Shown: piece after piece, positions 1 to 64,000 of the stretch
How the letters are laid out: each line of letters starts with the position of its first letter
How positions within the stretch are numbered: position 1 is the stretch's first letter
Source of the DNA: an uncultured bacterium
GTDB lineage: Bacteria; Edwardsbacteria; AC1; EtOH8
Reading direction: 5' to 3'
Assembly: GCA_963780225.1 (NCBI GenBank)
Contig: CAWAAX010000006.1
Span: 18,136 to 82,135 of the forward strand
DNA length: 64,000 bases
Program-made: the position numbers and the translations under genes
The notes under the pieces: model-generated
What the model saw: only the letters and a program-made list of their open reading frames with translations
What the model was told of the DNA's origin: nothing
Databases searched by the model: none

Positions 1-1
1 G

Positions 2-2509
2 GGCGCAGGATCCAATCCCTATGCCGTGGCCGTAAACCCGGTGACCAACAAGATATATGTATCTAACGCAAGCAGCGGCAACGTGACTGTGATAGACGGG
101 GCTACAGATTCCACCACTACCACGGTTGCAGGAGCCAGTCCCCGGGCCGTGGCGGTGAACCCGGTGACCAACAAGATATATGTAGCCAACGCAAGCAGCG
201 ACAACCTGACTGTGATAGACGGGGCTACAAATTCCACCACTACCGTGACTGCAGGAGCCAGTCCCCAGGCCGTGGCGGTGAACCCGGTGACCAACAAGAT
301 ATATGGGGCCAATTGGAATAGCGCTAATGTAACGGTGATAGACGAAGCTCCGGTGTACGATACCGGAGTGCGGGTTGTGATAGACTCCCTGTCCGGCAAC
401 GTTACCTACCAGACCCAGCCCGTTTTGACCGGAAAAGGGGTTAACCGCTGGAGCCCAAGCAAAACCAACATGATGGGAGTGATCAACGATTTCCCGGACA
501 TCCACCATGCCTGGAACTGGTCAGCCGGGCCGTTCGACAGCACCTCTTCGGATTCCATCAGCTGGACGTACAACTGGGGAACGGATTCGTTGCGGTATGG
601 GGAAAATTACATCAATATCGTGCCGCTGGAGATGCAGGCGGGCACCACTAACAACCTGGGTCTGGGCACGCCCATGGTCGGCAACATGCTGACCTACCCG
701 GTCTATTATCTTGACAACGTGCCGCCGTCACAGGTTAACCTGATTTCTCCGGCCAATGATACTATGTCAGATGACGGTTCTTTTATTTTTGCCTGGAATA
801 GCGCCACCGATAATTATGGCATGGGTCTATATCATTTACAGGTTGCCGCCAATGACAGCTTTGCGCCATGTTATCTTGATACGTTGGTAAGCGACACTTT
901 TCTGGCGATTACACTGTCTCCAGCGGACACAATATATTACTGGCAGGTTCAAGCGGTGGACATTTGCGGCAAGGAAGGCTCATTCTCGTTAACTTGGCAG
1001 CTTGAGATCGATGTGTTAAGCCCGGCGACCCCGGCTCTGCTAACCCCGGCAGATAATTCCTGGCTGGCCTCGGATACGGCCTTCTGCATCTGGGGCGCCG
1101 TCAGTAAAACCGGCAAAGCCTCGGCAGTATATTATGTCTTAAAAGCTTATAATCTAGCAGATACTACTAATCCGGTGATCGTTGATACTACGGCTATGAC
1201 AACGGACACTTTATTGATCTCCGAAGGCCGATTCCGGTGGCAGGTAGAAGCCTATGATGAAGCCGGCAACCCTCCGGGCATCTCCGGGTTCTTCAATTTT
1301 GGATATGATACAACTTCACCGGCAGTGGCTTCTTTGTTGACCCCAGCAGACAGCTTGATAACCAATCAGAGCAATATTGGCTTTGCTTGGAATGTTTGTA
1401 CGGACAGCGTCAGCGGGCTGAAAGAATACACCCTGCAATATGCCTACGATCCGAGCTTCACTGCTGGCCTGGCCGAGATCACACTGACCGATACCAGCAT
1501 AACGCTGGTCATGGCCGATAGTAATTATTATTGGCGGGTTGTTGCCAGTGACACGGCTGGCAATATAAGTATGTCTATCGTCAGATATTTATCAATAGAT
1601 ACCTACGATCCCGCCATTCCGACCCTGCTTTCTCCGATTGATGATTACTGGACCACAGATACCACCGTGGTCTGCAGTTGGGGTGAGGTGGTCAAGATGA
1701 CCAAGGCGGCAGATGTTTTATATGTCATCCAACTGGATACATCAAATACCTTCGCATCCCCGCTGATCGAGGACACTACGGCCATTCTATCGGACGCGTT
1801 TAATCTCTCTGAAGGCCAATACTACTGGAGGGTGATGGCTTTTGACCTGGCCGGGAACTACGGGACATATTCGGACTACAGAACCTTTGGGATAGATACC
1901 ACGGCTCCGGACATCCAGTACGTCACAATCTTATCAGATGATCCCAGCGTACCATACGGGCCGTACGAAGTGGTCAGCAGTGTTTACGACCTGAGCGGGG
2001 TCAAGTCTGCTTGGATGTTCACTCAGATAAACGGTGAAAGCTGGGACAGCACGGCTATGTTCTTTGCATCAGACAGTTTGAGAGATAGCATCCCCGAACA
2101 AACGGTGGCCACCGATGAGACTTTGACCGTGAGCTATTATATCAAGGCCATTGATATGCTGGACCACCAGAGTATCAGCTCAACTTACAGTTTCAAGGCC
2201 ATCGGGCCGCTGGGGGTAACTGGGAATCCGGGCATATCGCTTCCGGCTGTTTACGCGTTGACCGGCGCCTATCCCAATCCGTCAAGAGGAAGCACAACCT
2301 TCAAATACCAACTGCCGGAAGAAACAAAGGTCAAATTAGAGATATACAACGTGGCCGGGCAGCTGATCAAAACATTTGACCAAGGGACCAAGCCAGCGGG
2401 GTATCACCAGATAAACTGGAACGACAGCAGGGCTGCGGCCGGTGTGTATTTCTATCGTCTGCGAGCCGGAAGCTTTATGGCTTCGGGCAAGCTGATTCTG
2501 CTGCGGTAA
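2..2509 (+). CDS. Large secreted surface protein (5'-partial): YVTN-type beta-propeller repeats, about five ~95-aa Ig/FN3-like repeats, C-terminal T9SS (Por_Secre_tail-like) sorting domain
   Basis: The frame is open from base 2. The N-terminus repeats 'AVAVNPVTNKIYVANASS..LTVIDGAT' (YVTN repeat). Repeated 'LLTPAD..YYW(Q/R)V.A.D' modules follow. The C-terminus 'YPNPSRGSTTFKYQLPEETKVKLEIYNVAGQLIKTF...AAGVYFYRLRAGSF..GKLILLR' matches the T9SS C-terminal sorting-domain pattern from memory. Confidence 0.6.
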   Translation, partial: GAGSNPYAVAVNPVTNKIYVSNASSGNVTVIDGATDSTTTTVAGASPRAVAVNPVTNKIYVANASSDNLTVIDGATNSTTTVTAGASPQAVAVNPVTNKIYGANWNSANVTVIDEAPVYDTGVRVVIDSLSGNVTYQTQPVLTGKGVNRWSPSKTNMMGVINDFPDIHHAWNWSAGPFDSTSSDSISWTYNWGTDSLRYGENYINIVPLEMQAGTTNNLGLGTPMVGNMLTYPVYYLDNVPPSQVNLISPANDTMSDDGSFIFAWNSATDNYGMGLYHLQVAANDSFAPCYLDTLVSDTFLAITLSPADTIYYWQVQAVDICGKEGSFSLTWQLEIDVLSPATPALLTPADNSWLASDTAFCIWGAVSKTGKASAVYYVLKAYNLADTTNPVIVDTTAMTTDTLLISEGRFRWQVEAYDEAGNPPGISGFFNFGYDTTSPAVASLLTPADSLITNQSNIGFAWNVCTDSVSGLKEYTLQYAYDPSFTAGLAEITLTDTSITLVMADSNYYWRVVASDTAGNISMSIVRYLSIDTYDPAIPTLLSPIDDYWTTDTTVVCSWGEVVKMTKAADVLYVIQLDTSNTFASPLIEDTTAILSDAFNLSEGQYYWRVMAFDLAGNYGTYSDYRTFGIDTTAPDIQYVTILSDDPSVPYGPYEVVSSVYDLSGVKSAWMFTQINGESWDSTAMFFASDSLRDSIPEQTVATDETLTVSYYIKAIDMLDHQSISSTYSFKAIGPLGVTGNPGISLPAVYALTGAYPNPSRGSTTFKYQLPEETKVKLEIYNVAGQLIKTFDQGTKPAGYHQINWNDSRAAAGVYFYRLRAGSFMASGKLILLR
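21..330 (+). repeat. Near-identical ~120-bp tandem DNA repeats (about 2.6 copies) encoding the YVTN repeats
   Basis: Units start near 21, 141 and 261 and differ at only a few positions, e.g. ccgtggcggtgaacccggtgaccaacaagatatatgt... Confidence 0.7.
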
Positions 2510-2593
2510 TGCTTTTGCAGCCTTTGGTGCGATAGGAAGGAGGATCCCCTTCAGGATAGTTCTATCTTCGTGTATCCGGGATATCCATTTTTA

Positions 2594-2646
2594 AAAGGCG
2601 TTTTGATGACCCTAAAAAAGGGTCATCAGGGCGCCTTTATCTTTTT
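2594..2646 (+). terminator. Compound hairpin plus T-run downstream of the surface-protein gene
   Basis: aaaaggcg-ttt-tgatgaccc-taaaaaa-gggtcatca-gggcgccttt, followed by tatcttttt. Confidence 0.45.
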
Positions 2647-2732
2647 GCCTGCCCTGTCCCAAAAACAACCATAAATATGGGTTTTATTTGATTGCAAAAC
2701 TCAATCCGCTGTGATAAAATTAACTTTTTAGT

Positions 2733-4964
2733 ATGCATAACTCCAACTTACATAAAATATTGCCTCTGGTACAGAGGCCGGGACGTTACACCGATAACGA
2801 ACTGAATTCCGTCCATAAAAACTGGGACCAGGCACAGGTAAAGATAGCTCTGGCCTATCCCGACCTTTACGAGATCGGGATGTCCGGCTTGGGGCTGGCC
2901 ATCCTTTATTCAGTGGTCAACCGGCTGCCGCAGGCATTGGCCGACCGCAGTTACCTGCCCTGGCCGGACATGGAAGAGGCCATGCGCAAGCAGGGTATCC
3001 CTCTGTTCGGATGGGAGACCCGGCGCGAGCTTAGGGAATTCGACGTCCTGGGCATCACCCTGCAGACCGAGCTGTGCTATGCCGGGGTGCTGAACCTGCT
3101 GGACCTGTCCGGCCTGCCGCTGTATGCTGATCAGCGAAAAGAGGAGCATCCCCTGGTGATCGGGGGCGGCTCCTGCTGCGCCAACCCGGCGCCGCTGTCA
3201 AAATTCTTTGATGCCTTCGTGATCGGAGACGGAGAGGAGGCCATCGTGGAGATCTGCGGGCAGCTGCAGGAAGCCAAAGCGAAAATCGAAAGCAGAAGGC
3301 AGAAAATCGAACGGTTGTCCCGGATCCCGGGTATCTATGTCCCCATGATCCATGATGGAACAAAAACCAAGATCCGGGCCAGGCATATCGCCTCACTGGA
3401 CATCAAAGACGCCGCCCACCCGCCGCTGGTGCCGCTGGTGGAGGTGACCCACGACCGGCTGACGGTGGAGATCGCCCGGGGCTGCACCCGGGGCTGCCGT
3501 TTCTGCCAGGCCGGGATGGTCTACCGCCCCCGGCTGGTAAGGTCCGAAGACGAGGTGGTGAAGCTGGCCAGGGAGGGCATCGCCAAAAGCGGCTGGGACG
3601 AGGTCTCGCTGCTCTCGCTTTCCTCCGGGGATTACCCGGATCTCCTGGGGCTGTTGCAGAAACTTAACGGTTGTTTTTCCAATTCCAAAGTGGCCATCTC
3701 CCTGCCGTCATTGCGGCTGGATTCCTTTGACGGGGAGATGATAGAGGCCCTGAAAAAGGTGAAGAAGACCGGACTGACCTTTGCCCCCGAGGCCGGCAGC
3801 CAGCGTCTGAGGGATGTGATCAACAAGGGGATCAGCAAAGAAGAATTATTGCGGGTGATAGCCCTGGCCAAAAAAGAGGGCTGGATGCAGGTCAAGCTGT
3901 ATTTCATGATCGGTTTGCCCACCGAGACCGAAGAGGACCTCAAGGAGTTGTGCGACCTCTGCCACCAGGCGTCAAAACTGGGGGTCAACCTTAAAGTGGC
4001 GGTCTCGCCCTTCGTGCCCAAGGCCCAGACCCCGTTCCAGTGGGAGGCCCAGGACAGCTGGGAGACGCTGTACCAGAAGATAGACCTTTTGTCCCGGGGC
4101 CTCAAGTCCCACAAGGTCCAGATGAAATGGCACGACCTGCGATCCTCCAAGCTGGAGGGACTGCTGGCCCGGGGCGGCAGCGAAACGGCGGCCCTGATAG
4201 AAAAGGCCTGGCAGAAGGGGGCCAAGCTGGACCAGTGGAGCGAGCATTTTGTCTGGGGGCGCTGGGAAGAGGCGATGCAGGAACTGGGCCTCGATCTGAA
4301 TAATTTGTGCCGGGCCAGGACCGACGAGGAAACATTGCCCTGGGATAACATTGATTACGGGGTCTCCAAGAAATTCCTGCTGCAGGAAAAGCAGAAAGCC
4401 TACCAGGAGCAGATCACTTCTGACTGCCGGGAGCAGGGATGCCACGGCTGCGGGGCGGACTGCGGGACGCAGGGAACAGGGATCAGGGATCAGATGTCAG
4501 GGGACAGGGGACAGGAGGCAGGGGACAGCTTAAAGCATAAAGCTGTCAGCTTACAGCTTGTTGATGGTTTCGGGCGCAGCGCCAAGAAGATGGCCGGGCC
4601 GGCCCCGCTGGCCAGGACCAAGTTCCGCCTGCGCTATGCCAAGGGGCCCGAGCTTCGCTTCATCTCGCACCTGGACCTGATGCGGGCCTGGCTGAGGGCC
4701 GTCAGCCGGGCGGAGCTGCCGGTGGCCTTCTCCCAGGGCTTTTCCCCGCATCCCAAAATAGCCTTTGGCCCGCCGCTGGCCCTGGGGCTGACCACCAGCG
4801 CCGATTACATGGACATCCAGCTGGACCGGCCGCTTTCTGAGGACATCGGACTGCTGATCAACCCCCATTTGCCGCCGGGGTTGAATGTGCTGGAGTCCAA
4901 GCCAATCTTCGGCAACGCAAAGTCAATCACCGAGCTGTGCGACGCCGCTGAATACCGGGTCTAA
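2733..4964 (+). CDS. B12-binding-domain radical SAM protein (TIGR03960-like) fused to a radical-SAM-associated DUF2344 (TIGR03936-like) domain; ends at an in-frame TAA
   Basis: The CxxxCxxC motif 'CTRGCRFC' sits within 'VEIARGCTRGCRFCQAGMVY'. The C-terminal part 'RFRLRYAKGPELRFISHLDLMRAWLRAVSRAELPVAFSQGFSPHPKIAFGPPLALG' is DUF2344-like. Confidence 0.7.
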   Translation: MHNSNLHKILPLVQRPGRYTDNELNSVHKNWDQAQVKIALAYPDLYEIGMSGLGLAILYSVVNRLPQALADRSYLPWPDMEEAMRKQGIPLFGWETRRELREFDVLGITLQTELCYAGVLNLLDLSGLPLYADQRKEEHPLVIGGGSCCANPAPLSKFFDAFVIGDGEEAIVEICGQLQEAKAKIESRRQKIERLSRIPGIYVPMIHDGTKTKIRARHIASLDIKDAAHPPLVPLVEVTHDRLTVEIARGCTRGCRFCQAGMVYRPRLVRSEDEVVKLAREGIAKSGWDEVSLLSLSSGDYPDLLGLLQKLNGCFSNSKVAISLPSLRLDSFDGEMIEALKKVKKTGLTFAPEAGSQRLRDVINKGISKEELLRVIALAKKEGWMQVKLYFMIGLPTETEEDLKELCDLCHQASKLGVNLKVAVSPFVPKAQTPFQWEAQDSWETLYQKIDLLSRGLKSHKVQMKWHDLRSSKLEGLLARGGSETAALIEKAWQKGAKLDQWSEHFVWGRWEEAMQELGLDLNNLCRARTDEETLPWDNIDYGVSKKFLLQEKQKAYQEQITSDCREQGCHGCGADCGTQGTGIRDQMSGDRGQEAGDSLKHKAVSLQLVDGFGRSAKKMAGPAPLARTKFRLRYAKGPELRFISHLDLMRAWLRAVSRAELPVAFSQGFSPHPKIAFGPPLALGLTTSADYMDIQLDRPLSEDIGLLINPHLPPGLNVLESKPIFGNAKSITELCDAAEYRV

Positions 4965-5285
4965 GTGATGAGACCTTCGATCCTCCGGACCGCAGTGCAG
5001 AAGGCCAGAGTGATTCTGGACGGCAAAAAGCCCTGGCCGGTCAATGTCCTGCGCAAGGACCAGCACAAGGAACTGGACCTGGCTCCCCAGATACTGGACA
5101 TCTCGGACGAGGCCGGTTCTCTTAAGATCAAAATGCGGCTGGTGGAGGGCGGGGTCAAGCTGAACGAGGCGCTGGCGGTGATACTGGAACTGCCGGAGGG
5201 CAGGATCAAGCAGCTGCTGATAGAGCGGGTAGGGATGTACCACATTACGCCACGGGAGATGCTGAGCCCCATGCGGTTTGTTTAA
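4965..5285 (+). CDS. Continuation of the DUF2344 domain, same frame as the upstream gene and separated from it only by TAA
   Basis: It starts at GTG directly after the TAA at 4962-4964 in frame 0. The sequence 'ILDGKKPWPVNVLRKD...LKIKMRLVEGGVKLNEALAVIL' resembles the C-terminal half of TIGR03936-family proteins. Confidence 0.5.
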   Translation: MMRPSILRTAVQKARVILDGKKPWPVNVLRKDQHKELDLAPQILDISDEAGSLKIKMRLVEGGVKLNEALAVILELPEGRIKQLLIERVGMYHITPREMLSPMRFV

Positions 5286-5297
5286 AGCTTTTTATTT

Positions 5298-5395
5298 AAC
5301 CACAGAAAGCACAAAGGGCACAAAAAATTTCTTTCTATATTTCTCAAGTGGTTTTTAAATCGTGATCCTATGTGATTTATGTGCATTTTGTGGTT
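5298..5395. repeat. Gene-less inverted-repeat hairpin of the CACRAAR family
   Basis: The left arm aaccacagaaagcacaaagggcacaaaa (5298-5327) is complementary to the right arm tgtgatttatgtgcattttgtggtt (5371-5395). The right arm is nearly identical to the right arm at 8836-8857. Confidence 0.6.
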
Positions 5396-5429
5396 AATTA
5401 AGGTAATCGGTAAAGGTGTTGGTTGAAAA

Positions 5430-6158
5430 ATGCGGAACATCAAACTTCTTCTTGAATACGACGGCACGGCCTTTGCCGGATGGCAGGTTCAGCCGGAGCA
5501 GCGCACGGTGCAGGGGGTGCTGGAGTCGGCCCTGTCCCAGATGACCGGGGAGAAGGTGTCGCTGACAGGCTCGGGCCGCACCGACGCCGGGGTCCACGCT
5601 TCGGGACAGGTGGCTAATTTCAGGACAGAAAAGGACATTCCCTTAAAAGCCTTCAACGAGGGCCTGAATGCATTGCTCCCAAAGGATGTGGCAGTGCTGA
5701 AGGCCGAAGAGGCCGACCCTGAATTTCATTCCCGCTTCGGCGCCAAGAGCAGGCTGTACCGCTACCAGATCATAACCCGGCGTTCGCCTCTGCTGGAGCG
5801 CTATGCCTGGAGGATCCTCTATCCGCTGAACCGGGAGGTCCTGCCGGAGCTGTGCAACGTCATTCTGGGAAAACACGATTTCACCGCCTTCGCCTCGGCC
5901 CAGGCCGAGGTGGACAATTTCAACGTGAACGTGACCCGGGCCGGCTGGAAGGATTACGGGGGCGTGCTCAGCTTTGAGATCCTGGCCGACCGCTTTCTGC
6001 ACAACATGGTGCGGATCATCGTAGGGACCATGATGGACACGGCCCGGGGGCGCCTTAAGCCGGAGGATATGAAGAAAATACTGGAGTCCAGGGACCGGAC
6101 CCTGGCCGGTAAGACCGCCCCGGCCTGCGGTCTGTGTTTGGTGAAGGTGGAGTATTGA
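5430..6158 (+). CDS. truA: tRNA pseudouridine(38-40) synthase
   Basis: 'LEYDGTAFAGWQVQ...GSGRTDAGVHASGQVANF' is the TruA signature. Confidence 0.9.
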   Translation: MRNIKLLLEYDGTAFAGWQVQPEQRTVQGVLESALSQMTGEKVSLTGSGRTDAGVHASGQVANFRTEKDIPLKAFNEGLNALLPKDVAVLKAEEADPEFHSRFGAKSRLYRYQIITRRSPLLERYAWRILYPLNREVLPELCNVILGKHDFTAFASAQAEVDNFNVNVTRAGWKDYGGVLSFEILADRFLHNMVRIIVGTMMDTARGRLKPEDMKKILESRDRTLAGKTAPACGLCLVKVEY

Positions 6159-6168
6159 GATTGGTATA

Positions 6169-6200
6169 TTATCCGCAGATTACGCAGATTGCACAGATTT
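6169..6200 (+). promoter_or_regulatory. TTATCCGCAGATT plus three 9-bp tandem CAGATTnnn repeats (DnaA-box-like core)
   Basis: ttatccgCAGATTacgCAGATTgcaCAGATTtt. Related copies lie at 11254-11277 and 23437-23459. Confidence 0.4.
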
Positions 6201-6284
6201 TATTTCCGTATCTTTCCTATAGCATGTAATTACAATGTAATTACATAAAATTATTTGATTATTTCATATTAAGACCAAAGAACC

Positions 6285-7517
6285 ATGATCAAAAGCATCA
6301 AAGGCGGCAAAGCCTGGCCGCACAAGAATTTCATCTTCGATCAGCCGATCGAAGCCTTGACGGCCCCCAAGGCGCTGGCCATCACATTATGGCACGGGGG
6401 GCGGGCCGTGGTGGCCAAGGGCGACCAGCTCAAGGCCAATGCGCAGGTGGGCTTCGATAATGCCGGACTGCCGGTGTTCACCGGGCTGGCCGGCAGGGTT
6501 ACCAGCGTGGCGGATTTTCCGGACCTGGTGGCCCGGCCCACGGAATTTGATTTCCCCCGGACCACGGTGTTCATAGAGACCGAGCCGGACCAGCCCGCCC
6601 GGGAGCCGGTGTTCGAACCCTGCCCCCGGTTCTGGAAACTTTCCAAGGCCGAACTGGCCGACCGGGTCTTTAAGGCCGGGGTGGCCGATCTGCGGAAGGA
6701 CGATCTGGAGAAGTACCTGATCTTCGACGGGCTGGACCTGGAACCGCCGTTGTCAACCAATGTCCGTCTGTTGAAGGAACGGCCCCAGGAACTTATCGAA
6801 GGCATGCGGATAGTGATGCAGATCCACAGCTCCACCCGGGCCAGGCTGGTGCTGTCATCCCGGATGAAGGCGCTGATCGCCGATCTCAAGTCTCTGCTGG
6901 CCAGCGCGGTCAACATCTCCATAGAAAAGGTCGAGCCGAAATACCCCCAGCAGAACGGAAAACTTGTCAGGCAGACTGTCTATCGGAGCCAATCCGCGGC
7001 CATCTACGGAATGGAGGCCCTGCTTAACGTCCGGCGGGCGGTGGTGCTGGGCCAGCCGCTGGCCACCAAGTTCTGCACCCTGTGCGACGACACCAAGGGC
7101 CAGAAGCGCCTGGCCGAGGTTTACATCGGCGCCAGCGCCGCCGAAACGCTTAACCTAAGGCCCCAGGATTACTCCAACCTGAAGCTGATATCCGGAGGCC
7201 TGCTCAGCGGTACCTGTCATTACAGCATCCAGCTGCCGGTGGACCGGAATACTTCCGGGCTGATGTTCTACCGCAATCCGCCGCTAAAAGAAAACCATCC
7301 CTGCATCAACTGCGGGCAGTGTCTGGCCATCTGTCCGGCGGGGCTGGCCCCGGCCCGGATATTTCCCCTGGTCCGCGACGGGCAAACTGAAGAACTGGCC
7401 CGGTTGAAGCCGGAAAACTGCCTGGAATGCGGGCTCTGCACTTTCATCTGTCCCGGAGGACTGTTGTTGTCGCACCAGATAAAAGTGGGTAAAATGATAC
7501 TGGAGGGCAAACTGTGA
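6285..7517 (+). CDS. RnfC-like protein (RnfC-type N-terminal fold plus two C-terminal 4Fe-4S clusters); the canonical NADH/FMN-binding glycine motif was not seen
   Basis: 'KVEPKYPQQNGKLV' corresponds to the RnfC 'PTKYPSGGAKQL' region. 'CINCGQCLAICPAG' and 'CLECGLCTFICPGG' are the two cluster motifs. Confidence 0.5.
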   Translation: MIKSIKGGKAWPHKNFIFDQPIEALTAPKALAITLWHGGRAVVAKGDQLKANAQVGFDNAGLPVFTGLAGRVTSVADFPDLVARPTEFDFPRTTVFIETEPDQPAREPVFEPCPRFWKLSKAELADRVFKAGVADLRKDDLEKYLIFDGLDLEPPLSTNVRLLKERPQELIEGMRIVMQIHSSTRARLVLSSRMKALIADLKSLLASAVNISIEKVEPKYPQQNGKLVRQTVYRSQSAAIYGMEALLNVRRAVVLGQPLATKFCTLCDDTKGQKRLAEVYIGASAAETLNLRPQDYSNLKLISGGLLSGTCHYSIQLPVDRNTSGLMFYRNPPLKENHPCINCGQCLAICPAGLAPARIFPLVRDGQTEELARLKPENCLECGLCTFICPGGLLLSHQIKVGKMILEGKL

Positions 7518-8368
7518 TGCTGAATGTTTCCCTGCCGCCCCATATCACCAGTCGCTATCGCTTGAAACAATGGCAGTTTCGCAGGATGGTAGCAATGATC
7601 CCTATGGTTTTCTCGGCGCTCTACCTTTTCGAAACGGGATTTTTGTACTGCCTGCTGGCCGGGCTGGCCGGCTCAATTCTCCTGCCACTGATAGTAAAAA
7701 AATGGCGCCGCAATTTTCTGGACCTGGCCGAGACCCTCTTCACCGCCTCCATAATAGCCCTGCTGATGCCTGCCGGAGTTGATTGGTATTATCCGCTTTT
7801 GGCCGGGTTGGTGATCTCGGGATCCAGGGCCTTGCTTTCGGAAAAGGACCGGCTGGCGCCGGTGAATTTCATGGCCCTGACCTTCGCTTTATTTGTGCTG
7901 GCCACCCCGGAAGGCCTGGATATGGCCTCTCTCTGGGCGGTCAACAACGGCGGCTGGGCCAAGGGGAATTTTTACTTCATGACCGGCTGGCTGCCTTTGG
8001 TCTTCAGTCTGGTCCTGTTGCTGCTGCTTACCGGGAGGCTCTATAAGATCATGATACTGCTGTTGTCCCTGTTGTCGGCCGGTGCGGTGTTTGCGCTGAC
8101 CGGACTTCCGCAGATGGGGCAGTCCGGCCTGGCCGGACTGCAGGCCCTGCTGTTTTTGGCCGGGATCCTGGCAGTTGACAATAACCATACGCCGCTGACC
8201 GGCCGGGGACAGGCCATCTACGGGCTTTTGACCGGAGCGGTCTTTGCGCTGTTTGCCCTGAAAGGCCTGCTGTACCAGGGTCTGATATTCTCGGCGTTGA
8301 CGGCCAGTCTGTTCACTCCGTTCCTGGATTGTCTGTTCACCGGGGGGTACCGCAGGACAAAAGGCTAG
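7514..8368 (+). CDS. Polytopic membrane protein, RnfD/NqrB-like
   Basis: It overlaps the upstream gene by 4 bp and has multiple hydrophobic helices. 'LFTASIIALLMPAGVDWYYPLLAGLVISG' resembles the RnfD '[23 protein letters not shown]' segment. Confidence 0.35.
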   Translation: MMLNVSLPPHITSRYRLKQWQFRRMVAMIPMVFSALYLFETGFLYCLLAGLAGSILLPLIVKKWRRNFLDLAETLFTASIIALLMPAGVDWYYPLLAGLVISGSRALLSEKDRLAPVNFMALTFALFVLATPEGLDMASLWAVNNGGWAKGNFYFMTGWLPLVFSLVLLLLLTGRLYKIMILLLSLLSAGAVFALTGLPQMGQSGLAGLQALLFLAGILAVDNNHTPLTGRGQAIYGLLTGAVFALFALKGLLYQGLIFSALTASLFTPFLDCLFTGGYRRTKG

Positions 8369-8415
8369 AAATTGTCGGGCCTGGGTGGTAAATTATGAAT
8401 CAATAAATTAATTTA

Positions 8416-8857
8416 CCACAAAAAGCACAAGGAACACATAAAATGACGGATAACGAAGTATTGCGACTATGTGATATTGTTAGGCAGACGGCCTTTGTTC
8501 TTCATACCTATTTACGGAACGGCCATTTGGAAAAGGTATATGAAAACGGATTAACCCATCGTCTTCGTAAGGCAGGAATAAAGGTCGAACAGCAGCACCC
8601 TTTAAAGGTTTTTGACGAAGATGGAACCATTCTGGGGGAGTACTTCGCAGACCTGTTAATAGAAACGGAACTTATCGTCGAACTTAAGGTCTGCAAGGCA
8701 ATAGCAGATGAGCACCTGTCCCAAGTATTCGGATATTTACGCGCCACAGGGCAGCGACATGGATTATTAATTAATTTTGGATCGCAACAAATTCAATTTA
8801 AGAAATTGGTTTTGTAGGTATGGCGTTAATTTTGCGATTTATGTGCTTCTTGTGGTT
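8416..8857. repeat. Matched inverted-repeat pair enclosing a GxxExxY gene
   Basis: The left arm ccacaaaaagcacaaggaacacataaa (8416-8442) ends 1 bp before the ATG. The right arm gatttatgtgcttcttgtggtt (8836-8857) lies 19 bp after the stop. Arm cores ccacaaRaagcaca...taaa are complementary. Confidence 0.6.
8443..8817 (+). CDS. GxxExxY family protein (PD-(D/E)XK-like small protein), paralog 1
   Basis: 'LEKVYENGL...GEYFADLLIETELIVELK...' matches the GxxExxY pattern. It is paralogous to the ORFs at 18126 and 27504. Confidence 0.8.
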   Translation: MTDNEVLRLCDIVRQTAFVLHTYLRNGHLEKVYENGLTHRLRKAGIKVEQQHPLKVFDEDGTILGEYFADLLIETELIVELKVCKAIADEHLSQVFGYLRATGQRHGLLINFGSQQIQFKKLVL

Positions 8858-8880
8858 GAATAAATATACCTTTTTACGAA

Positions 8881-8909
8881 TTGACAACCAGAGGGAAAAT
8901 TGGTAGAAT
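8881..8909 (+). promoter_or_regulatory. Sigma70-like promoter upstream of recA
   Basis: TTGACA (8881-8886), a 17-bp spacer, then TAGAAT (8904-8909). Confidence 0.55.
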
Positions 8910-8971
8910 TAAAATCCATAACTATTTATATAACAACAAATTAAATTATTGTTTACACGGAGGACAAACCA

Positions 8972-10057
8972 ATGGCAGACACAGCGGCAGAAAAATCAAA
9001 AGCTTTGGACCTGGCTCTTTCTCAGATAGAAAAGCAGTTCGGCAAAGGTTCGATAATGAAACTGGGCTCCAATTCGGCGATAGTTCCGGTGGAGGTGATC
9101 CCCACCGGGTCCATCTCGCTGGATGCGGCCCTGGGAGTGGGCGGGGTGCCCCGGGGCAGGATCGTGGAGATATACGGACCGGAGGCCTCCGGCAAGACCA
9201 CCCTGGCCCTGTCCATAGTGGCCCAGGCCCAGAAGCTGGGCGGCACCGCCGCCTACATCGACGCCGAGCATGCCATGGACCCCAAGTACGCCAAGGCCCT
9301 GGGGGTGGATATAGACAATCTCCTGGTAGCCCAGCCCGACACCGGCGAGGAGGCCCTGGAGATCACCGAGACCCTGATCCGCTCCAACGCCATGGACGTG
9401 ATAGTCATTGACTCGGTGGCGGCCCTGGTGCCCAAGGCCGAGATCGAAGGCGACATGGGAGACAGCCACATGGGCCTGCAGGCCCGGCTGATGTCCCAGG
9501 CTTTGCGCAAGATCACGGCGGTGGCCAACCGCTCCAAGACATGCATCATCTTCATCAACCAGATCCGGATGAAGATCGGGGTGATGTTCGGCAACCCCGA
9601 GACCACCCCCGGCGGCCTGGCCCTCAAGTTCCACGCCTCGATACGGATGGACATCCGGCGGATCGAGGCCATCAAGCAGGGCGAGGTCAACATCGGCAAC
9701 CGGGTGCGGGTGAAGGTGCTTAAGAACAAGGTGGCCTCGCCCTTCCGCAACGCCGAGTTCGAGATCATCTTCGGCCAGGGCATCAGCTACATCGGCGACC
9801 TGCTGGACCTGGCGGTGGAGAACAACATCATTGAAAAGAGCGGCACCTGGTTCTCCTTCAAGGGCGAGCGGCTGGGGCAGGGCCGGGAGAACGTGCGCGA
9901 GATGCTGAAGACCAACGCCGACCTGCTGGCCGACCTGGACAAGGATGTCAAGGCCAAGCTGGGGATAGCCGCGGCCGCCAAGTCCGAGGGCCCCAAGGAG
10001 GCCCGGGAGCCGGCCAAGGAAGAGGAGAAGGAGAAGGGGAGAAAAGGCAGAAAATAA
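8972..10057 (+). CDS. recA: Recombinase RecA
   Basis: '[23 protein letters not shown]...[15 protein letters not shown]' is canonical RecA. Confidence 0.97.
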
Positions 10058-10162
10058 ATTCAGAAGGCAAAATAAAATAACTTGCAATAACTGAGATTAA
10101 CCGGATGGATGTGCTAATCATTTAACATGCAGAATGTAAATTCCAAATTGTAAATCTGTAAA

Positions 10163-11224
10163 TTGAAGAATTGCATCCAGTGTCTTTTGCCGGAGAGCGC
10201 ACCGGGCATCAGCTTTGATGATTCCGGGATCTGCAACTACTGCCGGACATACAAGAAGACCGAGCTTAACGGCGAGGAGGCCCTGTTAAGGATCCTTGAC
10301 CGCCAGCGCCGCCGGGGCGGAAAGTACCAGTGCCTGGTGCCATTGAGCGGCGGCCGTGACAGCACCTTTGCCCTGCTGAAGATGGTCCGAGATTACGGTC
10401 TGACTGCTTTGGCGGTGAATTATCAGAATCCTTTTACTTCACCCGAAGCTGCTGCGAATATTCGGCAGGCCACCGAAAAACTGGGGGTGGAACTGGTGAG
10501 CTTTGGTCTAAAGCCGGGTTTGCACCAAATGACACTCAAGAAGAACCTGGAGGCCTGGCTCAAAAGGCCGTCGGCGGCGCTGGTTCCGATAATCTGCAGC
10601 GCCTGCCACAACATGTGGCTGCCGATCATGCAGATCGCCAAGAAACACGATATCCATTGCATAGTCACCGGGCGCAACCCCTACGAGGAGGTCTCGTTCA
10701 AACGCCGCCTGCTGGGGGTCAGCCCCGACGAGGACATCAGGAATGTCTATCTAAAGAACCTCGGAGGAATAGTCAAGGAGGCGGCCAAGAACCTGTCCTA
10801 TTTCTCGCCCCAAACCCTGCCGGTGATGATCAAGGGGCATTTCTTCGGCAGTCCCTATGCTTTGGGAACCAGGATCTACGGCCGCGGCATCGAAATGGCT
10901 GACCTGTTCTTTTACCTGCCCTGGAACGAATCTGAAGTCATGTCCCGGATCCAAAACGAGTTGGGCTGGCAAAGCCCCAAAGAGCAGGGCAACACCTGGC
11001 GCTTCGACTGCAGGGTTTCGCACCTGCGGGATCTGATGTACCAGAAGACCATCGGGATGACCGAGCGCCAGGAGCTTTACGCCCGGCTGATCCGCGAGGG
11101 GTTGATATCCAAACAGGAAATTGGAAACCGGCTGCCGGTGGAGAATGCCATCCATTATGACAAGATTGAGGCCCTGTTGGACGAAGTGGGCATAAGGGAC
11201 AGGTCTTACCTAAGACAGGAGTGA
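10163..11224 (+). CDS. N-acetyl sugar amidotransferase (PP-loop ATPase, WbuX/TIGR03573-like), polysaccharide biosynthesis
   Basis: It has the N-terminal Cys cluster 'CIQCLLPESAPGISFDDSGICNYC' and the PP-loop 'SGGRDS'. The start codon is TTG. Confidence 0.6.
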   Translation: MKNCIQCLLPESAPGISFDDSGICNYCRTYKKTELNGEEALLRILDRQRRRGGKYQCLVPLSGGRDSTFALLKMVRDYGLTALAVNYQNPFTSPEAAANIRQATEKLGVELVSFGLKPGLHQMTLKKNLEAWLKRPSAALVPIICSACHNMWLPIMQIAKKHDIHCIVTGRNPYEEVSFKRRLLGVSPDEDIRNVYLKNLGGIVKEAAKNLSYFSPQTLPVMIKGHFFGSPYALGTRIYGRGIEMADLFFYLPWNESEVMSRIQNELGWQSPKEQGNTWRFDCRVSHLRDLMYQKTIGMTERQELYARLIREGLISKQEIGNRLPVENAIHYDKIEALLDEVGIRDRSYLRQE

Positions 11225-11253
11225 ACCAAATCTCTTATTTACCAAGGTTGTCC

Positions 11254-11314
11254 TTATCCACAGATTAACGCAGATTGTCACCAATTATATTCATAATCAA
11301 TCTGTGTAAATCTG
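11254..11314. promoter_or_regulatory. TTATCCACAGATTAACGCAGATTG (exact DnaA-box consensus TTATCCACA) with an inverted partner CAATCTGTGTAAATCTG
   Basis: The direct copy is at 11254-11277 and the inverted partner at 11298-11314. Both lie in the amidotransferase/MIF intergenic region. Confidence 0.45.
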
Positions 11315-11417
11315 AGAAATCGTTCGGCTAACGCTCACGACAGCGTCTGCGGATTAAAAAACCACGGGGCAATTTGTCTGGATGACTTCATATGAGAACC
11401 TGAACGGAGGCGCAAAC

Positions 11418-11813
11418 ATGCCCATCATCGAAATAAAAGCCCTGCCCCAGAAACCGGAGGTCAACATCTCCGATACGCTGAAGACCATCTGCGTGCGACT
11501 GGCCGACAAGATGGGGCTGCAGCCCAAGCAGGTCTGGGCCACTTGGACCACCATCGAGCCCGGCTGCTATCTGGAAGGCGAGGCCCAGGCTAGGGTCCAG
11601 CCCTACGGAACCCATCCGCCGCTGGTGAACATGCTGGCCTTTGAAGGCAAGAGCGAAAGCGAAATAGAAACGGCCATGCTGACCATCGCCGAGGAGCTGG
11701 CCAAGCGCCTGCAGATAGATCCCGAGAACATTTTCATCAAATACGACGAGACCAGGTCCGGCCGGGTCTTCACCGGGGGGACGACCATCATCAAGACCAA
11801 ACACGGTAAATGA
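11418..11813 (+). CDS. MIF/tautomerase-superfamily protein
   Basis: Starting at ATG 11418, preceded by a GGAGG RBS, gives the N-terminus 'MPIIEIK' (Pro1). 'LQIDPENIFIKYDETRSGRVFTGGTT' resembles the MIF C-terminal segment. Confidence 0.45.
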   Translation: MPIIEIKALPQKPEVNISDTLKTICVRLADKMGLQPKQVWATWTTIEPGCYLEGEAQARVQPYGTHPPLVNMLAFEGKSESEIETAMLTIAEELAKRLQIDPENIFIKYDETRSGRVFTGGTTIIKTKHGK

Positions 11814-11829
11814 GATGCCGGGGCTTTTC

Positions 11830-11916
11830 GCCACTAAGGCACAAAGACACAAAGGGTATTAAAAATAGTACCAAGCGCGATAAATAATTTTCTTGGAGCC
11901 TTGGTGTCTTTGTGGC
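11830..11916. repeat. Gene-less inverted-repeat hairpin of the CACRAAR family
   Basis: gccactaaggcacaaagacacaaagg (11830-11855) is complementary to ccttggtgtctttgtggc (11899-11916). It uses the same octamer units (aaagacac, taaggcac) as the arms flanking the GxxExxY gene at 27504. Confidence 0.6.
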
Positions 11917-11932
11917 TAGTAAAGGTCTTAAT

Positions 11933-12406
11933 ATGAAGATCATGAACGCCAAGGCCTACGCCCTGCGGTTGATAGAACTGAAGCCCCGCAGTGTTCATGA
12001 GATCAGGGACAAGCTGGCCAAGAAGGGCATAGACAAGGCCGAGATCGAAGCGGTTATCGCTGGTCTGGAATCCATCGGCCTTTTGAACGATGAGAAATTC
12101 GCCCGGGACTGGATCGAGAACCGCCAGCATTTTAGGCCCATGGGTGTGATACGCCTGCGGCAGGAGCTTTTTGCCAAGGGGATAGACCGGGAGATAGTGG
12201 ACCAGGCCATCTCTGATTACAAAAGCAATGCGGACGAGTTGCCGGCGGCCCTGGACCTGGCCCGGAGAAAGATGAGGCTTTTCAGCAAGCTTGACGCCGA
12301 GGCCGCCAAGCGCCGTCTGGCGGGATTTCTGGCCCGAAGGGGGTACGAGGTTTCGATAGTTTCCAAGGTGTTGAAGGAACTGCTGAAGGAAAATATTTTG
12401 GAATAA
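11933..12406 (+). CDS. recX: Recombination regulator RecX
   Basis: 'AYALRLIELKPRSVHEIRDKLAKKGI...' is a RecX helical-repeat protein. The ATG at 11933 follows an AAAGG RBS. Confidence 0.8.
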   Translation: MKIMNAKAYALRLIELKPRSVHEIRDKLAKKGIDKAEIEAVIAGLESIGLLNDEKFARDWIENRQHFRPMGVIRLRQELFAKGIDREIVDQAISDYKSNADELPAALDLARRKMRLFSKLDAEAAKRRLAGFLARRGYEVSIVSKVLKELLKENILE

Positions 12407-12411
12407 AAAAG

Positions 12412-12819
12412 ATGAAAAGAACGAAGCCCATAGATCTGATTAAAATTGCAGCATCTGTCACCAAGCGCAGGCAATTAGGCGAAAATTCCGCAGGCAGTGT
12501 TGGCTGCGCATTGCTTTCTGAAAAAGGCAATGTATATACGGGCGTCTGCATTGATACAAGCTCAAGCATGGGCTTTTGCGCCGAGCACAACGCCATCGGA
12601 AGTATGGTTACCGCAGGCGAATCAAGAATAAAAATGATAGTCGCCGTCGGGAAAAACGAAAAGGGAGAGGTTTGTGTTTTACATCCCTGCGGCAGGTGCC
12701 GCGAATTCATGCACCAAATCGACGAACGCAACATGGGAACCGATGTTGTTCTTGGTAAAAACAGAACCGTAAAACTTAAAGAACTATTGCCCTACAAAGA
12801 CGATTATAGCGTGGTATAA
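12412..12819 (+). CDS. cdd: Cytidine/deoxycytidylate deaminase family protein
   Basis: It has the zinc ligand motifs 'CAEHNAI' and 'PCGRCREF'. Confidence 0.7.
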   Translation: MKRTKPIDLIKIAASVTKRRQLGENSAGSVGCALLSEKGNVYTGVCIDTSSSMGFCAEHNAIGSMVTAGESRIKMIVAVGKNEKGEVCVLHPCGRCREFMHQIDERNMGTDVVLGKNRTVKLKELLPYKDDYSVV

Positions 12820-12823
12820 CTCT

Positions 12824-13567
12824 TTGTTCAATTTGGGGCGAGTATATCAAGGAAGTCAATTGAGAATGACAGGAACTGCCATCAACCTCTGGCTCAAGAA
12901 AATTACCACTGCGCGGGACGCCGACGCTGATTCTGTCGAGCGCTACACCCCTGGCGAGGAGATCACCAACGCCATCCTGCACGGGGTGGGGCTGGGCCTG
13001 GCCCTGGCGGCCCTGGCGGTGCTGGTGGTAATGGCCAGCCTGTCCGGGAACGCCTGGCACATCGTCAGCTTCAGCATCTACGGCGCCACCCTGGTACTGC
13101 TGTATTTGTCTTCAACGCTGTATCACAGCTTTTACGCCGGCAAGGCCAAGCGGTTGTTCCGGGTCTTCGACCACTCGTCCATCTTTCTGCTGATAGCCGG
13201 GACCTACACGCCCATCACCCTGATAGCCCTGCGGGGCCGGCTGGGCTGGACGGTGTTTGGAGTGGTGTGGGGCATCGCCGTGCTGGGCATAGTGGGCAAG
13301 GCCTTCTGGACGCACAAATTCGTGTTCATGTCCACCTTGCTGTACATTGCCATGGGCTGGCTGGTGGTGGTGGTGATAAAACCGGTGCTGGAGAACCTGA
13401 ATACGACCAGCCTGGTGTTCCTGGGGGTGGGAGGGCTGTTTTACACGCTGGGGACGGTGTTTTACCTGTGGAGAAAATTGAAATACCACCACGCGGTATG
13501 GCACCTGTTCGTGCTGGCCGGGAGCATCTGTCATTTTTTCACGGTGTTGTTCATGTTGCCGAGGTGA
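12824..13567 (+). CDS. Hemolysin III / PAQR family membrane protein
   Basis: 'EEITNAILHGVGLGLA...LYLSSTLYHSF...' with seven predicted TM helices. The real start may be the downstream ATG near 12866. Confidence 0.75.
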   Translation: MFNLGRVYQGSQLRMTGTAINLWLKKITTARDADADSVERYTPGEEITNAILHGVGLGLALAALAVLVVMASLSGNAWHIVSFSIYGATLVLLYLSSTLYHSFYAGKAKRLFRVFDHSSIFLLIAGTYTPITLIALRGRLGWTVFGVVWGIAVLGIVGKAFWTHKFVFMSTLLYIAMGWLVVVVIKPVLENLNTTSLVFLGVGGLFYTLGTVFYLWRKLKYHHAVWHLFVLAGSICHFFTVLFMLPR

Positions 13568-13634
13568 AATGGTATAACGTAACAGGGTGCTAATATCCGC
13601 ATGATTTGTAACTACTTTAACAAGAGATTTTACA

Positions 13635-14276
13635 ATGTCGCCTAAAAACAATATTAACCCAACGCCTGTAACAGTTGAGAATAAAATAGAATTGCCAAAA
13701 CAAAATAATGGTATGGCATTTTGGGCTTTGGGAATTTCAGTGATATCACTTATAATAAGTAGTCTTTCCACTTATTGGATTGCGTACCCAAATTACAGTT
13801 TGAAAATTATCGATGCCAATTTATGTTTTAATGTGAAGGCCCTGTATGATACAACTTATTTAGACTCAAATTATGTGGAGTGTAAATTTTATAATGATGG
13901 CAATAGAGCTGTAACAGTAAAAGATTTTCGCTTTTACCTATCCGATAAAAATGATTCCATGTTGTTCGTTTTTCAAGATGACGTTGTTTGCCCAAAACAA
14001 ATAGAACCTGGTGATTATGCCGAAAGTATAGTAAAACTGTCTTTCATAAGGGTATATAACCCACCACCACAGCAAATCACAAAGATGAAATATCGTTTAC
14101 CTTATAAAAATTACAGCAGTTGGAAAATGTTATCCGATTCATTTCGCATGGGCCAAGCAAGTTTACCCTTAAAACGGGAAATAGAATTTAATATTAAAAT
14201 ACATTATGCCGGGAATAAAGAGCTTAAGTATAAACGATCAATTTCATGTATTTGGCCAATTCCTATAGAAGATTAA
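13635..14276 (+). CDS. Hypothetical membrane-anchored protein in an AT-rich island
   Basis: It has one N-terminal TM helix, no recognisable domain, and local base composition far more AT-rich than its neighbours. Confidence 0.4.
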   Translation: MSPKNNINPTPVTVENKIELPKQNNGMAFWALGISVISLIISSLSTYWIAYPNYSLKIIDANLCFNVKALYDTTYLDSNYVECKFYNDGNRAVTVKDFRFYLSDKNDSMLFVFQDDVVCPKQIEPGDYAESIVKLSFIRVYNPPPQQITKMKYRLPYKNYSSWKMLSDSFRMGQASLPLKREIEFNIKIHYAGNKELKYKRSISCIWPIPIED

Positions 14277-14356
14277 TTGTAGTGGGTAAACTTAGCAAAT
14301 TAATTGAATCAATTAGGTATACAGGCATTAGAAAAATATAATATTTTGGATATCAC

Positions 14357-16498
14357 ATGCAATCATCCAACCAAATACGCCAATCGTTCCTGGATTTCTT
14401 CAAATCCAAAGGCCACACCATCGTGCCATCGGCCCCGGTGGTGCCCCAGGACGACCCGACCCTGCTGTTCACCAACGCCGGGATGAACCAGTTCAAGAAG
14501 ATCTTTCTGGGAGCCGAGACCCGCGATTACAAACGAGCGGCCGACAGCCAGAAGGTCCTGCGGGTTTCGGGCAAGCACAACGACCTGGAGGAGGTGGGCA
14601 AGGACCACACCCATCACACCTTTTTTGAGATGCTGGGCAACTGGTCATTCGGCGACTATTACAAGAAGGAAGCCATCGGCTGGGCCTGGGAGCTGCTGAC
14701 CGGGGTCTGGAAACTGCCCAAAGACAGGCTTTACGCCACGGTCTACGTCACCGACGAAGAATCCTTCGGCTTCTGGAAGACCCAGACCGGCATCGACCAT
14801 TCGCACATCAGCAAGCACGGCGACAAGGACAACTTCTGGGAGATGGGCGAGACCGGGCCCTGCGGCCCCTGTTCCGAGATCCACATGGACATGGGTGAAG
14901 GCACCTGCCCCAGGGCCGGCCGGGACGGGCATGTTTGCGGCGTCAATGTTGACGGCTGCGGGCGGTTCGTGGAGATCTGGAACCTGGTCTTCATACAGTA
15001 CGACCGGGGGGCGGACGGGACCCTGAAGGAACTGCCCAGCAAACACGTGGACACCGGGATGGGTTTCGAGCGGATCGTCCGGGTGCTGCAGAACAAAGAC
15101 TCCAACTATGCCGCCGATCTTTTTGCGCCCATCATCAAGCAGACCGGGGAGCTCTGCGGCCAACAGTATTCCATTGGCCCCGAGGGCATGTCATTCCGGG
15201 TGATCGCCGACCATATCCGGGCGCTGGTGTTCACCATCGGCGACGGGGTGCTGCCCTCCAACGAGGGCCGGGGATACGTGATCCGGCGCATCCTACGGCG
15301 GGCGGCCAGGCACGGGCGCCTGCTGGGGCTCAAACAGCCGTTCCTTCACCAGCTGGCCTCCACTGTGATCGACATCATGGGCGAAGCCTATCCCGACATC
15401 AAACAGCGCCACGAGCACATCGCCATGGTCATCAAGACCGAGGAGGAGCGGTTCGGCGAGACCCTGGACCAGGGGCTTTCGCTGTTCGACCAGATCGCAT
15501 CCAAGCTGAAAACGTCCCAGGGCACCGTCATCTCAGGCCCCGACGCCTTCAAACTCTACGACACTTTCGGCTTCCCGCTGGACCTGACCCAGGTGATGGC
15601 CGAAGAACAGGGCTTGACCGTGGATTCCGAGGGCTTCAAGCAGGCCATGACCGGACAGCGGGAACGGGCCCGGGCGGCCCGGGGCGAGGTTACTTTTACC
15701 GCGGCCAAGGAAGTGGACTATCCAAATTGTGTTTTCGTGGGCTATAACAGCCTGGTGCAGAAGACGAAGGTCAACGGGATATACATCAAGGAACTGCCTA
15801 TCGATAAGGCCGAGAAGGGCCAGACCGTGGACATCACGCTGGAGAACACTCCGTTCTACGGCGAGGGCGGCGGCCAGGCCGGGGATATAGGGTTCCTGGA
15901 GAATACCAGCTGCCGGATCAAGGTGCTGAACGCCGTCAAGGCCTTTAACGGCTCCACGGTTCATCATGCCGAGATCGTCTCCGGTTCCATAAAACTCAAG
16001 GACGAGGTCACCGCCTCGGTGAACCAGCCGGCCCGCCTGAGCACCGCCCGGCACCACACCGCCACCCATCTTCTGCAGGCGGCCTTGCAGCAGATCGTGG
16101 GCAAGCACGTACAGCAGCAGGGTTCCATGGTCAGTCCGGAGCGCCTGCGCTTCGACTTCACCCATTTCGCCGGACTGGACCGGATGCAGCTGGACGAGGT
16201 GGAGCATATGGTCAACCGTAAGATCATGGACAACCTTCCTGTGGCCGACGAGCACATGAAGCTGGCCGAGGCCCAGAAGACGGGCGCCATGGCCCTGTTC
16301 GGCGAGAAATACGGGGAGGAGGTTCGGGTGATCTCCTGCGGAGACTTCTCCAAAGAACTGTGCGGCGGCACCCACGTCAAGCACAGCGGTGAGCTGGGGC
16401 TGTTTAAGATCGTCAAAGAAGAAGCCATTGCCTCCGGGGTGCGCAGGATAGAGGCCGTGGCCGGGGAGACCAGCCTACCGTCTGGTCAAGCAGGATGA
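14357..16498 (+). CDS. alaS: Alanine--tRNA ligase, N-terminal 713 aa (catalytic, tRNA-binding and editing domains); truncated by a frameshift
   Basis: 'FLDFFKSKGHTIVPSAPVVPQDDPTLLFTNAGMNQFK' is the AlaRS N-terminus. It ends at a TGA at 16496-16498 after 'IEAVAGETSLPSGQAG'. Confidence 0.9.
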   Translation: MQSSNQIRQSFLDFFKSKGHTIVPSAPVVPQDDPTLLFTNAGMNQFKKIFLGAETRDYKRAADSQKVLRVSGKHNDLEEVGKDHTHHTFFEMLGNWSFGDYYKKEAIGWAWELLTGVWKLPKDRLYATVYVTDEESFGFWKTQTGIDHSHISKHGDKDNFWEMGETGPCGPCSEIHMDMGEGTCPRAGRDGHVCGVNVDGCGRFVEIWNLVFIQYDRGADGTLKELPSKHVDTGMGFERIVRVLQNKDSNYAADLFAPIIKQTGELCGQQYSIGPEGMSFRVIADHIRALVFTIGDGVLPSNEGRGYVIRRILRRAARHGRLLGLKQPFLHQLASTVIDIMGEAYPDIKQRHEHIAMVIKTEEERFGETLDQGLSLFDQIASKLKTSQGTVISGPDAFKLYDTFGFPLDLTQVMAEEQGLTVDSEGFKQAMTGQRERARAARGEVTFTAAKEVDYPNCVFVGYNSLVQKTKVNGIYIKELPIDKAEKGQTVDITLENTPFYGEGGGQAGDIGFLENTSCRIKVLNAVKAFNGSTVHHAEIVSGSIKLKDEVTASVNQPARLSTARHHTATHLLQAALQQIVGKHVQQQGSMVSPERLRFDFTHFAGLDRMQLDEVEHMVNRKIMDNLPVADEHMKLAEAQKTGAMALFGEKYGEEVRVISCGDFSKELCGGTHVKHSGELGLFKIVKEEAIASGVRRIEAVAGETSLPSGQAG

Positions 16499-16505
16499 AC
16501 TGCTG

Positions 16506-16994
16506 GTGGCGGAGATACAGGACCGGCTGAAGGCCAACCGCGATGACATAGTTAAGAAGCTGAACGCCCAGATGGAAGAGCTGAAGGCGTTGGAGAAGGC
16601 TAAAAAGGATGCGGCCAGACTTCAACAGGGGAGTCTGGTAGAGGGGATGGTTAAAGAAGTTAAAAAGGTTCAAGACGTCCAATTGTTGGTCAAATTGCTG
16701 GATGACTTTACCCAAGACGACATGCGGGAGATGGCCGACAAACTGCGGATCAAGCTGCCGGGTGCGGTCATCATCCTGTCCAGCGTGGACGAGGGCAAGT
16801 TCGGGTTCACCATCGCGGTGGGCGACGATCTGGTCAAAGCCAAGAAGTTCCTGGCCGGGGACATCGCCAAGAAGATCGCCGCGGCCACCGGCGGCAAGGG
16901 CGGCGGCCGTCCCCAGCTGGCCCAGGTGGGCGGCAAGGACGAGGGGAAGCTGAAGGAGCAGATGGGGATGATCGAGAATATCATCTTTTCATAG
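16506..16994 (+). CDS. alaS: Alanine--tRNA ligase C-terminal (DHHA1-like) region, in the +1 frame relative to the upstream part
   Basis: 'GGKGGGRPQLAQVGGKD' is the AlaRS C-terminal motif. This frame is open from 16452 and reads '...AYRLVKQDELLVAEIQDRL', which continues the AlaRS coiled-coil. Confidence 0.8.
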   Translation: MAEIQDRLKANRDDIVKKLNAQMEELKALEKAKKDAARLQQGSLVEGMVKEVKKVQDVQLLVKLLDDFTQDDMREMADKLRIKLPGAVIILSSVDEGKFGFTIAVGDDLVKAKKFLAGDIAKKIAAATGGKGGGRPQLAQVGGKDEGKLKEQMGMIENIIFS

Positions 16995-17036
16995 CCCAGC
17001 CCTTAAGGGCTGGGCTATGAACGGGAACAAATAATC

Positions 17037-17255
17037 ATGATCACAATTCACAAACAACTCTGCGGCCAGTGCGGCCTGTGCCCGGGCGTATGCCCGGTGC
17101 AGGCCCTGGTGCTCCATGCCTGGGGCCTGGAAGTTGACGATAAAAAATGCACCGGCTGCGGGCAGTGCGTTACAGTGTGCCCCACCGGGGCTCTGACCTC
17201 ACCCTCCGCCTCTGCTGATGCTACGGCGGACGGGCGCCCCTCTCATAACTCATAA
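17037..17255 (+). CDS. 2x[4Fe-4S] ferredoxin
   Basis: 'CGQCGLCPGVCP' and 'CTGCGQCVTVCP'. Confidence 0.8.
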   Translation: MITIHKQLCGQCGLCPGVCPVQALVLHAWGLEVDDKKCTGCGQCVTVCPTGALTSPSASADATADGRPSHNS

Positions 17256-17290
17256 GGTGAGGGAGTAGTGAACAGGTCAAAAGGAGGCAA

Positions 17291-18049
17291 ATGATCTACC
17301 AACAACTGCTGAAAACCGCCAAGCAAAAGGGCTCGAATTTCCTGGTCCTTTTGGACCCCGACAAGTGCAAAAAACAGGACGCGGCCAAGATCGGCCAGGC
17401 CTTGAACGACGCCGGGGCCGATGGCATCCTGTTCGGCACCAGCCTGCTGATGTCCAACCAGATCGACGACACCATCAAGGCCTTAAAGCAGAACTTCAAA
17501 CAGCCGGTGATCATATTCCCCGGCAGCGCCTACCAGGTCTCGCCGCACGCCGATGCCATCCTGTACCTGTCGCTGGTCTCGGGCCGCAATGCGGAACTAT
17601 TGATCGGTGAGCAGGTCAAGGCCGCGCCCATGCTGAAAGCCTCGGGCCTGGAGGTGATCCCCACCGGCTACATGTTGATCGAGTCCGGCAAGCTGACCTC
17701 GGCCAACTACATGAGTCACACCATGCCCATCCCCCGGGACAAGTCCGACATCGCCATGGCCCACGCCCTGGCCGCCCGGATGCTGGGGATGAAGCTGATC
17801 TACATGGACGCCGGCAGCGGCGCCCAGCAGAGCGTCCCAGAGGAGATGATCGCCGGGGTGGCCAAATATGCCGAGCTTCCCGTTGTGGTGGGAGGCGGCA
17901 TCAAAACGCCCGAGGACGCCGGGGCCAAGGCCCGGGCCGGGGCCGCCGCGGTGGTGGTGGGGAACATTTTGGAGAAGAAGGGCAACATCAAGACGGCGGC
18001 GGATTTCGCCAGGGCTATTCACTTCAGGGCGAAAACAAACCGGGGCTAA
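17291..18049 (+). CDS. Geranylgeranylglyceryl/heptaprenylglyceryl phosphate synthase family protein (PcrB/GGGPS)
   Basis: 'LVLLDPDK...ADGILFGTS...IIFPGS...LIYMDAGSGA...VVVGGGIKT' follows the GGGPS/PcrB TIM-barrel pattern. A GGAGG RBS precedes the ATG. Confidence 0.7.
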   Translation: MIYQQLLKTAKQKGSNFLVLLDPDKCKKQDAAKIGQALNDAGADGILFGTSLLMSNQIDDTIKALKQNFKQPVIIFPGSAYQVSPHADAILYLSLVSGRNAELLIGEQVKAAPMLKASGLEVIPTGYMLIESGKLTSANYMSHTMPIPRDKSDIAMAHALAARMLGMKLIYMDAGSGAQQSVPEEMIAGVAKYAELPVVVGGGIKTPEDAGAKARAGAAAVVVGNILEKKGNIKTAADFARAIHFRAKTNRG

Positions 18050-18545
18050 CCACGGAAACACGGAATTTATGAAAACACGGAAACATATAAAATGATTTGT
18101 TTGATTACGTTAGGTGTGTTTATATATGAGTATAGTAAGATCTGACCATTTGGAATTAGAAGAATTAACAGGGAATATTATTTCTTGCGGAATAGAAGTC
18201 CATAAAAAACTAGGTCCCGGATTTCTGGAATCGCTATATGAATCTGCTTTGCTGGTAGAACTTCAAAAAAGAGGCTTGCATACCACAAGTCAAAAGGAGA
18301 TCAGGGTATTTTATGACGGATTTGAAATTGGCGTACACCGGCTGGACATTGTCGTAGAGAATAAAGTTATTGTTGAACTTAAAGCGGTCGCTGAACTTGA
18401 CCAATGCCATAAAGCACAGTTGCTGTCATATCTCAAGGCTAGTCATTTAAAAATTGGGTTACTGTTAAATTTTTCTAAAAATATTCTCCAGGTGAAAAGG
18501 ATGGCATATTGATTCCCAGAATTCCTCATTCAGTGTTTCCGTGGT
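18048..18545. repeat. Matched inverted-repeat pair enclosing a GxxExxY gene
   Basis: The left arm aaccacggaaacacggaatttatgaaaacacggaaacatataaa (18048-18091) is complementary to the right arm cagtgtttccgtggt (18531-18545). The core is accacggaaacac. Confidence 0.6.
18126..18512 (+). CDS. GxxExxY family protein, paralog 2
   Basis: 'HKKLGPGFLESLYESAL...IVVENKVIVELKAV' is paralogous to 8443 and 27504. The ORF-track start at 18114 is GTG; the ATG at 18126 is the more likely start. Confidence 0.8.
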   Translation: MSIVRSDHLELEELTGNIISCGIEVHKKLGPGFLESLYESALLVELQKRGLHTTSQKEIRVFYDGFEIGVHRLDIVVENKVIVELKAVAELDQCHKAQLLSYLKASHLKIGLLLNFSKNILQVKRMAY

Positions 18546-18577
18546 AAAATAAATATAACTAAATATAGGAGTCAGCA

Positions 18578-19312
18578 ATGAAAGGCGTCATCTTAGCCGG
18601 CGGCCTGGGATCCAGGCTGCGCCCATTGACCAGCATCACCAACAAGCACCTGCTGCCGGTATACGACCGGCCCATGATCTACTATCCCATCCAGACCCTG
18701 GTGGAGGCGGGGGTACAGGACATCATGCTGGTGACCGGCGGAAACGCGGCCGGGGACTTCTTAAGACTGCTGGGTAATGGCGAGGAATTCGGGCTTAAGC
18801 ACATCAATTACACCTACCAGAAGCGCGAGGGCGGGATCGCCGAGGCCTTGGGCCTCTGCCGGCATTTCGTGGGCAAGGACAAGGTGGTGGTGATGCTGGG
18901 CGACAACATCCTGGACGGATCCATCAAAAAGGCGGTCAGCGACTTCGACAAGCAGGAATCGGGCGCCAAGATCTTTTTAAAGACCGTGGACAACCCAAGG
19001 GAATACGGGGTGGCCGAGCTGAAGGGCCCGCTGGTCAAGAACATCATAGAGAAGCCCAAGAACCCCAAGAGCAACTACGCCGTCATCGGCATCTACATGT
19101 ATGACGCCCAGGTCTGGAACATCCTGAAAACCCTGAAGCCCTCGGGCCGGGGAGAGCTGGAGATCACCGACGTCAACAATGCCTTCATCCAGAAAGGCCA
19201 CATGACCTACGAGATCATCAAGGGCTGGTGGGGCGACGCCGGGTCGTCCATCGAGGACCTGTGGCGGGTCAACCACTACATCGGACAGAAGGCGGAGCGG
19301 GCCAAGCGATGA
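18578..19312 (+). CDS. Sugar-phosphate nucleotidyltransferase (RmlA-like short form)
   Basis: 'KGVILAGGLGSRLRPLTSITNKHLLPVYDRPMIYY' is the NTP-transferase signature. Confidence 0.8.
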   Translation: MKGVILAGGLGSRLRPLTSITNKHLLPVYDRPMIYYPIQTLVEAGVQDIMLVTGGNAAGDFLRLLGNGEEFGLKHINYTYQKREGGIAEALGLCRHFVGKDKVVVMLGDNILDGSIKKAVSDFDKQESGAKIFLKTVDNPREYGVAELKGPLVKNIIEKPKNPKSNYAVIGIYMYDAQVWNILKTLKPSGRGELEITDVNNAFIQKGHMTYEIIKGWWGDAGSSIEDLWRVNHYIGQKAERAKR

Positions 19313-20154
19313 TCCTGGTCACCGGGGCCAAGGGGATGCTGGGCACCGACCTCTGCACCGAGCTCAGCGCCCAGCACCAGGTCACCGGAGTGGACCTGGG
19401 CGATTTTGACCTGTCGCACAAGGAGGCGGTGGAGGCCATCGCCGACCTTAACCCCCAACTGGTGGTGCACTGCGCGGCCATGACCAATGTGGACGGCTGC
19501 GAGACCGATCCCGACCGGGCCTATCTGGTCAACGGGCTGGGCACCAGGCACGCGGCTTTGGCCTGCCAAAAACTGGACATCCCTCTGCTGTACATCAGCA
19601 CCGACTTCGTGTTCGACGGGACCAAGCGTGAGCCTTATTACGAATGGGACAGCCCCAATCCCCTGGGACACTACGGCCGTTCCAAGCTGGCGGGGGAGAC
19701 GGAGGTAAGATCTCTCCTTAACAAGTATTACATCGTTCGCACTTCCTGGCTCTACGGTCCAAACGGCAAGAATTTTGTGGCCAGCATCCTCAAGAAGGCA
19801 CGGGAGACGGGCCAGGTCAAAGTGGTGGACGACCAGACCGGCTCGCCCACCTACACCCGCGATCTTTGCAATGCCCTGTCAATGCTGGTTCAGAGCAACC
19901 TGTACGGGGTCTATCACCTCAGCAACTCCGGGTCCTGCAGCTGGCATCAGTTCGCCAAAGCCGCCATGCAGCACGCCGGGGTCAAGGCCGATCTGCTTCC
20001 CATCAAATCGCATGAATATCCCACCCCCACCAAACGGCCGGCCTATTCGGTGTTGAACAATTTCGCCTGGAACAAGGAGTTTAAAACACCATTAAGGCAC
20101 TGGGAAGAGGGCTTAAAGGATTACATCCGTGAAACCATGCATGTGCAATGTTGA
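19309..20154 (+). CDS. rmlD: dTDP-4-dehydrorhamnose reductase
   Basis: 'MILVTGAKGMLGTDL...YISTDFVFDG...YGRSKLAGE'. It starts 4 bp before the upstream stop (ATGA overlap). Confidence 0.85.
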   Translation: MILVTGAKGMLGTDLCTELSAQHQVTGVDLGDFDLSHKEAVEAIADLNPQLVVHCAAMTNVDGCETDPDRAYLVNGLGTRHAALACQKLDIPLLYISTDFVFDGTKREPYYEWDSPNPLGHYGRSKLAGETEVRSLLNKYYIVRTSWLYGPNGKNFVASILKKARETGQVKVVDDQTGSPTYTRDLCNALSMLVQSNLYGVYHLSNSGSCSWHQFAKAAMQHAGVKADLLPIKSHEYPTPTKRPAYSVLNNFAWNKEFKTPLRHWEEGLKDYIRETMHVQC

Positions 20155-20270
20155 AAAATGAGGGCGGCCATTTGGTAGACATGAGCCACATGATTCTTCA
20201 TAACTGAAAGGTTAGAAAATCCTGTTAATCCTGTCAAAAAATATAACCTATAAGTTCATAAATCAACGAT

Positions 20271-20858
20271 ATGAAACAAAACAAAGAGATCCAGGCCGTA
20301 AAGGCCGAGCTTTATAAAAGCTCGTTCGCCCTGCAGCAGACCGCGGTTCTGCAGGCCGCCAACATCCACCAGGCGGCGGAGATGATCCACCGGACCTTAA
20401 AGACCGGGGGAAAACTTTTGATCTGCGGCAACGGGGGCAGCGCGGCCGACAGCCAGCATGTGGCCACCGAGCTGGTGGTGCGGTTCCAGAAGGAGCGAAA
20501 GGCCCTGGCCGCTTTGGCGTTGACCACCGACACCTCGCTTCTGACCGCCGAGGCCAACGACCACGGCTTCGACACCATCTTTTCCCGCCAGGTGGAGGCC
20601 TTGGGTAAAAAGGGGGACGTGCTGCTGGCCATCAGCACCAGCGGCAATTCGGCCAATGTGCTCAAGGCGGTGCAGTCCGCCAGAAAGCTGGGACTGGCAA
20701 CAATAGGCCTGTCCGGAGGAACCGGGGGGAAACTGAAGAAGGCCTGCCACCTGTGCCTGCTGGCCCCGGGCGGCGCCACCTGCCGGATCCAGGAATGCCA
20801 CCTGGCCATGGAGCATGTTATCTGCGACCTAGTGGAAGGCTGGCTGGGTAAAAAATAA
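20271..20858 (+). CDS. gmhA: D-sedoheptulose-7-phosphate isomerase (SIS domain)
   Basis: '[18 protein letters not shown]...[10 protein letters not shown]' aligns with GmhA. Confidence 0.85.
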
Positions 20859-20899
20859 TATTGCCCAGGCACGAATAAACAATAAAATACTGATGACCC

Positions 20900-21820
20900 A
20901 TGAACAACCGCTGGAAGATATTCAAGAACCTGGACATCCGCCTGGCCTCGCTGGTGCTGGCCATGCTGATGTGGTTCCATGCCGCCACCGAGCGGGAGTA
21001 TCAGCAGAAGATCTACTGTCCGGTGCTGGTGTCCAACATTCCGTCCGGTTTTGTGCTGGCGGCCACGCCCCCCCTGGTGCCCTGCCAGATAAAGGCCAAG
21101 GGCAAGGACATGATAGTCTTCAAGCTTAATCCCCCAAGAGTGCTGGCGGATATGGCCAACCGCCAGGTGAAAAAACTGACCTTCGATCTGTCGCCGGAAC
21201 TGCTTCGATACCCCTTCAACCTGAAAGCGGTGGAGGCAGCTTTCGTGATCAGCGAGATCACGGTCAACCTGGACCGTTTGGGGCAGAAGGAGGTCCGGGT
21301 GCTGCCCGATGTCTCCGGCATTCCGGCCAGCGGTTACATCGTCTGCGACAGCACGTCCGCCGAGCCTTCGCTGGTGATCATCTCCGGGCCCCAGCGCCTG
21401 CTGGAAAAAATTGACAGTGTTTACACCTGGCCGGTTAAGGTGGACGGCAGGTCGGAGAACCAGCGGGTCCGCTGCCGGGTGGCCCCCCCCGACACCCTGT
21501 TGTTCAGGGCGGAACCGGAATCGGTGTGGGTGAAGCTTTGCTTTGAAAAGACCCAGGAGAGGTTGTATAAAAACGTACCGGTGGCGCTTTTGAACCGGGG
21601 CCAGGGTTATCTGGTCAGCTTTTCGCCGGGGACCATCGACCTGGCGGTATCCGGACCCCAGCAGGTGCTGCAGCAGGCCGAGGCCGGGCAGTTCAAGATC
21701 ACCCTGGACCTGAAGGGGCTGGCCCCGGGCCATCACCGCCTGCAGGCCGTGATCGAGCTGCCGGACAAGCTGGAGCTGATCGCCGCCGATCCCCGCGACT
21801 TTGAGGTGGACATCAAATGA
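20900..21820 (+). CDS. YbbR-like domain protein with an N-terminal TM anchor
   Basis: It has an N-terminal hydrophobic segment and repeated ~80-aa beta-rich modules typical of YbbR/CdaR-like proteins. It overlaps the tsaD start. Confidence 0.4.
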   Translation: MNNRWKIFKNLDIRLASLVLAMLMWFHAATEREYQQKIYCPVLVSNIPSGFVLAATPPLVPCQIKAKGKDMIVFKLNPPRVLADMANRQVKKLTFDLSPELLRYPFNLKAVEAAFVISEITVNLDRLGQKEVRVLPDVSGIPASGYIVCDSTSAEPSLVIISGPQRLLEKIDSVYTWPVKVDGRSENQRVRCRVAPPDTLLFRAEPESVWVKLCFEKTQERLYKNVPVALLNRGQGYLVSFSPGTIDLAVSGPQQVLQQAEAGQFKITLDLKGLAPGHHRLQAVIELPDKLELIAADPRDFEVDIK

Positions 21821-22842
21821 TGATCTTAGGGATCGAAACTTCCTGCGATGAGACGGCCGCCGCGGTGGTGCTGGACGGCAAAAAGATACTGTCCGACGTC
21901 ATCTATTCCCAGACGGTGCACCGGCAGTACGGCGGAGTGGTGCCGGAGCTGGCTTCGCGCGACCACCTGAAGAAGATCGTTCCGGTGGTCAGGGAGGCTT
22001 TGACCCAGGCCGGAATATCTCCCAGCCAAATAGACGCCGTGGCCGCCACCAGCCGGCCCGGCTTAGCCGGAGCCCTGTTAGTGGGCTTTTGTTTTGCCCG
22101 GGGGCTGGCTCAAAGCCTGGACGTTCCCTTCGTTTCGGTCAACCACGTGGAGGCCCACGCCCAGGCCGCTTTTCTGGCAGATCCGGAACTGAAGGTCCCC
22201 GCCGTGGCCCTGGTGGTCTCGGGCGGCCATACTTCGCTTTTTTACATTGATGCCGGGTTCCGGTTCTCCCTGATGGGCCAGACCCTGGACGACGCCGCCG
22301 GCGAGGCTTTTGACAAAGTGGCCAAACTTTTGGGGCTGGGTTATCCCGGCGGACCGGTCATTGAACAGAGGGCAAAGCTGTCAACTTCCGGCAGGATCAT
22401 TTTCCCCAAAGCCATGCTGGGGGCCCAAAGCCTGGATTTCTCCTTCTCGGGGCTCAAGACGGCGGTCCTGAATTACGTGCTGGATCCCAAGAACGGCGGG
22501 CGGGAGAATTTGTCCGGGGAAATGATCAACGATATCTGCAATGGTTTTCAAACGGCGGCCTGTGCGGTGCTGGTGGAAAAGCTGAAAAGGGCCTGCGACC
22601 TGGCCTGCTGCCAAAACGCCGCGGTGGCCGGCGGGGTGGCCGCCAACGGCTTTCTGCGCCAAAGCCTGGCCGGGCTGGAGCGGAGGGAAGGCCTGAAAAT
22701 AGTGATCCCCAGCGTCCGGCTCTGCACCGACAACGCGGCCATGGTGGCGGCCTGCGCTTCCAGGATGCTGGACCAGGGCCAAAAAATATCTGACAATACC
22801 GTACAAGCAAGGGTCACATGGCCGAAATATCAAAATACCTGA
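21817..22842 (+). CDS. tsaD: tRNA N6-adenosine threonylcarbamoyltransferase
   Basis: 'ILGIETSCDETAAAVV' plus Kae1/Gcp-family motifs. Confidence 0.92.
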   Translation: MMILGIETSCDETAAAVVLDGKKILSDVIYSQTVHRQYGGVVPELASRDHLKKIVPVVREALTQAGISPSQIDAVAATSRPGLAGALLVGFCFARGLAQSLDVPFVSVNHVEAHAQAAFLADPELKVPAVALVVSGGHTSLFYIDAGFRFSLMGQTLDDAAGEAFDKVAKLLGLGYPGGPVIEQRAKLSTSGRIIFPKAMLGAQSLDFSFSGLKTAVLNYVLDPKNGGRENLSGEMINDICNGFQTAACAVLVEKLKRACDLACCQNAAVAGGVAANGFLRQSLAGLERREGLKIVIPSVRLCTDNAAMVAACASRMLDQGQKISDNTVQARVTWPKYQNT

Positions 22843-23423
22843 ACTGGCCCAAACTCATCCTGGCCTCGGGCTCGCCCCGGCGCAAAAGCCTGCTGCAGGC
22901 GGTGGGGGCGGATTTCAAGGCGGTCAATCCCATGGTCGATGAGGACGGGATAGAAAATCTTACGCCTGAGACCGCGGTCAGGCAGCTGGCCAAAGAAAAG
23001 GCCCAGGAGGTCAGGGCCCGCCTTTCCCCGGCCGATCGAAAGCGCCTGATCGTGTCCGCCGACACGGTGGTGGCTTACCGGCACCATATACTAGGAAAGC
23101 CCATTGATCCAGCTGATGCAGACCGGATGCTGAAAATGCTCTCCGGCCGCTGGCACCAGGTCTATACCGGCCTGTGCCTGATATCCCCGCTTGACGGCAG
23201 GATCATCACCGGTTACGAGGTCACCAAAGTCAAATTCCGCCATTTGTCTTCAACTTATATCAACAATTACGTGGCCTCGGGCGAGCCGCTGGACAAGGCC
23301 GGGGCCTACGGGATACAGGAGCTGGGGGCCCTGATAGTGGAAAAGGTGGACGGCTGCTATTTCAACGTGGTGGGTCTGCCGCTGGTGAAGCTGGACAAGA
23401 TGATCAGGAGACTCAATCTATAA
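22818..23423 (+). CDS. maf: Maf-like nucleoside triphosphate pyrophosphatase
   Basis: 'ILASGSPRRKSLL...YRTKALGYGIQELG'-type Maf motifs. Confidence 0.85.
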   Translation: MAEISKYLNWPKLILASGSPRRKSLLQAVGADFKAVNPMVDEDGIENLTPETAVRQLAKEKAQEVRARLSPADRKRLIVSADTVVAYRHHILGKPIDPADADRMLKMLSGRWHQVYTGLCLISPLDGRIITGYEVTKVKFRHLSSTYINNYVASGEPLDKAGAYGIQELGALIVEKVDGCYFNVVGLPLVKLDKMIRRLNL

Positions 23424-23436
23424 CCGGGGACCGTTT

Positions 23437-23459
23437 TTATCCGCAGATTTAGCAGATTA
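23437..23459 (+). promoter_or_regulatory. TTATCCGCAGATTTAGCAGATTA intergenic motif, third copy
   Basis: It shares the core with 6169 and 11254 and lies between maf and mtnA. Confidence 0.35.
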
Positions 23460-23585
23460 AATAAAATAATGATTATTCGATAGTAAATACGGTTTTACAA
23501 AATAATATTTCCTGTCCTTCCTGGCTTCCTTATATGAAAATTCCCCGGTTTCTTCAGTGCTAATATATATTAAACCCTAAGGTGA

Positions 23586-24635
23586 TTGGATAACATGATC
23601 AAACCCATCGAATGGAAGAACGAAGGCATAGCGTTGATAGACCAGCGGGAGCTGCCGGGGCGGCTCAAATACCTGAACTGCAATACGGTGGAAAAGCTGG
23701 CCTGGGCCATCGAAACCCTGGCGGTGCGCGGCGCTCCGCTGATCGGCATAGCCGGGGCCTACGGCCTGGCGCTGGGGGTCAGGCATTCTTCCAAGACCAG
23801 CCTACCAAAGGATTTTGAGACCGCCTTTCAGCGGATCAAGATCACCCGGCCCACCGCGGTCAACCTGTTCTGGGCGCTGGGAAGGATGCAGCAGACATTC
23901 GATGCCCTGAACAAAAAAGGCGCCGCCTTGCCTGAGGTCAAAGAAGGGCTGCTGGCCGAAGCAATAAAAATCCAGGCCGAAGACGCCGCCACCTGCGCCC
24001 GGATCGGGAAAAACGGGAGCTCTTTGATAAAACCCGGCTCCAGCATCCTGACCCACTGCAACAGCGGGGCCCTGGCCACCGGGGGCATCGGAACCGCCCT
24101 GGGGGTGATCTTCACCGCCCACAAACAGGGCCGGATCAAAATGGTCTATGCCGGCGAGACCCGGCCCCTGCTGCAGGGCTCCCGGCTGACCGCCTGGGAA
24201 CTGAAACAGGAGAAGGTCCCGGCCACCCTGATCTGCGACAACATGGCGGCTTTTTTGATGGCCCAGAAAAAGATCGATTGCGTGATAGTGGGGGCCGACC
24301 GGATCGCCCGGAACGGCGATTTTGCCAACAAGATAGGCACTTACAGCGTGGCGGTGGCCGCCAAATACCATGGTCTGCCGTTCTACGTGGCGGCGCCGCT
24401 GTCCACCTTTGATTTCAGGATCAAGACCGGGAAGCAGATACCAATCGAACAGAGAAAACCGGAAGAGGTCAGGTCCTTCGGCCAGTCGGTCACCGCCCCG
24501 GCGGACATCGGCGTCTACAATCCGTCGTTTGACGTGACTCCTGGGAACTTGGTGACGGCTTTCATCACCGAGAAGGGAATAGTAAAGCCGCCCTATATCA
24601 AAAACATCCCGGGACTTAATTGCAACAAAAACTGA
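23586..24635 (+). CDS. mtnA: S-methyl-5-thioribose-1-phosphate isomerase (eIF-2B-like family)
   Basis: 'IEWKNEGIALIDQRELP...VRGAPLIGIAGAYGLAL...VGADRIA' is the MtnA pattern. Confidence 0.85.
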   Translation: MDNMIKPIEWKNEGIALIDQRELPGRLKYLNCNTVEKLAWAIETLAVRGAPLIGIAGAYGLALGVRHSSKTSLPKDFETAFQRIKITRPTAVNLFWALGRMQQTFDALNKKGAALPEVKEGLLAEAIKIQAEDAATCARIGKNGSSLIKPGSSILTHCNSGALATGGIGTALGVIFTAHKQGRIKMVYAGETRPLLQGSRLTAWELKQEKVPATLICDNMAAFLMAQKKIDCVIVGADRIARNGDFANKIGTYSVAVAAKYHGLPFYVAAPLSTFDFRIKTGKQIPIEQRKPEEVRSFGQSVTAPADIGVYNPSFDVTPGNLVTAFITEKGIVKPPYIKNIPGLNCNKN

Positions 24636-24677
24636 AATATTCCAGGTTCCATTGAGCCATAAACACTCTATTTCCTA

Positions 24678-24706
24678 TTGACAAATCAAACACTTCAGAA
24701 TATAAT
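24678..24706 (+). promoter_or_regulatory. Sigma70-like promoter upstream of the TPR gene
   Basis: TTGACA (24678-24683), a 17-bp spacer, then TATAAT (24701-24706). Confidence 0.5.
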
Positions 24707-24792
24707 ATAACTTAGCCTAATTGCTTAAAGTTATGACAATTTAGGTTGATAATGCTGTTCCTAAATACATTCATTTTTCATGGAGAGGGCCA

Positions 24793-26268
24793 ATGGCAAA
24801 TGAAAATTTAAAATTATCTCCGGAGATCGAACAGTTCACCCAAAAATTGGTGGCTGACCCTAAATCGCGGGTCTTTGCCCAGTTAGCCGATGCCTACCGC
24901 AAGGTTGGTATGACTGACGAAGCCATAGCCACCGCCAAAAAGGGACTGGAGCATCATCCGGCGTATGCCACCGCCCATTTGATACTGGGGCGGTGTTATC
25001 TGGAAAAACAGATGTACGCCCTGGCCCGGGAGGAATTTGAGTCCACCATCAAGAACGATCCCCAGAATCTGGTGGGGTATAAACTGTTGGCTGGTACTTA
25101 CGAAAAACAGAATATGTTTGCCGAAGCGGTAAAGTTTTACCAGATGGTGCTTGACATGGAGCCCAGCGACATAGATCTGGCCGAAAAGGTGGCCTCTTTA
25201 AAAACCAAACAGGATGAAAGGCCCCAGGCCGTTCCGGAGCCGGAACCTGTCCCCCAACCCGCCCCGGCTTTGGAGATAGTCCAAAAAGAAGCTGAGGCAG
25301 CGCCCGTTAAGGAAGAACCGGCGGCGGAAGAAAAAACTTTGGAACTGAAATCTGAAGAACCGGTAAAAAAAGAGGAAGCGGCGTTCTCGGCTGAGGCTAT
25401 ACCATTCCCCGAGGTTCTGGCTGAAACAGAATCCGAAACGATACCGGTGTTGGAAGCACCGCAACCGGAAAGCGAACCAACAGAAGAACCTCCGGTGATA
25501 AAAGAGGAAAACGCCGAAGCACCGGAGTCTATCCCAGCCGAAGCCAAAGAAAAACAGATCAAAACCGAAGTGCCTGAAACCAAGGCAGAAGAAAAATCGG
25601 AGGCTACTGTTACCCTGGCCGAGATTTATGTTCAGCAGGGTTTTTATGAAAAAGCCGTGGAGGTATACCGGGAACTGATCTCCACCGAGCCGGATAACGG
25701 GGATTACAAAGCCCGGATGGATGAACTGCTGGAAAAGGCCTATCCAGAAGCAACCCCGGGTGCAGTAACGGAAGATAAAAAAGAGACAGCCGGACTGATT
25801 CCGGAACCTGTTACCAGGCCTCAGGAGCAACCGGATATTCATGCCAAGTTAGAACCGCCTGCCCCGGAACCACCGGTCATCGCAGCCGAAGAAAAGAAGG
25901 AATTGATTCCGGAAGCACTCTCCTCTGCCAAGGCTGTAGCGGACATGTCAGCAGATATATTTGGCGGGATGTTCGACAAATTGGAACCAAAGGTTGCCGA
26001 ATCAAAGTCCTCGGAGCAGGATGATATTTTGGCCAAGGCCTTTGCCCCGGCAGAGCATTCCAATCCTATGACCCAGCTAACAGAGAAAAAATCCGAACCC
26101 CAGCCAATTCCCGAACCGGCCAAGGAAACGCCAGTGGATTTTTCAGCCTTATTCTCGGATGCTCCGAAAACTCAGGATAATCAGGATTCTGCCGAACCGG
26201 AGAAAAAAGCTGAAAGCGAGAACACAGTCAGCAGCTTTCAGTCCTGGCTGTCGTCTTTGCAAAAATAA
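24793..26268 (+). CDS. Tetratricopeptide-repeat protein with a long E/P/K-rich low-complexity linker
   Basis: TPR-like helices occupy the N-terminus, and again near 'LAEIYVQQGFYEKAVEVYRELI'. A biased E/P/K/A tract lies between them. Confidence 0.6.
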   Translation: MANENLKLSPEIEQFTQKLVADPKSRVFAQLADAYRKVGMTDEAIATAKKGLEHHPAYATAHLILGRCYLEKQMYALAREEFESTIKNDPQNLVGYKLLAGTYEKQNMFAEAVKFYQMVLDMEPSDIDLAEKVASLKTKQDERPQAVPEPEPVPQPAPALEIVQKEAEAAPVKEEPAAEEKTLELKSEEPVKKEEAAFSAEAIPFPEVLAETESETIPVLEAPQPESEPTEEPPVIKEENAEAPESIPAEAKEKQIKTEVPETKAEEKSEATVTLAEIYVQQGFYEKAVEVYRELISTEPDNGDYKARMDELLEKAYPEATPGAVTEDKKETAGLIPEPVTRPQEQPDIHAKLEPPAPEPPVIAAEEKKELIPEALSSAKAVADMSADIFGGMFDKLEPKVAESKSSEQDDILAKAFAPAEHSNPMTQLTEKKSEPQPIPEPAKETPVDFSALFSDAPKTQDNQDSAEPEKKAESENTVSSFQSWLSSLQK

Positions 26269-26385
26269 ATAATATTTCCCCAACAAAATTGGTATTCACT
26301 TCTGCATACCGCCTCAGGGCGGTATGCCTTTAAGGGCCGCCCGGAACCATAAATATCCCATCTCACTTTAAATCCCGGAGTTATT

Positions 26386-27468
26386 ATGCCAGATATCAAC
26401 CGTCAAAGGATCAACGGCATCAGAAAGGCCCTGGCCTCAAACAAGGCCGACGGCATCATCATCACTAACCTGGTCAACATCAGATACCTGGCTGGTTACA
26501 CCGGAAGCTCCGGATTGTTGTGGATATCAAAGAAGGAGTCTGTATTCTTCACTGATTTTCGCTATCAGGAACAGGTAAAACGGGAGGTGAAGGGGGCCAG
26601 GTGCGTCATCATCAAAAAAGGGCTCTGGGAGGAATTGTTCCTGAACCCCGATTTTAAAAAAGCCCAAAAGATCGGTTTTGAAAAGAACGATTTGAAATAT
26701 TACCAGTATGAACTGCTGCAGAAAGAACTGAAGAAGAAAAAACTGCTGCCGTTATCAGGCCTGACAGAGGAGCTCCGCAAGGTCAAGGTTCAGGACGAAA
26801 TAAAGAACATCGCCCGGGCCGCCGCCATCGCCGACCAGGCCTTCAGCAAGATAGTCAAAATAGTAAAACCGGGAATGACCGAGCTGGAGATAGCCTTTAA
26901 ACTGGAATCGATCATGAAGACCCTGGGGGCCAGCGCCCCTTCGTTCGACACCATAGTCGGTTCCGGGCCCAACAGCGCACTGCCCCATGCCCAGCCGTCG
27001 GTGCGGAAGATACGGAAGGGAGATTTCATCGTCTTCGATTTCGGGGCGGTTTACCGGGGCTATCATTCCGACATGACCCGGACTGTCTGCATTGGAGAAC
27101 CAAGCCCCAAGCACCTGAAGGTCTATGACACCGTGCTTAAATCCCAACTGGCCGGGCTTAAAGCCATCAAGGCCGGGATCAAGGGGATGGAGGCAGACCA
27201 GGCCGCCCGCGCAGTGATCGATGGCGCCGGCTATGCCAAGTACTTCGGCCACGGCCTTGGTCACGGGGTAGGCCTGGAGGTGCACGAGGCCCCGGGGGTG
27301 GGAAGCAAGTCGGTGAATGTATTGCCGGTAAACTCGGTAGTAACGGTGGAACCGGGGGTCTATCTGCCGGGCTGGGGCGGGGTGCGGATCGAGGATCTGG
27401 TGGCGGTCACCGCCAAGGGCTGCCGGATATTAAGCAACTCGCCCAAGGAGCTAATTGTCATCAAGTAG
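26386..27468 (+). CDS. pepP: Xaa-Pro aminopeptidase (M24 family)
   Basis: 'FGHGLGHGVGLEVHEAP' is the M24 metal-binding signature. Confidence 0.85.
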   Translation: MPDINRQRINGIRKALASNKADGIIITNLVNIRYLAGYTGSSGLLWISKKESVFFTDFRYQEQVKREVKGARCVIIKKGLWEELFLNPDFKKAQKIGFEKNDLKYYQYELLQKELKKKKLLPLSGLTEELRKVKVQDEIKNIARAAAIADQAFSKIVKIVKPGMTELEIAFKLESIMKTLGASAPSFDTIVGSGPNSALPHAQPSVRKIRKGDFIVFDFGAVYRGYHSDMTRTVCIGEPSPKHLKVYDTVLKSQLAGLKAIKAGIKGMEADQAARAVIDGAGYAKYFGHGLGHGVGLEVHEAPGVGSKSVNVLPVNSVVTVEPGVYLPGWGGVRIEDLVAVTAKGCRILSNSPKELIVIK

Positions 27469-27475
27469 TTCCTTT

Positions 27476-27922
27476 GCCACAAAGACACTAAGGCACGAAA
27501 ATCATGAATTATCAACCGCTATCAACAGTAGAAGAAGAGCGGGCAAAGAAAATCGTAGATGCCGCATATGCAGTGCATAAAAAACTGGGTCCGGGGTTGC
27601 TGGAAAAAGTATACGAGGTATGTTTTTGGCATGAATTGTCTAAACGGGAATTAAGGTACCAAAGGCAAGTTGATGTACCGATTGTTTATGACGGTATAAC
27701 GTTTGATGAAGGACTATGTTTAGATGTCCTGGTGGAAAACAGCATCATCTGTGAATTGAAAGCCGTAGATGAGATGAATCCAGTCTGGGAAGCACAAATA
27801 CTGAGCCATTTAAAACTAACTGGCAAACGCCTTGGATTTCTCATCAATTTTAATCTGTCAGTTATCAAAAACGGTATTAAACGATTTATTGTATAAACTT
27901 GGTGACTTAGTGTCTTTGTGGC
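27476..27922. repeat. Matched inverted-repeat pair enclosing a GxxExxY gene
   Basis: The left arm gccacaaagacactaaggcacgaaaatc (27476-27503) abuts the ATG. The right arm cttggtgacttagtgtctttgtggc (27898-27922) lies 2 bp after the stop. The 17-bp core gccacaaagacactaag is perfectly complementary. Confidence 0.7.
27504..27896 (+). CDS. GxxExxY family protein, paralog 3
   Basis: 'HKKLGPGLLEKVYEVCF...LDVLVENSIICELKAV' matches the GxxExxY pattern. Confidence 0.8.
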   Translation: MNYQPLSTVEEERAKKIVDAAYAVHKKLGPGLLEKVYEVCFWHELSKRELRYQRQVDVPIVYDGITFDEGLCLDVLVENSIICELKAVDEMNPVWEAQILSHLKLTGKRLGFLINFNLSVIKNGIKRFIV

Positions 27923-27971
27923 GGAAGAGTTCCATCATCAAATAATATACCCAAACTGTTAGGAGGAGAAA

Positions 27972-28529
27972 TTGGCCAGCACTGCGGATCTGAGAAATGG
28001 AATGGTACTGAACTACGAGGGACAGCTTTTTTACACGGTGGAGTTCCAGCACGTCAAACCGGGCAAGGGCGGAGCTTTTGTCCGCACCAAGCTCAAGAAC
28101 GTCAAGACCGGCGCGGTGATCGAGCGGACCTTCCGCTCCGGGGAATCCATCACCGAGGTCAGGCTGGAGCGCCGCAAGATGCAGTACTTGTATAACAGCG
28201 ACGGCATGTACATGCTGATGGACAGCGAGACCTACGAGCAGATCAGCCTGCCCAGGGAACTGTTCAAGGATATCAAGGATTTTTTAAAGGAGAATACCGA
28301 GATCCAGGTACTGCTGCACGGGGAAGCAGCTATCGGAATCGAGATCCCAACCTTTGTCCTCCTGAAAGTTGCTCATTCCGAGCCTGGATTCAAAGGGGAC
28401 ACTGCTTCCTCGGTCACCAAGCCGGCCACCCTGGAGAGCGGGCTGGTGGTCCAGGTGCCCCTGTTCATAAACGAAAATGACCTGCTGAAGATAGACACCA
28501 GAACCGGAAAGTATTTAGAGAGGGCCTAA
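27972..28529 (+). CDS. efp: Elongation factor P
   Basis: 'LRNGMVLNYEGQLFYTVEFQHVKPGKGGAFVRTKLKNVKTG' is canonical EF-P. Confidence 0.95.
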   Translation: MASTADLRNGMVLNYEGQLFYTVEFQHVKPGKGGAFVRTKLKNVKTGAVIERTFRSGESITEVRLERRKMQYLYNSDGMYMLMDSETYEQISLPRELFKDIKDFLKENTEIQVLLHGEAAIGIEIPTFVLLKVAHSEPGFKGDTASSVTKPATLESGLVVQVPLFINENDLLKIDTRTGKYLERA

Positions 28530-28530
28530 A

Positions 28531-29310
28531 ATGGATTTAAAACAAACCTTGGAGCGGATGGTCAAGGAGAATGCATCGGACCTTCATTTAAAGGCTGGCA
28601 TGCCTCCGGTTTTCAGGGTGGACGGATCATTGAAGCCGTTGAACGAGCCGCCCCTTTCCCCCGAGGAACTGAGGCAGGTGGCTCTACAGCTGATGCCCAA
28701 GGACCAGCAGCAGATCTTTGCCGAGGAGAAGGAACTGGACTTCGCCATCGGGGTGGCCGGGCTGGGGCGATTCCGGGTAAATGTTTACATGCAACGCGGT
28801 AGCGTGGCCCTGGCCCTAAGGGCTATTCCGGTTTCGGTTAAAAAAATTGACGAGCTGGCCCTGCCGCCCATCATCAAGGAATTGGCGGTAAGCCACCGGG
28901 GGATGCTGCTGGTTACCGGCACCACCGGTTCCGGCAAATCCACCACCATGGCCGCCATGATAGAGCATGTCAACGAAACCGAAAGCCGGAACATCATCAC
29001 GGTGGAAGACCCGATAGAATTTTTGTTCCGCGATAAAAAGTCCATCATCAGCCAGCGGGAGGTGGGCACCGATACCCTGTCCTTTGCCGCCGCCTTAAAA
29101 CACGTGCTGCGCCAGGACCCGGACGTGATCCTGATCGGGGAGATCCGCGATAAGACCACTTTAGGAACCGCACTTCAGGCTGCTGACACCGGTCATATGG
29201 TGATGAGCACCCTTCATACTCTGAACGCCTCGGAGACCATCAACCGGGTGATCTCCTTCTTCCCCCCCACCAGCACGAGCACATCCGGGTGCTGCTGGCC
29301 GCCACCCTGA
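28531..29310 (+). CDS. pilT: Type IV pilus retraction ATPase PilT, N-terminal 259 aa; frame lost in a poly-C tract
   Basis: It has Walker A 'GTTGSGKST' and PilT motifs. The expected continuation 'FFPPHQHEHIRVLLAATL' is read in the +1 frame after the C-run at 29262-29268. Confidence 0.85.
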   Translation: MDLKQTLERMVKENASDLHLKAGMPPVFRVDGSLKPLNEPPLSPEELRQVALQLMPKDQQQIFAEEKELDFAIGVAGLGRFRVNVYMQRGSVALALRAIPVSVKKIDELALPPIIKELAVSHRGMLLVTGTTGSGKSTTMAAMIEHVNETESRNIITVEDPIEFLFRDKKSIISQREVGTDTLSFAAALKHVLRQDPDVILIGEIRDKTTLGTALQAADTGHMVMSTLHTLNASETINRVISFFPPTSTSTSGCCWPPP

Positions 29311-29648
29311 TCGGGGTGATTAGCCTGCGCCTGCTGCCCCGGGCCGACGGCAAGGGTCGGGTGCCGGCGGTGGAGGTGATGATCAACAACGCCACGGTCA
29401 AGGAACATCTTCTGGATCCGGTCAAGACCTTGATGATCCCCCAGCTGATCTCGGAGGGCAATACCCAGTATGGGATGCAGTCCTTTGACCAGTCAATTAT
29501 GAAACATTACCGTGACGGGATGATCTCTTACGAGACCGCCCTGCAAAGCGTGACCAATGCCGATGAATTCAAGCTCCGCTTGAGGGGCATCGAGAATGCC
29601 TCCGATTCCCGGGGGTGGGATTCATTTGACGCATCGTCCAGGAGATAA
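29289..29648 (+). CDS. pilT: PilT C-terminal segment, frameshifted relative to 28531-29310
   Basis: 'VLLAATLIGVISLRLLPRADGKGRVPAVEVMINNATVKEHLLD' matches the PilT C-terminal region. Confidence 0.8.
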   Translation: MLLAATLIGVISLRLLPRADGKGRVPAVEVMINNATVKEHLLDPVKTLMIPQLISEGNTQYGMQSFDQSIMKHYRDGMISYETALQSVTNADEFKLRLRGIENASDSRGWDSFDASSRR

Positions 29649-29651
29649 AAT

Positions 29652-30377
29652 TTGAGCATCAAAATCGACGTAGCCATCATCCCAGCCGAATTGCCAGAGC
29701 AGTGGTTTTCCGGCAAGGCGGCGGTGGTGATCGACGTATTGCGGGCCTCCACTTCCATGGTGGCGGCGCTGGAAGCCGGGGCCAAGGAGATCATACCCCT
29801 GTCCAGCATAGAGGAAGCCACCAAACTGGCCGAGACCATGGGCCGGGAGACCGTGATCTTGTGCGGCGAGCGCGACGGCAACAAGATCAACGGCTTTGAT
29901 CTGGGGAATTCTCCCCTGGAGTTCACCCCGGAGAACGTCAAAGGCAAAAGCCTTTTAATGGCCACCACTAACGGCACGGTGGCTGTGGCCCGGGCCAAGG
30001 GAGCGGCGCTGATAGCGGTGGGCTGTTTGATAAACGCCAAGGCTTTGATCCCGATGCTGATAAAATCCTCAGACGAAATAGTTCTTTTATGTTCCGGCAA
30101 GCTGGGCCGCGTTTCGATGGAGGATCTGCTCTGCGCCGGATATCTGACCAAGCTGATCAAAGACCAATGTCCCAAGGCTGTGTTCAATGACAGCGCCCGG
30201 GTGGCCCGTGATGTTTACGAAAAGCACAAGGGCCATCTGACCAAGGCCGTTAAGGGAAGCGACCACGGCAGCTATCTGTCCGGCTTGGGTTACCTGACGG
30301 ATATAGAGTATGCTACCCAGCCCGATTCCAGCACTATTGTACCGGTGATGAGGGACGGAAGGATAGTCGTTGGTTAG
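29652..30377 (+). CDS. comB: 2-phosphosulfolactate phosphatase family protein
   Basis: 'AAVVIDVLRASTSMVAAL...ILCGERDG..INGFDLGNSP' is the ComB-family pattern. Confidence 0.75.
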   Translation: MSIKIDVAIIPAELPEQWFSGKAAVVIDVLRASTSMVAALEAGAKEIIPLSSIEEATKLAETMGRETVILCGERDGNKINGFDLGNSPLEFTPENVKGKSLLMATTNGTVAVARAKGAALIAVGCLINAKALIPMLIKSSDEIVLLCSGKLGRVSMEDLLCAGYLTKLIKDQCPKAVFNDSARVARDVYEKHKGHLTKAVKGSDHGSYLSGLGYLTDIEYATQPDSSTIVPVMRDGRIVVG

Positions 30378-30448
30378 GCGATTTTCTTCGTAACGATAGA
30401 AGCAGTTGTGCAAACCCATTAGTTAGACGCAAAAACTCTCTTGAAAAA

Positions 30449-31033
30449 ATGTCACTACTTTCAACCCATTTACATTTAGCAATTTTAGTATTGAACAAAA
30501 AAAAAGGTTCATTTTCTGACCATCCTTATCCTTTTTTGTTGGGCAACATTGCTCCAGATTGTGTGAATTTGAACGACAATACATTATTTTATAAAAGCCA
30601 TTTTGTAGAAGGACATGTAATTAATTGCGCAAAATTTATCGATGATTACTTGCCGCAATTCCAGTCGGAAGAAGAAATATCCTTTATATACGGCTATCAC
30701 TGCCATTTGTGGCTTGACGAATATGATAAAGCCAATAATATAGTAGAATATGGCCATCCCGAAAGTAAAAGTGTAGCAGAACAAAAAACTAATTTGCGGA
30801 ACGAAATAAAAGCAATAGATCGAGATACCATAGTAACGTTTGACAAAACGCTGTATAAGCATGATATTGCAAATTTAAAATTGCCAAATATTGAGCAATC
30901 CGTCAAACGTTATAAAGATATTCTTGAGAATGTATGCTCTTTTGAATACAATATCAGTGGAGTTACAAAGGAAACTTATCATTCCTATTTGCAAAAAGCA
31001 TGTATGGAATATTTAGCGATTTCCTGCAGCTAA
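30449..31033 (+). CDS. Hypothetical protein in an AT-rich island; possible Zn-dependent phospholipase-C-like fold
   Basis: 'STHLHLAI...FLLGNIAPD' weakly resembles the N-terminal His/Asp metal-ligand region of bacterial Zn-PLC-like proteins. Local composition is AT-rich. Confidence 0.3.
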   Translation: MSLLSTHLHLAILVLNKKKGSFSDHPYPFLLGNIAPDCVNLNDNTLFYKSHFVEGHVINCAKFIDDYLPQFQSEEEISFIYGYHCHLWLDEYDKANNIVEYGHPESKSVAEQKTNLRNEIKAIDRDTIVTFDKTLYKHDIANLKLPNIEQSVKRYKDILENVCSFEYNISGVTKETYHSYLQKACMEYLAISCS

Positions 31034-31167
31034 GGTACGTTGGCAGATAGGAGGTTTAGCAATATTTTTATTAATGTTACACCGTTTAAACGGGTTATTA
31101 TCATATGCTAAAATTCAATTCAGGAAAAATCTAATTACTTAATAAATCTTTAGGCTGACCTACTTAA

Positions 31168-33453
31168 ATGAAATCCGACCAAAAAGAAAAAAAATCTTCC
31201 CCGGAATTCAACCGGGGACAGGAGATATTCGGGGTGGCTGTCATAATTGCCGGGCTTTTTATGCTGGTCAGCCTGGTTTCTTTTTCCGGCCAGGACGGGC
31301 ACCTTTGGTCCCAGGGATGGCCCCGCCAGAACTGGGGCGGTCCGCTGGGGGACATGGCGGCCTTCGGGATGATTGGCCTGCTGGGCTATGCCGCATTGCT
31401 GATGCCTTTCTATATACTGGTCTGGGGCTGGTTCTTTGTCCGGCATAAAAAACTTTACCGGCTGCTGTGGAACAGCCTGCTAAGCCTGGCTTTTGTCAGC
31501 TTTGCGCTGGCCATGATCGCCAGACTGAACATTTCCTATTATACCGGCGATCTGGCCGAACCGGGCGGGGCCGGAGGATGGGGAATGCTGCTTTCAAACT
31601 TCATCGGCGGGCTTTTCGGACCGGTGGGTTTCTGGCTGGTGCTGGCCGGGATCTTCATCATACTGCTTTTGATTGGGACGGAGATCAATTTCCAGCACTG
31701 GCTGACGCTGGCTGTGGCCCCGGTGAAAGCCGGATTGGAGAAGGCCAAACCTAAGCCTCTGGGAATCACCTTTAAAAAGAAGCCAGCTGCATCCGAAAAA
31801 CCGGAAAAGGAAACCCTGTCACAGGCTGAAGAACCAGAACCTGTTACGCCACCGGAAAAAACCAAACCGGAGATCAAGGTCTCCACACCTCGACATAGCT
31901 CGGTGCAAGCGCCGGAGAAAAAAGCAAAAACCAAAACCCCGCCCCGGGAGGGAACGGTCTCCGAAGATTATCAGCAAAAATTCCTATCCATATTATACGA
32001 CGACCGGGATCAGGTCAAAATTGATGAGGAGGACAAGTCCTCCATCCTGCTGGAGAAACTCAAGGAGTTCGGGATCGAGGGAGAGATCACCGACCGCTAT
32101 TCCGGGCCAGTGGTCACCAGCTACGAATTCAAGCCGGCCCCGGGGGTCAAGGTCAACCAGATCGCCAATCTTTCCGATGACCTGGCCCTGGCCATGCAGG
32201 CTACCCGGATCCGGATTATCGCCCCCATCCCCGGCAAGGGGGTGGTGGGGATCGAGATCCCCAACCGGCACCGCCAGATGGTGATGCTGAAAGAACTTTT
32301 ATCATCCGATAATTATAAATCCCAGGAAGGCTGTTTGGCTTTTGCCTTGGGAAAGACCATCACCGGAGATTCCTTTTCGGCTGATCTGACCAATATGCCC
32401 CATTTGCTGATAGCCGGAGCCACCGGCAGCGGCAAGAGCGTCTGCCTTAATACCGTCATCACCAGCCTGCTGTACCGGGCCACGCCGGAGGAGCTGCATT
32501 TCATCATGATCGATCCCAAACGGATCGAGCTTTCCATCTACCGGGGCATTCCCCATCTGCAGTTCCAGTACCGGGTGCACGTCAAGGAGGGCGAGGAGCC
32601 AATAACCCGGACGGTGGAGGGCGTGGTCACAGATTCCGACGAGACCCTGCAGATATTCCGGATGGCGGTTTCGGAGATGGATGCCCGCTACAAGATGCTG
32701 GCCAAGGAAGCCTGCCGCAACATCGAGGAATACAATCATAAGTTTGAACGCAAGATGTCGTATCTGGTGATCGTGATTGACGAGCTGGCCGACCTGATGC
32801 TTTCCCGCGAGGCCTCAGAAATAGAGAACCGGATCGCCAAGCTGGCCCAGATGTCCCGAGCCGTGGGCATTCATCTGATCCTGGCCACCCAGCGGCCCTC
32901 GGTGGACGTGATCACCGGAGTGATCAAGGCCAATTTCCCGTCGCGTTTGGCCTTCCAGGTGGCCTCCCGCACCGATTCCCGCACCATCCTGGACGCCAAC
33001 GGGGCCGAAAGCCTTTTGGGCCGGGGAGACATGCTTTACATGCCGCCGGGCAAGGCCGAACCGGAAAGATTGCACGGAGCCTATATCTCCACCAAGGAAA
33101 CCAACCAGATCGTGGATTTTGTCAAATCATGGTATGGAGTGACCGAGGGCCAGGCCGGCGGCAAGGAATCTTCCGCCGCACCGGAACAGGAGAACGGATA
33201 TTCCATGGAGGTTGACCTGCCGCCGGAAGAGGGAGCGGGCCAGGACGGCCAGGATGAATTGTTTACCGAGGCCAAATCATTGGTGATCAGGCATCAGCAG
33301 GGTTCGGTGTCGCTGCTACAGAGACGTTTAAAGATCGGATATTCCCGGGCGGCCCGGTTGATAGACGAGCTGGAGACGGCTCAAGTAGTAGGCCCGTTCG
33401 ATGGAAGCAAAGCCCGCCAGGTATTAATCAAAAACGAGGAGGATGGTGAATGA
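31168..33453 (+). CDS. ftsK: DNA translocase FtsK (N-terminal TM domain, motor domain, C-terminal gamma domain)
   Basis: Walker A 'GATGSGKSV' and the gamma domain 'LVIRHQQGSVSLLQRRLKIGYSRAARLIDELE'. Confidence 0.93.
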   Translation: MKSDQKEKKSSPEFNRGQEIFGVAVIIAGLFMLVSLVSFSGQDGHLWSQGWPRQNWGGPLGDMAAFGMIGLLGYAALLMPFYILVWGWFFVRHKKLYRLLWNSLLSLAFVSFALAMIARLNISYYTGDLAEPGGAGGWGMLLSNFIGGLFGPVGFWLVLAGIFIILLLIGTEINFQHWLTLAVAPVKAGLEKAKPKPLGITFKKKPAASEKPEKETLSQAEEPEPVTPPEKTKPEIKVSTPRHSSVQAPEKKAKTKTPPREGTVSEDYQQKFLSILYDDRDQVKIDEEDKSSILLEKLKEFGIEGEITDRYSGPVVTSYEFKPAPGVKVNQIANLSDDLALAMQATRIRIIAPIPGKGVVGIEIPNRHRQMVMLKELLSSDNYKSQEGCLAFALGKTITGDSFSADLTNMPHLLIAGATGSGKSVCLNTVITSLLYRATPEELHFIMIDPKRIELSIYRGIPHLQFQYRVHVKEGEEPITRTVEGVVTDSDETLQIFRMAVSEMDARYKMLAKEACRNIEEYNHKFERKMSYLVIVIDELADLMLSREASEIENRIAKLAQMSRAVGIHLILATQRPSVDVITGVIKANFPSRLAFQVASRTDSRTILDANGAESLLGRGDMLYMPPGKAEPERLHGAYISTKETNQIVDFVKSWYGVTEGQAGGKESSAAPEQENGYSMEVDLPPEEGAGQDGQDELFTEAKSLVIRHQQGSVSLLQRRLKIGYSRAARLIDELETAQVVGPFDGSKARQVLIKNEEDGE

Positions 33454-34079
33454 GCAAAGTCCTAAAACTGGCGTTGGTGCTGGGTTTGGCCTTTAGCACT
33501 TCAGCCAGCGCCCAAAACTGCGACTCGCTGTTGTTCCAAGTACGTGCGAAATACCAGAAGATCAACGACCTCAAGGCCCATGTGGTGCAGACGGTCTGCA
33601 GCGCGGCCACAGGAACCTGCAGCCGGTACGAGGGAGAACTGGAGCTTAAGCGGCCCAACAAATTGCGAATGGACATCGCCAAACCGGACAAACAGCAGAT
33701 CATCTGCGACGGCAATACCATCTGGCTTTATTTAGTCAATGACAAACAGGTGATGAAATCCGGCCTTAAAAGTTCGCCCCAATTTTTAGTCTGGCTCAAT
33801 CCCTTAGACAAACTGTTGGCGGGCCGGGCCAAGGATGGCTGCCGAAACAATGGCGATTATTTGTTTTTCATGGAATCGGAAGAGCTGAAGGACATCATCA
33901 AAGCCTTAAAAATAGTGGTGGACCGGAAAACCCTTTTGATAATCGGGATTGAAGCGGTCGATGTCAACGGCAACAGTGCCGAATACAGTTTCAGCAAGAT
34001 CAAGGTCAATCCCGGGTTGAAAGATGCCCGTTTTAATTTCATAATCCCAAAAAATGTGGAGATAATTGAAAACCAATGA
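33450..34079 (+). CDS. LolA-like outer-membrane lipoprotein carrier
   Basis: It has a signal peptide 'LALVLGLAFSTSASAQ' and 'LKRPNKLRMD' LolA-like motifs. The ftsK-lolA order is conserved in many bacteria. Confidence 0.6.
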   Translation: MSKVLKLALVLGLAFSTSASAQNCDSLLFQVRAKYQKINDLKAHVVQTVCSAATGTCSRYEGELELKRPNKLRMDIAKPDKQQIICDGNTIWLYLVNDKQVMKSGLKSSPQFLVWLNPLDKLLAGRAKDGCRNNGDYLFFMESEELKDIIKALKIVVDRKTLLIIGIEAVDVNGNSAEYSFSKIKVNPGLKDARFNFIIPKNVEIIENQ

Positions 34080-34570
34080 GCCAGAGTTCATTCGACATAG
34101 TTTCCAAGATCGATCTTCAGGAAATGAAGAATGCGGTCCAGATGGCCCAGAAGGAGATCATCGGGCGCTTTGATTTCAAGGGCACCAACTGCCAGATAGA
34201 GATCATGGAAGACAAGTTGGTGATCCTGGCCTCGGACGAGTTCAAGCGCAAAAGCATGCTGGACATCATATTCAACAAGGTGGTCAAGCGCGGGATCTCC
34301 ATCAAATCGCTGGAGCAGAAGGAACCCCAGCCGGCCGCCAAGAATTACCTGCGCCAGGAACTGGTGTTCGTGCAGGGGATCCCCATGGACAAGGCCAAGG
34401 AGATGGTCAAACGCATCAAGGCCTCGGGGATCAAGGTCCAGGCCCAGATCCAGGACCTGCAGGTGCGGGTCACCGGCAAGGACAAGGACGACCTGCAGCA
34501 GGTGATCGCGTTGTTCCGGCAGGATGATCTGGGGCTGGCATTGCAGTTCACGAATTATAGGTCTACTTGA
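34076..34570 (+). CDS. yajQ: YajQ family (UPF0234) nucleotide/c-di-GMP-binding protein
   Basis: 'SFDIVSKIDLQEMKNAVQMAQKEIIGRFDFKG' is the YajQ signature. Confidence 0.85.
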   Translation: MSQSSFDIVSKIDLQEMKNAVQMAQKEIIGRFDFKGTNCQIEIMEDKLVILASDEFKRKSMLDIIFNKVVKRGISIKSLEQKEPQPAAKNYLRQELVFVQGIPMDKAKEMVKRIKASGIKVQAQIQDLQVRVTGKDKDDLQQVIALFRQDDLGLALQFTNYRST

Positions 34571-34870
34571 CCGCCCCCTAATCCCCCTCCGTTGCGGAGG
34601 GGGAGATAACCATCCCTCTCCACCCTTCGGCTCTGCTCAGGGCAGGCAATGGAGAGGGGTAGGCGATGCACTGAGAAAGACTGCCTTGATACACTTATGA
34701 AGTGGGAGAGGTCCCACCCGCCGGAAGGCGGGTTTTTTGTTTGACCGCCCCCTCATTCCCCACTTTCGTTTGTCAAAGTGTTCTGCCTTTCTCAGTGCAG
34801 GCTCTCCTGGCAGGAGGGGGAGGCTTGTTTTCCCTCCCCTACCAGGGGAGGGGCAGGGGAGAGGTCCAAA
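34567..34870. repeat. Cluster of GC-rich mosaic palindromic repeat modules (GACCGCCCCCT..CCCC, CTCCGTTGCGGAGGGGGAG, ATCCCTCTCCAC..GGAGAGGG, ACTTTCG..CTCAGTGCAGGC)
   Basis: The same modules recur in both orientations at 36594-36838 and 37224-37374. Confidence 0.7.
34717..34741 (+). terminator. Rho-independent terminator after yajQ
   Basis: cccgcc-ggaa-ggcggg followed by ttttttgtttg. Confidence 0.6.
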
Positions 34871-34929
34871 ATATTCCTTGATTTTGTCCCCCTTTGGTTG
34901 TATTCTTATACTAAATGTAACCATTATTT

Positions 34930-36570
34930 ATGGAGCTTTTTATGGACAACAGGCTTTACTATGGCGACAATCTTGACATTTTACAGCGGCACATAGCCGA
35001 TGAAAGCGTGGACCTTGTTTATCTTGACCCGCCGTTCAACAGCAATGCCAATTACAACGTGCTGTTTAAGGAGAAGGACGGCAGCCAGGCGGCTTCGCAG
35101 ATAAGGGCTTTTGAAGACACCTGGTCCTGGGACCAGGAAGATGAGAGCGTTTTTGCCGAAATGGTTACCAAGGGCGGCAAGGTGGCCGATTGTTTGCAGG
35201 CCTTTAGAACGTTCATGGGGCCATGCGACATGCTGGCTTATTTGGTGATGATGGCTCCGAGGTTAGTGGAGTTGAAAAGGGTGATGAAAAACACGGCCAG
35301 CATTTATCTGCATTGCGACCCCAGCGCTTCGCACTATTTGAAGATGCTGATGGATGCCGTGTTCGGGCCTGCCTATTTTAGGACAGAAATTATCTGGAAA
35401 CGAAGCAGCGCCCATAGCGACGCAAAACAAGGCAGAGCACAACATGGCAGAATACATGATGTGATACTGTTTTATACAAAAACGGATGATTGGTTTTGGA
35501 ATCATATGTTCACTTCATATGATGAGACATACACGGATACTTTCTATAAATATGTTGAACCAGGGACTGGTAGACGATACAGGCTTGACAATTTGACTGG
35601 GCCAGGCGGAGCTGCAAAGGGTAATCCGTCCTATGAAGTTATGGGCATCACTCGGTTTTGGCGGTATAGCAAAGAGAAAATGGATGAATTGATAAAGCAG
35701 GGCCGAATAATTCAAACGAAACCAGGTAATGTACCAGCCTATAAACGATATCTTGACGAAATGCCAGGTGTTACCCTACAAGATGTTTGGACTGATATTG
35801 GGCCTATAAGTTCACAAGCAACGGAAAGACTTGGTTACCCTACACAAAAACCCGAGGTGCTTCTTGAAAGAATAATTAATAGTTCTTGCCCGGAAGGTGG
35901 CCTTGTCCTTGATCCCTTCTGCGGGTGCGGCACCACCATTGCGGCGGCGCAGAAGTTAAACCGCAGTTGGATAGGCATAGACATAACCCACATGGCCATA
36001 ACCCTGATGAAGAAACGCCTGCTGGACACCTTTGGCGGAGAAGCAAAGTTCAAGGTTTTGGGTGAGCCGACCAGCCTGCCGGATGCGGCGGCTTTGGCCG
36101 AGAGCGACCAGTACCAGTTCCAGTGGTGGGCCTTGGGCCTGGTGGACGCCCGCCCGGTGGAGCAGAAGAAAGGCGCCGACAAGGGCATTGACGGCAAGAT
36201 AGTGTTTCAGGGCGATGCGCCGGGGGTGTTCGAGAACGTGGTGATCTCGGTAAAGGCCGGGCATTTGAACGCCAACCATATTAGGGACCTGCGGGGCGTG
36301 GTGGACCGGGAGAAGTCGGCCATTGGGGCGCTGATAGCAATGGAGGAGTTTACCAAGCCCATGCAGACCGAGGCGGCCACGGCGGGGTTTTATGAATCTG
36401 CCACCTGGGGCAAGAAATATCCCAAGATACAACTGCTGACCATTGAGGAACTGCTAAACGGCAGGAAGATAGAGATGCCGCCGATCAAGCAGGTGGAGGC
36501 GACCTTCAAGAAGGCCGAGAAGGTGAAGGGGGGCAAGGGCAAGCAGATGAAGATGGAAGAAAAAGTTTAG
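34930..36570 (+). CDS. Beta-class N6-adenine/N4-cytosine DNA methyltransferase fused to a C-terminal Mrr-like PD-(D/E)XK (restriction-endonuclease-like) domain
   Basis: Motif IV 'LDPPF' near the N-terminus and motif I 'FCGCGTT' about 300 aa later give the beta-class order. The C-terminal ~130 aa 'KGADKGIDGKIVF...VISVKAGH...IRDLRGVVDREKSAIGALIAMEEFTKPMQTEAATAGFY...KIQLLTIEELLNG' follow the Mrr_cat pattern (D-G-I-D-G ... x-x-K ... FT..A ... I.L...EEL). Confidence 0.7.
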   Translation: MELFMDNRLYYGDNLDILQRHIADESVDLVYLDPPFNSNANYNVLFKEKDGSQAASQIRAFEDTWSWDQEDESVFAEMVTKGGKVADCLQAFRTFMGPCDMLAYLVMMAPRLVELKRVMKNTASIYLHCDPSASHYLKMLMDAVFGPAYFRTEIIWKRSSAHSDAKQGRAQHGRIHDVILFYTKTDDWFWNHMFTSYDETYTDTFYKYVEPGTGRRYRLDNLTGPGGAAKGNPSYEVMGITRFWRYSKEKMDELIKQGRIIQTKPGNVPAYKRYLDEMPGVTLQDVWTDIGPISSQATERLGYPTQKPEVLLERIINSSCPEGGLVLDPFCGCGTTIAAAQKLNRSWIGIDITHMAITLMKKRLLDTFGGEAKFKVLGEPTSLPDAAALAESDQYQFQWWALGLVDARPVEQKKGADKGIDGKIVFQGDAPGVFENVVISVKAGHLNANHIRDLRGVVDREKSAIGALIAMEEFTKPMQTEAATAGFYESATWGKKYPKIQLLTIEELLNGRKIEMPPIKQVEATFKKAEKVKGGKGKQMKMEEKV

Positions 36571-36593
36571 GGGTTTGGTTAGAATTCCGCCCC

Positions 36594-36838
36594 AAGCTTC
36601 GGACCGCCCCCCTGCCCCCTCCGTTGCGGAGGGGGAGGGGAGTGTCCCTCTCCACATTGGAGAGGGACAAAGGGAGAGGTCAAAAGCTTCGGACCGCCCC
36701 CTCGTTCCCCCTCCGTAGCGGAGGGGGAATAGGTTGTGTGAATAGTTATGTGTTGATATGTTTGATGATGTAAATAAAACTGATGACGAAATCCCTCTCC
36801 ACAATGGAGAGGGGGAGGGGAGAGGTCGAACCAGGCCA
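36594..36838. repeat. GC-rich mosaic palindromic repeat modules between the MTase gene and the DUF559 gene
   Basis: aagcttcggaccgcccccctgccccctccgttgcggagggggag... occurs twice, and atccctctccacaatggagaggg extends into the 5' end of the DUF559 ORF. Confidence 0.7.
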
Positions 36839-37219
36839 GCCCACCCCAAGGGCAGCACCGGGATTATCAGGCTGCAAAAAGTGAAAAGCAGCAAATTAGA
36901 GTTGGCCAAATATTTCAGACAGCATATGACACTTGGCGAAAGGTGCTTCTGGAATATGACCCGCAAGAACCAGGTCAACGGTTACCGATTCAGACGCCAG
37001 CAGGTGATCCACGGCTTTGTTGCCGATTTCTACTGCAACCAGATAAACCTGGTGGTCGAGATAGACGGCGGCATCCACGAACAGCAGAAGGACTACGACA
37101 AGCTTCGCACAAAAATAATTAACCAGTACGGCATCCGGGTCATACGTTTTACCAACGAAGAAATGATGGATAAAAGCGATTGGGTGTTGGAGAAGTTGAA
37201 GGAAGCTGCGAGAAGTTGA
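36758..37219 (+). CDS. DUF559 (Vsr-like endonuclease-fold) protein; the 5' boundary is uncertain because the ORF's first ~25 codons are repeat sequence
   Basis: 'KLELAKYFRQHMTLGERCFWNMTR...GYRFRRQQVIHGFVADFYCNQINLVVEIDGGIHEQQKDYDKLRTKIINQYGIRVIRFTNEEM' is the DUF559 pattern. Confidence 0.7.
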   Translation: MFDDVNKTDDEIPLHNGEGEGRGRTRPAHPKGSTGIIRLQKVKSSKLELAKYFRQHMTLGERCFWNMTRKNQVNGYRFRRQQVIHGFVADFYCNQINLVVEIDGGIHEQQKDYDKLRTKIINQYGIRVIRFTNEEMMDKSDWVLEKLKEAARS

Positions 37220-37223
37220 TTGC

Positions 37224-37374
37224 CTAAAGCTTCGGACCGCCCCCTCGTTCCCCACTTTCGCTTGTCGTAGTGTTCTGCCTTGCTCAGTGCAGGCACTCCG
37301 TTGCGGAGGGGGAGGACAGACATCCCTCTCCACATTGGAGAGGGATAAAGGGAGAGGTCGAACCCCGCAGGACG
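37224..37374. repeat. GC-rich mosaic palindromic repeat modules downstream of the DUF559 gene
   Basis: ctaaagcttcggaccgccccctcgttccccactttcgcttgtcgtagtgttctgccttgctcagtgcaggcactccgttgcggagggggag...catccctctccacattggagagggataaagggagaggtcgaacc. Confidence 0.7.
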
Positions 37375-37482
37375 GCCCACCAACCCCCTTGCATTTTCAC
37401 CCATCATTTGCGATAATAACGCAAGCCATAATAGACGCCTTTGGCGTCTATTATGCTTTAACATTAAACCACGGAGAAGGTC

Positions 37483-37692
37483 ATGAAGAACAGCACGTTA
37501 CTCTACTGGGCCGGAGTGGTGATCTCATGTCTCAGCGCCTTTTTATTCATATTCAAGGTGCTGCCTCTGACTATAACAGACAAACCGTTGTTGATGTCCA
37601 CCACTTGCATAATCTGCATGCTGGGGGCAATACTCTGCCTGGTGGCGGCTATCTATGAACAGAACAAGGAAAAAACCGGGGGAAAAGAGTGA
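37483..37692 (+). CDS. Small two-TM membrane protein (hypothetical)
   Basis: A GGAGAAGG RBS precedes the start, and there are two hydrophobic helices. Confidence 0.35.
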   Translation: MKNSTLLYWAGVVISCLSAFLFIFKVLPLTITDKPLLMSTTCIICMLGAILCLVAAIYEQNKEKTGGKE

Positions 37693-37877
37693 AGCCCTTT
37701 GTATTCGTTTTTGTTTTGGCCGTTGCGTTAAGCCTGTCCTGCTCCCAAAAGACCGAGCATACCCAGGAAGACATCGGGCCGGTCAAGACCTACAAAACGT
37801 TGAAGGAGCGCACCGATACCATCCAGACCAAGGCCCAGCAGCATTCCAACACGCTGGATTCCATCGCCGCGGACTAA
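37689..37877 (+). CDS. Small lipoprotein (hypothetical)
   Basis: It has a signal peptide with the lipobox 'LSLSC' and overlaps the upstream small ORF by 4 bp. Confidence 0.35.
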   Translation: MKPFVFVFVLAVALSLSCSQKTEHTQEDIGPVKTYKTLKERTDTIQTKAQQHSNTLDSIAAD

Positions 37878-38300
37878 GCACCAAAACCTAAATCCTAAAC
37901 CCTAAACAAATTCCAAATCATAAGCCATAAACCCAAAACAGTTCGTTGTTTTGAGTTTGGCGAATTTATATTTGTTTAGAATTTAGATACTTGCTTCCAT
38001 CGCCGGGCAGTAGGGGCGAAGCACTAAATCCGAAATCCGAAATCCTAAACAATCCCAAATTATCAAAACCTAAAACTCAAAACTGTTTCGTACTTTGTAT
38101 TTAAACAATTAGAATTTGTTTTGAGTTTAGATACTTACTTCTATCGCAGGGCAGCAGGGGCGAAGCCCTAAATCCGAGATACGAAATCCTAAACAATCCC
38201 AAATGACCAAAACCTAAAACTCAAAACGGTTTCGTGCTTTGTATTTAATAATTAGAATTTGTTTTGAATTTAGATATTAGTATTTAGAGATTTAACCAGT
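37878..38300. repeat. Three tandem copies of a ~145-bp highly structured AT-rich repeat immediately upstream of mutL
   Basis: Units start near 37878, 38021 and 38166. Each contains the inverted repeat aaaacctaaaactcaaaac / gttttgagtttag, (g/t)aaatcc microrepeats, and a G-rich tail ctatcgcagggcagcaggggcgaag. Confidence 0.75.
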
Positions 38301-38301
38301 T

Positions 38302-40008
38302 ATGCCGATCATCGTCCTTTCCCCCGAGATAGTCAACAAGATAGCCGCCGGCGAGGTGGTGGAGCGCCCGGCCTCGGCCGCCAAGGAGCTGATGGAGAAC
38401 AGCCTTGATGCCGGGGCCCGTAGCATCGAGGTCGAGGTGAAAGCCGGAGGCCTTGAACTGCTGCGCGTCTCCGATGACGGCTCCGGCATGACCGGCGATG
38501 AGATGGAGCTGGCCCTGCAGCGCCACGCCACCAGCAAGATCAGCAGCTACGAAGACCTGCAGGATATCCACAGTTTCGGCTTTAGGGGCGAGGCCCTGCC
38601 CAGCATCGCCTCGGTCTCCCAGTTCACCATGGTCTCCCGTCCGGCCGGTTCGGACAGCGCCTGGCAGCTGGAATGCCGCGGGGGTGAAATAACATCCCGG
38701 AAACAGCAGGCCGCCCAGCCGGGCACAACCATCACGGTGGAGGAACTGTTCGCCAGCGTTCCCGCCCGCCGCAAATTCTTAAAGAGCCAGGCCACCGAAT
38801 CCCGCAAGATCGCAGAACTGTTTTTGTCTTTAGCCCTAGCCAATCCCGGAACCGGCTTCAAGCTTATCAGCGAAGGCCGGGTAACATACGATCTTAAATC
38901 CACCACCCAAGACGACCGGATCAGGGAAGTGCTGGGCGGAGAGCTTTACCGCACTTTGCTGAAGATAGACTACGGTCAAAAGCCTTTGCGGATATCCGGA
39001 TATCTCTCCGGGCCCCAAAACCTGTGGCCCAAGCGCCGGGAGCAGTACCTCTTCGTCAACGGCCGGCTGGTGTCCGACCGGCTGGCCTCGGCCGCCATCT
39101 ATCAGGGATTCGGTCCGGCCCTGGCCGGCAAGCATCCCAGTTACGTGCTTTTCCTGGAAATATCCCCGTCCCTGGTGGATGTCAATGTCCATCCCTCCAA
39201 GGTGCAGGTGCGCTTCAGCGACGAGTCTTTCGTCTTCCGCACCGTGCGGGCGGCGGTGGAGAAGGCCCTGTTCACCGACCAGCAGCGGCCGGAGACGGCG
39301 GGGGGTCTCAACACTCAAAACACAGGCTACCAGCCCTGGACCGGGCCGGAGCGGCCAGGCCAGCTGCAGATACAGGAAGCCATGGCCCTGTTTGCCTCCG
39401 GAAATCCGGAGCAGGCCGGTCTTAAGAATCTGGTGTCCATCCAGCCGGTGGTGGCCTACTGGCAGCTGCACCAGCGCTACATTCTGGCCGCCATCCGCGA
39501 CGGCCTGGTGATGATTGATCAGCACGCGGCCCACGAGCGGATACTATACGAGGAACTGCTGGCCGCCCGGGACCACAAGCGGGCCCAGCAGCTTTTGTTC
39601 CCGGTGACGGTGGAACTCTCTTCCCGGGAGATGCAGATATACCAGCAGTACCGCGAGGTCTTCGGCTCGCTGGGCTTTGATGTCAAGCAATTCAGCGGAC
39701 AGACCCTGGTGATGGAAGGCCTGCCGGTCTCCTGGGAGCAGAGCGGCGACGGGGCGGCCCTGGTGCGCGGTATTCTGGCCGACCTGGCGGATACTTCTGA
39801 CGTGAACCTGGAGCCGGCCCAGAGACTGGCCCGGTCATTCGCCTGCCGGGCCGCCGTAAAGGCCGGAAAGGCGCTGAACCAGGAAGAGATGAATCATCTG
39901 GTGGACCGGCTGTTTGCCACCAGCTCGCCCTATCTTGACCCCCATGGCCGCCCGTCGGTGATAAAATTCACACTGGAAGACCTGGAACACCGGTTCGGCC
40001 GGATATGA
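38302..40008 (+). CDS. mutL: DNA mismatch repair protein MutL
   Basis: 'IAAGEVVERPASAAKELMENSLDAG' is the GHKL ATPase N-terminus, with a MutL C-terminal dimerisation region. Confidence 0.95.
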   Translation: MPIIVLSPEIVNKIAAGEVVERPASAAKELMENSLDAGARSIEVEVKAGGLELLRVSDDGSGMTGDEMELALQRHATSKISSYEDLQDIHSFGFRGEALPSIASVSQFTMVSRPAGSDSAWQLECRGGEITSRKQQAAQPGTTITVEELFASVPARRKFLKSQATESRKIAELFLSLALANPGTGFKLISEGRVTYDLKSTTQDDRIREVLGGELYRTLLKIDYGQKPLRISGYLSGPQNLWPKRREQYLFVNGRLVSDRLASAAIYQGFGPALAGKHPSYVLFLEISPSLVDVNVHPSKVQVRFSDESFVFRTVRAAVEKALFTDQQRPETAGGLNTQNTGYQPWTGPERPGQLQIQEAMALFASGNPEQAGLKNLVSIQPVVAYWQLHQRYILAAIRDGLVMIDQHAAHERILYEELLAARDHKRAQQLLFPVTVELSSREMQIYQQYREVFGSLGFDVKQFSGQTLVMEGLPVSWEQSGDGAALVRGILADLADTSDVNLEPAQRLARSFACRAAVKAGKALNQEEMNHLVDRLFATSSPYLDPHGRPSVIKFTLEDLEHRFGRI

Positions 40009-40928
40009 AGCAGGGTCAGAACAAGGAAGTGCTGGTGCTGGCCGGGCCGACGGCTGTGGGAAAGACAGCAGTCGGCCTTGTCTTGGCTCAAAGGCTGAAG
40101 GCCCACATCATCTCGGCCGATTCCCGGCAGATATATAAATATTTGGAGATCGGCACCGCCAAGCCCACGGCAGAGGAACTTCAAAAAGCGCCTCATCACA
40201 TGACGGATATCCTGACGCCAGATCTGGCCTACAGCGCCGCAGCCTTTGCCGCCGAAGCCCGGCGGGTGATGGATGAGTTGGATAAAAAGGACCAGGCATA
40301 TATCATAATCGGTGGTTCCGGTCTTTACCTAAAGGCCCTGACCGAAGGACTGGTAGATATTCCTTCGGCCGACCAAAGCCTTCGCCGGGAACTAAAGGAC
40401 TTTTCCCAAACCAAAGGTAATCAGGCATTGCTGCAAAGGCTGGCCGAATGCGACCCGGAGACCGCCCAACGGCTAAAGCTCAACGACGAAGTGCGGATCA
40501 TCAGGGCTTTGGAGGTCTTCATGCTGACCGGAAAACCGTTGAGCCTATGGTTCCGGGAAAAGCGCCAGGGAGACGACAGGAACTATAAGCTGGTAGTGCT
40601 GGACCTGGACCGGCACGCTCTTTATCAAAGGATCGAGTCCCGGGTTGACGTTATGATGTCCATGGGCCTGCTGGATGAAGTGAAAAAGCTTATGGATCTT
40701 GGCTACGGGCCCAGTTCCCCAGGAATGCAGACGGTGGGATATCAGGAACTGATGGCTCATTTGGCGGGGAAAACAGACCTGATGGAGGCAGTCCGTCTGA
40801 TCAAAAGGAATACCAGGCATTATGCCAAACGGCAGCTTACCTGGTTCCGCAAGATGAATTATCAGCAATGGATAAACTGCCGACCAAGTGACAGCCCTGA
40901 GGATATCGCCAATAAATTATCGGTTTAA
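40005..40928 (+). CDS. miaA: tRNA dimethylallyltransferase
   Basis: P-loop 'GPTAVGKT' and 'ISADSRQIYKYLEIGTAKPT'. It is adjacent to mutL, as in many bacteria. Confidence 0.92.
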   Translation: MKQGQNKEVLVLAGPTAVGKTAVGLVLAQRLKAHIISADSRQIYKYLEIGTAKPTAEELQKAPHHMTDILTPDLAYSAAAFAAEARRVMDELDKKDQAYIIIGGSGLYLKALTEGLVDIPSADQSLRRELKDFSQTKGNQALLQRLAECDPETAQRLKLNDEVRIIRALEVFMLTGKPLSLWFREKRQGDDRNYKLVVLDLDRHALYQRIESRVDVMMSMGLLDEVKKLMDLGYGPSSPGMQTVGYQELMAHLAGKTDLMEAVRLIKRNTRHYAKRQLTWFRKMNYQQWINCRPSDSPEDIANKLSV

Positions 40929-41007
40929 CAACCGCCCTCTAACATTATACCGGCCTTGTGATTATTGATATTGACAGGGCCGTTTTTTCGTGTTATTATA
41001 AAAGTCT

Positions 41008-42279
41008 ATGAATATATTGTTGATCGGTTCGGGCGGCCGGGAACACGCCTTGGGTTGGAAGCTGGCCCAAAGCCCTCTGGTTAAAAAAATATACTGCGCT
41101 CCGGGGAATCCCGGGCTGGCGGAGCTGGGTGAATGCATTGATATCAAGGCAAACAACAACGCCGGACTGGCGGATTTTGCCCTGAAGAACAGCATCGACT
41201 TGACTGTGGTCGGCCCGGATGACTGCGCACCGGCAGGGCTAACCGATACTTTTAAAAATTACGGATTGAAGATATTCGGACCCAGCAAAAAAGCCTCGCA
41301 AATAGAGGCTTCCAAGGCCTTCTCCAAGGACCTGATGCGGAAGGCCGGTATCCCCACCGCCGATTATGCTGTTTTTGATGATCACAAAAAGGCCCTGGAT
41401 CATATTAACGGCCAAAAATATCCTCTGGTCATCAAGGCCAGCGGCCTGGCTTTGGGCAAGGGTGTGATCATCTGCCAAAATGAAGAACAGGCCAAGGCCG
41501 CTTTAAATTCGGCCATGGTGGAAAAAGCATTCGGGGCTTCAGGAAACCAAATCATAATTGAAGAATTTCTGGAAGGGCAGGAGATCTCCATTCATGCTTT
41601 TTGCGATGGCGAGAGGGCCGCTTTGTTCCCTGCTTCCCAGGACCATAAACAAGCCTTTGACGGCGACCTGGGTCCCAACACCGGCGGCATGGGAAGCTAT
41701 GCTCCGGTGGGTTGGGTGACCCCGGAGATGATGGCTGAGATAGAAAAGACCGTCGTGATGCCGGCCTTAAAAGCGTTATCCGATCTTGGCGCGCCATTCC
41801 AGGGCTGTCTGTTTCCGGGTTTGATCCGCACCTCTCAGGGCTTTAAGGTGCTGGAGTTCAACGCCCGTTTCGGCGATCCCGAGACCCAGAGCTATGTGCG
41901 TCTTCTGGAATCGGATCTGGTTGAGATACTGTTGTCCTGCGCCCAAGGCCGCCTAAAGCCTGATCAGATCAAATGGTCATCGCAAAGCGCCGTTTGCATC
42001 GTGGCTGCTTCCGGCGGATACCCCGGTAACTACCAGAAAGGCTTTGATATTTCCGGGATTGATGCGGTTCAAGAAAACCCCGGCATTAAAATATTTCAGG
42101 CCGGAACGGCTTTCTGCGATAACCGGCTGGTCACTGCCGGGGGCCGGGTGTTGGGGGTGACCTCAGTTGGTTCAAGCCTGAAAGAAGCGGTAGATACGGC
42201 ATACCGGGCTGTTTCTGAAATAAGTTTTGCAGGCATGCAATACCGCCGGGACATAGGCGCCAAAGGGCTGAAAAAATAG
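41008..42279 (+). CDS. purD: Phosphoribosylamine--glycine ligase
   Basis: 'ILLIGSGGREHALGWKL' plus an ATP-grasp domain. Confidence 0.93.
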   Translation: MNILLIGSGGREHALGWKLAQSPLVKKIYCAPGNPGLAELGECIDIKANNNAGLADFALKNSIDLTVVGPDDCAPAGLTDTFKNYGLKIFGPSKKASQIEASKAFSKDLMRKAGIPTADYAVFDDHKKALDHINGQKYPLVIKASGLALGKGVIICQNEEQAKAALNSAMVEKAFGASGNQIIIEEFLEGQEISIHAFCDGERAALFPASQDHKQAFDGDLGPNTGGMGSYAPVGWVTPEMMAEIEKTVVMPALKALSDLGAPFQGCLFPGLIRTSQGFKVLEFNARFGDPETQSYVRLLESDLVEILLSCAQGRLKPDQIKWSSQSAVCIVAASGGYPGNYQKGFDISGIDAVQENPGIKIFQAGTAFCDNRLVTAGGRVLGVTSVGSSLKEAVDTAYRAVSEISFAGMQYRRDIGAKGLKK

Positions 42280-42378
42280 GGCATTGGAAAGCAATCAGAA
42301 AACATTTTCTAAATAATGGCAGTTCACGTAACAGCAAAATATCCGGCAGGCGATTATCATTATTATCTGAGGGATAAA

Positions 42379-43107
42379 ATGAAAAAGTTGATTCTACTCC
42401 CCGCCGTCCTGGCTTTGCTTTGCTTGAACATCGGAGCCCAAACCAAAACCCTGGTGGTGGCCACCGGAGATTATCCTCCGTTTGAGTTCAAGGATGAAAA
42501 GGGGAACCTGACCGGTTACGATATTGAACTGGGACAGGAGATAGCCCGCCGGATGGAGGCGAAAATAAAATGGATCCAGCTGGATTTGAACAAACTGCTG
42601 CCGGCCCTGGATGCCGGCCAGGCTGATCTGGTGATCGCGGTACTGCATTCCACCGAGGAGCGCCGTCAGCATTATGCCTTAAGCCGGAACTATGTAAACT
42701 CGGGCCTGGTAATGGTGGTAAAAAAAGACGGAAAGAATATTAATTCCTTGAAACAGCTGAAAGGCTGCCGGGTGGCGGTCAAGGAATTGGGTACCGGAGA
42801 AAAATATGCCCAGGAGAACGCAGCTCAGCTGGGTTTTGAATATAAAAAATACGCCACCACCGATCAAAGTTTTTCTGCCTTAGGGCGGGGAGAAGTGGAT
42901 GCGGTTTTCAACGATTATTTATCTTCGCGATTCTTCCTTAAACAAAATCCTGGTTACAAGATACCCATTGTGCCCTTTGCTCCCTGTGGAATGGCGGTGG
43001 CCGCCGCCAAGGACAGGAGAACATTAATTCTGCAAGTCAACCAGATTTTGGAAGAGTTGGAACGCTCGGGTTTCCTGAAGCAATTATATCAAAAGTGGCT
43101 TTTATAA
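42379..43107 (+). CDS. Amino-acid ABC transporter substrate-binding protein (family 3 SBP)
   Basis: It has a signal peptide 'MKKLILLPAVLALLCL' and 'GYDIELGQEIARRM'. Confidence 0.7.
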   Translation: MKKLILLPAVLALLCLNIGAQTKTLVVATGDYPPFEFKDEKGNLTGYDIELGQEIARRMEAKIKWIQLDLNKLLPALDAGQADLVIAVLHSTEERRQHYALSRNYVNSGLVMVVKKDGKNINSLKQLKGCRVAVKELGTGEKYAQENAAQLGFEYKKYATTDQSFSALGRGEVDAVFNDYLSSRFFLKQNPGYKIPIVPFAPCGMAVAAAKDRRTLILQVNQILEELERSGFLKQLYQKWLL

Positions 43108-43116
43108 TTTTAAAGT

Positions 43117-46100
43117 ATGAAGCTATCTCTTAAAATAGGCCTGATCACTGCCGCAGTAGCAGGCAGCATTGCCGTAAGTGTTTCGCTTAACCATAGTTTT
43201 TGGGAAGGGAAGGCCTGGCGAACAGAACTCAGATCCCATGCTGCCACCATGGCTGACATGCTGGCTTTTACCGTTCAGGAGTCGGTGTTGAAGAACGATT
43301 TTTCGGCACTGGAACAGAATATTATAAAGTTTAGCCAGCGTCTGGAAATAGCCTATGCCGTAGTCTACGACAATTCTGCCACTCCTTTGGCCGCCACCGG
43401 CGGCACGGCAAGCCGGCAGGCCATCGAACTGTATCAGGAAAATCCCAAAAAACACAAAAGAGATGTTCACAAACATGTAATTGACGGCCAGGATATTTAT
43501 GAAATGCTGATCCCGGTCAGCGTGGATGGCCGGGATTGGGGAATGTTACAGGTGGGGTTTTATGAAAATAAAATACTGGCTATTTATCACCGCACCAATA
43601 TTTTCAATTACCTGATCCTGCTGTTGGGCCTGGGGATAAGCATGGCCGCAGGTTGGTTGGTGGCGCGGTATCTGGGGGAACCAATTGAGGCCCTGATGGA
43701 AGGCGCCGATCAATTGGTTAAAAGTAACTATGACCACCGGATAAATATAAAAAGAAAAGACGAACTGGGCCGGTTGGTATCGGCCTTCAATCAGATGGCC
43801 GGTACCATCCGGCAGGATATGGTGGAGCTGGGATCCAGAAACCTTCAGCTGCTGAAGGCACAGGAAAGACAATTATGGCTGGCCCGTATCGCCGAGCAGG
43901 TAGGCGAAGGGGTGGCGGTTACTGACCTGGAAGGAATGGTAACCTTTGTAAACCATTCCTGGGCCGATATGCATGGTTATGCTCCGGAACAGTTGCTGGG
44001 CAAGCATTTCAGCATCTTTCACTCCCATGCCCAGCTGGCGCGGGAGGTGCTGCCCTTCAACCAAAAAGTGATGGGGCAGGGCCTTAACGCCGGGATCGTC
44101 GGTCATATTAAAAAAGACCGCACGGTATTCTACACCGAAACGACCATGACCCTTCTAAAAAATTACGATGGGGAAGCAGTGGGCTTTATCGGAGTGGCGC
44201 ATGATATCACCGACCAAAAGAAAGCCCAGGAAGATCTGAAAAAAGAGCGGGATGTCATCAAAAGCATATTTGCCGCCACCCCCGACGCCGTCATCATCAC
44301 CGATCTCAACGGTAATTTTATTGAAGCTAACGACAAGGCCATAGAACTGCTGGAACTTAATTCCCGGGATGAGTTGCTGGGCAAGAATTTTTCCGCCTTT
44401 ATCGCTCCTGATGACCGGAGCCTGGCCCTTCACAATTTCCAAAAGACCCTGGATTATGGGGGAGTCAGTAATATTCAGTTGGATATAGTAACCACCAAAA
44501 ACGGACAGTTCCCGTTGGAATATTCAACCAGATTGCTATACAGCAGTGAAGGCCGGCCCACTAATCTCGTGGCAGTGGGGCGCAACATTGCTTTGCGCAA
44601 AAAATCCGAACTGGCCCTGGCCGACAGCGAACAACGCTATCGCACTCTGGCGGAATCTTCGCCTGATATCATATTTGTGGCGGATCGGGACGGAACAATC
44701 AAATATGCCAATAATAAAGCCACTTCCATCGCCGGTTTGGCCGAGGGCCAGGCCAATGGCCGCAATATATCCGAATTCTTTGAGCAAGGCATGAACGACA
44801 AGCAGAAGGAACAACTGCTTGGTGTATTCACCAGCGGCAGTACCGCCCACTATGAACTACCGACGCCCATTGGCGGACGGGAGCTGTGGCTGGAAACCTG
44901 GATGGTTCCTCTGACCGATCAGACAGGCTCAGTAACAGAGGTAATGGTATTATGCCGCGATTTAACCTCCCGCAAGCGGATGGAAGAAAAGTTATTAATT
45001 TCCGAGCAAAAATACCGGGAACTGGCCGATAGCTTGCCCCAGACGGTATTTGGATGCGACGGTAAAGGGCGTATTACCTATTTTAATAAAATCGGATATC
45101 AACAATCCGGTTATGAACCCGCTGACATAGAAAATGGTCTTAACATAACTGATCTGTTGATCCCGGAGGACAGACAAAGAGCCCTTCAGAATATTGACGG
45201 GAGGATGCAAGGCCGGCCGGGCCAAAATCAGGAATACCAAGCTTTAAGAAAAGACGGAACAACGTTTCCTATAAACATTTACACCAGTCTGGTTATTGAA
45301 GATGGTTTGATCAGTGGGTTAAGGGGCGTGATAGTTGATGTCAGCGAAATCAAGAAGAGCGAGCAGGTCCTTAAGGAAAGTGAAGCCCGGTTCAGATCAT
45401 TGGCCGAAGCCAGTCCTTCCGGGATATTTGCCTACCGGGAAAAATTCATTTATGCCAATCCTGCCTGCCAGACGCTTACCGGGTATAGCCCGGACGAATT
45501 GTTTAAAATGAATTTTTGGGAATTGATCCATCCCGACCATCGGGATATGGTAAAACAAAGGGGATTGGCCCGGCAGAGGGGAGATAACGTCCCATCCAAT
45601 TATGAGTTCAAAATGATCCGCAAGGATGGCCAGGTGCGCTGGGTTGATTTTTCCGGAACCATGACCCAGTTTGACGGCCAGCTATCAGGTTTGGGAATGA
45701 CCCTGGATATAACCGAACGCAAAGGAATAGAAGAAATCCTTCAGGCTTCCGAAGCCCAATACCGCACTACCATAGATTCCATCGGCGATGCCATCCATGT
45801 GGTGGACCGCGAGCTGAACATTCTGCTGGTCAACGCCGTCTTTAAAGAGTGGTGTCATCGTCTCGGCCTGATCAAAGAACCATCCGGTTGCAATGTGTAT
45901 GAGGTGTGTCCATTTTTAAGTCCTCAGGTGCGGCAGGAATATCAGAGTGTTTTTGAAACCGGACAGCCGTCAATCACTCAGGACGAAAATATCATTTCGG
46001 GGAAATCCCTGTTTACTGAGACCAGGAAAATACCCATTTTGGAAGGCGGCCGGACCACCAAGGTCATCACGGTGATTCGGGACATCACCGAGGAAAAGGA

Positions 46101-47979
46101 AGCAGAGCGGAAACTATCGGAATCGGAATTGAAATACCAACAGGTGCTGGAAGGTGTAGCCGAGGGCATTTATCGCACCACGCCGGAGGGAAAAATACTG
46201 CTGGCCAACCAGGCTATAGTAAAAATGTTGGGATATACAACTTTGGAAGAATTAATGAACCGGGATATCAGAAGAGAAGGGTATATCGATCCCGTTTCTC
46301 ACCTCAACTTTATAGAAGAGATGAATAAAAAAGGCCAGGTAAAGAATTGGGTTAGCGAATGGAGAAAGAAAGACGGCTCAATCATGGTGGCCAGGGAAAA
46401 TGCCCATGCGGTCAAGGATCAATCGGGTAAAATCGTTTACTATGAGGGGACGGTTGAGGATATAACGGAGCAGAAAATGGCTGAGCGGAAACTGGCTGAA
46501 TCGGAGCGCAAATACAGCCAGATATTTGAAGACATCGTGGAAGGCATTTACCGGACCACACCCGAGGGGCATGTATTGCTGGCCAACCCGGCCTTGCTGA
46601 GAATGCTGGGCTTTGAAAGCCATGAACAGTTGGTAAAGTTAAATCTGAACAAAGCAGGCTATGTAGATAGCAGCGCCCGCCGCAGGTTCAAGGAACAGAT
46701 GGAACGGGACGGTCAGGTGTTAGGTTTTGAAGCCAAATGGAAGCGTAGCGACGGTAAAATAATAGTAATCAGCGAAAACGCCCGGACGGTCAAGGACGAT
46801 CAGGGCAAGGTGCTTTATTACGAGGGCACTATTGAGGACATAACCGAAAAACAAAAAGCCGAAGAAGATCTTTTAAACGAAAAAAATAAGCTGTCCGACC
46901 TGTTCCGGGTCAGCCTGCAGGTGGCCCGGGCAGGCAACATCCAGAAAAAACTGGACCTGACCATGGATGGCATATACGGTACTGGGTTGTTTGCCAGGGC
47001 GGTGCTGGTGCTCAAAAACGAAGAGGGATGCAACAGCCATATCGCTCATTTTGGCATGACCTCCAAGGAGGTTTCAGCGATTCTAAAGTCCGGTCCGGCT
47101 CAGGCCGAAAAACTGGAAAAAATATTCAATAAAAAATTCCGCTACAGTAATTCGTATTTTATTCCCCATGATTCTCCGGGGATTGATTTTTCCATTAAAC
47201 TGATAAACAAACAATATCAGCCCATCGGAGACTGGCATCCCGAAGATGCTCTGCTGGTGCCCTTGGTGGTCAAGGACAAGCATATCGGCTATTTGACGGT
47301 GGATGAGCCGATCGACGGAAAGATCCCCAGCCTGGAGATAGTCCGGTTGTTGGAGCTGTTCTCCTATCAGGCGGCGGTGGCCATAGATAATATCAGGCTC
47401 TATAGTGATCTGGAGCGGAGTTATTACAGCACCCTTAAGGCTTTTGTAGCGGCCATGGACGCCAAAGATCCATACACCAAGGGCCATTCCGAGAATGTCC
47501 GTTACCATGCATTAACTATCGCCCGCCAGCTTAAACTTCCTGAGGAGCAGGTAAAACTGATAGATTTCAGTTCGTTACTGCACGACATAGGCAAGTTGGC
47601 CATTCGGGACGAGATATTGACTAAACCCAGCCTGCTGTCCGACCACGAATACCAGGAGATAAAACTGCATCCGGTGATCGGCAGCCGTCTGGTGGCCGAG
47701 GTGGAATCATTGATAAAGGTAGCTCCCATAATCCACAGCCATCACGAGCATTACGACGGGTCGGGATATCCCCAGGGCATCAAGGGAGACCAGATTCCCC
47801 TGGAAGCCAGGATCATTGCGGTAGCAGATGCCTTTGAAGCCATGACCTCTGACCGGCCCTACCGTAAGGCCTTCGACTTGAAGGTGGCCATCAAGCGGCT
47901 GCAGGATGCGGCCGGAACCCAGTTTGATAATGAGATCGTAAAAGTATTCATTAAACTTCACCAGGAAACCCATGGATAG
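43117..47979 (+). CDS. Giant sensor c-di-GMP phosphodiesterase: periplasmic sensor-TM-HAMP, about nine PAS/PAC domains, a GAF domain, and a C-terminal HD-GYP domain
   Basis: There are repeated PAS cores. The C-terminal 'HDIGKLAIRDEIL...HHEHYDGSGYPQG' is the HD-GYP signature. Confidence 0.8.
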   Translation: MKLSLKIGLITAAVAGSIAVSVSLNHSFWEGKAWRTELRSHAATMADMLAFTVQESVLKNDFSALEQNIIKFSQRLEIAYAVVYDNSATPLAATGGTASRQAIELYQENPKKHKRDVHKHVIDGQDIYEMLIPVSVDGRDWGMLQVGFYENKILAIYHRTNIFNYLILLLGLGISMAAGWLVARYLGEPIEALMEGADQLVKSNYDHRINIKRKDELGRLVSAFNQMAGTIRQDMVELGSRNLQLLKAQERQLWLARIAEQVGEGVAVTDLEGMVTFVNHSWADMHGYAPEQLLGKHFSIFHSHAQLAREVLPFNQKVMGQGLNAGIVGHIKKDRTVFYTETTMTLLKNYDGEAVGFIGVAHDITDQKKAQEDLKKERDVIKSIFAATPDAVIITDLNGNFIEANDKAIELLELNSRDELLGKNFSAFIAPDDRSLALHNFQKTLDYGGVSNIQLDIVTTKNGQFPLEYSTRLLYSSEGRPTNLVAVGRNIALRKKSELALADSEQRYRTLAESSPDIIFVADRDGTIKYANNKATSIAGLAEGQANGRNISEFFEQGMNDKQKEQLLGVFTSGSTAHYELPTPIGGRELWLETWMVPLTDQTGSVTEVMVLCRDLTSRKRMEEKLLISEQKYRELADSLPQTVFGCDGKGRITYFNKIGYQQSGYEPADIENGLNITDLLIPEDRQRALQNIDGRMQGRPGQNQEYQALRKDGTTFPINIYTSLVIEDGLISGLRGVIVDVSEIKKSEQVLKESEARFRSLAEASPSGIFAYREKFIYANPACQTLTGYSPDELFKMNFWELIHPDHRDMVKQRGLARQRGDNVPSNYEFKMIRKDGQVRWVDFSGTMTQFDGQLSGLGMTLDITERKGIEEILQASEAQYRTTIDSIGDAIHVVDRELNILLVNAVFKEWCHRLGLIKEPSGCNVYEVCPFLSPQVRQEYQSVFETGQPSITQDENIISGKSLFTETRKIPILEGGRTTKVITVIRDITEEKEAERKLSESELKYQQVLEGVAEGIYRTTPEGKILLANQAIVKMLGYTTLEELMNRDIRREGYIDPVSHLNFIEEMNKKGQVKNWVSEWRKKDGSIMVARENAHAVKDQSGKIVYYEGTVEDITEQKMAERKLAESERKYSQIFEDIVEGIYRTTPEGHVLLANPALLRMLGFESHEQLVKLNLNKAGYVDSSARRRFKEQMERDGQVLGFEAKWKRSDGKIIVISENARTVKDDQGKVLYYEGTIEDITEKQKAEEDLLNEKNKLSDLFRVSLQVARAGNIQKKLDLTMDGIYGTGLFARAVLVLKNEEGCNSHIAHFGMTSKEVSAILKSGPAQAEKLEKIFNKKFRYSNSYFIPHDSPGIDFSIKLINKQYQPIGDWHPEDALLVPLVVKDKHIGYLTVDEPIDGKIPSLEIVRLLELFSYQAAVAIDNIRLYSDLERSYYSTLKAFVAAMDAKDPYTKGHSENVRYHALTIARQLKLPEEQVKLIDFSSLLHDIGKLAIRDEILTKPSLLSDHEYQEIKLHPVIGSRLVAEVESLIKVAPIIHSHHEHYDGSGYPQGIKGDQIPLEARIIAVADAFEAMTSDRPYRKAFDLKVAIKRLQDAAGTQFDNEIVKVFIKLHQETHG

Positions 47980-50900
47980 AAGTAAAAATAACAAAACCGA
48001 CCCCGTTCTAAGGACCGGGCGGGTTACAAAAGCCAGATCTGTAAAAACGCCGGACCGGGGGAGTTCTTCCGGGGCCCAGAGCCTGGAAAAAAGGCTGGAG
48101 GAGATCTCGGTGCTAAGCCAGATTGCCCAATCCATGGCCCGGGTAATGAATCTGGAAGAACTTTGGCCCCGGCTACACCGCGAAGTGAGCCGTTTGCTCG
48201 ATGCCCGGAATTTTTACGTGGCTTTGTGGCACCACCGGCAGGGAAAGGCAGTAGAATTCATTTATGAGATCAAAGACGGAAAACGTCTGCCAAAATCCCA
48301 AAAATCACGGGCCCGCGGACTGACCGAACTGGTGCTGGAATCGGGTAAACCACTGCTGTTAAAACATGAAGAAATAAAAAAAAGAGGCCGTCCTCTAAAA
48401 AACGGCGACCAGCCGGCTCTTTCCTGGTTGGGAGTTCCCATTCGGATCAGGGAGCATACCATGGGAATGATAGCTGTTCAGAATTACCAGCAGACCGGAC
48501 TCTACAACCTGAACCATCAGGAATTGTTAGTATCCATTGCCGGTTATGCGGCAGTAGCTTTGGAAAATTCCCGGCTGCATACGGCCGCCCTGCAAAAAGC
48601 CAAAGAAGCCGAAGCTCTGCATCAGTTGAGCGAAGCCGCAGTAACCGATGCCAATCTGGACGAACTGCTTCAGAGGATACCTTTGTTGATCAAAGAAACC
48701 TTTGGCTATTTGACTTGCGCCATCCTGCTTTCCGATCAGGAAGACAAATACTTGTATCTTAAGGCCGCAGTGGGATATCGGGCCAAAGTAATAAGGGATA
48801 CCCGCATCGCCATCGGTCGAGAAGGAATAACCGGCTGGGTAGCATCCCAGGGAAAAACCATGTATGTTCCTGATGTCAGCAAAGAGAAACGTTATTTGGA
48901 AGTAGAGAGCAACTGCCGTTCGGAAGCAGCGTTGCCTCTCAAATTCCGGGATAAGGTCATAGGGGTATTGGATATTGAGAGTTCCCGATTGGATGGATTC
49001 AGCCCCTATGACATCCGGCTTTTGGAAAATTTTGCTAACCAGGCAGCGGCAGTCATCCAGAAAATACGGCTGGAACAACTGGCCCATCAGAAAATCAAAG
49101 AGCTCGCTACTCTATCCGATATCTTTCAGGGATTTACGGTCAGTATGGGCCTGGGTGCGTTGACCGGAGAACTGACGCGGAAAATAGGCCAGGCTATGGA
49201 AAGCGATAAATGCCTGATCGCCTTGTATGATGCCGTAAGCGGTCAGTTATCTGGACTGCCCCAGGGCTTCATGACCAAGAAACTTTCTGATAAACAAAGA
49301 AAAATATTCAGAGATAAGGACGAATTAAGCCGGGCTATGCGCTTTTATTTAGATCAGGGCGGGGCGGCCACCATGGTCTTTAAGACGGGACAGCCTTATT
49401 TTACCAACCAAGTCCGAACTGATTCCAAGATCATTCAAAAACTGGCCAAAACTTATGAGATCAATAAACTCCTGATACTACCGCTGAAATCCCGGGATAA
49501 AATGCTGGGATTGATATATGTAGCCGACAAAGAAGGTGGCCGGGATTTTGACCGCAATGACGCAAAGATGGGAGAGGTTTTAGCCAGCCAAGCTGCATTA
49601 CTTTTGGACAACGCCATGCTGTACCAGAAAATGGATATGGGTTTAAAGCAGCTAACTACCCTTTACCAGATGAGTCAGGCGGTGATCAATGCTACCGATG
49701 AGAACGAAGTGATGATGCTGAGTCTCAAAATCATCGGTGACATTATCCCCGCCGATACTATTACCCTGATGTTGATCGATCCGTCCACCGGCGATTTGGT
49801 AATTAAAGCTGCCCGGGGACTTTCGGATGAAATTGAAAAACAGCCTAGGCTCAAATCGGGCCAGGGATTGGCCGGCTGGGTAACCGAGCATATGGAGCCG
49901 GTGCTGACTGCCGACCTGGGCAGCGATCCTAGGTTTGTTTTACTGCCCCAGAAAGAGAATCTGGGCGCCTCCATCCTGGTTCCGTTGCAGGCCAAGGCCC
50001 AGCTGCTGGGAGTTTTGAACATCAATAATTTCCGGGGTAATCCCCAAGAATTTACTTTGGAACAGTTGCAGTTGGCCCAGATCATGGCAAGCAGTATTGC
50101 CATGGCACTGGAAAGGACCGAGCTGGTGATAGCCTTGGACAGCCGGGCCTCGGTTCAGAAATCACTGCTGGAAACCAGCCGCCTTTTGCTGGGTTCTCTT
50201 CAAATCGAAGATGTGCTTCCCAAGATCTCGCAGGAGATCGAGCGCTTGATTCCATTTGAGAGGCTGGCCATCTATAAGGTGGATTGGGCAACCAAAAACC
50301 TTTCACCGATGATGGCGTTGGGCCCATATCAGGATGAGATAATGGCCGATACTTCGTTTTCCATGGATACAAGCATAGTTGGGAATATTGCTCAAACCGG
50401 CCGGCCGGAGATCATCCCCGATGCTCTCCGCGATGTCCGGACCAGACATATAGCCGGAACCGACGACGACTCGGAATCCTTATTGGTGGCTCCTCTTTTG
50501 GTAAATGGACGCAGTGAGGCAATGTTGTTAATCGGGCGCCCGGTGGGTCTTGGTTTTACTTCCCGGGAATTGGAGATAGCTTCGCTGTTCGCCAACCAAG
50601 CGGCGGTAGCCTGGAAGAATGCCAGCATGTTCGGGGAAATTAACCGCAACCAGGGGGAACTTTCCGAAGCCAATAGCCGGCTTAATTTGGCGCTAAAACG
50701 ACAGATTGAGGTGAATACCGAGCTTTCCACCATGCAGTATCTTTCCAGCACCATCCTTTCGTCACTAAAACTGGAAGAGATTCTTTCGGTAATAGTGGAG
50801 GGCATCAGGACCAGCCTTGGTTTTGACCGGGTATTGATCAGCAGCGCCGAGTCTGATGGCCTTAATCTGATCCACCAGGCGGCCGCAGGAATTCCTCCGG

Positions 50901-52753
50901 AAGAGTTCCAGGAAATGCAGCAAAACAAATTACCCTTGTCCGACGTTATGCCATTAATGCGGTCAGATTTCCGGATCAGCAATTCCTTCTTAGCCCCGGC
51001 TCCGGGCCAGGAACAGGTAAAACCCAAGTCTGGAGATCATCCGAAAGATTCCGGCCTTTGGCAAGAGGGCAGCCGGATTTTAACCCCGCTCTACGCCAAG
51101 AACCGCCGGATGCTGGCGTTGATTCAGATTGAGAAACCGTCGGCTGGCAGGGTTCCCGATAAAAAGAAAATCCGGTCATTGGAAGCTTTTGCCAACACCG
51201 CAGTGCTGGCCATCGAAAACGCCACTCTGTATCTGGATGCCCAGAATCGAATTACCGAGCTTTCGGTGCTTTATGAGATCGGCACCATCATCTCCTCGGT
51301 GCTGGAAAAGCACCAGCTGCTGGAAAGCGTGGTCAACCTGATTAGAGAAAAACTTCATTACCTGAAAGTGGCCATTTTTGAAGTGGAGCCCATCACCGGC
51401 AGCCTGTTCGTTGGCGGACAGAGCGGATACGAGCAAGAGTTGGAGCAGGTCCATTTTACGGTGGGCGGCAACAGCGTGGTGGGGTGGGTGGCGGAAAAAG
51501 GGCAGCCCCTGATAATTCCGGATGTTCGTCAGGAACCGCTCTATGTGGTCGGTGATCAACGGGTGCTTTCGGAGATAGCCATTCCCATCAAACGCGAGGA
51601 GCAGGTCCTGGGGGTGATGAGCATCGAGGACGATAAGTTGGACGCTTTCGACCAATCGGATGCTCAGCTTTTATCCACTTTGGCCAACCAGGTGGCAGTG
51701 GCCATGGATAACGCCCGGTTGTATGGCCAGGCACAACACCTCTATCAGGAAGCCCAGCGCAACGTTCGCGACCTTTCGGCCCTGCATAGCGTGGGCACCA
51801 CAGTCAGCTCCACCCTGCAACTGCAGGATCTGCTGCAGCAGGTTTGCAGCATTCTTAAAGACACTTTCGGTTACGCCAAAATATCTATTCTGCTGACCGA
51901 TTTCCTGCGGGATGAACTGGAACTGATGGTCAGCCTGGGGTATCCAGATAGCGTCAAGGAGACCGGCCGGAGGGTGAAGATAGGCAGCGAAGGTATCACC
52001 GGTAAAGCCGGTCTGACCGGAGAAGCAATAATCGTCAACGATGTCAGCAAGGAACCGTCTTATATCTGTATAGACCAATGCACAAGATCGGAGATGGCGG
52101 TTCCATTAAAACTCAAAGGCCGGATCATTGGTGTGATCAACGTAGAGAGTGATGCCATTGGGGATTTTGACCGGATAGACATGAATCTGTTGAACACTTT
52201 GGCCACCCAAATATCGGTGGCGGTGGAAAACGCCAGACTGTACCAGGAAACCGAGCAGCTGGCGGTAACCGATGGCCTGACCGGAGTGAACAATCATCGT
52301 TACTTCCAAAGCTTTTTTGAGCGGGAGCTCAACCGGGCCAAACGTTACAATCATCCGTTGGCTTTGATTATGCTGGATATCGACCACTTCAAAAAATTCA
52401 ACGACAAATTCGGCCATCCGGTGGGAGACCTGGTGCTTAAAACAGTGACCGAGATACTCAAACAGCAGGCCCGGGAGGTGGATCTGGTGGCCCGTTATGG
52501 GGGTGAGGAGTTTATGTTGGTGCTTCCCGAAACCGGGAAAAAAGAAGCGGTGATGCTGGCCGAACGGATCAGGCTGGCGGTTAAAAAATATCCACTGACG
52601 GATGCTCAGAACAAGCCGCTGCCCAATATCACGGTTAGCCTAGGAGTCTCCAGTTATCCGGAGAACGGCTCGGAGAAGGAGGAGATGATTGACTATGTGG
52701 ACAAATGTCTTTATAAGGCCAAAGCCGGCGGCCGCGATCTGGTAAAGCATTAG
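47972..52753 (+). CDS. Giant sensor diguanylate cyclase: about eight to nine tandem GAF domains and a C-terminal GGDEF domain
   Basis: C-terminal 'GLTGVNNHRYF...LIMLDIDHFKKFND..GH..GD..L...RYGGEEFMLVLPET' is the GGDEF signature. It overlaps the upstream gene by 8 bp. Confidence 0.8.
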   Translation: MDRSKNNKTDPVLRTGRVTKARSVKTPDRGSSSGAQSLEKRLEEISVLSQIAQSMARVMNLEELWPRLHREVSRLLDARNFYVALWHHRQGKAVEFIYEIKDGKRLPKSQKSRARGLTELVLESGKPLLLKHEEIKKRGRPLKNGDQPALSWLGVPIRIREHTMGMIAVQNYQQTGLYNLNHQELLVSIAGYAAVALENSRLHTAALQKAKEAEALHQLSEAAVTDANLDELLQRIPLLIKETFGYLTCAILLSDQEDKYLYLKAAVGYRAKVIRDTRIAIGREGITGWVASQGKTMYVPDVSKEKRYLEVESNCRSEAALPLKFRDKVIGVLDIESSRLDGFSPYDIRLLENFANQAAAVIQKIRLEQLAHQKIKELATLSDIFQGFTVSMGLGALTGELTRKIGQAMESDKCLIALYDAVSGQLSGLPQGFMTKKLSDKQRKIFRDKDELSRAMRFYLDQGGAATMVFKTGQPYFTNQVRTDSKIIQKLAKTYEINKLLILPLKSRDKMLGLIYVADKEGGRDFDRNDAKMGEVLASQAALLLDNAMLYQKMDMGLKQLTTLYQMSQAVINATDENEVMMLSLKIIGDIIPADTITLMLIDPSTGDLVIKAARGLSDEIEKQPRLKSGQGLAGWVTEHMEPVLTADLGSDPRFVLLPQKENLGASILVPLQAKAQLLGVLNINNFRGNPQEFTLEQLQLAQIMASSIAMALERTELVIALDSRASVQKSLLETSRLLLGSLQIEDVLPKISQEIERLIPFERLAIYKVDWATKNLSPMMALGPYQDEIMADTSFSMDTSIVGNIAQTGRPEIIPDALRDVRTRHIAGTDDDSESLLVAPLLVNGRSEAMLLIGRPVGLGFTSRELEIASLFANQAAVAWKNASMFGEINRNQGELSEANSRLNLALKRQIEVNTELSTMQYLSSTILSSLKLEEILSVIVEGIRTSLGFDRVLISSAESDGLNLIHQAAAGIPPEEFQEMQQNKLPLSDVMPLMRSDFRISNSFLAPAPGQEQVKPKSGDHPKDSGLWQEGSRILTPLYAKNRRMLALIQIEKPSAGRVPDKKKIRSLEAFANTAVLAIENATLYLDAQNRITELSVLYEIGTIISSVLEKHQLLESVVNLIREKLHYLKVAIFEVEPITGSLFVGGQSGYEQELEQVHFTVGGNSVVGWVAEKGQPLIIPDVRQEPLYVVGDQRVLSEIAIPIKREEQVLGVMSIEDDKLDAFDQSDAQLLSTLANQVAVAMDNARLYGQAQHLYQEAQRNVRDLSALHSVGTTVSSTLQLQDLLQQVCSILKDTFGYAKISILLTDFLRDELELMVSLGYPDSVKETGRRVKIGSEGITGKAGLTGEAIIVNDVSKEPSYICIDQCTRSEMAVPLKLKGRIIGVINVESDAIGDFDRIDMNLLNTLATQISVAVENARLYQETEQLAVTDGLTGVNNHRYFQSFFERELNRAKRYNHPLALIMLDIDHFKKFNDKFGHPVGDLVLKTVTEILKQQAREVDLVARYGGEEFMLVLPETGKKEAVMLAERIRLAVKKYPLTDAQNKPLPNITVSLGVSSYPENGSEKEEMIDYVDKCLYKAKAGGRDLVKH

Positions 52754-53047
52754 ACAGCAATGGGAACTATTATATCCGCCGGCTCCGTCGTTCATAGCCG
52801 CCTGTAATTAGTGCTTACTATGGCGCCGGACGATTCCCGTAGATTTTAATCATGCTTCATTTTTCATTAAAATCATGAGATGTCAGCACCATCAGGGGGC
52901 AGACGAAATCGAAACCAAAATAATGGAATGCAGCCAGTTCTCCGAGGGAACAGGATACATATTTGAATTAGCGGTTCCCGGTCAAGAGCTGGCACACAAA
53001 TTATAGGTTCCCTTGGATGCGATATTTAAAAATAAGGATATAACTCA

Positions 53048-54319
53048 ATGGCTTCGTTCATCAAGCCTCATTCCCGCTGGTCTCAGGTGTGGCGGGCGTA
53101 TCTTTTTATAGGGGCCTTGCTGCTGGTGGCGGTATCGCTGGTCTACACGGTGGGGCTGATCAAAAGGCTGGAATCCGAGCCCCGGATCATGTCCCGGGTA
53201 TTTGCCCGGTTCTGCATGACCGCTGCCCTGCCTGCGCCAGCCGGAGAATCGCCCGAGACCGGTATAATATTTGAAGAAGTCATCCAGAACATCAATTTCC
53301 CGGTGGTGGTAACCGACCGCCAGGGCCTGCCCATCGCCTGGCGGGGGATTGATGTCAAAGGAACGGAGTTTGACCAGCAGGTCATTCCCCTTGAAGTGGC
53401 CGAACGCTGGGAGAAACTGACGCCCGAAGAGCCGTTCTATCAACTAAAAACGGCCATCGGAGAACTGGATCACCAGAACCAGCCGATCACCATGACCCTG
53501 GGGCAGGACACCAGCAATGTGGTCACCGTCCATTACGGCCAGCCAAGCGTGTTACGGGAACTGCGGTTCATCCCCATCATCCAGTTAGTGTTGGTGGCCC
53601 TTTTTGTCTGGATCGGTTTCATAGGCTTCCGTACCATCAAGATCAACGAAGAGAGGGCGGTGTGGGTGGGCCTGGCCAAGGAAGCGGCCCATCAACTGGG
53701 CACGCCCATCTCCTCGCTTATGGGGTGGCTGACCCTGCTCAAAGACGGAGGACATCCGCCAACCGATGTGGTACCCGAGATGGAAAAGGATCTGGCCCAC
53801 CTTAACCGGGTACTGGCCCGTTTCAACCAGATCGGCTCCACTCCCAAACTGCAGACGGTGGAAGTCACCAAGTTGACCACCGAAGCGGTGGATTATTTCC
53901 GGCGCCGGGTGGCCAACATGGGCAAGGATATTTCATTTGAGGAAGATTATCAGCAGATCTGTGAAGTAGCTTTAAACGCTGAGCTTTTCTTGTGGGCGGT
54001 GGAAAACCTGATCAAGAATGCCATCGATGCCATTGATAGTCCGGGCGGCCTGATCAAGATCAAGGTCAGCCGCAACGGCCCAAAACTGGAGATCATAGTG
54101 GAGGACAATGGCCGGGGGATCAATCCCAAGAACCAACCCAAAATATTCCGGCCGGGGTTCACCACCAAGTCGGTGGGCTGGGGGCTGGGCCTTTCCCTGG
54201 TCAAAAGGATCATCGAGGATTACCACGGGGGAAGGATCAAACTGCTGTTCAGCCGGCCCGGTATCGGCACTGCTTTTATCATAAATCTGCCCCTGCCTTC
54301 CAAATCAAAATCACTTTAA
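53048..54319 (+). CDS. Sensor histidine kinase with two TM helices and a periplasmic loop
   Basis: HisKA 'AHQLGTPISSL' and HATPase 'IVEDNGRGI...GWGLGLSLVKRI'. Confidence 0.8.
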   Translation: MASFIKPHSRWSQVWRAYLFIGALLLVAVSLVYTVGLIKRLESEPRIMSRVFARFCMTAALPAPAGESPETGIIFEEVIQNINFPVVVTDRQGLPIAWRGIDVKGTEFDQQVIPLEVAERWEKLTPEEPFYQLKTAIGELDHQNQPITMTLGQDTSNVVTVHYGQPSVLRELRFIPIIQLVLVALFVWIGFIGFRTIKINEERAVWVGLAKEAAHQLGTPISSLMGWLTLLKDGGHPPTDVVPEMEKDLAHLNRVLARFNQIGSTPKLQTVEVTKLTTEAVDYFRRRVANMGKDISFEEDYQQICEVALNAELFLWAVENLIKNAIDAIDSPGGLIKIKVSRNGPKLEIIVEDNGRGINPKNQPKIFRPGFTTKSVGWGLGLSLVKRIIEDYHGGRIKLLFSRPGIGTAFIINLPLPSKSKSL

Positions 54320-54327
54320 GGACAATA

Positions 54328-55887
54328 GTGGAAAGACCATATAAAATACTTTGGGTGGACGATGAAATTGAACTGTTGAAGTCACAGATCCTCCTGCTTC
54401 AGAACAAGGGCTTTATCGTTATCCCGGCAGCTTCGGGCGAGGAAGCGCTGATCCGGGTCAAGGAAACTGATATTGACCTGGTGCTGCTGGACGAGATGAT
54501 GCCCGGAATGGACGGTTTGGCCACATTAGCCGCCTTACGCCAGCTGAGTCCCGAGCTTCCGGCCATCATGGCCACCAAGAACGAGAAGGAGGAACTGGTG
54601 GAACAGGCCCTGGGCCATAAGATCGATGACTTTTTGCTGAAGCCGTTGAACCCGGCCCAGGTGCTGGCCTCCTGCCGGAGGGTGCTGGAATCCCGCCATT
54701 TGGTGGAGGGGCAGGCCAGCAGGGAATACCTGTCCCAGCTGAACAGCCTGCGGAATTTTGATTATCCCTCGCTGGACTGGCAGGGCTGGTGCCACCACTA
54801 CCAGATGCTGACCGAATGGGACCTGCGGTTGTCAGAACTGCCAGACCAGGGACTGCACCAGAGCCACGAGGACATCACCAGGGAGGCCAACCTGGAATTC
54901 GGGCGGTTCATAGAAGAGAATTACATCCATTGGATGCACGGCGCTTCCCGCCCGATACTTTCCCCCGACCTGGTGGAACGGTACCTGTTGCCGACCCTGA
55001 AAAACAACCAAAAATGCCTGCTGCTGGTGTTGGATTGCATGAGGCTGGATCAGTGGTTGCTGCTGGAGCCCTACTTAAAGGAGTGGTTCGACATCAAGCG
55101 GGAGCATTATTATTCCATCCTGCCCACCGCCACGCCATACTCCCGTAACGCCATCTTCAGCGGTTTGTATCCCTCGCAGCTGGCCCGGAACTATCCCCAG
55201 TACTGGGAAAAAGGAGGTCACGCCGGCGAAGCCAGCCTGAACCGCCACGAGCATCAGCTTTTGGAACTGCAACTGCAACGGCTGAAGGTACCCCATCCGT
55301 CGGATTTCCGCTATTCCAAGATATACAACATTGACGAAGGCCGTGAACTGAAGAAGGTCTTCGGCTCCTGGCAGAATGTTGCGCTGGCGGCGGTAGTGGT
55401 CAACTTCATGGATATCCTGGTCCATTCCCGGGCCGAGTCGCTGGTGCTGCAGGAGATCGCCCCGGACGAAAGGGCCTTCCGTTCCCTGACCCGCACCTGG
55501 TTCGCCAATTCCGACGTGCTGAACATCCTGCAGCAGGCGGCCAGGCAAAAAAGGCAGGTGATAGTGACCACCGACCACGGATCGCTACAGGGCCGGCGGG
55601 CCACCATCATCCAGGCCGGACGGGATACCAGCGCCAACCTTCGCTACAAGTCCGGCACCAACATATCCTGCGATCCCCGTCAGGTGCTGTGGATCAAGAA
55701 ACCGCTGGAATACATGCTGCCAGAGGATTTTACCGGCCTGCAATACCTGGTGGCCAAGGAGGATTATTATCTGGTCTATCCCACCAAGTATGAAGAATAC
55801 CGCAAGCGTTATGAAGGGACCTTTCAGCACGGCGGAATTTCGATGGAGGAGATGATCCTGCCGGTGTGCCGGTTGACCCCGAAGTGA
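54328..55887 (+). CDS. Response regulator with an N-terminal REC domain fused to a C-terminal PglZ-like (alkaline-phosphatase superfamily) domain
   Basis: REC: 'ILWVDDE..LLDEMMPGMDG..KP'. The C-terminal ~370 aa contain 'VIVTTDHGS', the PglZ-type metal-ligand motif, and there is no DNA-binding output domain. Confidence 0.65.
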   Translation: MERPYKILWVDDEIELLKSQILLLQNKGFIVIPAASGEEALIRVKETDIDLVLLDEMMPGMDGLATLAALRQLSPELPAIMATKNEKEELVEQALGHKIDDFLLKPLNPAQVLASCRRVLESRHLVEGQASREYLSQLNSLRNFDYPSLDWQGWCHHYQMLTEWDLRLSELPDQGLHQSHEDITREANLEFGRFIEENYIHWMHGASRPILSPDLVERYLLPTLKNNQKCLLLVLDCMRLDQWLLLEPYLKEWFDIKREHYYSILPTATPYSRNAIFSGLYPSQLARNYPQYWEKGGHAGEASLNRHEHQLLELQLQRLKVPHPSDFRYSKIYNIDEGRELKKVFGSWQNVALAAVVVNFMDILVHSRAESLVLQEIAPDERAFRSLTRTWFANSDVLNILQQAARQKRQVIVTTDHGSLQGRRATIIQAGRDTSANLRYKSGTNISCDPRQVLWIKKPLEYMLPEDFTGLQYLVAKEDYYLVYPTKYEEYRKRYEGTFQHGGISMEEMILPVCRLTPK

Positions 55888-55909
55888 TTTCCGCCGAATA
55901 AATCAAAAA

Positions 55910-56374
55910 ATGCATTTGATACATCTTCCATTCAATATAACCACCAGCTCCGCCGAACAGACCCAATCCTTCGGACATACGCTGGCCTCCCGTTTATTGC
56001 CCGGGGATGTGATCTGCCTGTGGGGCGACCTGGGCACCGGCAAGACCACCCTGACCCAGGGCATCTGCCGGGGTCTGCAGTCAAAGGAGATGGCGGTCAG
56101 TCCCAGTTACGGTCTGATCCACGAGTACCAGGGGATCTGCGATATCTATCACCTGGACCTGTACCGGCTGGAAAACTCAGCCCAGGCCGAAGAGATCGGC
56201 GTCACGGAATATCTTTACGGCCGGGGGATCTCCATCCTGGAATGGCCGGAGCGGATCCGCGATATCCTGCCGGAAAGCCGGCTGGATATTCATCTGACCA
56301 GGCTGGACCAGCAGACCCGGAAAATTGAGATCAAAACATCAGGAAATAACTGGAATGACAGGTTTAATAATTGA
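55910..56374 (+). CDS. tsaE: tRNA threonylcarbamoyladenosine biosynthesis ATPase TsaE
   Basis: 'GDVICLWGDLGTGKTTL'. Confidence 0.9.
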   Translation: MHLIHLPFNITTSSAEQTQSFGHTLASRLLPGDVICLWGDLGTGKTTLTQGICRGLQSKEMAVSPSYGLIHEYQGICDIYHLDLYRLENSAQAEEIGVTEYLYGRGISILEWPERIRDILPESRLDIHLTRLDQQTRKIEIKTSGNNWNDRFNN

Positions 56375-57035
56375 CACCAGCGGTCCCTGGCTGAACATGG
56401 CCGTATGCCGGGAGGATGATATTTTGGCCTCGGTATCACAGGATGCGGGCAACCAGCAGGCCGAGAGACTTCCTTTTGAACTGGGCAACATCCTGGCCAA
56501 GGCAAAGGTGAAGCTGTCTGAAGCAGACTGGCTGGCGGTAACGGCGGGGCCGGGCTCTTTTACCGGCCTGCGGGTGGGGGTATCATTTGCCCAGGGTCTG
56601 GCCATGGGCTCCGGCATCAGGCTTTTGCCGCTCAACACGCTGGATGCCATGGCCTGTCTGCCGGAGGGTTTTTCCGGAGAATTGTCTCCGATGATGGACG
56701 CCAAAAAGGGACAGGTCTACACGGCCTTATACCGGTCAGAAAACGGGACCAGCCATCCGGTCTCTTCATATCAGGTGCTGGAACCCCAAGCCTGGCTTTC
56801 CCGGCTGGCTCCCCGGACAAAAGTATTCGGCAGCGGAGCTTATGCCTACCGGGAGATGATATCACAGTCATACCCGGAACTGATGATGGATGAAGCATAT
56901 ATCAACGGCCCGGAGATCAGCGGCCTGGTCAGGCTGGCCTTAAAAAACCTCAATCAAAACAAATTTGTACCGGCCGAAGAGCTGGATGCGTTTTACATAC
57001 GCCCCTCTGATGCCGTGGTCAAACTGAATGCCTGA
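56355..57035 (+). CDS. tsaB: tRNA threonylcarbamoyladenosine biosynthesis protein TsaB
   Basis: 'MTGLIIDTS...GPGSFTGLRVGVSFAQGLA'. Confidence 0.88.
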   Translation: MTGLIIDTSGPWLNMAVCREDDILASVSQDAGNQQAERLPFELGNILAKAKVKLSEADWLAVTAGPGSFTGLRVGVSFAQGLAMGSGIRLLPLNTLDAMACLPEGFSGELSPMMDAKKGQVYTALYRSENGTSHPVSSYQVLEPQAWLSRLAPRTKVFGSGAYAYREMISQSYPELMMDEAYINGPEISGLVRLALKNLNQNKFVPAEELDAFYIRPSDAVVKLNA

Positions 57036-57492
57036 GATCAAGGTAGACCTTGAGAGAATGACGGAAGGCCATCTGTCCCAAGTATTGGCCATAGAGCAGG
57101 CCAGCTTTTCCGATCCCTGGAGCGAAGTGATGTTCCGGCAGGAACTGGAGGATGACCCGGGAAAGTACCCCGTTGTCCTGACCATGAATTCCCAGGTGAT
57201 CGGCTACGGCCTGGGCTGGATCGTGCTGGACGAGTTTCATCTGGGCAACCTGGCGGTCCGGCCGGACCTGAAGGGGCGGGGGTACGGAAGCCTGATACTG
57301 GAGCGCATGCTCAAGCTGGTTAAGAGCAAGGGCTGCCGGACGGCATCGCTGGAGGTCAGGGCCTCGAACCATACCGCCATTAACCTGTATCATAAATACA
57401 ATTTCAAAGAGATCGCCGTTCGCAAGAAGTATTATCAGGATGAGGATGCCCTGGTGCTGCTGGCCCGGCTGGATGAGGAAAAAGCATGCTGA
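57028..57492 (+). CDS. rimI: Ribosomal-protein-alanine N-acetyltransferase (GNAT)
   Basis: GNAT motifs 'LGNLAVRPDLKGRGYGSLIL'. The tsaE-tsaB-rimI gene order is the conserved arrangement. Confidence 0.85.
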   Translation: MPEIKVDLERMTEGHLSQVLAIEQASFSDPWSEVMFRQELEDDPGKYPVVLTMNSQVIGYGLGWIVLDEFHLGNLAVRPDLKGRGYGSLILERMLKLVKSKGCRTASLEVRASNHTAINLYHKYNFKEIAVRKKYYQDEDALVLLARLDEEKAC

Positions 57493-58817
57493 AAAAGGGG
57501 GATATCATTGAACTGGGACTGGACAGCATGGCTTGCGGCGGGGATGCGGTAGGACGGCACCTGGGACAAACCGTATTCGTGCCTTACGGGCTGCCCGGCG
57601 ACCAAGTGAAGGTCCGGGTGTTCGACGCCCACCAGAAATACTGCCGGGCCGTGATAATGTCCATCGTCAGCCCCGGCCCCCAGCGGATCAAGCCGGCCTG
57701 CCAGTATTTCGGGGACTGCGGCAGCTGCCAGTGGCAGATGATTGATCATCCCCGCCAGCTGGAGCACAAAAAAACAATTCTGGAACAGACCCTGGCCAGG
57801 ATCGGCGGCATCAAGGATGCCGGGATCGAAGTCCTGGCAGAAGGCTCCCCCTGGCATTACCGCAACAAGGCCCAGTATCCGGTGTCCCAGTCCAAAGGGA
57901 AACTGGTCATCGGTTATTACCGGCAGGGCAGCCACCAGGTGGTTCCGATCGAAGAATGTCCCATCATCCAGCCCGGTTTAAACCGGGTGTTCCAGCAAGC
58001 CAGGGACATCCTGTTGACCGCAAAGGTGCCGGGATATGATGAACTGACCAACAATGGGATATTGAGGCACTTGATCCTTCGTTACGGACAGTATCAGGAT
58101 AAGATATCCCTGACCCTGGTCTGCACCAAGGACAAGATACATCCGGAAGTGATAGACTCATTGTCCGCCATTCCCGGGGTCGGTTCGGTATGGCTGAACC
58201 TGAATGCCGAGCCGGGCAACACCATCCTGGGGAGAAAATGGAAACTGTTGTCCGGGGAAAACCAGATGGAGGAAGAACTGGACGGGATCAGGTACAAGCT
58301 TTCGGCCGGATCTTTCTGGCAGGTGAACCAGCTGACGGCCGGAGTGCTGTACCGCCGGATAAAAGATGAACTGCAGTTGACCAGCCGGCAGCAGGCGGTT
58401 GACCTTTATTGCGGGGCCGGAGCCATCTCCCTGCAACTGGCTTCATCGTCCGGCAAGGTGCTGGGAATAGAGTCTTCGACCCAGGCGGTGGATGACGCCA
58501 GGGACAGCGCCAAAATGAACGGGATCACCAATGCCGAGTTCATGGCCGGCCCGGCCGAAGTGCTTTTGGAAAAAGTGCAGCAGGCCGACGCGGTGGTCTG
58601 CGATCCGCCCCGCAGCGGTCTGAAGCCGGAAGTGATCCGGGAACTGACCAGGCTAAAACCTCAAAAGATAGCTTATCTTTCCTGCGATCCGGCCACTTTG
58701 GCCCGGGACCTGAAAGAGATCATGAAATCGGATTACCGGATATCAGGCCTTTATACCGCCGATATGTTCCCCCAGACCTATCACATAGAAACTCTGGCTT
58801 TATTGCAAAGGAAATAA
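57486..58817 (+). CDS. rlmD: 23S rRNA (uracil-C5)-methyltransferase RlmD/RumA family (TRAM domain, Fe-S cysteines, SAM MTase)
   Basis: TRAM N-terminus, 'CQYFGDCGSCQWQ', and 'VCDPPRSG'. Confidence 0.88.
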   Translation: MLKKGDIIELGLDSMACGGDAVGRHLGQTVFVPYGLPGDQVKVRVFDAHQKYCRAVIMSIVSPGPQRIKPACQYFGDCGSCQWQMIDHPRQLEHKKTILEQTLARIGGIKDAGIEVLAEGSPWHYRNKAQYPVSQSKGKLVIGYYRQGSHQVVPIEECPIIQPGLNRVFQQARDILLTAKVPGYDELTNNGILRHLILRYGQYQDKISLTLVCTKDKIHPEVIDSLSAIPGVGSVWLNLNAEPGNTILGRKWKLLSGENQMEEELDGIRYKLSAGSFWQVNQLTAGVLYRRIKDELQLTSRQQAVDLYCGAGAISLQLASSSGKVLGIESSTQAVDDARDSAKMNGITNAEFMAGPAEVLLEKVQQADAVVCDPPRSGLKPEVIRELTRLKPQKIAYLSCDPATLARDLKEIMKSDYRISGLYTADMFPQTYHIETLALLQRK

Positions 58818-59324
58818 ATGAAAACCGGGAATAAAAAAACGCCGCCCAGCGGCCTATTATTTTGGCCGGGGTGGCTGTTATTGCTGAGCCTGTCGGGCTG
58901 CTATTCCTTTCACAGCGGCCGACTGCCTTTCAAGACCATCGGGGTACCGGTGGCCTCCAATGCCACCGGGGATTACCGGCTGCCGGACCTGATCACCAAG
59001 TCGGTGATGACCGCCATCACCAGGGACGGCTCGGTGAAGCTGGCTGAACCAGAGAAATCAGAAGGGGTGATGGCCATAGAGATCAAAAGCTACAGCCGGG
59101 ATCCCCTCAAATACAGCGCTCAGGAAGTGGTCTCGGAATACAAGATCACCATCACGGCGGCGGTGACCGTTAAAAACGACCAAGGCAAGGTCCTCTGGGA
59201 GAACCTTGCCTTAAGCGTCTGGAGCACCTATCTTCCTGATCAGGAAGAAGAAAGCGCGGGGATCGGGAAAGCCTCGGACAAGCTGGCCGAGGAAATAGTA
59301 AGGCAGGCCTTTGAGAATTGGTGA
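58818..59324 (+). CDS. Lipoprotein, possibly LptE-like
   Basis: It has the lipobox 'LSLSGC', is 168 aa long, and has LptE-like size and composition. The assignment is weak. Confidence 0.35.
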   Translation: MKTGNKKTPPSGLLFWPGWLLLLSLSGCYSFHSGRLPFKTIGVPVASNATGDYRLPDLITKSVMTAITRDGSVKLAEPEKSEGVMAIEIKSYSRDPLKYSAQEVVSEYKITITAAVTVKNDQGKVLWENLALSVWSTYLPDQEEESAGIGKASDKLAEEIVRQAFENW

Positions 59325-59328
59325 AGGA

Positions 59329-60210
59329 TTACTGGGTGGGGAAAAAAAGGATCCGGTGGTTGTCGCAGTCCACAATATAGAGGTTTCCGCTTTCATCTAA
59401 AATAATTCCCTGGGGGTTATAAAACTGGCCTTCTCCGCTGCCGCTGTTGCCGCCGGTGCTTTGAAAAACGCCATCCAGAGAAAATTCCTGAAAACGGTCA
59501 TTGCCGGAATCGGTGACGAATATCTGTCCGTTGGAGCTCATGGCTATCCCGGAGGGAGAATCAAACTCTCCTGTATCCTCACCGTAGGACCCCCAGCTGG
59601 AAAGATATTCGCCTTGGGGCGAAAAGACGCAAATCCGGTTATTACCGGTGTCAACCACATAAAGACGGCCTTCGCCGTCAAAGACCAGGCCCCGGGGTTT
59701 GCGCAGCTGGCCTGGCTGGCTGCCGGACCGGCCGATGGTTTCCAATATCATCCCGTCTGAGTTCAAGATGTAGATCATGTCCTGCGATTGGTCGCTGAGA
59801 TAGATGTTGCCGTTGGCGGCAATGACGATCCCATAGCAGCGGGATGAGTCCGGCAGGGGCAGCTGGTACAACTGGATGCCTTCCTGGTCGGACACCAGTA
59901 TCCGGCGGTTGCCGCTGTCCACGGTGTAGATGTTGCCGTCAGGAGCAATGGTCAGCGAAACAGGGTCGTCAAAATCGGCCGAGTCCTGTCCAAAACGGCC
60001 CCAGCTTTGCAGAGGCTCAAGCTCGGGGCTGAATTTTTGGACCCGGTCATTTCCCAGCTCCGTTACATAGATGTGGCCCTGTCCGTCCAGCGCCACCCCG
60101 GCAGGGAAGGAATACTCGCCGGGGTTGTCCCCGAAATCGGCCCGGGCCCAGATCGGCAGCAACAACAGCAGGGCCAGATAATATTTGATTAATTTATTCA
60201 TCACCACCAA
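59329..60210 (-). CDS. Secreted NHL-repeat six-bladed beta-propeller protein
   Basis: It has a signal peptide and repeated 'P.GIA.D..GN.YV.D..N.R...F' NHL blades. Confidence 0.8.
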   Translation of the reverse strand: MVVMNKLIKYYLALLLLLPIWARADFGDNPGEYSFPAGVALDGQGHIYVTELGNDRVQKFSPELEPLQSWGRFGQDSADFDDPVSLTIAPDGNIYTVDSGNRRILVSDQEGIQLYQLPLPDSSRCYGIVIAANGNIYLSDQSQDMIYILNSDGMILETIGRSGSQPGQLRKPRGLVFDGEGRLYVVDTGNNRICVFSPQGEYLSSWGSYGEDTGEFDSPSGIAMSSNGQIFVTDSGNDRFQEFSLDGVFQSTGGNSGSGEGQFYNPQGIILDESGNLYIVDCDNHRILFFPTQ

Positions 60211-60231
60211 GCATAAATTAAAATCATTGTT

Positions 60232-62604
60232 TTGTCAAGTACCAATTTAAAATACGCCGAGGTGGCCCTGCCGCTGCCTGGCAGCCGTCCATTTACTTAT
60301 GAGATCCCGGAGAAAATGGGGGGCAGCCTTTGCCCGGGGATGCGGGTGCGGGTGCCTTTGGGAAGCCGGGAGATGATGGGTTATGTGGTGGCCTTGTCCG
60401 AAACCACCGGCCACAAAACCAAAGCCATACTGGAAGCTCCTGATCAGGAGCCGGTATTAAGCAAAGGCCTACTGGAACTCACCGGCTGGGCCGCTTCCTA
60501 TTACGGCTGTGCCTGGGGAGAGGCTATCAGGGCCGCCCTGCCTCCGGGACTGGATGCCAGGCAAAAGGCGCTGATCTCCGTCAGGGAAGGGGCAGTGAAT
60601 GATAATGATGATCCGGAAGGCGCGGCACTGTTACTACTACTGGAGGAGCGGGGGGAGAGCGCAGAATATTTTCTTTTTCAGCGTTTTGGCACCGGCATCA
60701 AATCGGTGATCAACCGGCTGATAGCAAAAGGATCTTTGGAAAGAAGGCTAGCCTGGCAAAAGCAGGTTACAATCAAACAACAAAGGTGGCTGGTTTTCAA
60801 TTGCCTAGCAGAACTCCCGGCCCGGGCGCTTAAACAGAGATCATTGCTGGAAAAACTAAGCCGGGAAAAGGAAATCCCCCCGGCCGAGCTTTTAACGGAC
60901 CAGTCTTCCGCCGTTGCTTTGGTGAAAAAGGGTCTGGCCCGCTGGGAGAGCCGCCAGTCGGTCAGGCTGCCTCGGACCGATTACGCCGAAACAGCCAAAG
61001 CCGAACCGGTCTTGACCGGGGAACAATCCCAGGCCCTGGAAATGATAAGCCGTGACCTGGAACAAAAAAGATTCAGGGTGAACCTGATCCACGGCGTCAC
61101 CGGAAGCGGCAAGACCGAGCTCTACCTTCAGGCCGCCCGGCAGGCTGTCAAGCTGGGGCGCTCGGTGCTGATACTGGTGCCGGAGATAGGACTGACCTCC
61201 CAGATGATATCCCGGGCCCAGTCCAAGCTGGGGCAGGTGGCCCTGTGGCACAGCGGGATGAGCCAGGGCGAAAGACTGGATGCCTGGGAAATGTTAAGGC
61301 AGGGGAAAGTGCGGGTGGTGGTGGGGACCCGTTCGGCGGTCTTCGCCCCTTTGCCGGACCTGGGACTGATAGTGGTGGACGAGGAGCACGATCCTTCATA
61401 CAAGCAATCAGACGCCCGGCCGTATTATCACGCCAGGGACCTGGCCATTGTCAGGGCCAAGGCCGAAGGGGCATCGGTGATACTGGGCTCGGCCACCCCC
61501 TCGGTGGAAAGCTATCATAAGGCCGAAGCCGGCAAATTCCGGCTGTTCCGTTGGGAAAAGAGGGCGGGAAATTCAAAGCTGCCCCGGGTGGTGCTGGTGG
61601 ACCTGAAATCCCAGTTATCCGGGCCGGGCCTGATCTCGGCCCCGCTGGAACAGGCCATCTCAGAAGCTTTGGGACAAAACAGCCAGGTAATGCTGCTTTT
61701 GAACCGGAGGGGTTTTGCCCCCTATGTCCAATGCCGGCGCTGCGGTCAGATAGTCAGCTGCCCCAACTGCAGCATCAGCCTGACCTATCATCTTAAGGGC
61801 CCCAAAATGCTCTGCCATTATTGCGGATATTCCCGCAAACCATTGGATGCCTGTCCGGCCTGCCATTCCGGCGATTTTGTTTTCAACGCCAAGGGGGTCC
61901 AGGGGCTGGAAGAGGAGCTCGGGGAAAAGTTCCCCAAAGCCGGAGTGCTGCGGATGGACGCCGATACCACCGGGCGCAAGGGGGCGCACCAGCGTTTGCT
62001 GCAGAGCTTCTACAATAAGGAAGCCATGATCCTGCTGGGAACCCAGATGATCGCCAAGGGGCATGATTTTCCGGGGGTCTCGCTGGTGGGCATCATCAAT
62101 GTGGATGACATTCTGGGCCTGCCCGATTTCAGGTCGCAGGAACGGGCCTTCCAACTGGTATCCCAGATGTCCGGGAGGGCCGGACGGGGGGACCATCCGG
62201 GGCTGGTGATTGTTCAAACCAGGCTCCCCGATAACCCGGTGATGGCCTGGGCCAAAGATCACGATTACCAGGGCTTTTGGAAACAGGAGATCAATGACAG
62301 GATGGAACACAGTTATCCGCCGTTCTCACATCTGGCCCTAATAACGATCTCAGCCGGCCAGGAACAGCCCGGGGCGAGCTTTGCCGGGGTGTTCGCTCAA
62401 AAGGCGCAAGAAGTCAAAGGGGAAGCTGAACTGCTAGGCCCGGTCCCTTCCCCAGTGTTCCGCCTTAAAGGAAGGTACCGTTGGCAGCTTTTGATTAAGG
62501 CTTCCCGGCCATCGGTTCTGCAGTCTGCGATAAGAAGCTTGGACCTCCCTCTGCCTCCGGGGGTCAAAACCATCGTGGAGATTGACCCGGTGTCGTTATT
62601 TTAA
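60232..62604 (+). CDS. priA: Primosomal protein N' (replication restart helicase PriA)
   Basis: 'YAEVALPLPGSRPFTYEIP', Walker A 'GVTGSGKTE', and the Zn-finger cysteines 'CRRCGQIVSCPNC..CHYCGYS'. Confidence 0.93.
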   Translation: MSSTNLKYAEVALPLPGSRPFTYEIPEKMGGSLCPGMRVRVPLGSREMMGYVVALSETTGHKTKAILEAPDQEPVLSKGLLELTGWAASYYGCAWGEAIRAALPPGLDARQKALISVREGAVNDNDDPEGAALLLLLEERGESAEYFLFQRFGTGIKSVINRLIAKGSLERRLAWQKQVTIKQQRWLVFNCLAELPARALKQRSLLEKLSREKEIPPAELLTDQSSAVALVKKGLARWESRQSVRLPRTDYAETAKAEPVLTGEQSQALEMISRDLEQKRFRVNLIHGVTGSGKTELYLQAARQAVKLGRSVLILVPEIGLTSQMISRAQSKLGQVALWHSGMSQGERLDAWEMLRQGKVRVVVGTRSAVFAPLPDLGLIVVDEEHDPSYKQSDARPYYHARDLAIVRAKAEGASVILGSATPSVESYHKAEAGKFRLFRWEKRAGNSKLPRVVLVDLKSQLSGPGLISAPLEQAISEALGQNSQVMLLLNRRGFAPYVQCRRCGQIVSCPNCSISLTYHLKGPKMLCHYCGYSRKPLDACPACHSGDFVFNAKGVQGLEEELGEKFPKAGVLRMDADTTGRKGAHQRLLQSFYNKEAMILLGTQMIAKGHDFPGVSLVGIINVDDILGLPDFRSQERAFQLVSQMSGRAGRGDHPGLVIVQTRLPDNPVMAWAKDHDYQGFWKQEINDRMEHSYPPFSHLALITISAGQEQPGASFAGVFAQKAQEVKGEAELLGPVPSPVFRLKGRYRWQLLIKASRPSVLQSAIRSLDLPLPPGVKTIVEIDPVSLF

Positions 62605-62631
62605 AATAGTTAAAATATTTTAAAAAAAGTC

Positions 62632-62660
62632 TTGACGGCAAATGGCGTAAATGCTATACT
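62632..62660 (+). promoter_or_regulatory. Sigma70-like promoter upstream of hup
   Basis: TTGACG (62632-62637), a 17-bp spacer, then TATACT (62655-62660). An AAAGGAGGG RBS lies at 62703-62711. Confidence 0.6.
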
Positions 62661-62720
62661 AATAGCGTTAATGAAAAACAACAGTTCTAATTTTATAAAG
62701 CGAAAGGAGGGATATCAGTA

Positions 62721-62990
62721 ATGAATAAATCGGAGTTAATCGAGATTGTTGCAAAAGAAACTTGCACCAAGGTTGAGGCAGCCAAAGCGGTCAACGGTGT
62801 GTTTGATGCCATTGCCAAAGCTTTGAAGAAAGGCGACACGGTTACTTTGGTGGGATTCGGTACCTTCTCGGTCAAGAAAAGAAAGGCCAGAATCGGACGC
62901 AATCCCCAGACCGGCAAAGAGATCAAGATTGCCGCCAAGAAGGTCCCGGCTTTCAAGGCCGGCAAAGAACTAAAGGACACAGTGAGATAA
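62721..62990 (+). CDS. hup: DNA-binding protein HU
   Basis: 'MNKSELIEIVAKETCTKVEAAKAVNGVFDAIAKALKKGDTVTLVGFGTFSVKKRKARIGRNPQTGKEIKI' is canonical HU. Confidence 0.95.
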   Translation: MNKSELIEIVAKETCTKVEAAKAVNGVFDAIAKALKKGDTVTLVGFGTFSVKKRKARIGRNPQTGKEIKIAAKKVPAFKAGKELKDTVR

Positions 62991-63656
62991 TCTCTCCAAA
63001 ACAAAAAACCCTCCCGCCTTGGCGGGAGGGTTTTTTGTTTTTATGCCGTGCCAGCGGAGGTATTCTATTTCATCAATTTCTTGGTGATGATGACAGAAAC
63101 CAGCGTCAAAACCAGCAGGGACATTACCACTATGATTATAACACTGACGAATTGTTTGGCCTGAACGCCGAAAGAATATTCCCAGACAAAACAGCAGGGC
63201 GTACCACAGGGCGATCCCGGGCAGGCCGTAAAGCAAAACCTTTTTAAAACTGTAGCCGGTCAACCCGGCGATCAAAAAGCCGAAGGAACGGCCGCCCGTT
63301 ACGGCCCGGTTCAAGGCCAGGATCAGGTTCCCATACTTAGCAAAATGGCCTTCCATCAACAGCAGCCTTGAGGGCGAAAGAAAAGGGCGGGGCTTGGCCA
63401 GAAAATAGTCCCGGCCTTTTTTGATTCCGATCCAATAAACCAGCAAGGCTCCCAAAGAACCTCCCAAAAACGCCGCCAGGAACCCGGGAAACCAGTGCAA
63501 CTGGCCTTGGCCCGCCAGTATGGCGCAAAAGATGACCACTACATCGCTGGGGGCCGGGGGAAAAATGCCTTCAAGAAAGGTGGCCGTAAATATGGTCAGG
63601 TAAGCCCACCAGCCGCCTTGGGAGGCCAGAGTATTGGCCAATTGTTCCATGCTCAT
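62970..63656 (-). CDS. DedA/SNARE-associated family membrane protein; the 3' end is uncertain because the ORF reads through the terminator hairpin
   Basis: 'LTIFTATFLEGIFPPAPSDVVVIF...' is the DedA pattern with multiple TM helices. Confidence 0.65.
   Translation of the reverse strand: MSMEQLANTLASQGGWWAYLTIFTATFLEGIFPPAPSDVVVIFCAILAGQGQLHWFPGFLAAFLGGSLGALLVYWIGIKKGRDYFLAKPRPFLSPSRLLLMEGHFAKYGNLILALNRAVTGGRSFGFLIAGLTGYSFKKVLLYGLPGIALWYALLFCLGIFFRRSGQTIRQCYNHSGNVPAGFDAGFCHHHQEIDEIEYLRWHGIKTKNPPAKAGGFFVLERLSHCVL
63009..63041. terminator. Strong bidirectional Rho-independent terminator
   Basis: ccctcccgcc-tt-ggcgggaggg, flanked by aaaaaa upstream and ttttttgttttt downstream. Confidence 0.8.
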
Positions 63657-64000
63657 TTAATGGTCTCCAGCAGACAGACTGCCTGGGCCCAGATGCCACG
63701 GCCTTTTCCAATATCGCCTAAACCTTCATTGGTGGTGGCTTTTACCGAGACTTGGGATTCCTTTATCTTAAGCGCTGATGCAATATTTTTGCGCATGGCT
63801 GTGATGTGGGGAGCCAGTTTGGGCGCTTCGGCCGCGACCATACAGTCTATGTTATTAATGATATACCCTGACTTTTGGATAAGTTTTAAAACATCCTGCA
63901 ATAATATCAGGCTGGAAATGTCTTTATACCGTTTGTTGGTGTCCGGAAAATGCTGCCCGATGTCGCCCAAGGCCGCCGCTCCCAGCAGGCTGTCGGCTAT
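63653..64000 (-). CDS. ispF: 2-C-methyl-D-erythritol 2,4-cyclodiphosphate synthase (partial; the 5' end lies beyond the window)
   Basis: 'GDIGQHFPDTNKRYKDISSLILLQ...VAAEAPKLAPH' is an IspF motif. The frame is open to the window edge. Confidence 0.8.
   Translation of the reverse strand: MADSLLGAAALGDIGQHFPDTNKRYKDISSLILLQDVLKLIQKSGYIINNIDCMVAAEAPKLAPHITAMRKNIASALKIKESQVSVKATTNEGLGDIGKGRGIWAQAVCLLETIK

Follow-up and report, generated by a model that had tools for sequence, protein, structure and literature searches.

Organization of the locus

The DNA analyzed here, a 64-kb stretch referred to below as the window, belongs to an uncultivated TA06-group bacterium and contains two long overlapping genes, A and B, whose products carry an HD-GYP and a GGDEF domain, respectively (Table 1). 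Their coordinates, lengths (1620 and 1593 aa) and 8-bp overlap were exactly as given in the initial annotation: the TAG stop codon of gene A occupies positions 47977-47979, past the ATG of gene B at 47972 (junction letters ATGGATAG), and an AGGAA motif lies 5 nt 5' of this ATG. Two transmembrane segments are predicted in protein A and none in protein B. The junction is an 8-bp overlap at four TA06 loci; in "Ca. Edwardsbacteria", the genes overlap by 4 bp or are 1 nt apart, and these tight junctions are kept at ~50% identity. A scan for promoters and terminators gave a signal equal to the shuffle background, and the limits of the operon are thus deduced from gene spacing only; a search of the whole window with Rfam returned no c-di-GMP riboswitch.

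Upstream, the stop codon of a gene overlooked in the initial annotation, coding for a solute-binding protein (SBP), lies 10 bp 5' of gene A. Downstream, the pair is followed, as previously described, by a two-component system, with a spacer of 294 bp between gene B and the histidine kinase gene. The kinase has transmembrane segments at residues 20-38 and 168-186 and keeps its position in all related loci. The response regulator, whose identity had escaped the first reading, is a PorX: it scores 614 bits against the NCBIfam equivalog NF052313 (cut-off 300) and aligns over its full length (residues 3-519) with PDB 7PV7 (E=7e-119).

A gene for the c-di-GMP receptor YajQ had also been reported upstream of the pair. 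This gene (34076..34570, 8.5 kb upstream) is a genuine yajQ (188 bits vs a cut-off of 146), but its association with the pair did not hold. Indeed, it is part of an FtsK-LolA-YajQ block, and a restriction-modification island, MutL, MiaA and PurD lie between this block and the pair; no YajQ gene is found near the pair in the related loci L003, L006 and L008.

Table 1. Genes, domains and repeat units at the locus (positions in the window)
Feature	Position	Strand	Description
Orphan SBP gene	42379..43107	+	amino-acid-type SBP_bac_3 protein; 242 aa with the start placed at MKKLILL (signal peptide)
Gene A	43117..47979	+	1620 aa; TM1–periplasmic–TM2–HAMP–8 PAS–GAF-like–HD-GYP
Protein A layout (aa)			TM1 7-25; periplasmic 26-164; TM2 165-183; HAMP 181-233; 8 PAS 248-1249; GAF-like 1250-1430; HD-GYP 1431-1620
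Periplasmic sensor domain of A	43192..43608	+	aa 26-164; weak CHASE8-like match
PAS array of A	43858..46863	+	eight units, aa 248-1249
PAS7 of A	46108-46485	+	recent paralogue of PAS8
PAS8 of A	46486-46863	+	recent paralogue of PAS7
HD-GYP domain of A	47407..47979	+	aa 1431-1620; binuclear 'Tyr' subclass; aligned to 4MCW, 5Z7C and orthologues
Gene B	47972..52753	+	1593 aa, soluble; 8 GAF–GGDEF
Protein B layout (aa)			8 GAF 40-1425; GGDEF 1426-1593
GAF3 of B	49127..49651	+	aa 386-560; unit variably present in orthologues
GGDEF domain of B	52247..52753	+	GGEEF, RxxD I-site, PleD-equivalent catalytic residues
Two-TM sensor histidine kinase	53048..54319	+	423 aa, PorY-like position; Pfam HATPase_c, H-box
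PorX-family response regulator	54328..55887	+	519 aa, REC + PglZ phosphodiesterase domain

Active sites of the HD-GYP and GGDEF domains

Residue roles in the HD-GYP domain of protein A were assigned following 10.1101/2021.11.05.467447. All metal ligands (H...HD...H...HH...D) are identical to those of PmGH from Persephonella marina (4MCW; H189, H221/D222, H250, H276/H277 and D305), and they are kept in 11 orthologues. The extended HHExxDGxGYP motif reads HHEHYDGSGYP, and the RxY[K/R] specificity motif is RPYR in protein A and in all orthologues. Protein A resembles PmGH and V-cGAP3 from Vibrio cholerae (5Z7C), which share these features as well as a C-terminal module made of a GAF-like and an HD-GYP domain. 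In contrast to PmGH, the position of the third-metal Glu (E185) is occupied by a Tyr, within DPYTKGH, and neither the Glu nor the Asp of the trinuclear subclass is present, which places protein A in the binuclear HD-GYP subclass; this Tyr is found in all TA06 and Edwardsbacteria orthologues except L009, which has Phe. Binuclear Tyr-type enzymes generally halt at pGpG, with PA4781 and VCA0681 as exceptions (10.1101/2021.11.05.467447). The KPG motif contacting the second guanine also differs, being KPS in protein A, in TA06 and in L009, and KPD in L006 and L008; in known enzymes these contacts involve main-chain atoms (10.1101/2021.11.05.467447). Finally, whereas PmGH has 369 aa, the module of protein A stands after eight PAS units, a HAMP domain, two transmembrane segments and a periplasmic domain. 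Altogether, the HD-GYP domain is predicted to be a c-di-GMP phosphodiesterase with a complete active site.

Regarding protein B, its GGDEF domain matches PleD (1W25/2WB4) with E=1.7e-37 and contains the equivalents of D327 (Mg ligand), K332, N335, D344, R366, GGEEF, K442 and R446, all identical, the equivalent of R390 being also matched. The GGEEF, the RxxD I-site and the active-site residues that the initial annotation had singled out for verification are all intact: like PleD and WspR, protein B keeps the A-site, the residues binding Mg and phosphate, the N and D that read the guanine base, and a primary I-site, which is an RxxD (REVD) located five residues before GGEEF (REVDLVARYGGEEF vs RAIDLPCRYGGEEF in PleD). 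Unlike these enzymes, its input consists of eight tandem GAF domains instead of REC domains, in a soluble protein of 1593 aa. The cGAMP-making 'Hypr' GGDEFs have Ser at the position of PleD D344; the equivalent residue here is Asp, and a Hypr-GGDEF or cGAMP-synthase reading of protein B was rejected. The domain is hence a predicted diguanylate cyclase, with a complete active site and a product-inhibition RxxD motif.

The catalytic residues of both proteins are likewise intact in Edwardsbacteria at about 50-70% identity. With intact catalytic residues in both proteins and a tightly coupled, conserved junction, the best reading of the genes is that they encode an antagonistic c-di-GMP synthesis/degradation pair in one transcription unit, and the opposing pair proposed at the outset is thus upheld by every catalytic residue tested.

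Sensor regions and their evolution

The SBP belongs to the amino-acid-type family SBP_bac_3 (116 bits, cut-off 26.4) and has a signal peptide (MKKLILLPAVLALLCLNIGAQ). Its nearest solved structures are the Gln/Arg-binding proteins 6H30 (E 2e-42) and 4ZV1 (E 2e-40); it keeps the anchors for the alpha-carboxylate and alpha-amino groups (T/R and D), and an alignment with AncQR matches its STEER and VDAVFND motifs. L001, L003, L005 and L090 each have an orthologue of 242-243 aa at the corresponding position, and the 10-bp gap before gene A is conserved. No ABC permease or ATPase gene lies beside it, its neighbors being PurD and gene A here and at orthologous loci, which makes it an orphan and is consistent with a signaling role. 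A comparable arrangement is known in V. cholerae, where the gene for NspS adjoins that of MbaA, a membrane-anchored c-di-GMP enzyme with a periplasmic domain, and where the SBP is a ligand sensor and not a transport component (PMC8079147, PMC8967002). However, the SBP is of the polyamine type in that system, and MbaA is a bifunctional GGDEF-EAL protein whereas HD-GYP and GGDEF are here on separate proteins. The HD-GYP census lists 29 PBPb-HD-GYP fusions, which provide a Rosetta-stone argument for coupling between SBP and HD-GYP, and reports GGDEF among the signaling domains associated with HD-GYP. From these fusions and from the conserved adjacency of the genes, we infer that the SBP is coupled to protein A. 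In the Edwardsbacteria orthologues, the membrane/HAMP head of protein A is missing, as is the SBP; the SBP input would thus be a TA06 addition and not a core feature. Among the homologues, P0008 (970 aa) looked like a version devoid of the periplasmic domain and turned out to be a frameshifted gene call, the N-terminus and the SBP gene being both present.

The periplasmic domain of protein A matches Pfam CHASE8 (PF17152) only weakly (E=8e-4, 20 bits for a cut-off of 27 bits). A homologue search with the N-terminal 240 aa retrieved a single, partial outside protein, P0241, which is annotated as a CHASE sensor with a precomputed PF17152 match, and an AlphaFold2 model of residues 1-250, built from a shallow alignment of six sequences, had a pLDDT of 41, too poor to assign a fold class. 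The rest of the initially described architecture was largely recovered. In protein A, Pfam confirmed HAMP, PAS and HD_5/HD, and the periplasmic sensor and the PAS array were retained; yet the PAS units number eight and not "about nine" by self-profile mapping (period ~125 aa, starts 256, 381, 507, 632, 758, 881, 1006 and 1132), and the GAF-like domain, with 26.2 bits, falls under the 28.6-bit Pfam cut-off. In protein B, for which "eight to nine" GAF domains had been announced, Pfam detected multiple GAF and GGDEF, and self-profile mapping resolved eight GAF units, not nine. Among the 16 PAS/GAF units, PAS1 alone resembles a cofactor-binding (FAD) PAS, and many units may be structural or dimerization spacers instead of sensors.

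The proposal that these arrays arose by internal duplication was not borne out. PAS7 and PAS8 (50-51% identity) are the sole pair of mutual nearest relatives among sister units, the other sister-unit identities being 18-40%, and for six of the eight PAS and all eight GAF units the nearest relatives are found in unrelated proteins, not among the sisters. This holds for every unit besides PAS7 and PAS8, 15 of them in a second tally. At the DNA level, the only repeats found were a 48-nt family with 60-75% identity, and the GAF array of protein B is collinear, position for position, with that of Edwardsbacteria orthologues at ~50% identity. The arrays thus appear to be ancient composites of different PAS and GAF subfamilies, without recent amplification. 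Close relatives differ by the gain or loss of whole units: GAF3 is cleanly missing from the 1411-aa orthologues of protein B (L001 and L003), whereas L005 and L006 have it. Remodeling among them seems to add, remove or reshuffle entire units in register. Values of dN/dS were 0.04-0.16 in the 18 measurable PAS, GAF and catalytic segments of both proteins (PAS4 and PAS7 being left out because of saturated synonymous divergence), vs 0.03-0.37 in housekeeping neighbors, so that every PAS/GAF unit measured is under purifying selection; within each protein, the lowest value is that of the catalytic domain (0.042 in both). Compared with the flanking regions, dS is elevated in genes A and B.

PorX, alternative readings and significance

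The cluster is kept across TA06 and "Ca. Edwardsbacteria", and we consider it likely that it represents a conserved operon of the TA06 clade setting the c-di-GMP level by two separately regulated, co-expressed enzymes. Against this, co-expression of opposing enzymes would amount to a futile cycle in the absence of reciprocal regulation. The periplasmic domain of the phosphodiesterase would receive, from the SBP, information on an amino-acid-like ligand outside the cell, and the signal would travel through HAMP and the PAS/GAF rod to the HD-GYP domain, the likely degradation product being pGpG, while the cyclase would use its GAF rod to integrate cues from the cytoplasm. Coupling of translation would provide matched amounts of the two proteins, which possibly associate in a phosphodiesterase-cyclase complex, and we propose that the output would be a locally buffered c-di-GMP set-point. 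The physical contact described between HD-GYP and GGDEF proteins requires the GYP and DxD motifs (PMC3749722), and both are present in this pair. In this respect, the pair is reminiscent of RpfG and XC_0249/XC_0420 of Xanthomonas campestris, which are also separate HD-GYP and GGDEF proteins and act jointly by way of these contact motifs; however, the Xanthomonas genes are not translationally coupled, and RpfG is a simple REC-HD-GYP response regulator.

A broader reading would extend the system to the five genes from the SBP to PorX and make of them a complete, self-contained c-di-GMP cycle, in which the HD-GYP enzyme would yield pGpG and the PglZ domain of PorX would act as a dedicated, phosphorylation-gated step degrading or sensing pGpG, tying c-di-GMP turnover to PorXY and type IX secretion. 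The regulator is a full-length equivalog of PorX from Porphyromonas gingivalis and Flavobacterium johnsoniae (7PV7, 8TED), an enzyme that cleaves pGpG, pApG and pApA, not c-di-GMP, and crystallizes with pGpG bound; in P. gingivalis, its PglZ domain is a pGpG-cleaving phosphodiesterase. All its catalytic residues are kept: in the REC domain, PorX D58 (the phospho-acceptor), D14, D15, T86 and K108 correspond to D55, D11, D12, T83 and K105, and in the PglZ domain the catalytic T272 and the Zn ligands D239, D361, H365, D415, H416 and H500 to T269, D236, D362, H366, D416, H417 and H501, all invariant in alignment A1. The conserved Tyr of the phosphodiesterase would fit a product such as pGpG, the exceptions cited above weakening this rule. 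At all TA06 and Edwardsbacteria loci inspected, the kinase and PorX genes come after the pair (with spacers of 29-78 bp in Edwardsbacteria), synteny breaks after and not before PorX in L090, and the gene at 26..2509 codes for a protein with a type IX C-terminal sorting domain, core type IX secretion genes being absent from the 64-kb window. P. gingivalis differs from the present locus, where the kinase and PorX genes are adjacent and follow a cyclase/HD-GYP pair: its porX and porY are orphans, and its genome has no HD-GYP or EAL gene.

Several observations nevertheless make this five-gene reading unlikely. PorX neighborhoods were searched by tblastn with the GGDEF and HD-GYP domains of the window, in a sample drawn from FCB phyla other than TA06 and Edwardsbacteria: among the 80 listed PorX loci, five had a GGDEF domain within 10 kb and none an HD-GYP domain. 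Among these loci, L050 alone gave a strong match to GGDEF; it has a 280-aa GGDEF gene located two genes 5' of the kinase, not the giant pair. In addition, tsaE lies directly 3' of porX in 65 of 73 loci among those listed from these other phyla, which argues that the position of PorX is ancestral and the c-di-GMP pair a clade-specific neighbor. The adjacency of PorX and the pair thus appears to be clade-specific and, as the whole PurD...TsaE region is syntenic throughout the clade, it carries little weight. The 294-bp spacer ahead of the kinase gene also speaks against a five-gene unit.

It is less likely still that one or both proteins are mainly non-catalytic scaffolds, receptors or 'trigger' proteins, acting through the I-site or through RpfG-like contacts. 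RpfG does control motility by contacting GGDEF proteins in a GYP-dependent manner that does not involve their cyclase activity (PMC3749722), protein B has an I-site, and sensor rods of this length could be platforms for assembly, but the preserved active sites, including those of the divergent Edwardsbacteria proteins, and the dN/dS minima in the catalytic domains favor a pair of working enzymes. Activity of protein A on 3'3'-cGAMP, instead of or besides c-di-GMP, is very improbable: its best solved match is the cGAMP-specific V-cGAP3 (E=4e-43, vs 5e-36 for PmGH), with which it shares the Tyr and RPYR, and KPG is changed to KPS at the site holding the second base, but its coupled partner is a canonical GGDEF protein with the guanine-reading Asp, its RxY[K/R] motif is the c-di-GMP form and not the RxxQ/N cGAMP form, and no cGAMP synthase gene is found in the window.

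The antagonistic pair is hence real and conserved, yet assembled from well-known parts, and does not define a new type of system. The initial annotation had called it an unusual device, which is true in relative terms: it is an unusual variant within known kinds, as Edwardsbacteria orthologues of the HD-GYP partner carry roughly 17–20 PAS units, about double the number, and PAS/GAF kinases of 2400-2800 aa are common among the homology matches. Since the enzymes belong to well-known families, their basic biochemistry would be unsurprising. A pGpG-type HD-GYP protein beside PorX, an enzyme for which linear dinucleotides such as pGpG are the sole well-defined small substrates, suggests a possible role for PorX, with weak comparative support; if the self-contained cycle were true, it would give a first physiological context to the orphan dinucleotide phosphodiesterase activity of PorX and link c-di-GMP turnover to the control of type IX secretion in FCB-group bacteria. 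The pair itself, a natural split of HD-GYP and GGDEF encoded by overlapping genes over two candidate phyla, offers a clean system for questions of reciprocal control. Furthermore, the HD-GYP census reports no characterized HD-GYP protein with an extracytoplasmic sensor, and protein A, which apparently receives an extracellular input by way of an orphan binding protein, would belong to this uncharacterized class. Finally, whole-unit differences in arrays whose PAS and GAF units are under purifying selection amount to a natural experiment on how signals pass along long sensor rods.

Architecture of the gene pair and its upstream neighbor

The two open reading frames, A (predicted HD-GYP phosphodiesterase) and B (predicted GGDEF diguanylate cyclase), agree exactly with the initial annotation in coordinates and length. 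They overlap through ATGGATAG, with the ATG of B at 47972, the TAG stop of A at 47977-47979 and an AGGAA motif 5 nt 5' of this ATG. The domain-wise HMM analysis proposed earlier bore out the layout: Pfam assigns to A a HAMP domain, numerous PAS, HD_5/HD and a weakly scoring GAF, and to B a GGDEF domain together with numerous GAF. Iterated self-profiles delimit eight PAS units in A (PAS1-8, starting at aa 256, 381, 507, 632, 758, 881, 1006 and 1132, with a period of ~125 aa) and eight GAF units in B (GAF1-8); the multi-PAS organization of A is thus correct and the previous count of about nine slightly high. By hydropathy, A has two transmembrane segments (aa 7-25 and 165-183) flanking a ~139-aa periplasmic domain, which gives only a sub-threshold Pfam match to CHASE8, and B has none.

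Coordinates of the features discussed (window positions unless stated)
Feature	Position	Strand	Length	Remark
SBP_bac_3 protein (SBP)	ORF 42316..43107, likely true start 42379	+	242 aa from 42379, as in orthologues	Pfam; signal peptide MKKLILL...
A	43117..47979	+	1620 aa	
PAS6 of A	45733..46107			aa 873-997
B	47972..52753	+	1593 aa	
B-HK spacer	52754..53047		294 bp	
PorX regulator	54328..55887			
porX-tsaE region	54328..56374			
YajQ	34076..34570			
Restriction-modification / Vsr-like island	34930..37658			
T9SS sorting-domain protein	26..2509		827 aa	
Unit X	L001 11870-12223			P0004 aa 624-741
L009 insertion (GCA_040755715.1)	4488..5220			

Regarding the catalytic domains, whose degeneracy had been named as refuting an enzyme pair, all the motifs singled out for inspection (HD-GYP metal ligands, GGDEF active site and I-site) are intact. 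The C-terminus of A aligns to solved HD-GYPs (PmGH 4MCW, E=5e-36; V-cGAP3 5Z7C, E=4e-43), keeps every metal ligand (H, HD, H, HH, D; structure and orthologue alignments) and carries HHEHYDGSGYP and RPYR (the RxY[K/R] motif). Two departures are notable, KPS in place of KPG and a Tyr (DPYTKGH) at the position of Glu185, the third-metal ligand in PmGH. This Tyr is common to all orthologues from TA06 and 'Candidatus Edwardsbacteria', except for a Phe in the Edwardsbacteria locus L009. Glu185 tells apart trinuclear and binuclear HD-GYPs, and Tyr-type enzymes are generally unable to perform the second step, pGpG to GMP, with known exceptions (10.1101/2021.11.05.467447). B aligns to PleD (E=1.7e-37) and retains PleD D327, K332, N335, D344, R366, GGEEF, K442, R446, R390 and the RxxD I-site (REVD); it is therefore predicted to be a canonical, product-inhibitable and GTP-specific cyclase.

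Directly upstream of A lies an SBP_bac_3 gene that the initial annotation had missed, its stop 10 bp before A. The protein most resembles amino-acid binding proteins of the Gln/Arg type (6H30; AncQR, 4ZV1) and retains the ligand-anchoring Thr, Arg and Asp; no ABC transporter gene was found among the flanking genes in the window. In a survey of HD-GYP proteins, PBPb (SBP_bac_3-type) domains were fused to HD-GYP in 29 proteins and no HD-GYP with an extracytoplasmic sensor had been characterised (10.1101/2021.11.05.467447). Among systems already studied, the one with the most similar logic is Vibrio cholerae NspS-MbaA.

Origin and variation of the sensor arrays

The arrays had been ascribed to internal duplication, and a repeat alignment suggested to detect recent tandem events; the comparisons did not support such an origin. 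Sister units share 18-40% identity, with the exception of PAS7/PAS8 (50%), and the DNA repeats in the arrays are limited to one 48-nt family (60-75% identity) marking the last helix of each GAF. When each unit was compared with 215 unrelated multi-sensor proteins, an outside relative was closer than any sister for six of the eight PAS, for all eight GAF and for A's own GAF (PAS1, for instance, shares 56% identity with one P0051 unit vs 28% with its best sister), and only PAS7 and PAS8 were mutual nearest relatives. Moreover, GAF1-8 are collinear, one-to-one, with the orthologue of Edwardsbacteria locus L006 (23-63% identity) and with that of L008, after two additional N-terminal GAFs there; PAS3, 6, 7 and 8 match Edwardsbacteria units at 51-62% in a different order. 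Relative to the TA06 locus L001, dN/dS was 0.04-0.16 in the measurable units (PAS4 and PAS7, with saturated synonymous sites, being excluded), similar to the 0.03-0.37 of housekeeping neighbours. Sister divergence, closer outside relatives, collinearity and dN/dS together indicate that the arrays are ancient mosaics of distinct PAS/GAF subfamilies, each unit apparently maintained by selection, and are not recent amplifications.

Across A and B (43117..52753), dS vs L001 is 0.72-1.9, compared with 0.19-0.64 in flanking genes (38302..42279 and 53048..56374: MutL 0.23, MiaA 0.29, TsaE 0.19, PurD 0.56, PorX 0.57); PAS4 is merely 60% identical. The high values could stem from differing codon usage or from the sensor genes having undergone recombination or allele exchange.

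Close relatives (~80% identity per unit) vary by whole units, in register, and B of L001 and of L003 lacks exactly GAF3.

PAS order in A and its orthologues
Protein	Order
Window A	1-2-3-4-5-6-7-8
P0003, P0004, P0006	1-2-3-X-4-5-6-8
P0002	1-2-3'-b-X-4-5-6-7-8
P0007	1-2-a-b-X-4-5-6-8
L090 A (four units)	2-5-7-8

Unit X, missing from window A, is a Cys-rich, PAS-like unit with GRKCYEYFMDRKEICPACGITK, and the Cys/His cluster of window PAS6, WCHRLGLIKEPSGCNVYEVCPF, is similar; this may be a PAS subtype that binds a metal or Fe-S cluster. PAS1 alone resembles cofactor-binding PAS, namely the FAD-binding ones of MmoS (3EWK) and NifL (2GJ3), and many PAS/GAF units may be dimeric transmission or spacer modules. 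The best-conserved parts (81-95% identity) are the N-terminal sensor, HAMP, GAF, HD-GYP and GGDEF.

Conservation and genomic context

Homologues with an assigned name put the window in candidate division TA06. The order SBP-A-B-HK-PorX, where HK is a histidine kinase gene, recurs in four TA06 loci (L001, L003, L005 and L090), with an 8-bp A/B overlap every time; on the basis of spacing and conservation, SBP-A-B is best read as a single transcription unit. In 'Candidatus Edwardsbacteria', full-length orthologues of B (51-53% identity) occupy the slot PurD, multi-PAS-GAF-HD-GYP (2475 or 2683 aa), multi-GAF-GGDEF, HK, PorX, TsaE, and at the junction the two genes either lie 1 nt apart or overlap by 4 bp; SBP is missing, and the HD-GYP proteins have neither transmembrane segments nor HAMP. 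In L009, four GAF replace the PAS units, and a nucleotidyltransferase/HEPN (toxin-antitoxin-like) pair interrupts the otherwise tight HD-GYP/GGDEF junction. Given this conservation in both groups, the coupled phosphodiesterase/cyclase pair is probably old and the window holds a modest version of it. L090 (GCA_016208585.1, 2817..3768 and 13932..14638) has a frameshift in A near residue 112-142, an insertion of ~550 bp between SBP and A that holds a 96-aa ORF in reverse orientation, and a type I restriction-modification HsdM gene after PorX instead of tsaE. The B-HK spacer, 139-141 bp in L001, L003 and L005, has two additional non-coding blocks in the window and no Rfam match.

The two-component system reported after the pair is present, and its regulator can be further specified as PorX: it scores 614 bits against the NCBI PorX equivalog model (cut-off 300), aligns end to end with Porphyromonas gingivalis PorX (7PV7, E=7e-119) and conserves all REC, Zn-ligand and catalytic residues named in the structure paper. 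The P. gingivalis protein is a Zn-dependent phosphodiesterase acting on pGpG, pApG, pApA and cyclic oligoadenylates, crystallized with bound pGpG, and does not cleave c-di-GMP (PMC9757075). A functional tie between PorXY and the pair would be an attractive biochemical fit, a pGpG-producing type of HD-GYP adjoining a pGpG-cleaving regulator, and the synteny break in L090 falls after PorX, not before. We nevertheless regard this speculative tie as unlikely. Among 80 PorX loci listed from other FCB phyla, GGDEF occurs within 10 kb of PorX in merely five and HD-GYP in none, and tsaE lies directly 3' of porX in 65 of the 73 sampled loci, which points to an ancestral position of PorX and to a c-di-GMP pair that is a clade-specific neighbour inside a broadly syntenic region. 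Beyond this clade, the sampled loci thus speak against PorX and the pair being generally linked.

The adjoining, same-strand porX-tsaE arrangement (tsaE encodes the t6A biosynthesis ATPase) spans Ignavibacteria, Zixibacteria, KSB1, Cloacimonadota, Calditrichia, Bacteroidota and others; tsaB was found in 52 of the 80 loci. Elsewhere in the window, a protein with Ig-like domains and a T9SS C-terminal sorting domain (Por_Secre_tail 40.9 bits, cut-off 27) suggests that a T9SS may be present in this organism.

The upstream gene named as YajQ is a true YajQ; its suggested connection with the pair does not hold. It belongs to an FtsK-LolA-YajQ block, separated from the pair by a restriction-modification island, MutL, MiaA and PurD, and in L003, L006 and L008 the pair has no YajQ close by, so its proximity appears incidental. 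The island, between yajQ and mutL, holds a 123-aa ORF and genes for a DUF559 protein and for a fusion of an N6_N4 methyltransferase with an Mrr-like nuclease domain (546 aa); L001 has two small ORFs instead. Across 1..64000, the + strand carries nearly all genes with a confident annotation, and the cumulative GC skew climbs steadily to +1.56, consistent with one replichore and strong gene/replication co-orientation.

Proposed signaling and significance

As a whole, we consider it rather likely that SBP, A and B form one signaling unit. SBP would report an extracellular amino-acid-like ligand to the periplasmic domain of A, and the signal would cross the membrane via HAMP and travel down the rod of PAS/GAF units to control the HD-GYP domain, with pGpG as likely product of its activity. 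B would integrate cytoplasmic cues via its GAF rod, product inhibition capping its activity. Overlapping translation would match the amounts of A and B and may favor an HD-GYP:GGDEF complex; RpfG provides a precedent for such a contact, requiring GYP and DxD motifs (PMC3749722), both present here. The pair is real, and the finding is extended here; its parts come from well-known families, and larger examples are known in the sister clade Edwardsbacteria and among PAS/GAF kinases.

Follow-up and report, generated by a model that had tools for sequence, protein, structure and literature searches.

The two genes at positions 53048 to 55887 of the window (the whole 64,000-nucleotide stretch of DNA analyzed here) very probably encode the PorY-like kinase and PorX response regulator of an Edwardsbacteria-like bacterium. 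Both open reading frames are intact and lie on the forward strand. The kinase gene (53048 to 54319, ATG start, 423 amino acids) ends 8 bp before the regulator gene (54328 to 55887, GTG start preceded by AGGA, 519 amino acids), so the adjacent two-component pair of the original prediction is confirmed. Each protein has thousands of full-length homologues, and for this reason we regard both as products of real genes rather than as chance open reading frames. Edwardsbacteria are an FCB-related candidate phylum, and the host, an uncultured Candidatus Edwardsbacteria-like organism, does not belong to the Bacteroidota as P. gingivalis and F. johnsoniae do.

Judged by its sequence, the regulator is a full-length PorX orthologue in which all catalytic and phospho-acceptor residues are intact. 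Amino acids 6 to 519 match positions 2 to 513 of the 513-position NCBIfam equivalog model NF052313 ("T9SS response regulator signal transducer PorX") with 614 bits, compared with a cut-off of 300, and phmmer aligns amino acids 3 to 519 with the PorX entries 7pv7, 7pvk, 8ted, and 8p6f in the PDB with E values of 7e-119 to 6e-117. The reference proteins, P. gingivalis PGN_1019 (PDB 7PV7, 7PVA, and 7PVK) and F. johnsoniae Fjoh_2906 (PDB 8P6F, 8TED, and related entries), are 518 to 520 amino acids long and have the same REC domain, three-helix bundle, and APS/PglZ domain with its cap. Identity to the two is 37 to 38%, with a global value of only 38% for the P. gingivalis protein. The structure comparison gives the same answer: the 17 best PDB matches to an AF2 model of the regulator (pLDDT 78) in a Foldseek search are all PorX (TM 0.69 to 0.73), and the matches ranked below them cover the REC domain only.

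The REC domain (amino acids 7 to 114; 54346 to 54669; Pfam Response_reg, 84.2 bits) carries the phospho-acceptor D55 (54490 to 54492), which aligns with D58 of P. gingivalis PorX, and the REC active-site residues D11, D12, T83, and K105 are invariant among the regulator homologues. The fusion of this domain to a PglZ-like domain with a TTDHGS motif (amino acids 414 to 419; 55567 to 55584) is as originally described, and the reading of the protein as a regulator without a DNA-binding domain is upheld. The single PglZ block of ~370 amino acids that had been proposed is not what the AF2 model displays; instead, a three-helix bundle of ~95 amino acids (approximately amino acids 109 to 204; roughly 54650 to 54940) precedes an APS/PglZ phosphodiesterase domain of ~310 amino acids (206 to 519; 54943 to 55884). 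The Pfam PglZ model PF08665 matches amino acids 229 to 424 of the regulator (50.4 bits; cut-off, 25). The metal-binding residues, the loss of which was to have counted against the PglZ assignment, are all present. Regulator residues D236, T269 (the nucleophile; 55132 to 55134), D362, H366, D416, H417, and H501 correspond to D239, T272, D361, H365, D415, H416, and H500 of P. gingivalis PorX, and R273 and N359 are identical to R276 and N358, which make the contacts to the second pGpG phosphate. Phospho-acceptor, nucleophile, six further zinc ligands, and the Arg/Asn pair are thus the same in this protein as in the two reference proteins. These 10 key residues are invariant in 18 homologues; in 80 loci, 9 of them are identical throughout and N359 is retained in 77.

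The original prediction also linked the PglZ domain to BREX, which raises the possibility that it is a BREX-like phage defense component placed under two-component control. The Pfam PglZ match fits such a protein, as do weak matches to NF033449 (BREX-3 PglZ, 82 bits) and to the PADLOC PglZ models (64 bits), and a DNA methyltransferase gene lies ~18 kb upstream. However, NF033449 has a cut-off of 250, far above 82 bits, and the match to the NCBIfam and PADLOC BREX models is confined to their C-terminal catalytic part (PADLOC at most 64 bits), whereas the PorX equivalog is matched from end to end. BrxC, PglX, BrxA, BrxB, and BrxL are absent, the neighbors are housekeeping genes, and the methyltransferase is paired with a DUF559 endonuclease-like open reading frame far from the locus. 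The PglZ proteins of BREX types 1 to 6 share with the regulator a PglZ/alkaline phosphatase superfamily catalytic core and its metal ligands, but they lack a REC domain, have a different N-terminal region, and are encoded with BrxC, PglX, and other components; they are reportedly metal-dependent nucleases. What remains of the proposed tie is a common fold. With BREX models scoring below threshold and the partner genes missing, we consider a phage defense role effectively refuted.

The assignment to PorX means that the regulator is not the mechanistically unresolved enzyme with an unknown substrate that was first envisaged, since PorX has published structures, activity, and partners. PorX is a Zn-dependent phosphodiesterase that cleaves pApA, pApG, pGpG, and cA3/cA4/cA6 but does not cleave c-di-GMP itself; the P. 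gingivalis protein has been crystallized, including in complex with pGpG, which it cleaves to GMP, and a nanoRNase-like role has been discussed by Schmitz et al. (PMC9757075). Its partners are PorY, the T9SS motor protein PorL/GldL, SigP, and UbK1 (PMC9757075, PMC11320123, PMC10951265, PMC13241743); the Zn-dependent activity and the binding of PorL/GldL and SigP were established with PorX from P. gingivalis and from F. johnsoniae (PMC9757075, PMC10951265, PMC11320123). The part of the original prediction that concerned phosphodiesterase chemistry stands as the activity expected of this regulator at a two-zinc site. ENPP1/ENPP3-type nucleotide pyrophosphatase/phosphodiesterases, which have been cited as structural analogues of PorX, have the same two-zinc APS site, Thr nucleophile, and wide oligonucleotide cleft, but the likeness is one of fold and mechanism only, and these eukaryotic ecto-enzymes lack phosphorylation-controlled dimerization. 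Even in model organisms, the in vivo substrate of PorX and the role of its phosphodiesterase activity are debated. Secretion of the gliding adhesins of F. johnsoniae does not require PorX, and deletion of porY in P. gingivalis does not abolish T9SS function, an observation that has put the PorX-PorY pairing in question (PMC11320123).

If the system works like that of P. gingivalis and F. johnsoniae, the kinase would respond to a periplasmic signal by autophosphorylation at H215 and would pass the phosphoryl group on to PorX, at D55. For P. gingivalis, published work identifies this signal as the sorting domain at the C terminus of PorA, a cargo protein. Phosphorylated PorX would then form an intertwined dimer in which the phosphodiesterase site is switched on, and the active enzyme would convert 3'-5' linear di- and oligonucleotides (pApA, pApG, and pGpG) and cyclic oligoadenylates to nucleoside monophosphates. 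The phosphorylated REC domain may also dock onto the cytoplasmic tail of PorL/GldL; P. gingivalis PorX binds an extracytoplasmic function (ECF) sigma factor as well, according to the same body of work. The net outcome would be an adjustment of T9SS expression or activity.

As far as its conserved motifs indicate, the kinase is catalytically complete, and it has a PAS-like (PDC/Cache) periplasmic sensor. A hydropathy scan places transmembrane segments at about amino acids 17 to 39 (53096 to 53164) and 174 to 196 (53567 to 53635), which bracket the sensor, a loop of ~134 residues (amino acids 40 to 173; 53165 to 53566). The DHp region contains H215 (53690 to 53692) and is followed by the HATPase domain (amino acids 317 to 417; 53996 to 54298; Pfam HATPase_c, 79.9 bits). 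The two helices, periplasmic loop, and HATPase that were predicted are therefore all found, although the HisKA match is weak (19.3 bits, which is less than the Pfam cut-off of 26.9). Nevertheless, 30 homologues show no variation in the H box (AHQLGTP, with H215) or in the N, G1, and G2 boxes. No NCBIfam model matched the sensor half, PorY has no PDB entry, and none of the cluster names retrieved for 10 diverse kinase homologues was from the Bacteroidota.

What the kinase shares with PorY of P. gingivalis (PGN_2001) is its architecture, as judged by comparison with the published description (PMC4800418, PMC12152298). The kinase has the PorY-type layout of two transmembrane segments, a periplasmic domain, and a HisKA/HATPase core. 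The periplasmic domain of PorY spans A35 to R149 between its two transmembrane segments, so that the two periplasmic domains are ~115 to 135 amino acids long, and in both proteins the DHp and HATPase domains directly follow the second transmembrane segment with no HAMP domain; in the window kinase, ~18 residues separate the end of this segment from H215. PorY is the partner of PorX and has the C-terminal domain of PorA as its ligand in P. gingivalis. However, porY and porX are orphan genes that lie far apart in P. gingivalis, while the window porX has its kinase gene immediately upstream. This adjacency is not peculiar to the window: a homologous kinase, including the sensor, adjoins porX in all 8 Edwardsbacteria-lineage genomes and, in other phyla, in 19 of 73 loci. 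Of the 19, three are unclassified MAG loci and the others come from at least 7 named phylum-level groups; the operonic arrangement occurs in Eisenbacteria, Latescibacteria, Zixibacteria, Poribacteria, Fibrobacterota, and some Ignavibacteria. On this gene-order evidence, the kinase and porX form a conserved operon pairing in several phyla, and the operonic kinase, together with its sensor domain, is a natural candidate for the one that was ancestrally cognate to PorX.

A tsaE/UbK-family ATPase-kinase gene (55910 to 56374, forward strand) lies 22 bp downstream of porX and is followed by tsaB (56325 to 57035), rimI (57028 to 57492), rlmD (57486 to 58817), and an LptE-like gene (58818 to 59324). 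The position of tsaE/ubK downstream of porX is common to the window and P. gingivalis, whose UbK1, a protein of the same family, phosphorylates PorX in vitro, a modification that is separable from gingipain secretion (PMC13241743). The TsaE/UbK-family protein probably provides PorX with a second input. Although the linkage was reported in 2026 in one species, it is ancient and extends to many phyla, since in 57 of 76 loci from more than 12 phyla tsaE comes directly after porX, and tsaB follows in 37. This breadth, the separable UbK1 modification, and the nanoRNase-like role mentioned above are consistent with PorX being a general hub tied to TsaE/UbK and the t6A/ribosome modification operon, rather than a dedicated secretion regulator, with the kinase and UbK as two inputs acting on nanoRNA or oligonucleotide pools and hence on transcription and translation. 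We think this improbable, at roughly a one-in-ten level of credence. The UbK1 target Y79 of P. gingivalis PorX is not conserved: it is a Glu (E76) in the window regulator and a Tyr in only 1 of 80 loci. Furthermore, because housekeeping clusters of tsaE, tsaB, and rimI are common, the porX-tsaE linkage may be a frozen operon neighborhood. Poribacteria, most Gemmatimonadota, and Rhodothermales have lost this linkage, and in two Edwardsbacteria genomes it is interrupted.

Upstream of the PorY-like kinase and PorX lie two giant genes on the forward strand. The first (43117 to 47979) encodes a membrane-anchored protein of 1620 amino acids with HAMP, multiple PAS, GAF, and HD-GYP domains, a predicted c-di-GMP phosphodiesterase in which the HD and GYP motifs are intact. 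The second (47972 to 52753) overlaps it by 8 nucleotides, ends 294 bp before the kinase gene, and encodes a predicted diguanylate cyclase of 1593 amino acids with seven GAF domains and a GGDEF domain (intact GGEEF motif and RxxD I-site). The earlier observation that the pair sits downstream of giant c-di-GMP enzymes is therefore correct, and 8 of 8 distinct Edwardsbacteria-lineage genomes have the HD-GYP, GGDEF, kinase, and porX genes in one contiguous block, with PorX 52 to 70% identical to the window protein. As a general trait of porX this neighborhood must be rejected: outside the lineage, a GGDEF domain is encoded less than 8 kb from porX in 1 of 80 loci and an HD-GYP domain in none. P. 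gingivalis, too, has no HD-GYP or EAL gene.

Within the lineage, the arrangement raises the possibility that PorX serves mainly in c-di-GMP turnover and that the four genes form one signaling module, which may or may not feed the T9SS. The GGDEF giant would make c-di-GMP, the HD-GYP giant would linearize or degrade it, and phosphorylation-gated PorX would clear or sense pGpG, a role likened to that of Orn, NrnA, or PggH. The GGDEF-kinase gap is only ~10 to 90 bp in six of seven relatives (in L084, an open reading frame of 104 amino acids intervenes), and the four-gene block is kept both where three or four inserted genes split porX from tsaE (L085 and L088) and where the downstream synteny has not been preserved (L086). 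Both giants have intact catalytic motifs, pGpG is bound by P. gingivalis PorX in the crystal and cleaved to GMP (PMC9757075), and the phosphate contacts R273 and N359 are conserved. On the other hand, the loss of the association outside the lineage means that such a role cannot be ancestral for the PorX family, and gene order in these genomes is generally well conserved, which makes co-linearity weak evidence. In addition, the gap before the kinase gene is 294 bp in the window, HD-GYP enzymes usually degrade c-di-GMP all the way to GMP, and c-di-GMP itself is not a PorX substrate (PMC9757075). An Rfam scan of positions 52000 to 57000, including the 294-bp gap, found no c-di-GMP riboswitch or other element at an E value of ≤0.1, and promoter and terminator counts from 52600 to 56500 were no better than those of shuffled sequences (5 versus 2.6 and 5 versus 4.7, respectively). 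We consider it unlikely, with perhaps one chance in six or seven, that c-di-GMP turnover is the main business of PorX in this lineage. Our estimate is similarly low for an Edwardsbacteria module in which PorX, as a phosphorylation-gated pGpG/oligonucleotide hydrolase, completes or reads out this turnover. If true, it would be the first genomic link between the in vitro pGpG activity of PorX and a physiological c-di-GMP pathway, and c-di-GMP would possibly be coupled to type IX secretion. The lineage-specific joining of the porX locus with HD-GYP and GGDEF genes is in any case a testable hint to the physiological substrate of PorX.

Since current NCBI models would assign the PorX name automatically, the identity of the regulator is mostly settled and the remaining value of the locus is comparative; what is modestly new is the operonic kinase, the porX-tsaE/ubK linkage, and the lineage-limited HD-GYP/GGDEF neighbors. 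With regard to the secretion system itself, the 64-kb window contains no porK/L/M/N, sov/sprA, porV, or porU gene and no SigP-like sigma factor gene, and our literature search found no paper tying Edwardsbacteria to T9SS. The organism does appear to encode T9SS cargo, and the presence of the system here rests on one cargo-type sorting domain. This predicted type A domain is at the C terminus (amino acids 749 to 824) of a beta-propeller/Ig-repeat protein encoded at 26 to 2509 on the forward strand, and it matches both TIGR04183 (43.4 bits; cut-off, 23) and Pfam PF18962 (40.9 bits; cut-off, 27).

The two genes lie where the original prediction had placed them, with the kinase at 53048-54319 (+ strand, ATG start, 423 amino acids) and the regulator at 54328-55887 (+ strand, GTG start with AGGA 5' of it, 519 amino acids), and 8 bp separate the kinase stop from the regulator start. 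No Rfam element was found in positions 52000 to 57000, and promoter-like and terminator-like matches around the pair are not above shuffled controls. The regulator matches the Pfam models Response_reg at 84.2 bits and PglZ (PF08665) at 50.4 bits (cut-off, 25), and carries the TTDHGS motif at residues 414 to 419. The PglZ output domain is thus confirmed, although what had been described as a single block of ~370 residues is a three-helix bundle of ~95 residues followed by an alkaline-phosphatase-superfamily/PglZ domain of ~310 residues. With the NCBIfam equivalog NF052313 ("T9SS response regulator signal transducer PorX"; T9SS, type IX secretion system), the regulator scores 614 bits (cut-off, 300), in an alignment that spans model positions 2 to 513 of 513. 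The best five PDB sequence matches are all PorX (7PV7/7PVA and 7PVK from P. gingivalis; 8TED and related entries and 8P6F from F. johnsoniae), with E values of 7e-119 to 3e-116 over residues 3 to 519, and all the matches ranked below them are bare receiver domains. An AlphaFold2 model built with 18 homologues (pLDDT 78, pTM 0.71) is likewise closest to PorX: the first 17 Foldseek matches in the PDB are full-length PorX chains (E values of 1e-44 to 1e-49, TM scores of 0.69 to 0.73), followed by REC domains only. Global identity with P. gingivalis PorX is 38%. Based on every sequence and predicted-structure criterion that could be tested, we conclude that the regulator is a member of the PorX family.

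The domain interpretation was therefore right, but the protein is not an enzyme lacking a mechanism, since PorX is already well characterized; what is new is a member of this known kind in an uncultured phylum. A BREX reading of the locus does not hold. At 82 bits, the regulator stays below the 250-bit cut-off of the BREX-3 PglZ model, PADLOC PglZ models score ≤64 bits and cover the catalytic core only, and there is no BREX partner gene in the window. A DNA adenine methyltransferase gene (type II/III-like, 546 amino acids) followed by a DUF559/very-short-patch-repair-like endonuclease ORF (153 amino acids) at 34930-37219 may be a restriction-modification remnant; these genes are unrelated to the PglZ gene.

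The residues defined for P. gingivalis PorX by Schmitz et al. (PMC9757075) were mapped onto the window regulator. The phospho-acceptor (P. gingivalis D58, window D55), the nucleophile (T272, T269), and the contacts to the pGpG phosphate (R276 and N358, R273 and N359) are identical, and the metal-binding residues expected of the PglZ domain are present, with all Zn ligands (D239, D361, H365, D415, H416, and H500) identical at D236, D362, H366, D416, H417, and H501. All of these mapped columns, the pGpG-phosphate contacts included, show no variation across 18 aligned homologues. Scanning one genome per species yielded 80 loci outside the Edwardsbacteria lineage with PorX homologues (38 to 49% identity), from Bacteroidota, Ignavibacteriota, Chlorobiota-labelled MAGs, Eisenbacteria, Latescibacterota, Zixibacteria, Calditrichota, KSB1, Cloacimonadota, Marinimicrobia, Fibrobacterota, Gemmatimonadota, Poribacteria, and WOR-3. 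Nine mapped residues are identical in 80/80 loci, and N359 is identical in 77/80. Three PorX contigs labelled Limnocylindria (Chloroflexota) or Hyphomicrobiales (Alphaproteobacteria) (L006, L044, and L058) are probably mis-binned MAG contigs rather than evidence of PorX in those groups.

Because residue conservation in the window PorX is complete, we infer its mechanism from published systems. By analogy, a periplasmic cue sensed by the kinase would lead to phosphorylation of D55, and phospho-PorX would form an intertwined dimer in which the two-zinc site is organized. This site may cleave 3'-5' linear dinucleotides (pApA, pApG, and pGpG) and cyclic oligoadenylates; c-di-GMP and mononucleotides are not cleaved by P. 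gingivalis PorX (PMC9757075). The phosphorylated REC domain might also bind the cytoplasmic tail of the T9SS motor protein PorL/GldL (PMC10951265). P. gingivalis PorX acts, in addition, via the ECF sigma factor SigP (PMC4800418).

The predicted kinase architecture of two transmembrane helices, a loop, and a HisKA/HATPase core is borne out. HATPase_c scores 79.9 bits (the HisKA match is weak), the H-box AHQLGTP (H215) and the N, G1, and G2 boxes are invariant in a 30-sequence alignment, and hydropathy places transmembrane segments at residues ~17 to 39 and ~174 to 196, with a loop of ~134 residues between them. Only ~18 residues separate the second segment from H215, so a HAMP domain is absent. 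P. gingivalis PorY, whose periplasmic region is A35-R149 and which binds the C-terminal domain of PorA, has the same layout (PMC12152298), and by this analogy the window kinase appears PorY-like in role and architecture.

The porX and porY genes of P. gingivalis lie at separate sites and are called "orphans" (PMC4800418, PMC11320123). We searched six-frame ORFs of the porX loci with the window kinase by phmmer; 73 of the 80 loci had enough upstream sequence. A full-length kinase homologue lies directly 5' of porX on the same strand in 19/73 loci, and within 8 kb in four more. Adjacency is seen in Latescibacterota (3/3), Zixibacteria (2/2), Poribacteria (4/4), Fibrobacterota (1/1), Eisenbacteria (3/7, plus 3 nearby), Ignavibacteriota (2/10), and Gemmatimonadota (1/6), and in 0/11 Bacteroidota, which indicates that an operonic kinase-porX arrangement is common outside Bacteroidota. 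The N-terminal sensor half is matched in most of the 19 adjacent kinases; in the four from Poribacteria, the window kinase as a whole gives a match, whereas its sensor half queried alone does not. This operonic arrangement is the first of three modest comparative points.

The second is that linkage of porX to tsaE/ubK spans many phyla. In the window, tsaE (55910-56374) starts 22 bp 3' of porX, and next come tsaB, rimI, rlmD, and an LptE-like gene. Across loci, tsaE is directly 3' of porX in 57/76, from >12 phyla, with tsaB next in 37. The same linkage has been described within 81 strains of P. gingivalis, in which UbK1, a TsaE/YjeE-family protein, phosphorylates PorX Y79 in vitro, with gingipain secretion unaffected (PMC13241743, 2026). 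Its presence across so many phyla shows that this synteny is far older than P. gingivalis. The target tyrosine is not conserved, being E76 in the window and tyrosine in 1/80 loci. Between the LptE-like gene and priA is an NHL-repeat beta-propeller gene (59329-60210, - strand); a gene of equal size, strand, and position is found in seven Edwardsbacteria-lineage loci (all but L086), with an NHL/beta-propeller match recorded only in the window and, weakly, in L089.

The third point is a coupling to HD-GYP and GGDEF genes that is specific to Edwardsbacteria. The giant c-di-GMP pair predicted 5' of the kinase is real, consisting of an HD-GYP gene (43117-47979, + strand; 1620 amino acids, HAMP/PAS/GAF/HD-GYP, HD...GYP motif intact) and, overlapping it by 8 nt, a GGDEF gene (47972-52753, + strand; 1593 amino acids, 7xGAF-GGDEF, RxxD...GGEEF motif intact). 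The order HD-GYP giant, GGDEF giant, kinase, PorX is kept in 8/8 distinct Edwardsbacteria-lineage genomes examined (the window, L081, and L084 to L089), whose PorX proteins are 52 to 70% identical to that of the window. In these genomes the giants are ~1,400 to 3,000 amino acids long and rich in PAS or GAF domains, the first has a CHASE8-like/HAMP membrane anchor, and the gap from the GGDEF giant to the kinase is usually 10 to 90 bp. The four-gene block persists where 3 or 4 genes are inserted between porX and tsaE (L085 and L088), and also in L086, which has lost the downstream synteny and has a toxin-antitoxin pair between the giants. Outside the lineage, GGDEF genes occur within 8 kb of porX in 1/80 loci and HD-GYP genes in 0/80, so the association is lineage specific. 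P. gingivalis PorX binds pGpG and also cleaves it (PMC9757075), so the association hints, reasonably but weakly, at a PorX role in c-di-GMP turnover; we consider it unlikely that the PorX phosphodiesterase acts in this turnover in Edwardsbacteria-lineage organisms.

The nearest homologues of both proteins are from Candidatus Edwardsbacteria MAGs (61 to 74% identity for PorX, 57 to 68% for the kinase), which NCBI places in the candidate phylum Edwardsiibacteriota, and the next nearest, at ~50%, are from Eisenbacteria, Zixibacteria, and Latescibacteria. The 64-kb window contains no T9SS machinery genes. The product of its first ORF (26-2509) ends in a T9SS type A sorting domain (TIGR04183, 43.4 bits, cut-off 23; PF18962, 40.9 bits, cut-off 27), so the organism makes T9SS-type cargo. 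The rest of the window is housekeeping (recA, alaS, tsaD, efp, ftsK, mutL, miaA, purD, and others). Apparent frameshifts split alaS (at ~16470 to 16510, into 14357-16498 and 16506-16994) and pilT (at ~29260 to 29310, with a stop at 259 amino acids and the C-terminal part in another frame), which suggests assembly indels rather than real pseudogenes. A gene for a YajQ-family c-di-GMP-binding protein (34076-34570; 188 bits, above cut-off) is a further sign of c-di-GMP signalling in the organism. The window also encodes, at 17291-18049, a homologue of geranylgeranylglyceryl/heptaprenylglyceryl phosphate synthase (NF003198, 283 bits, above cut-off), the enzyme family of archaeal-type ether lipids.
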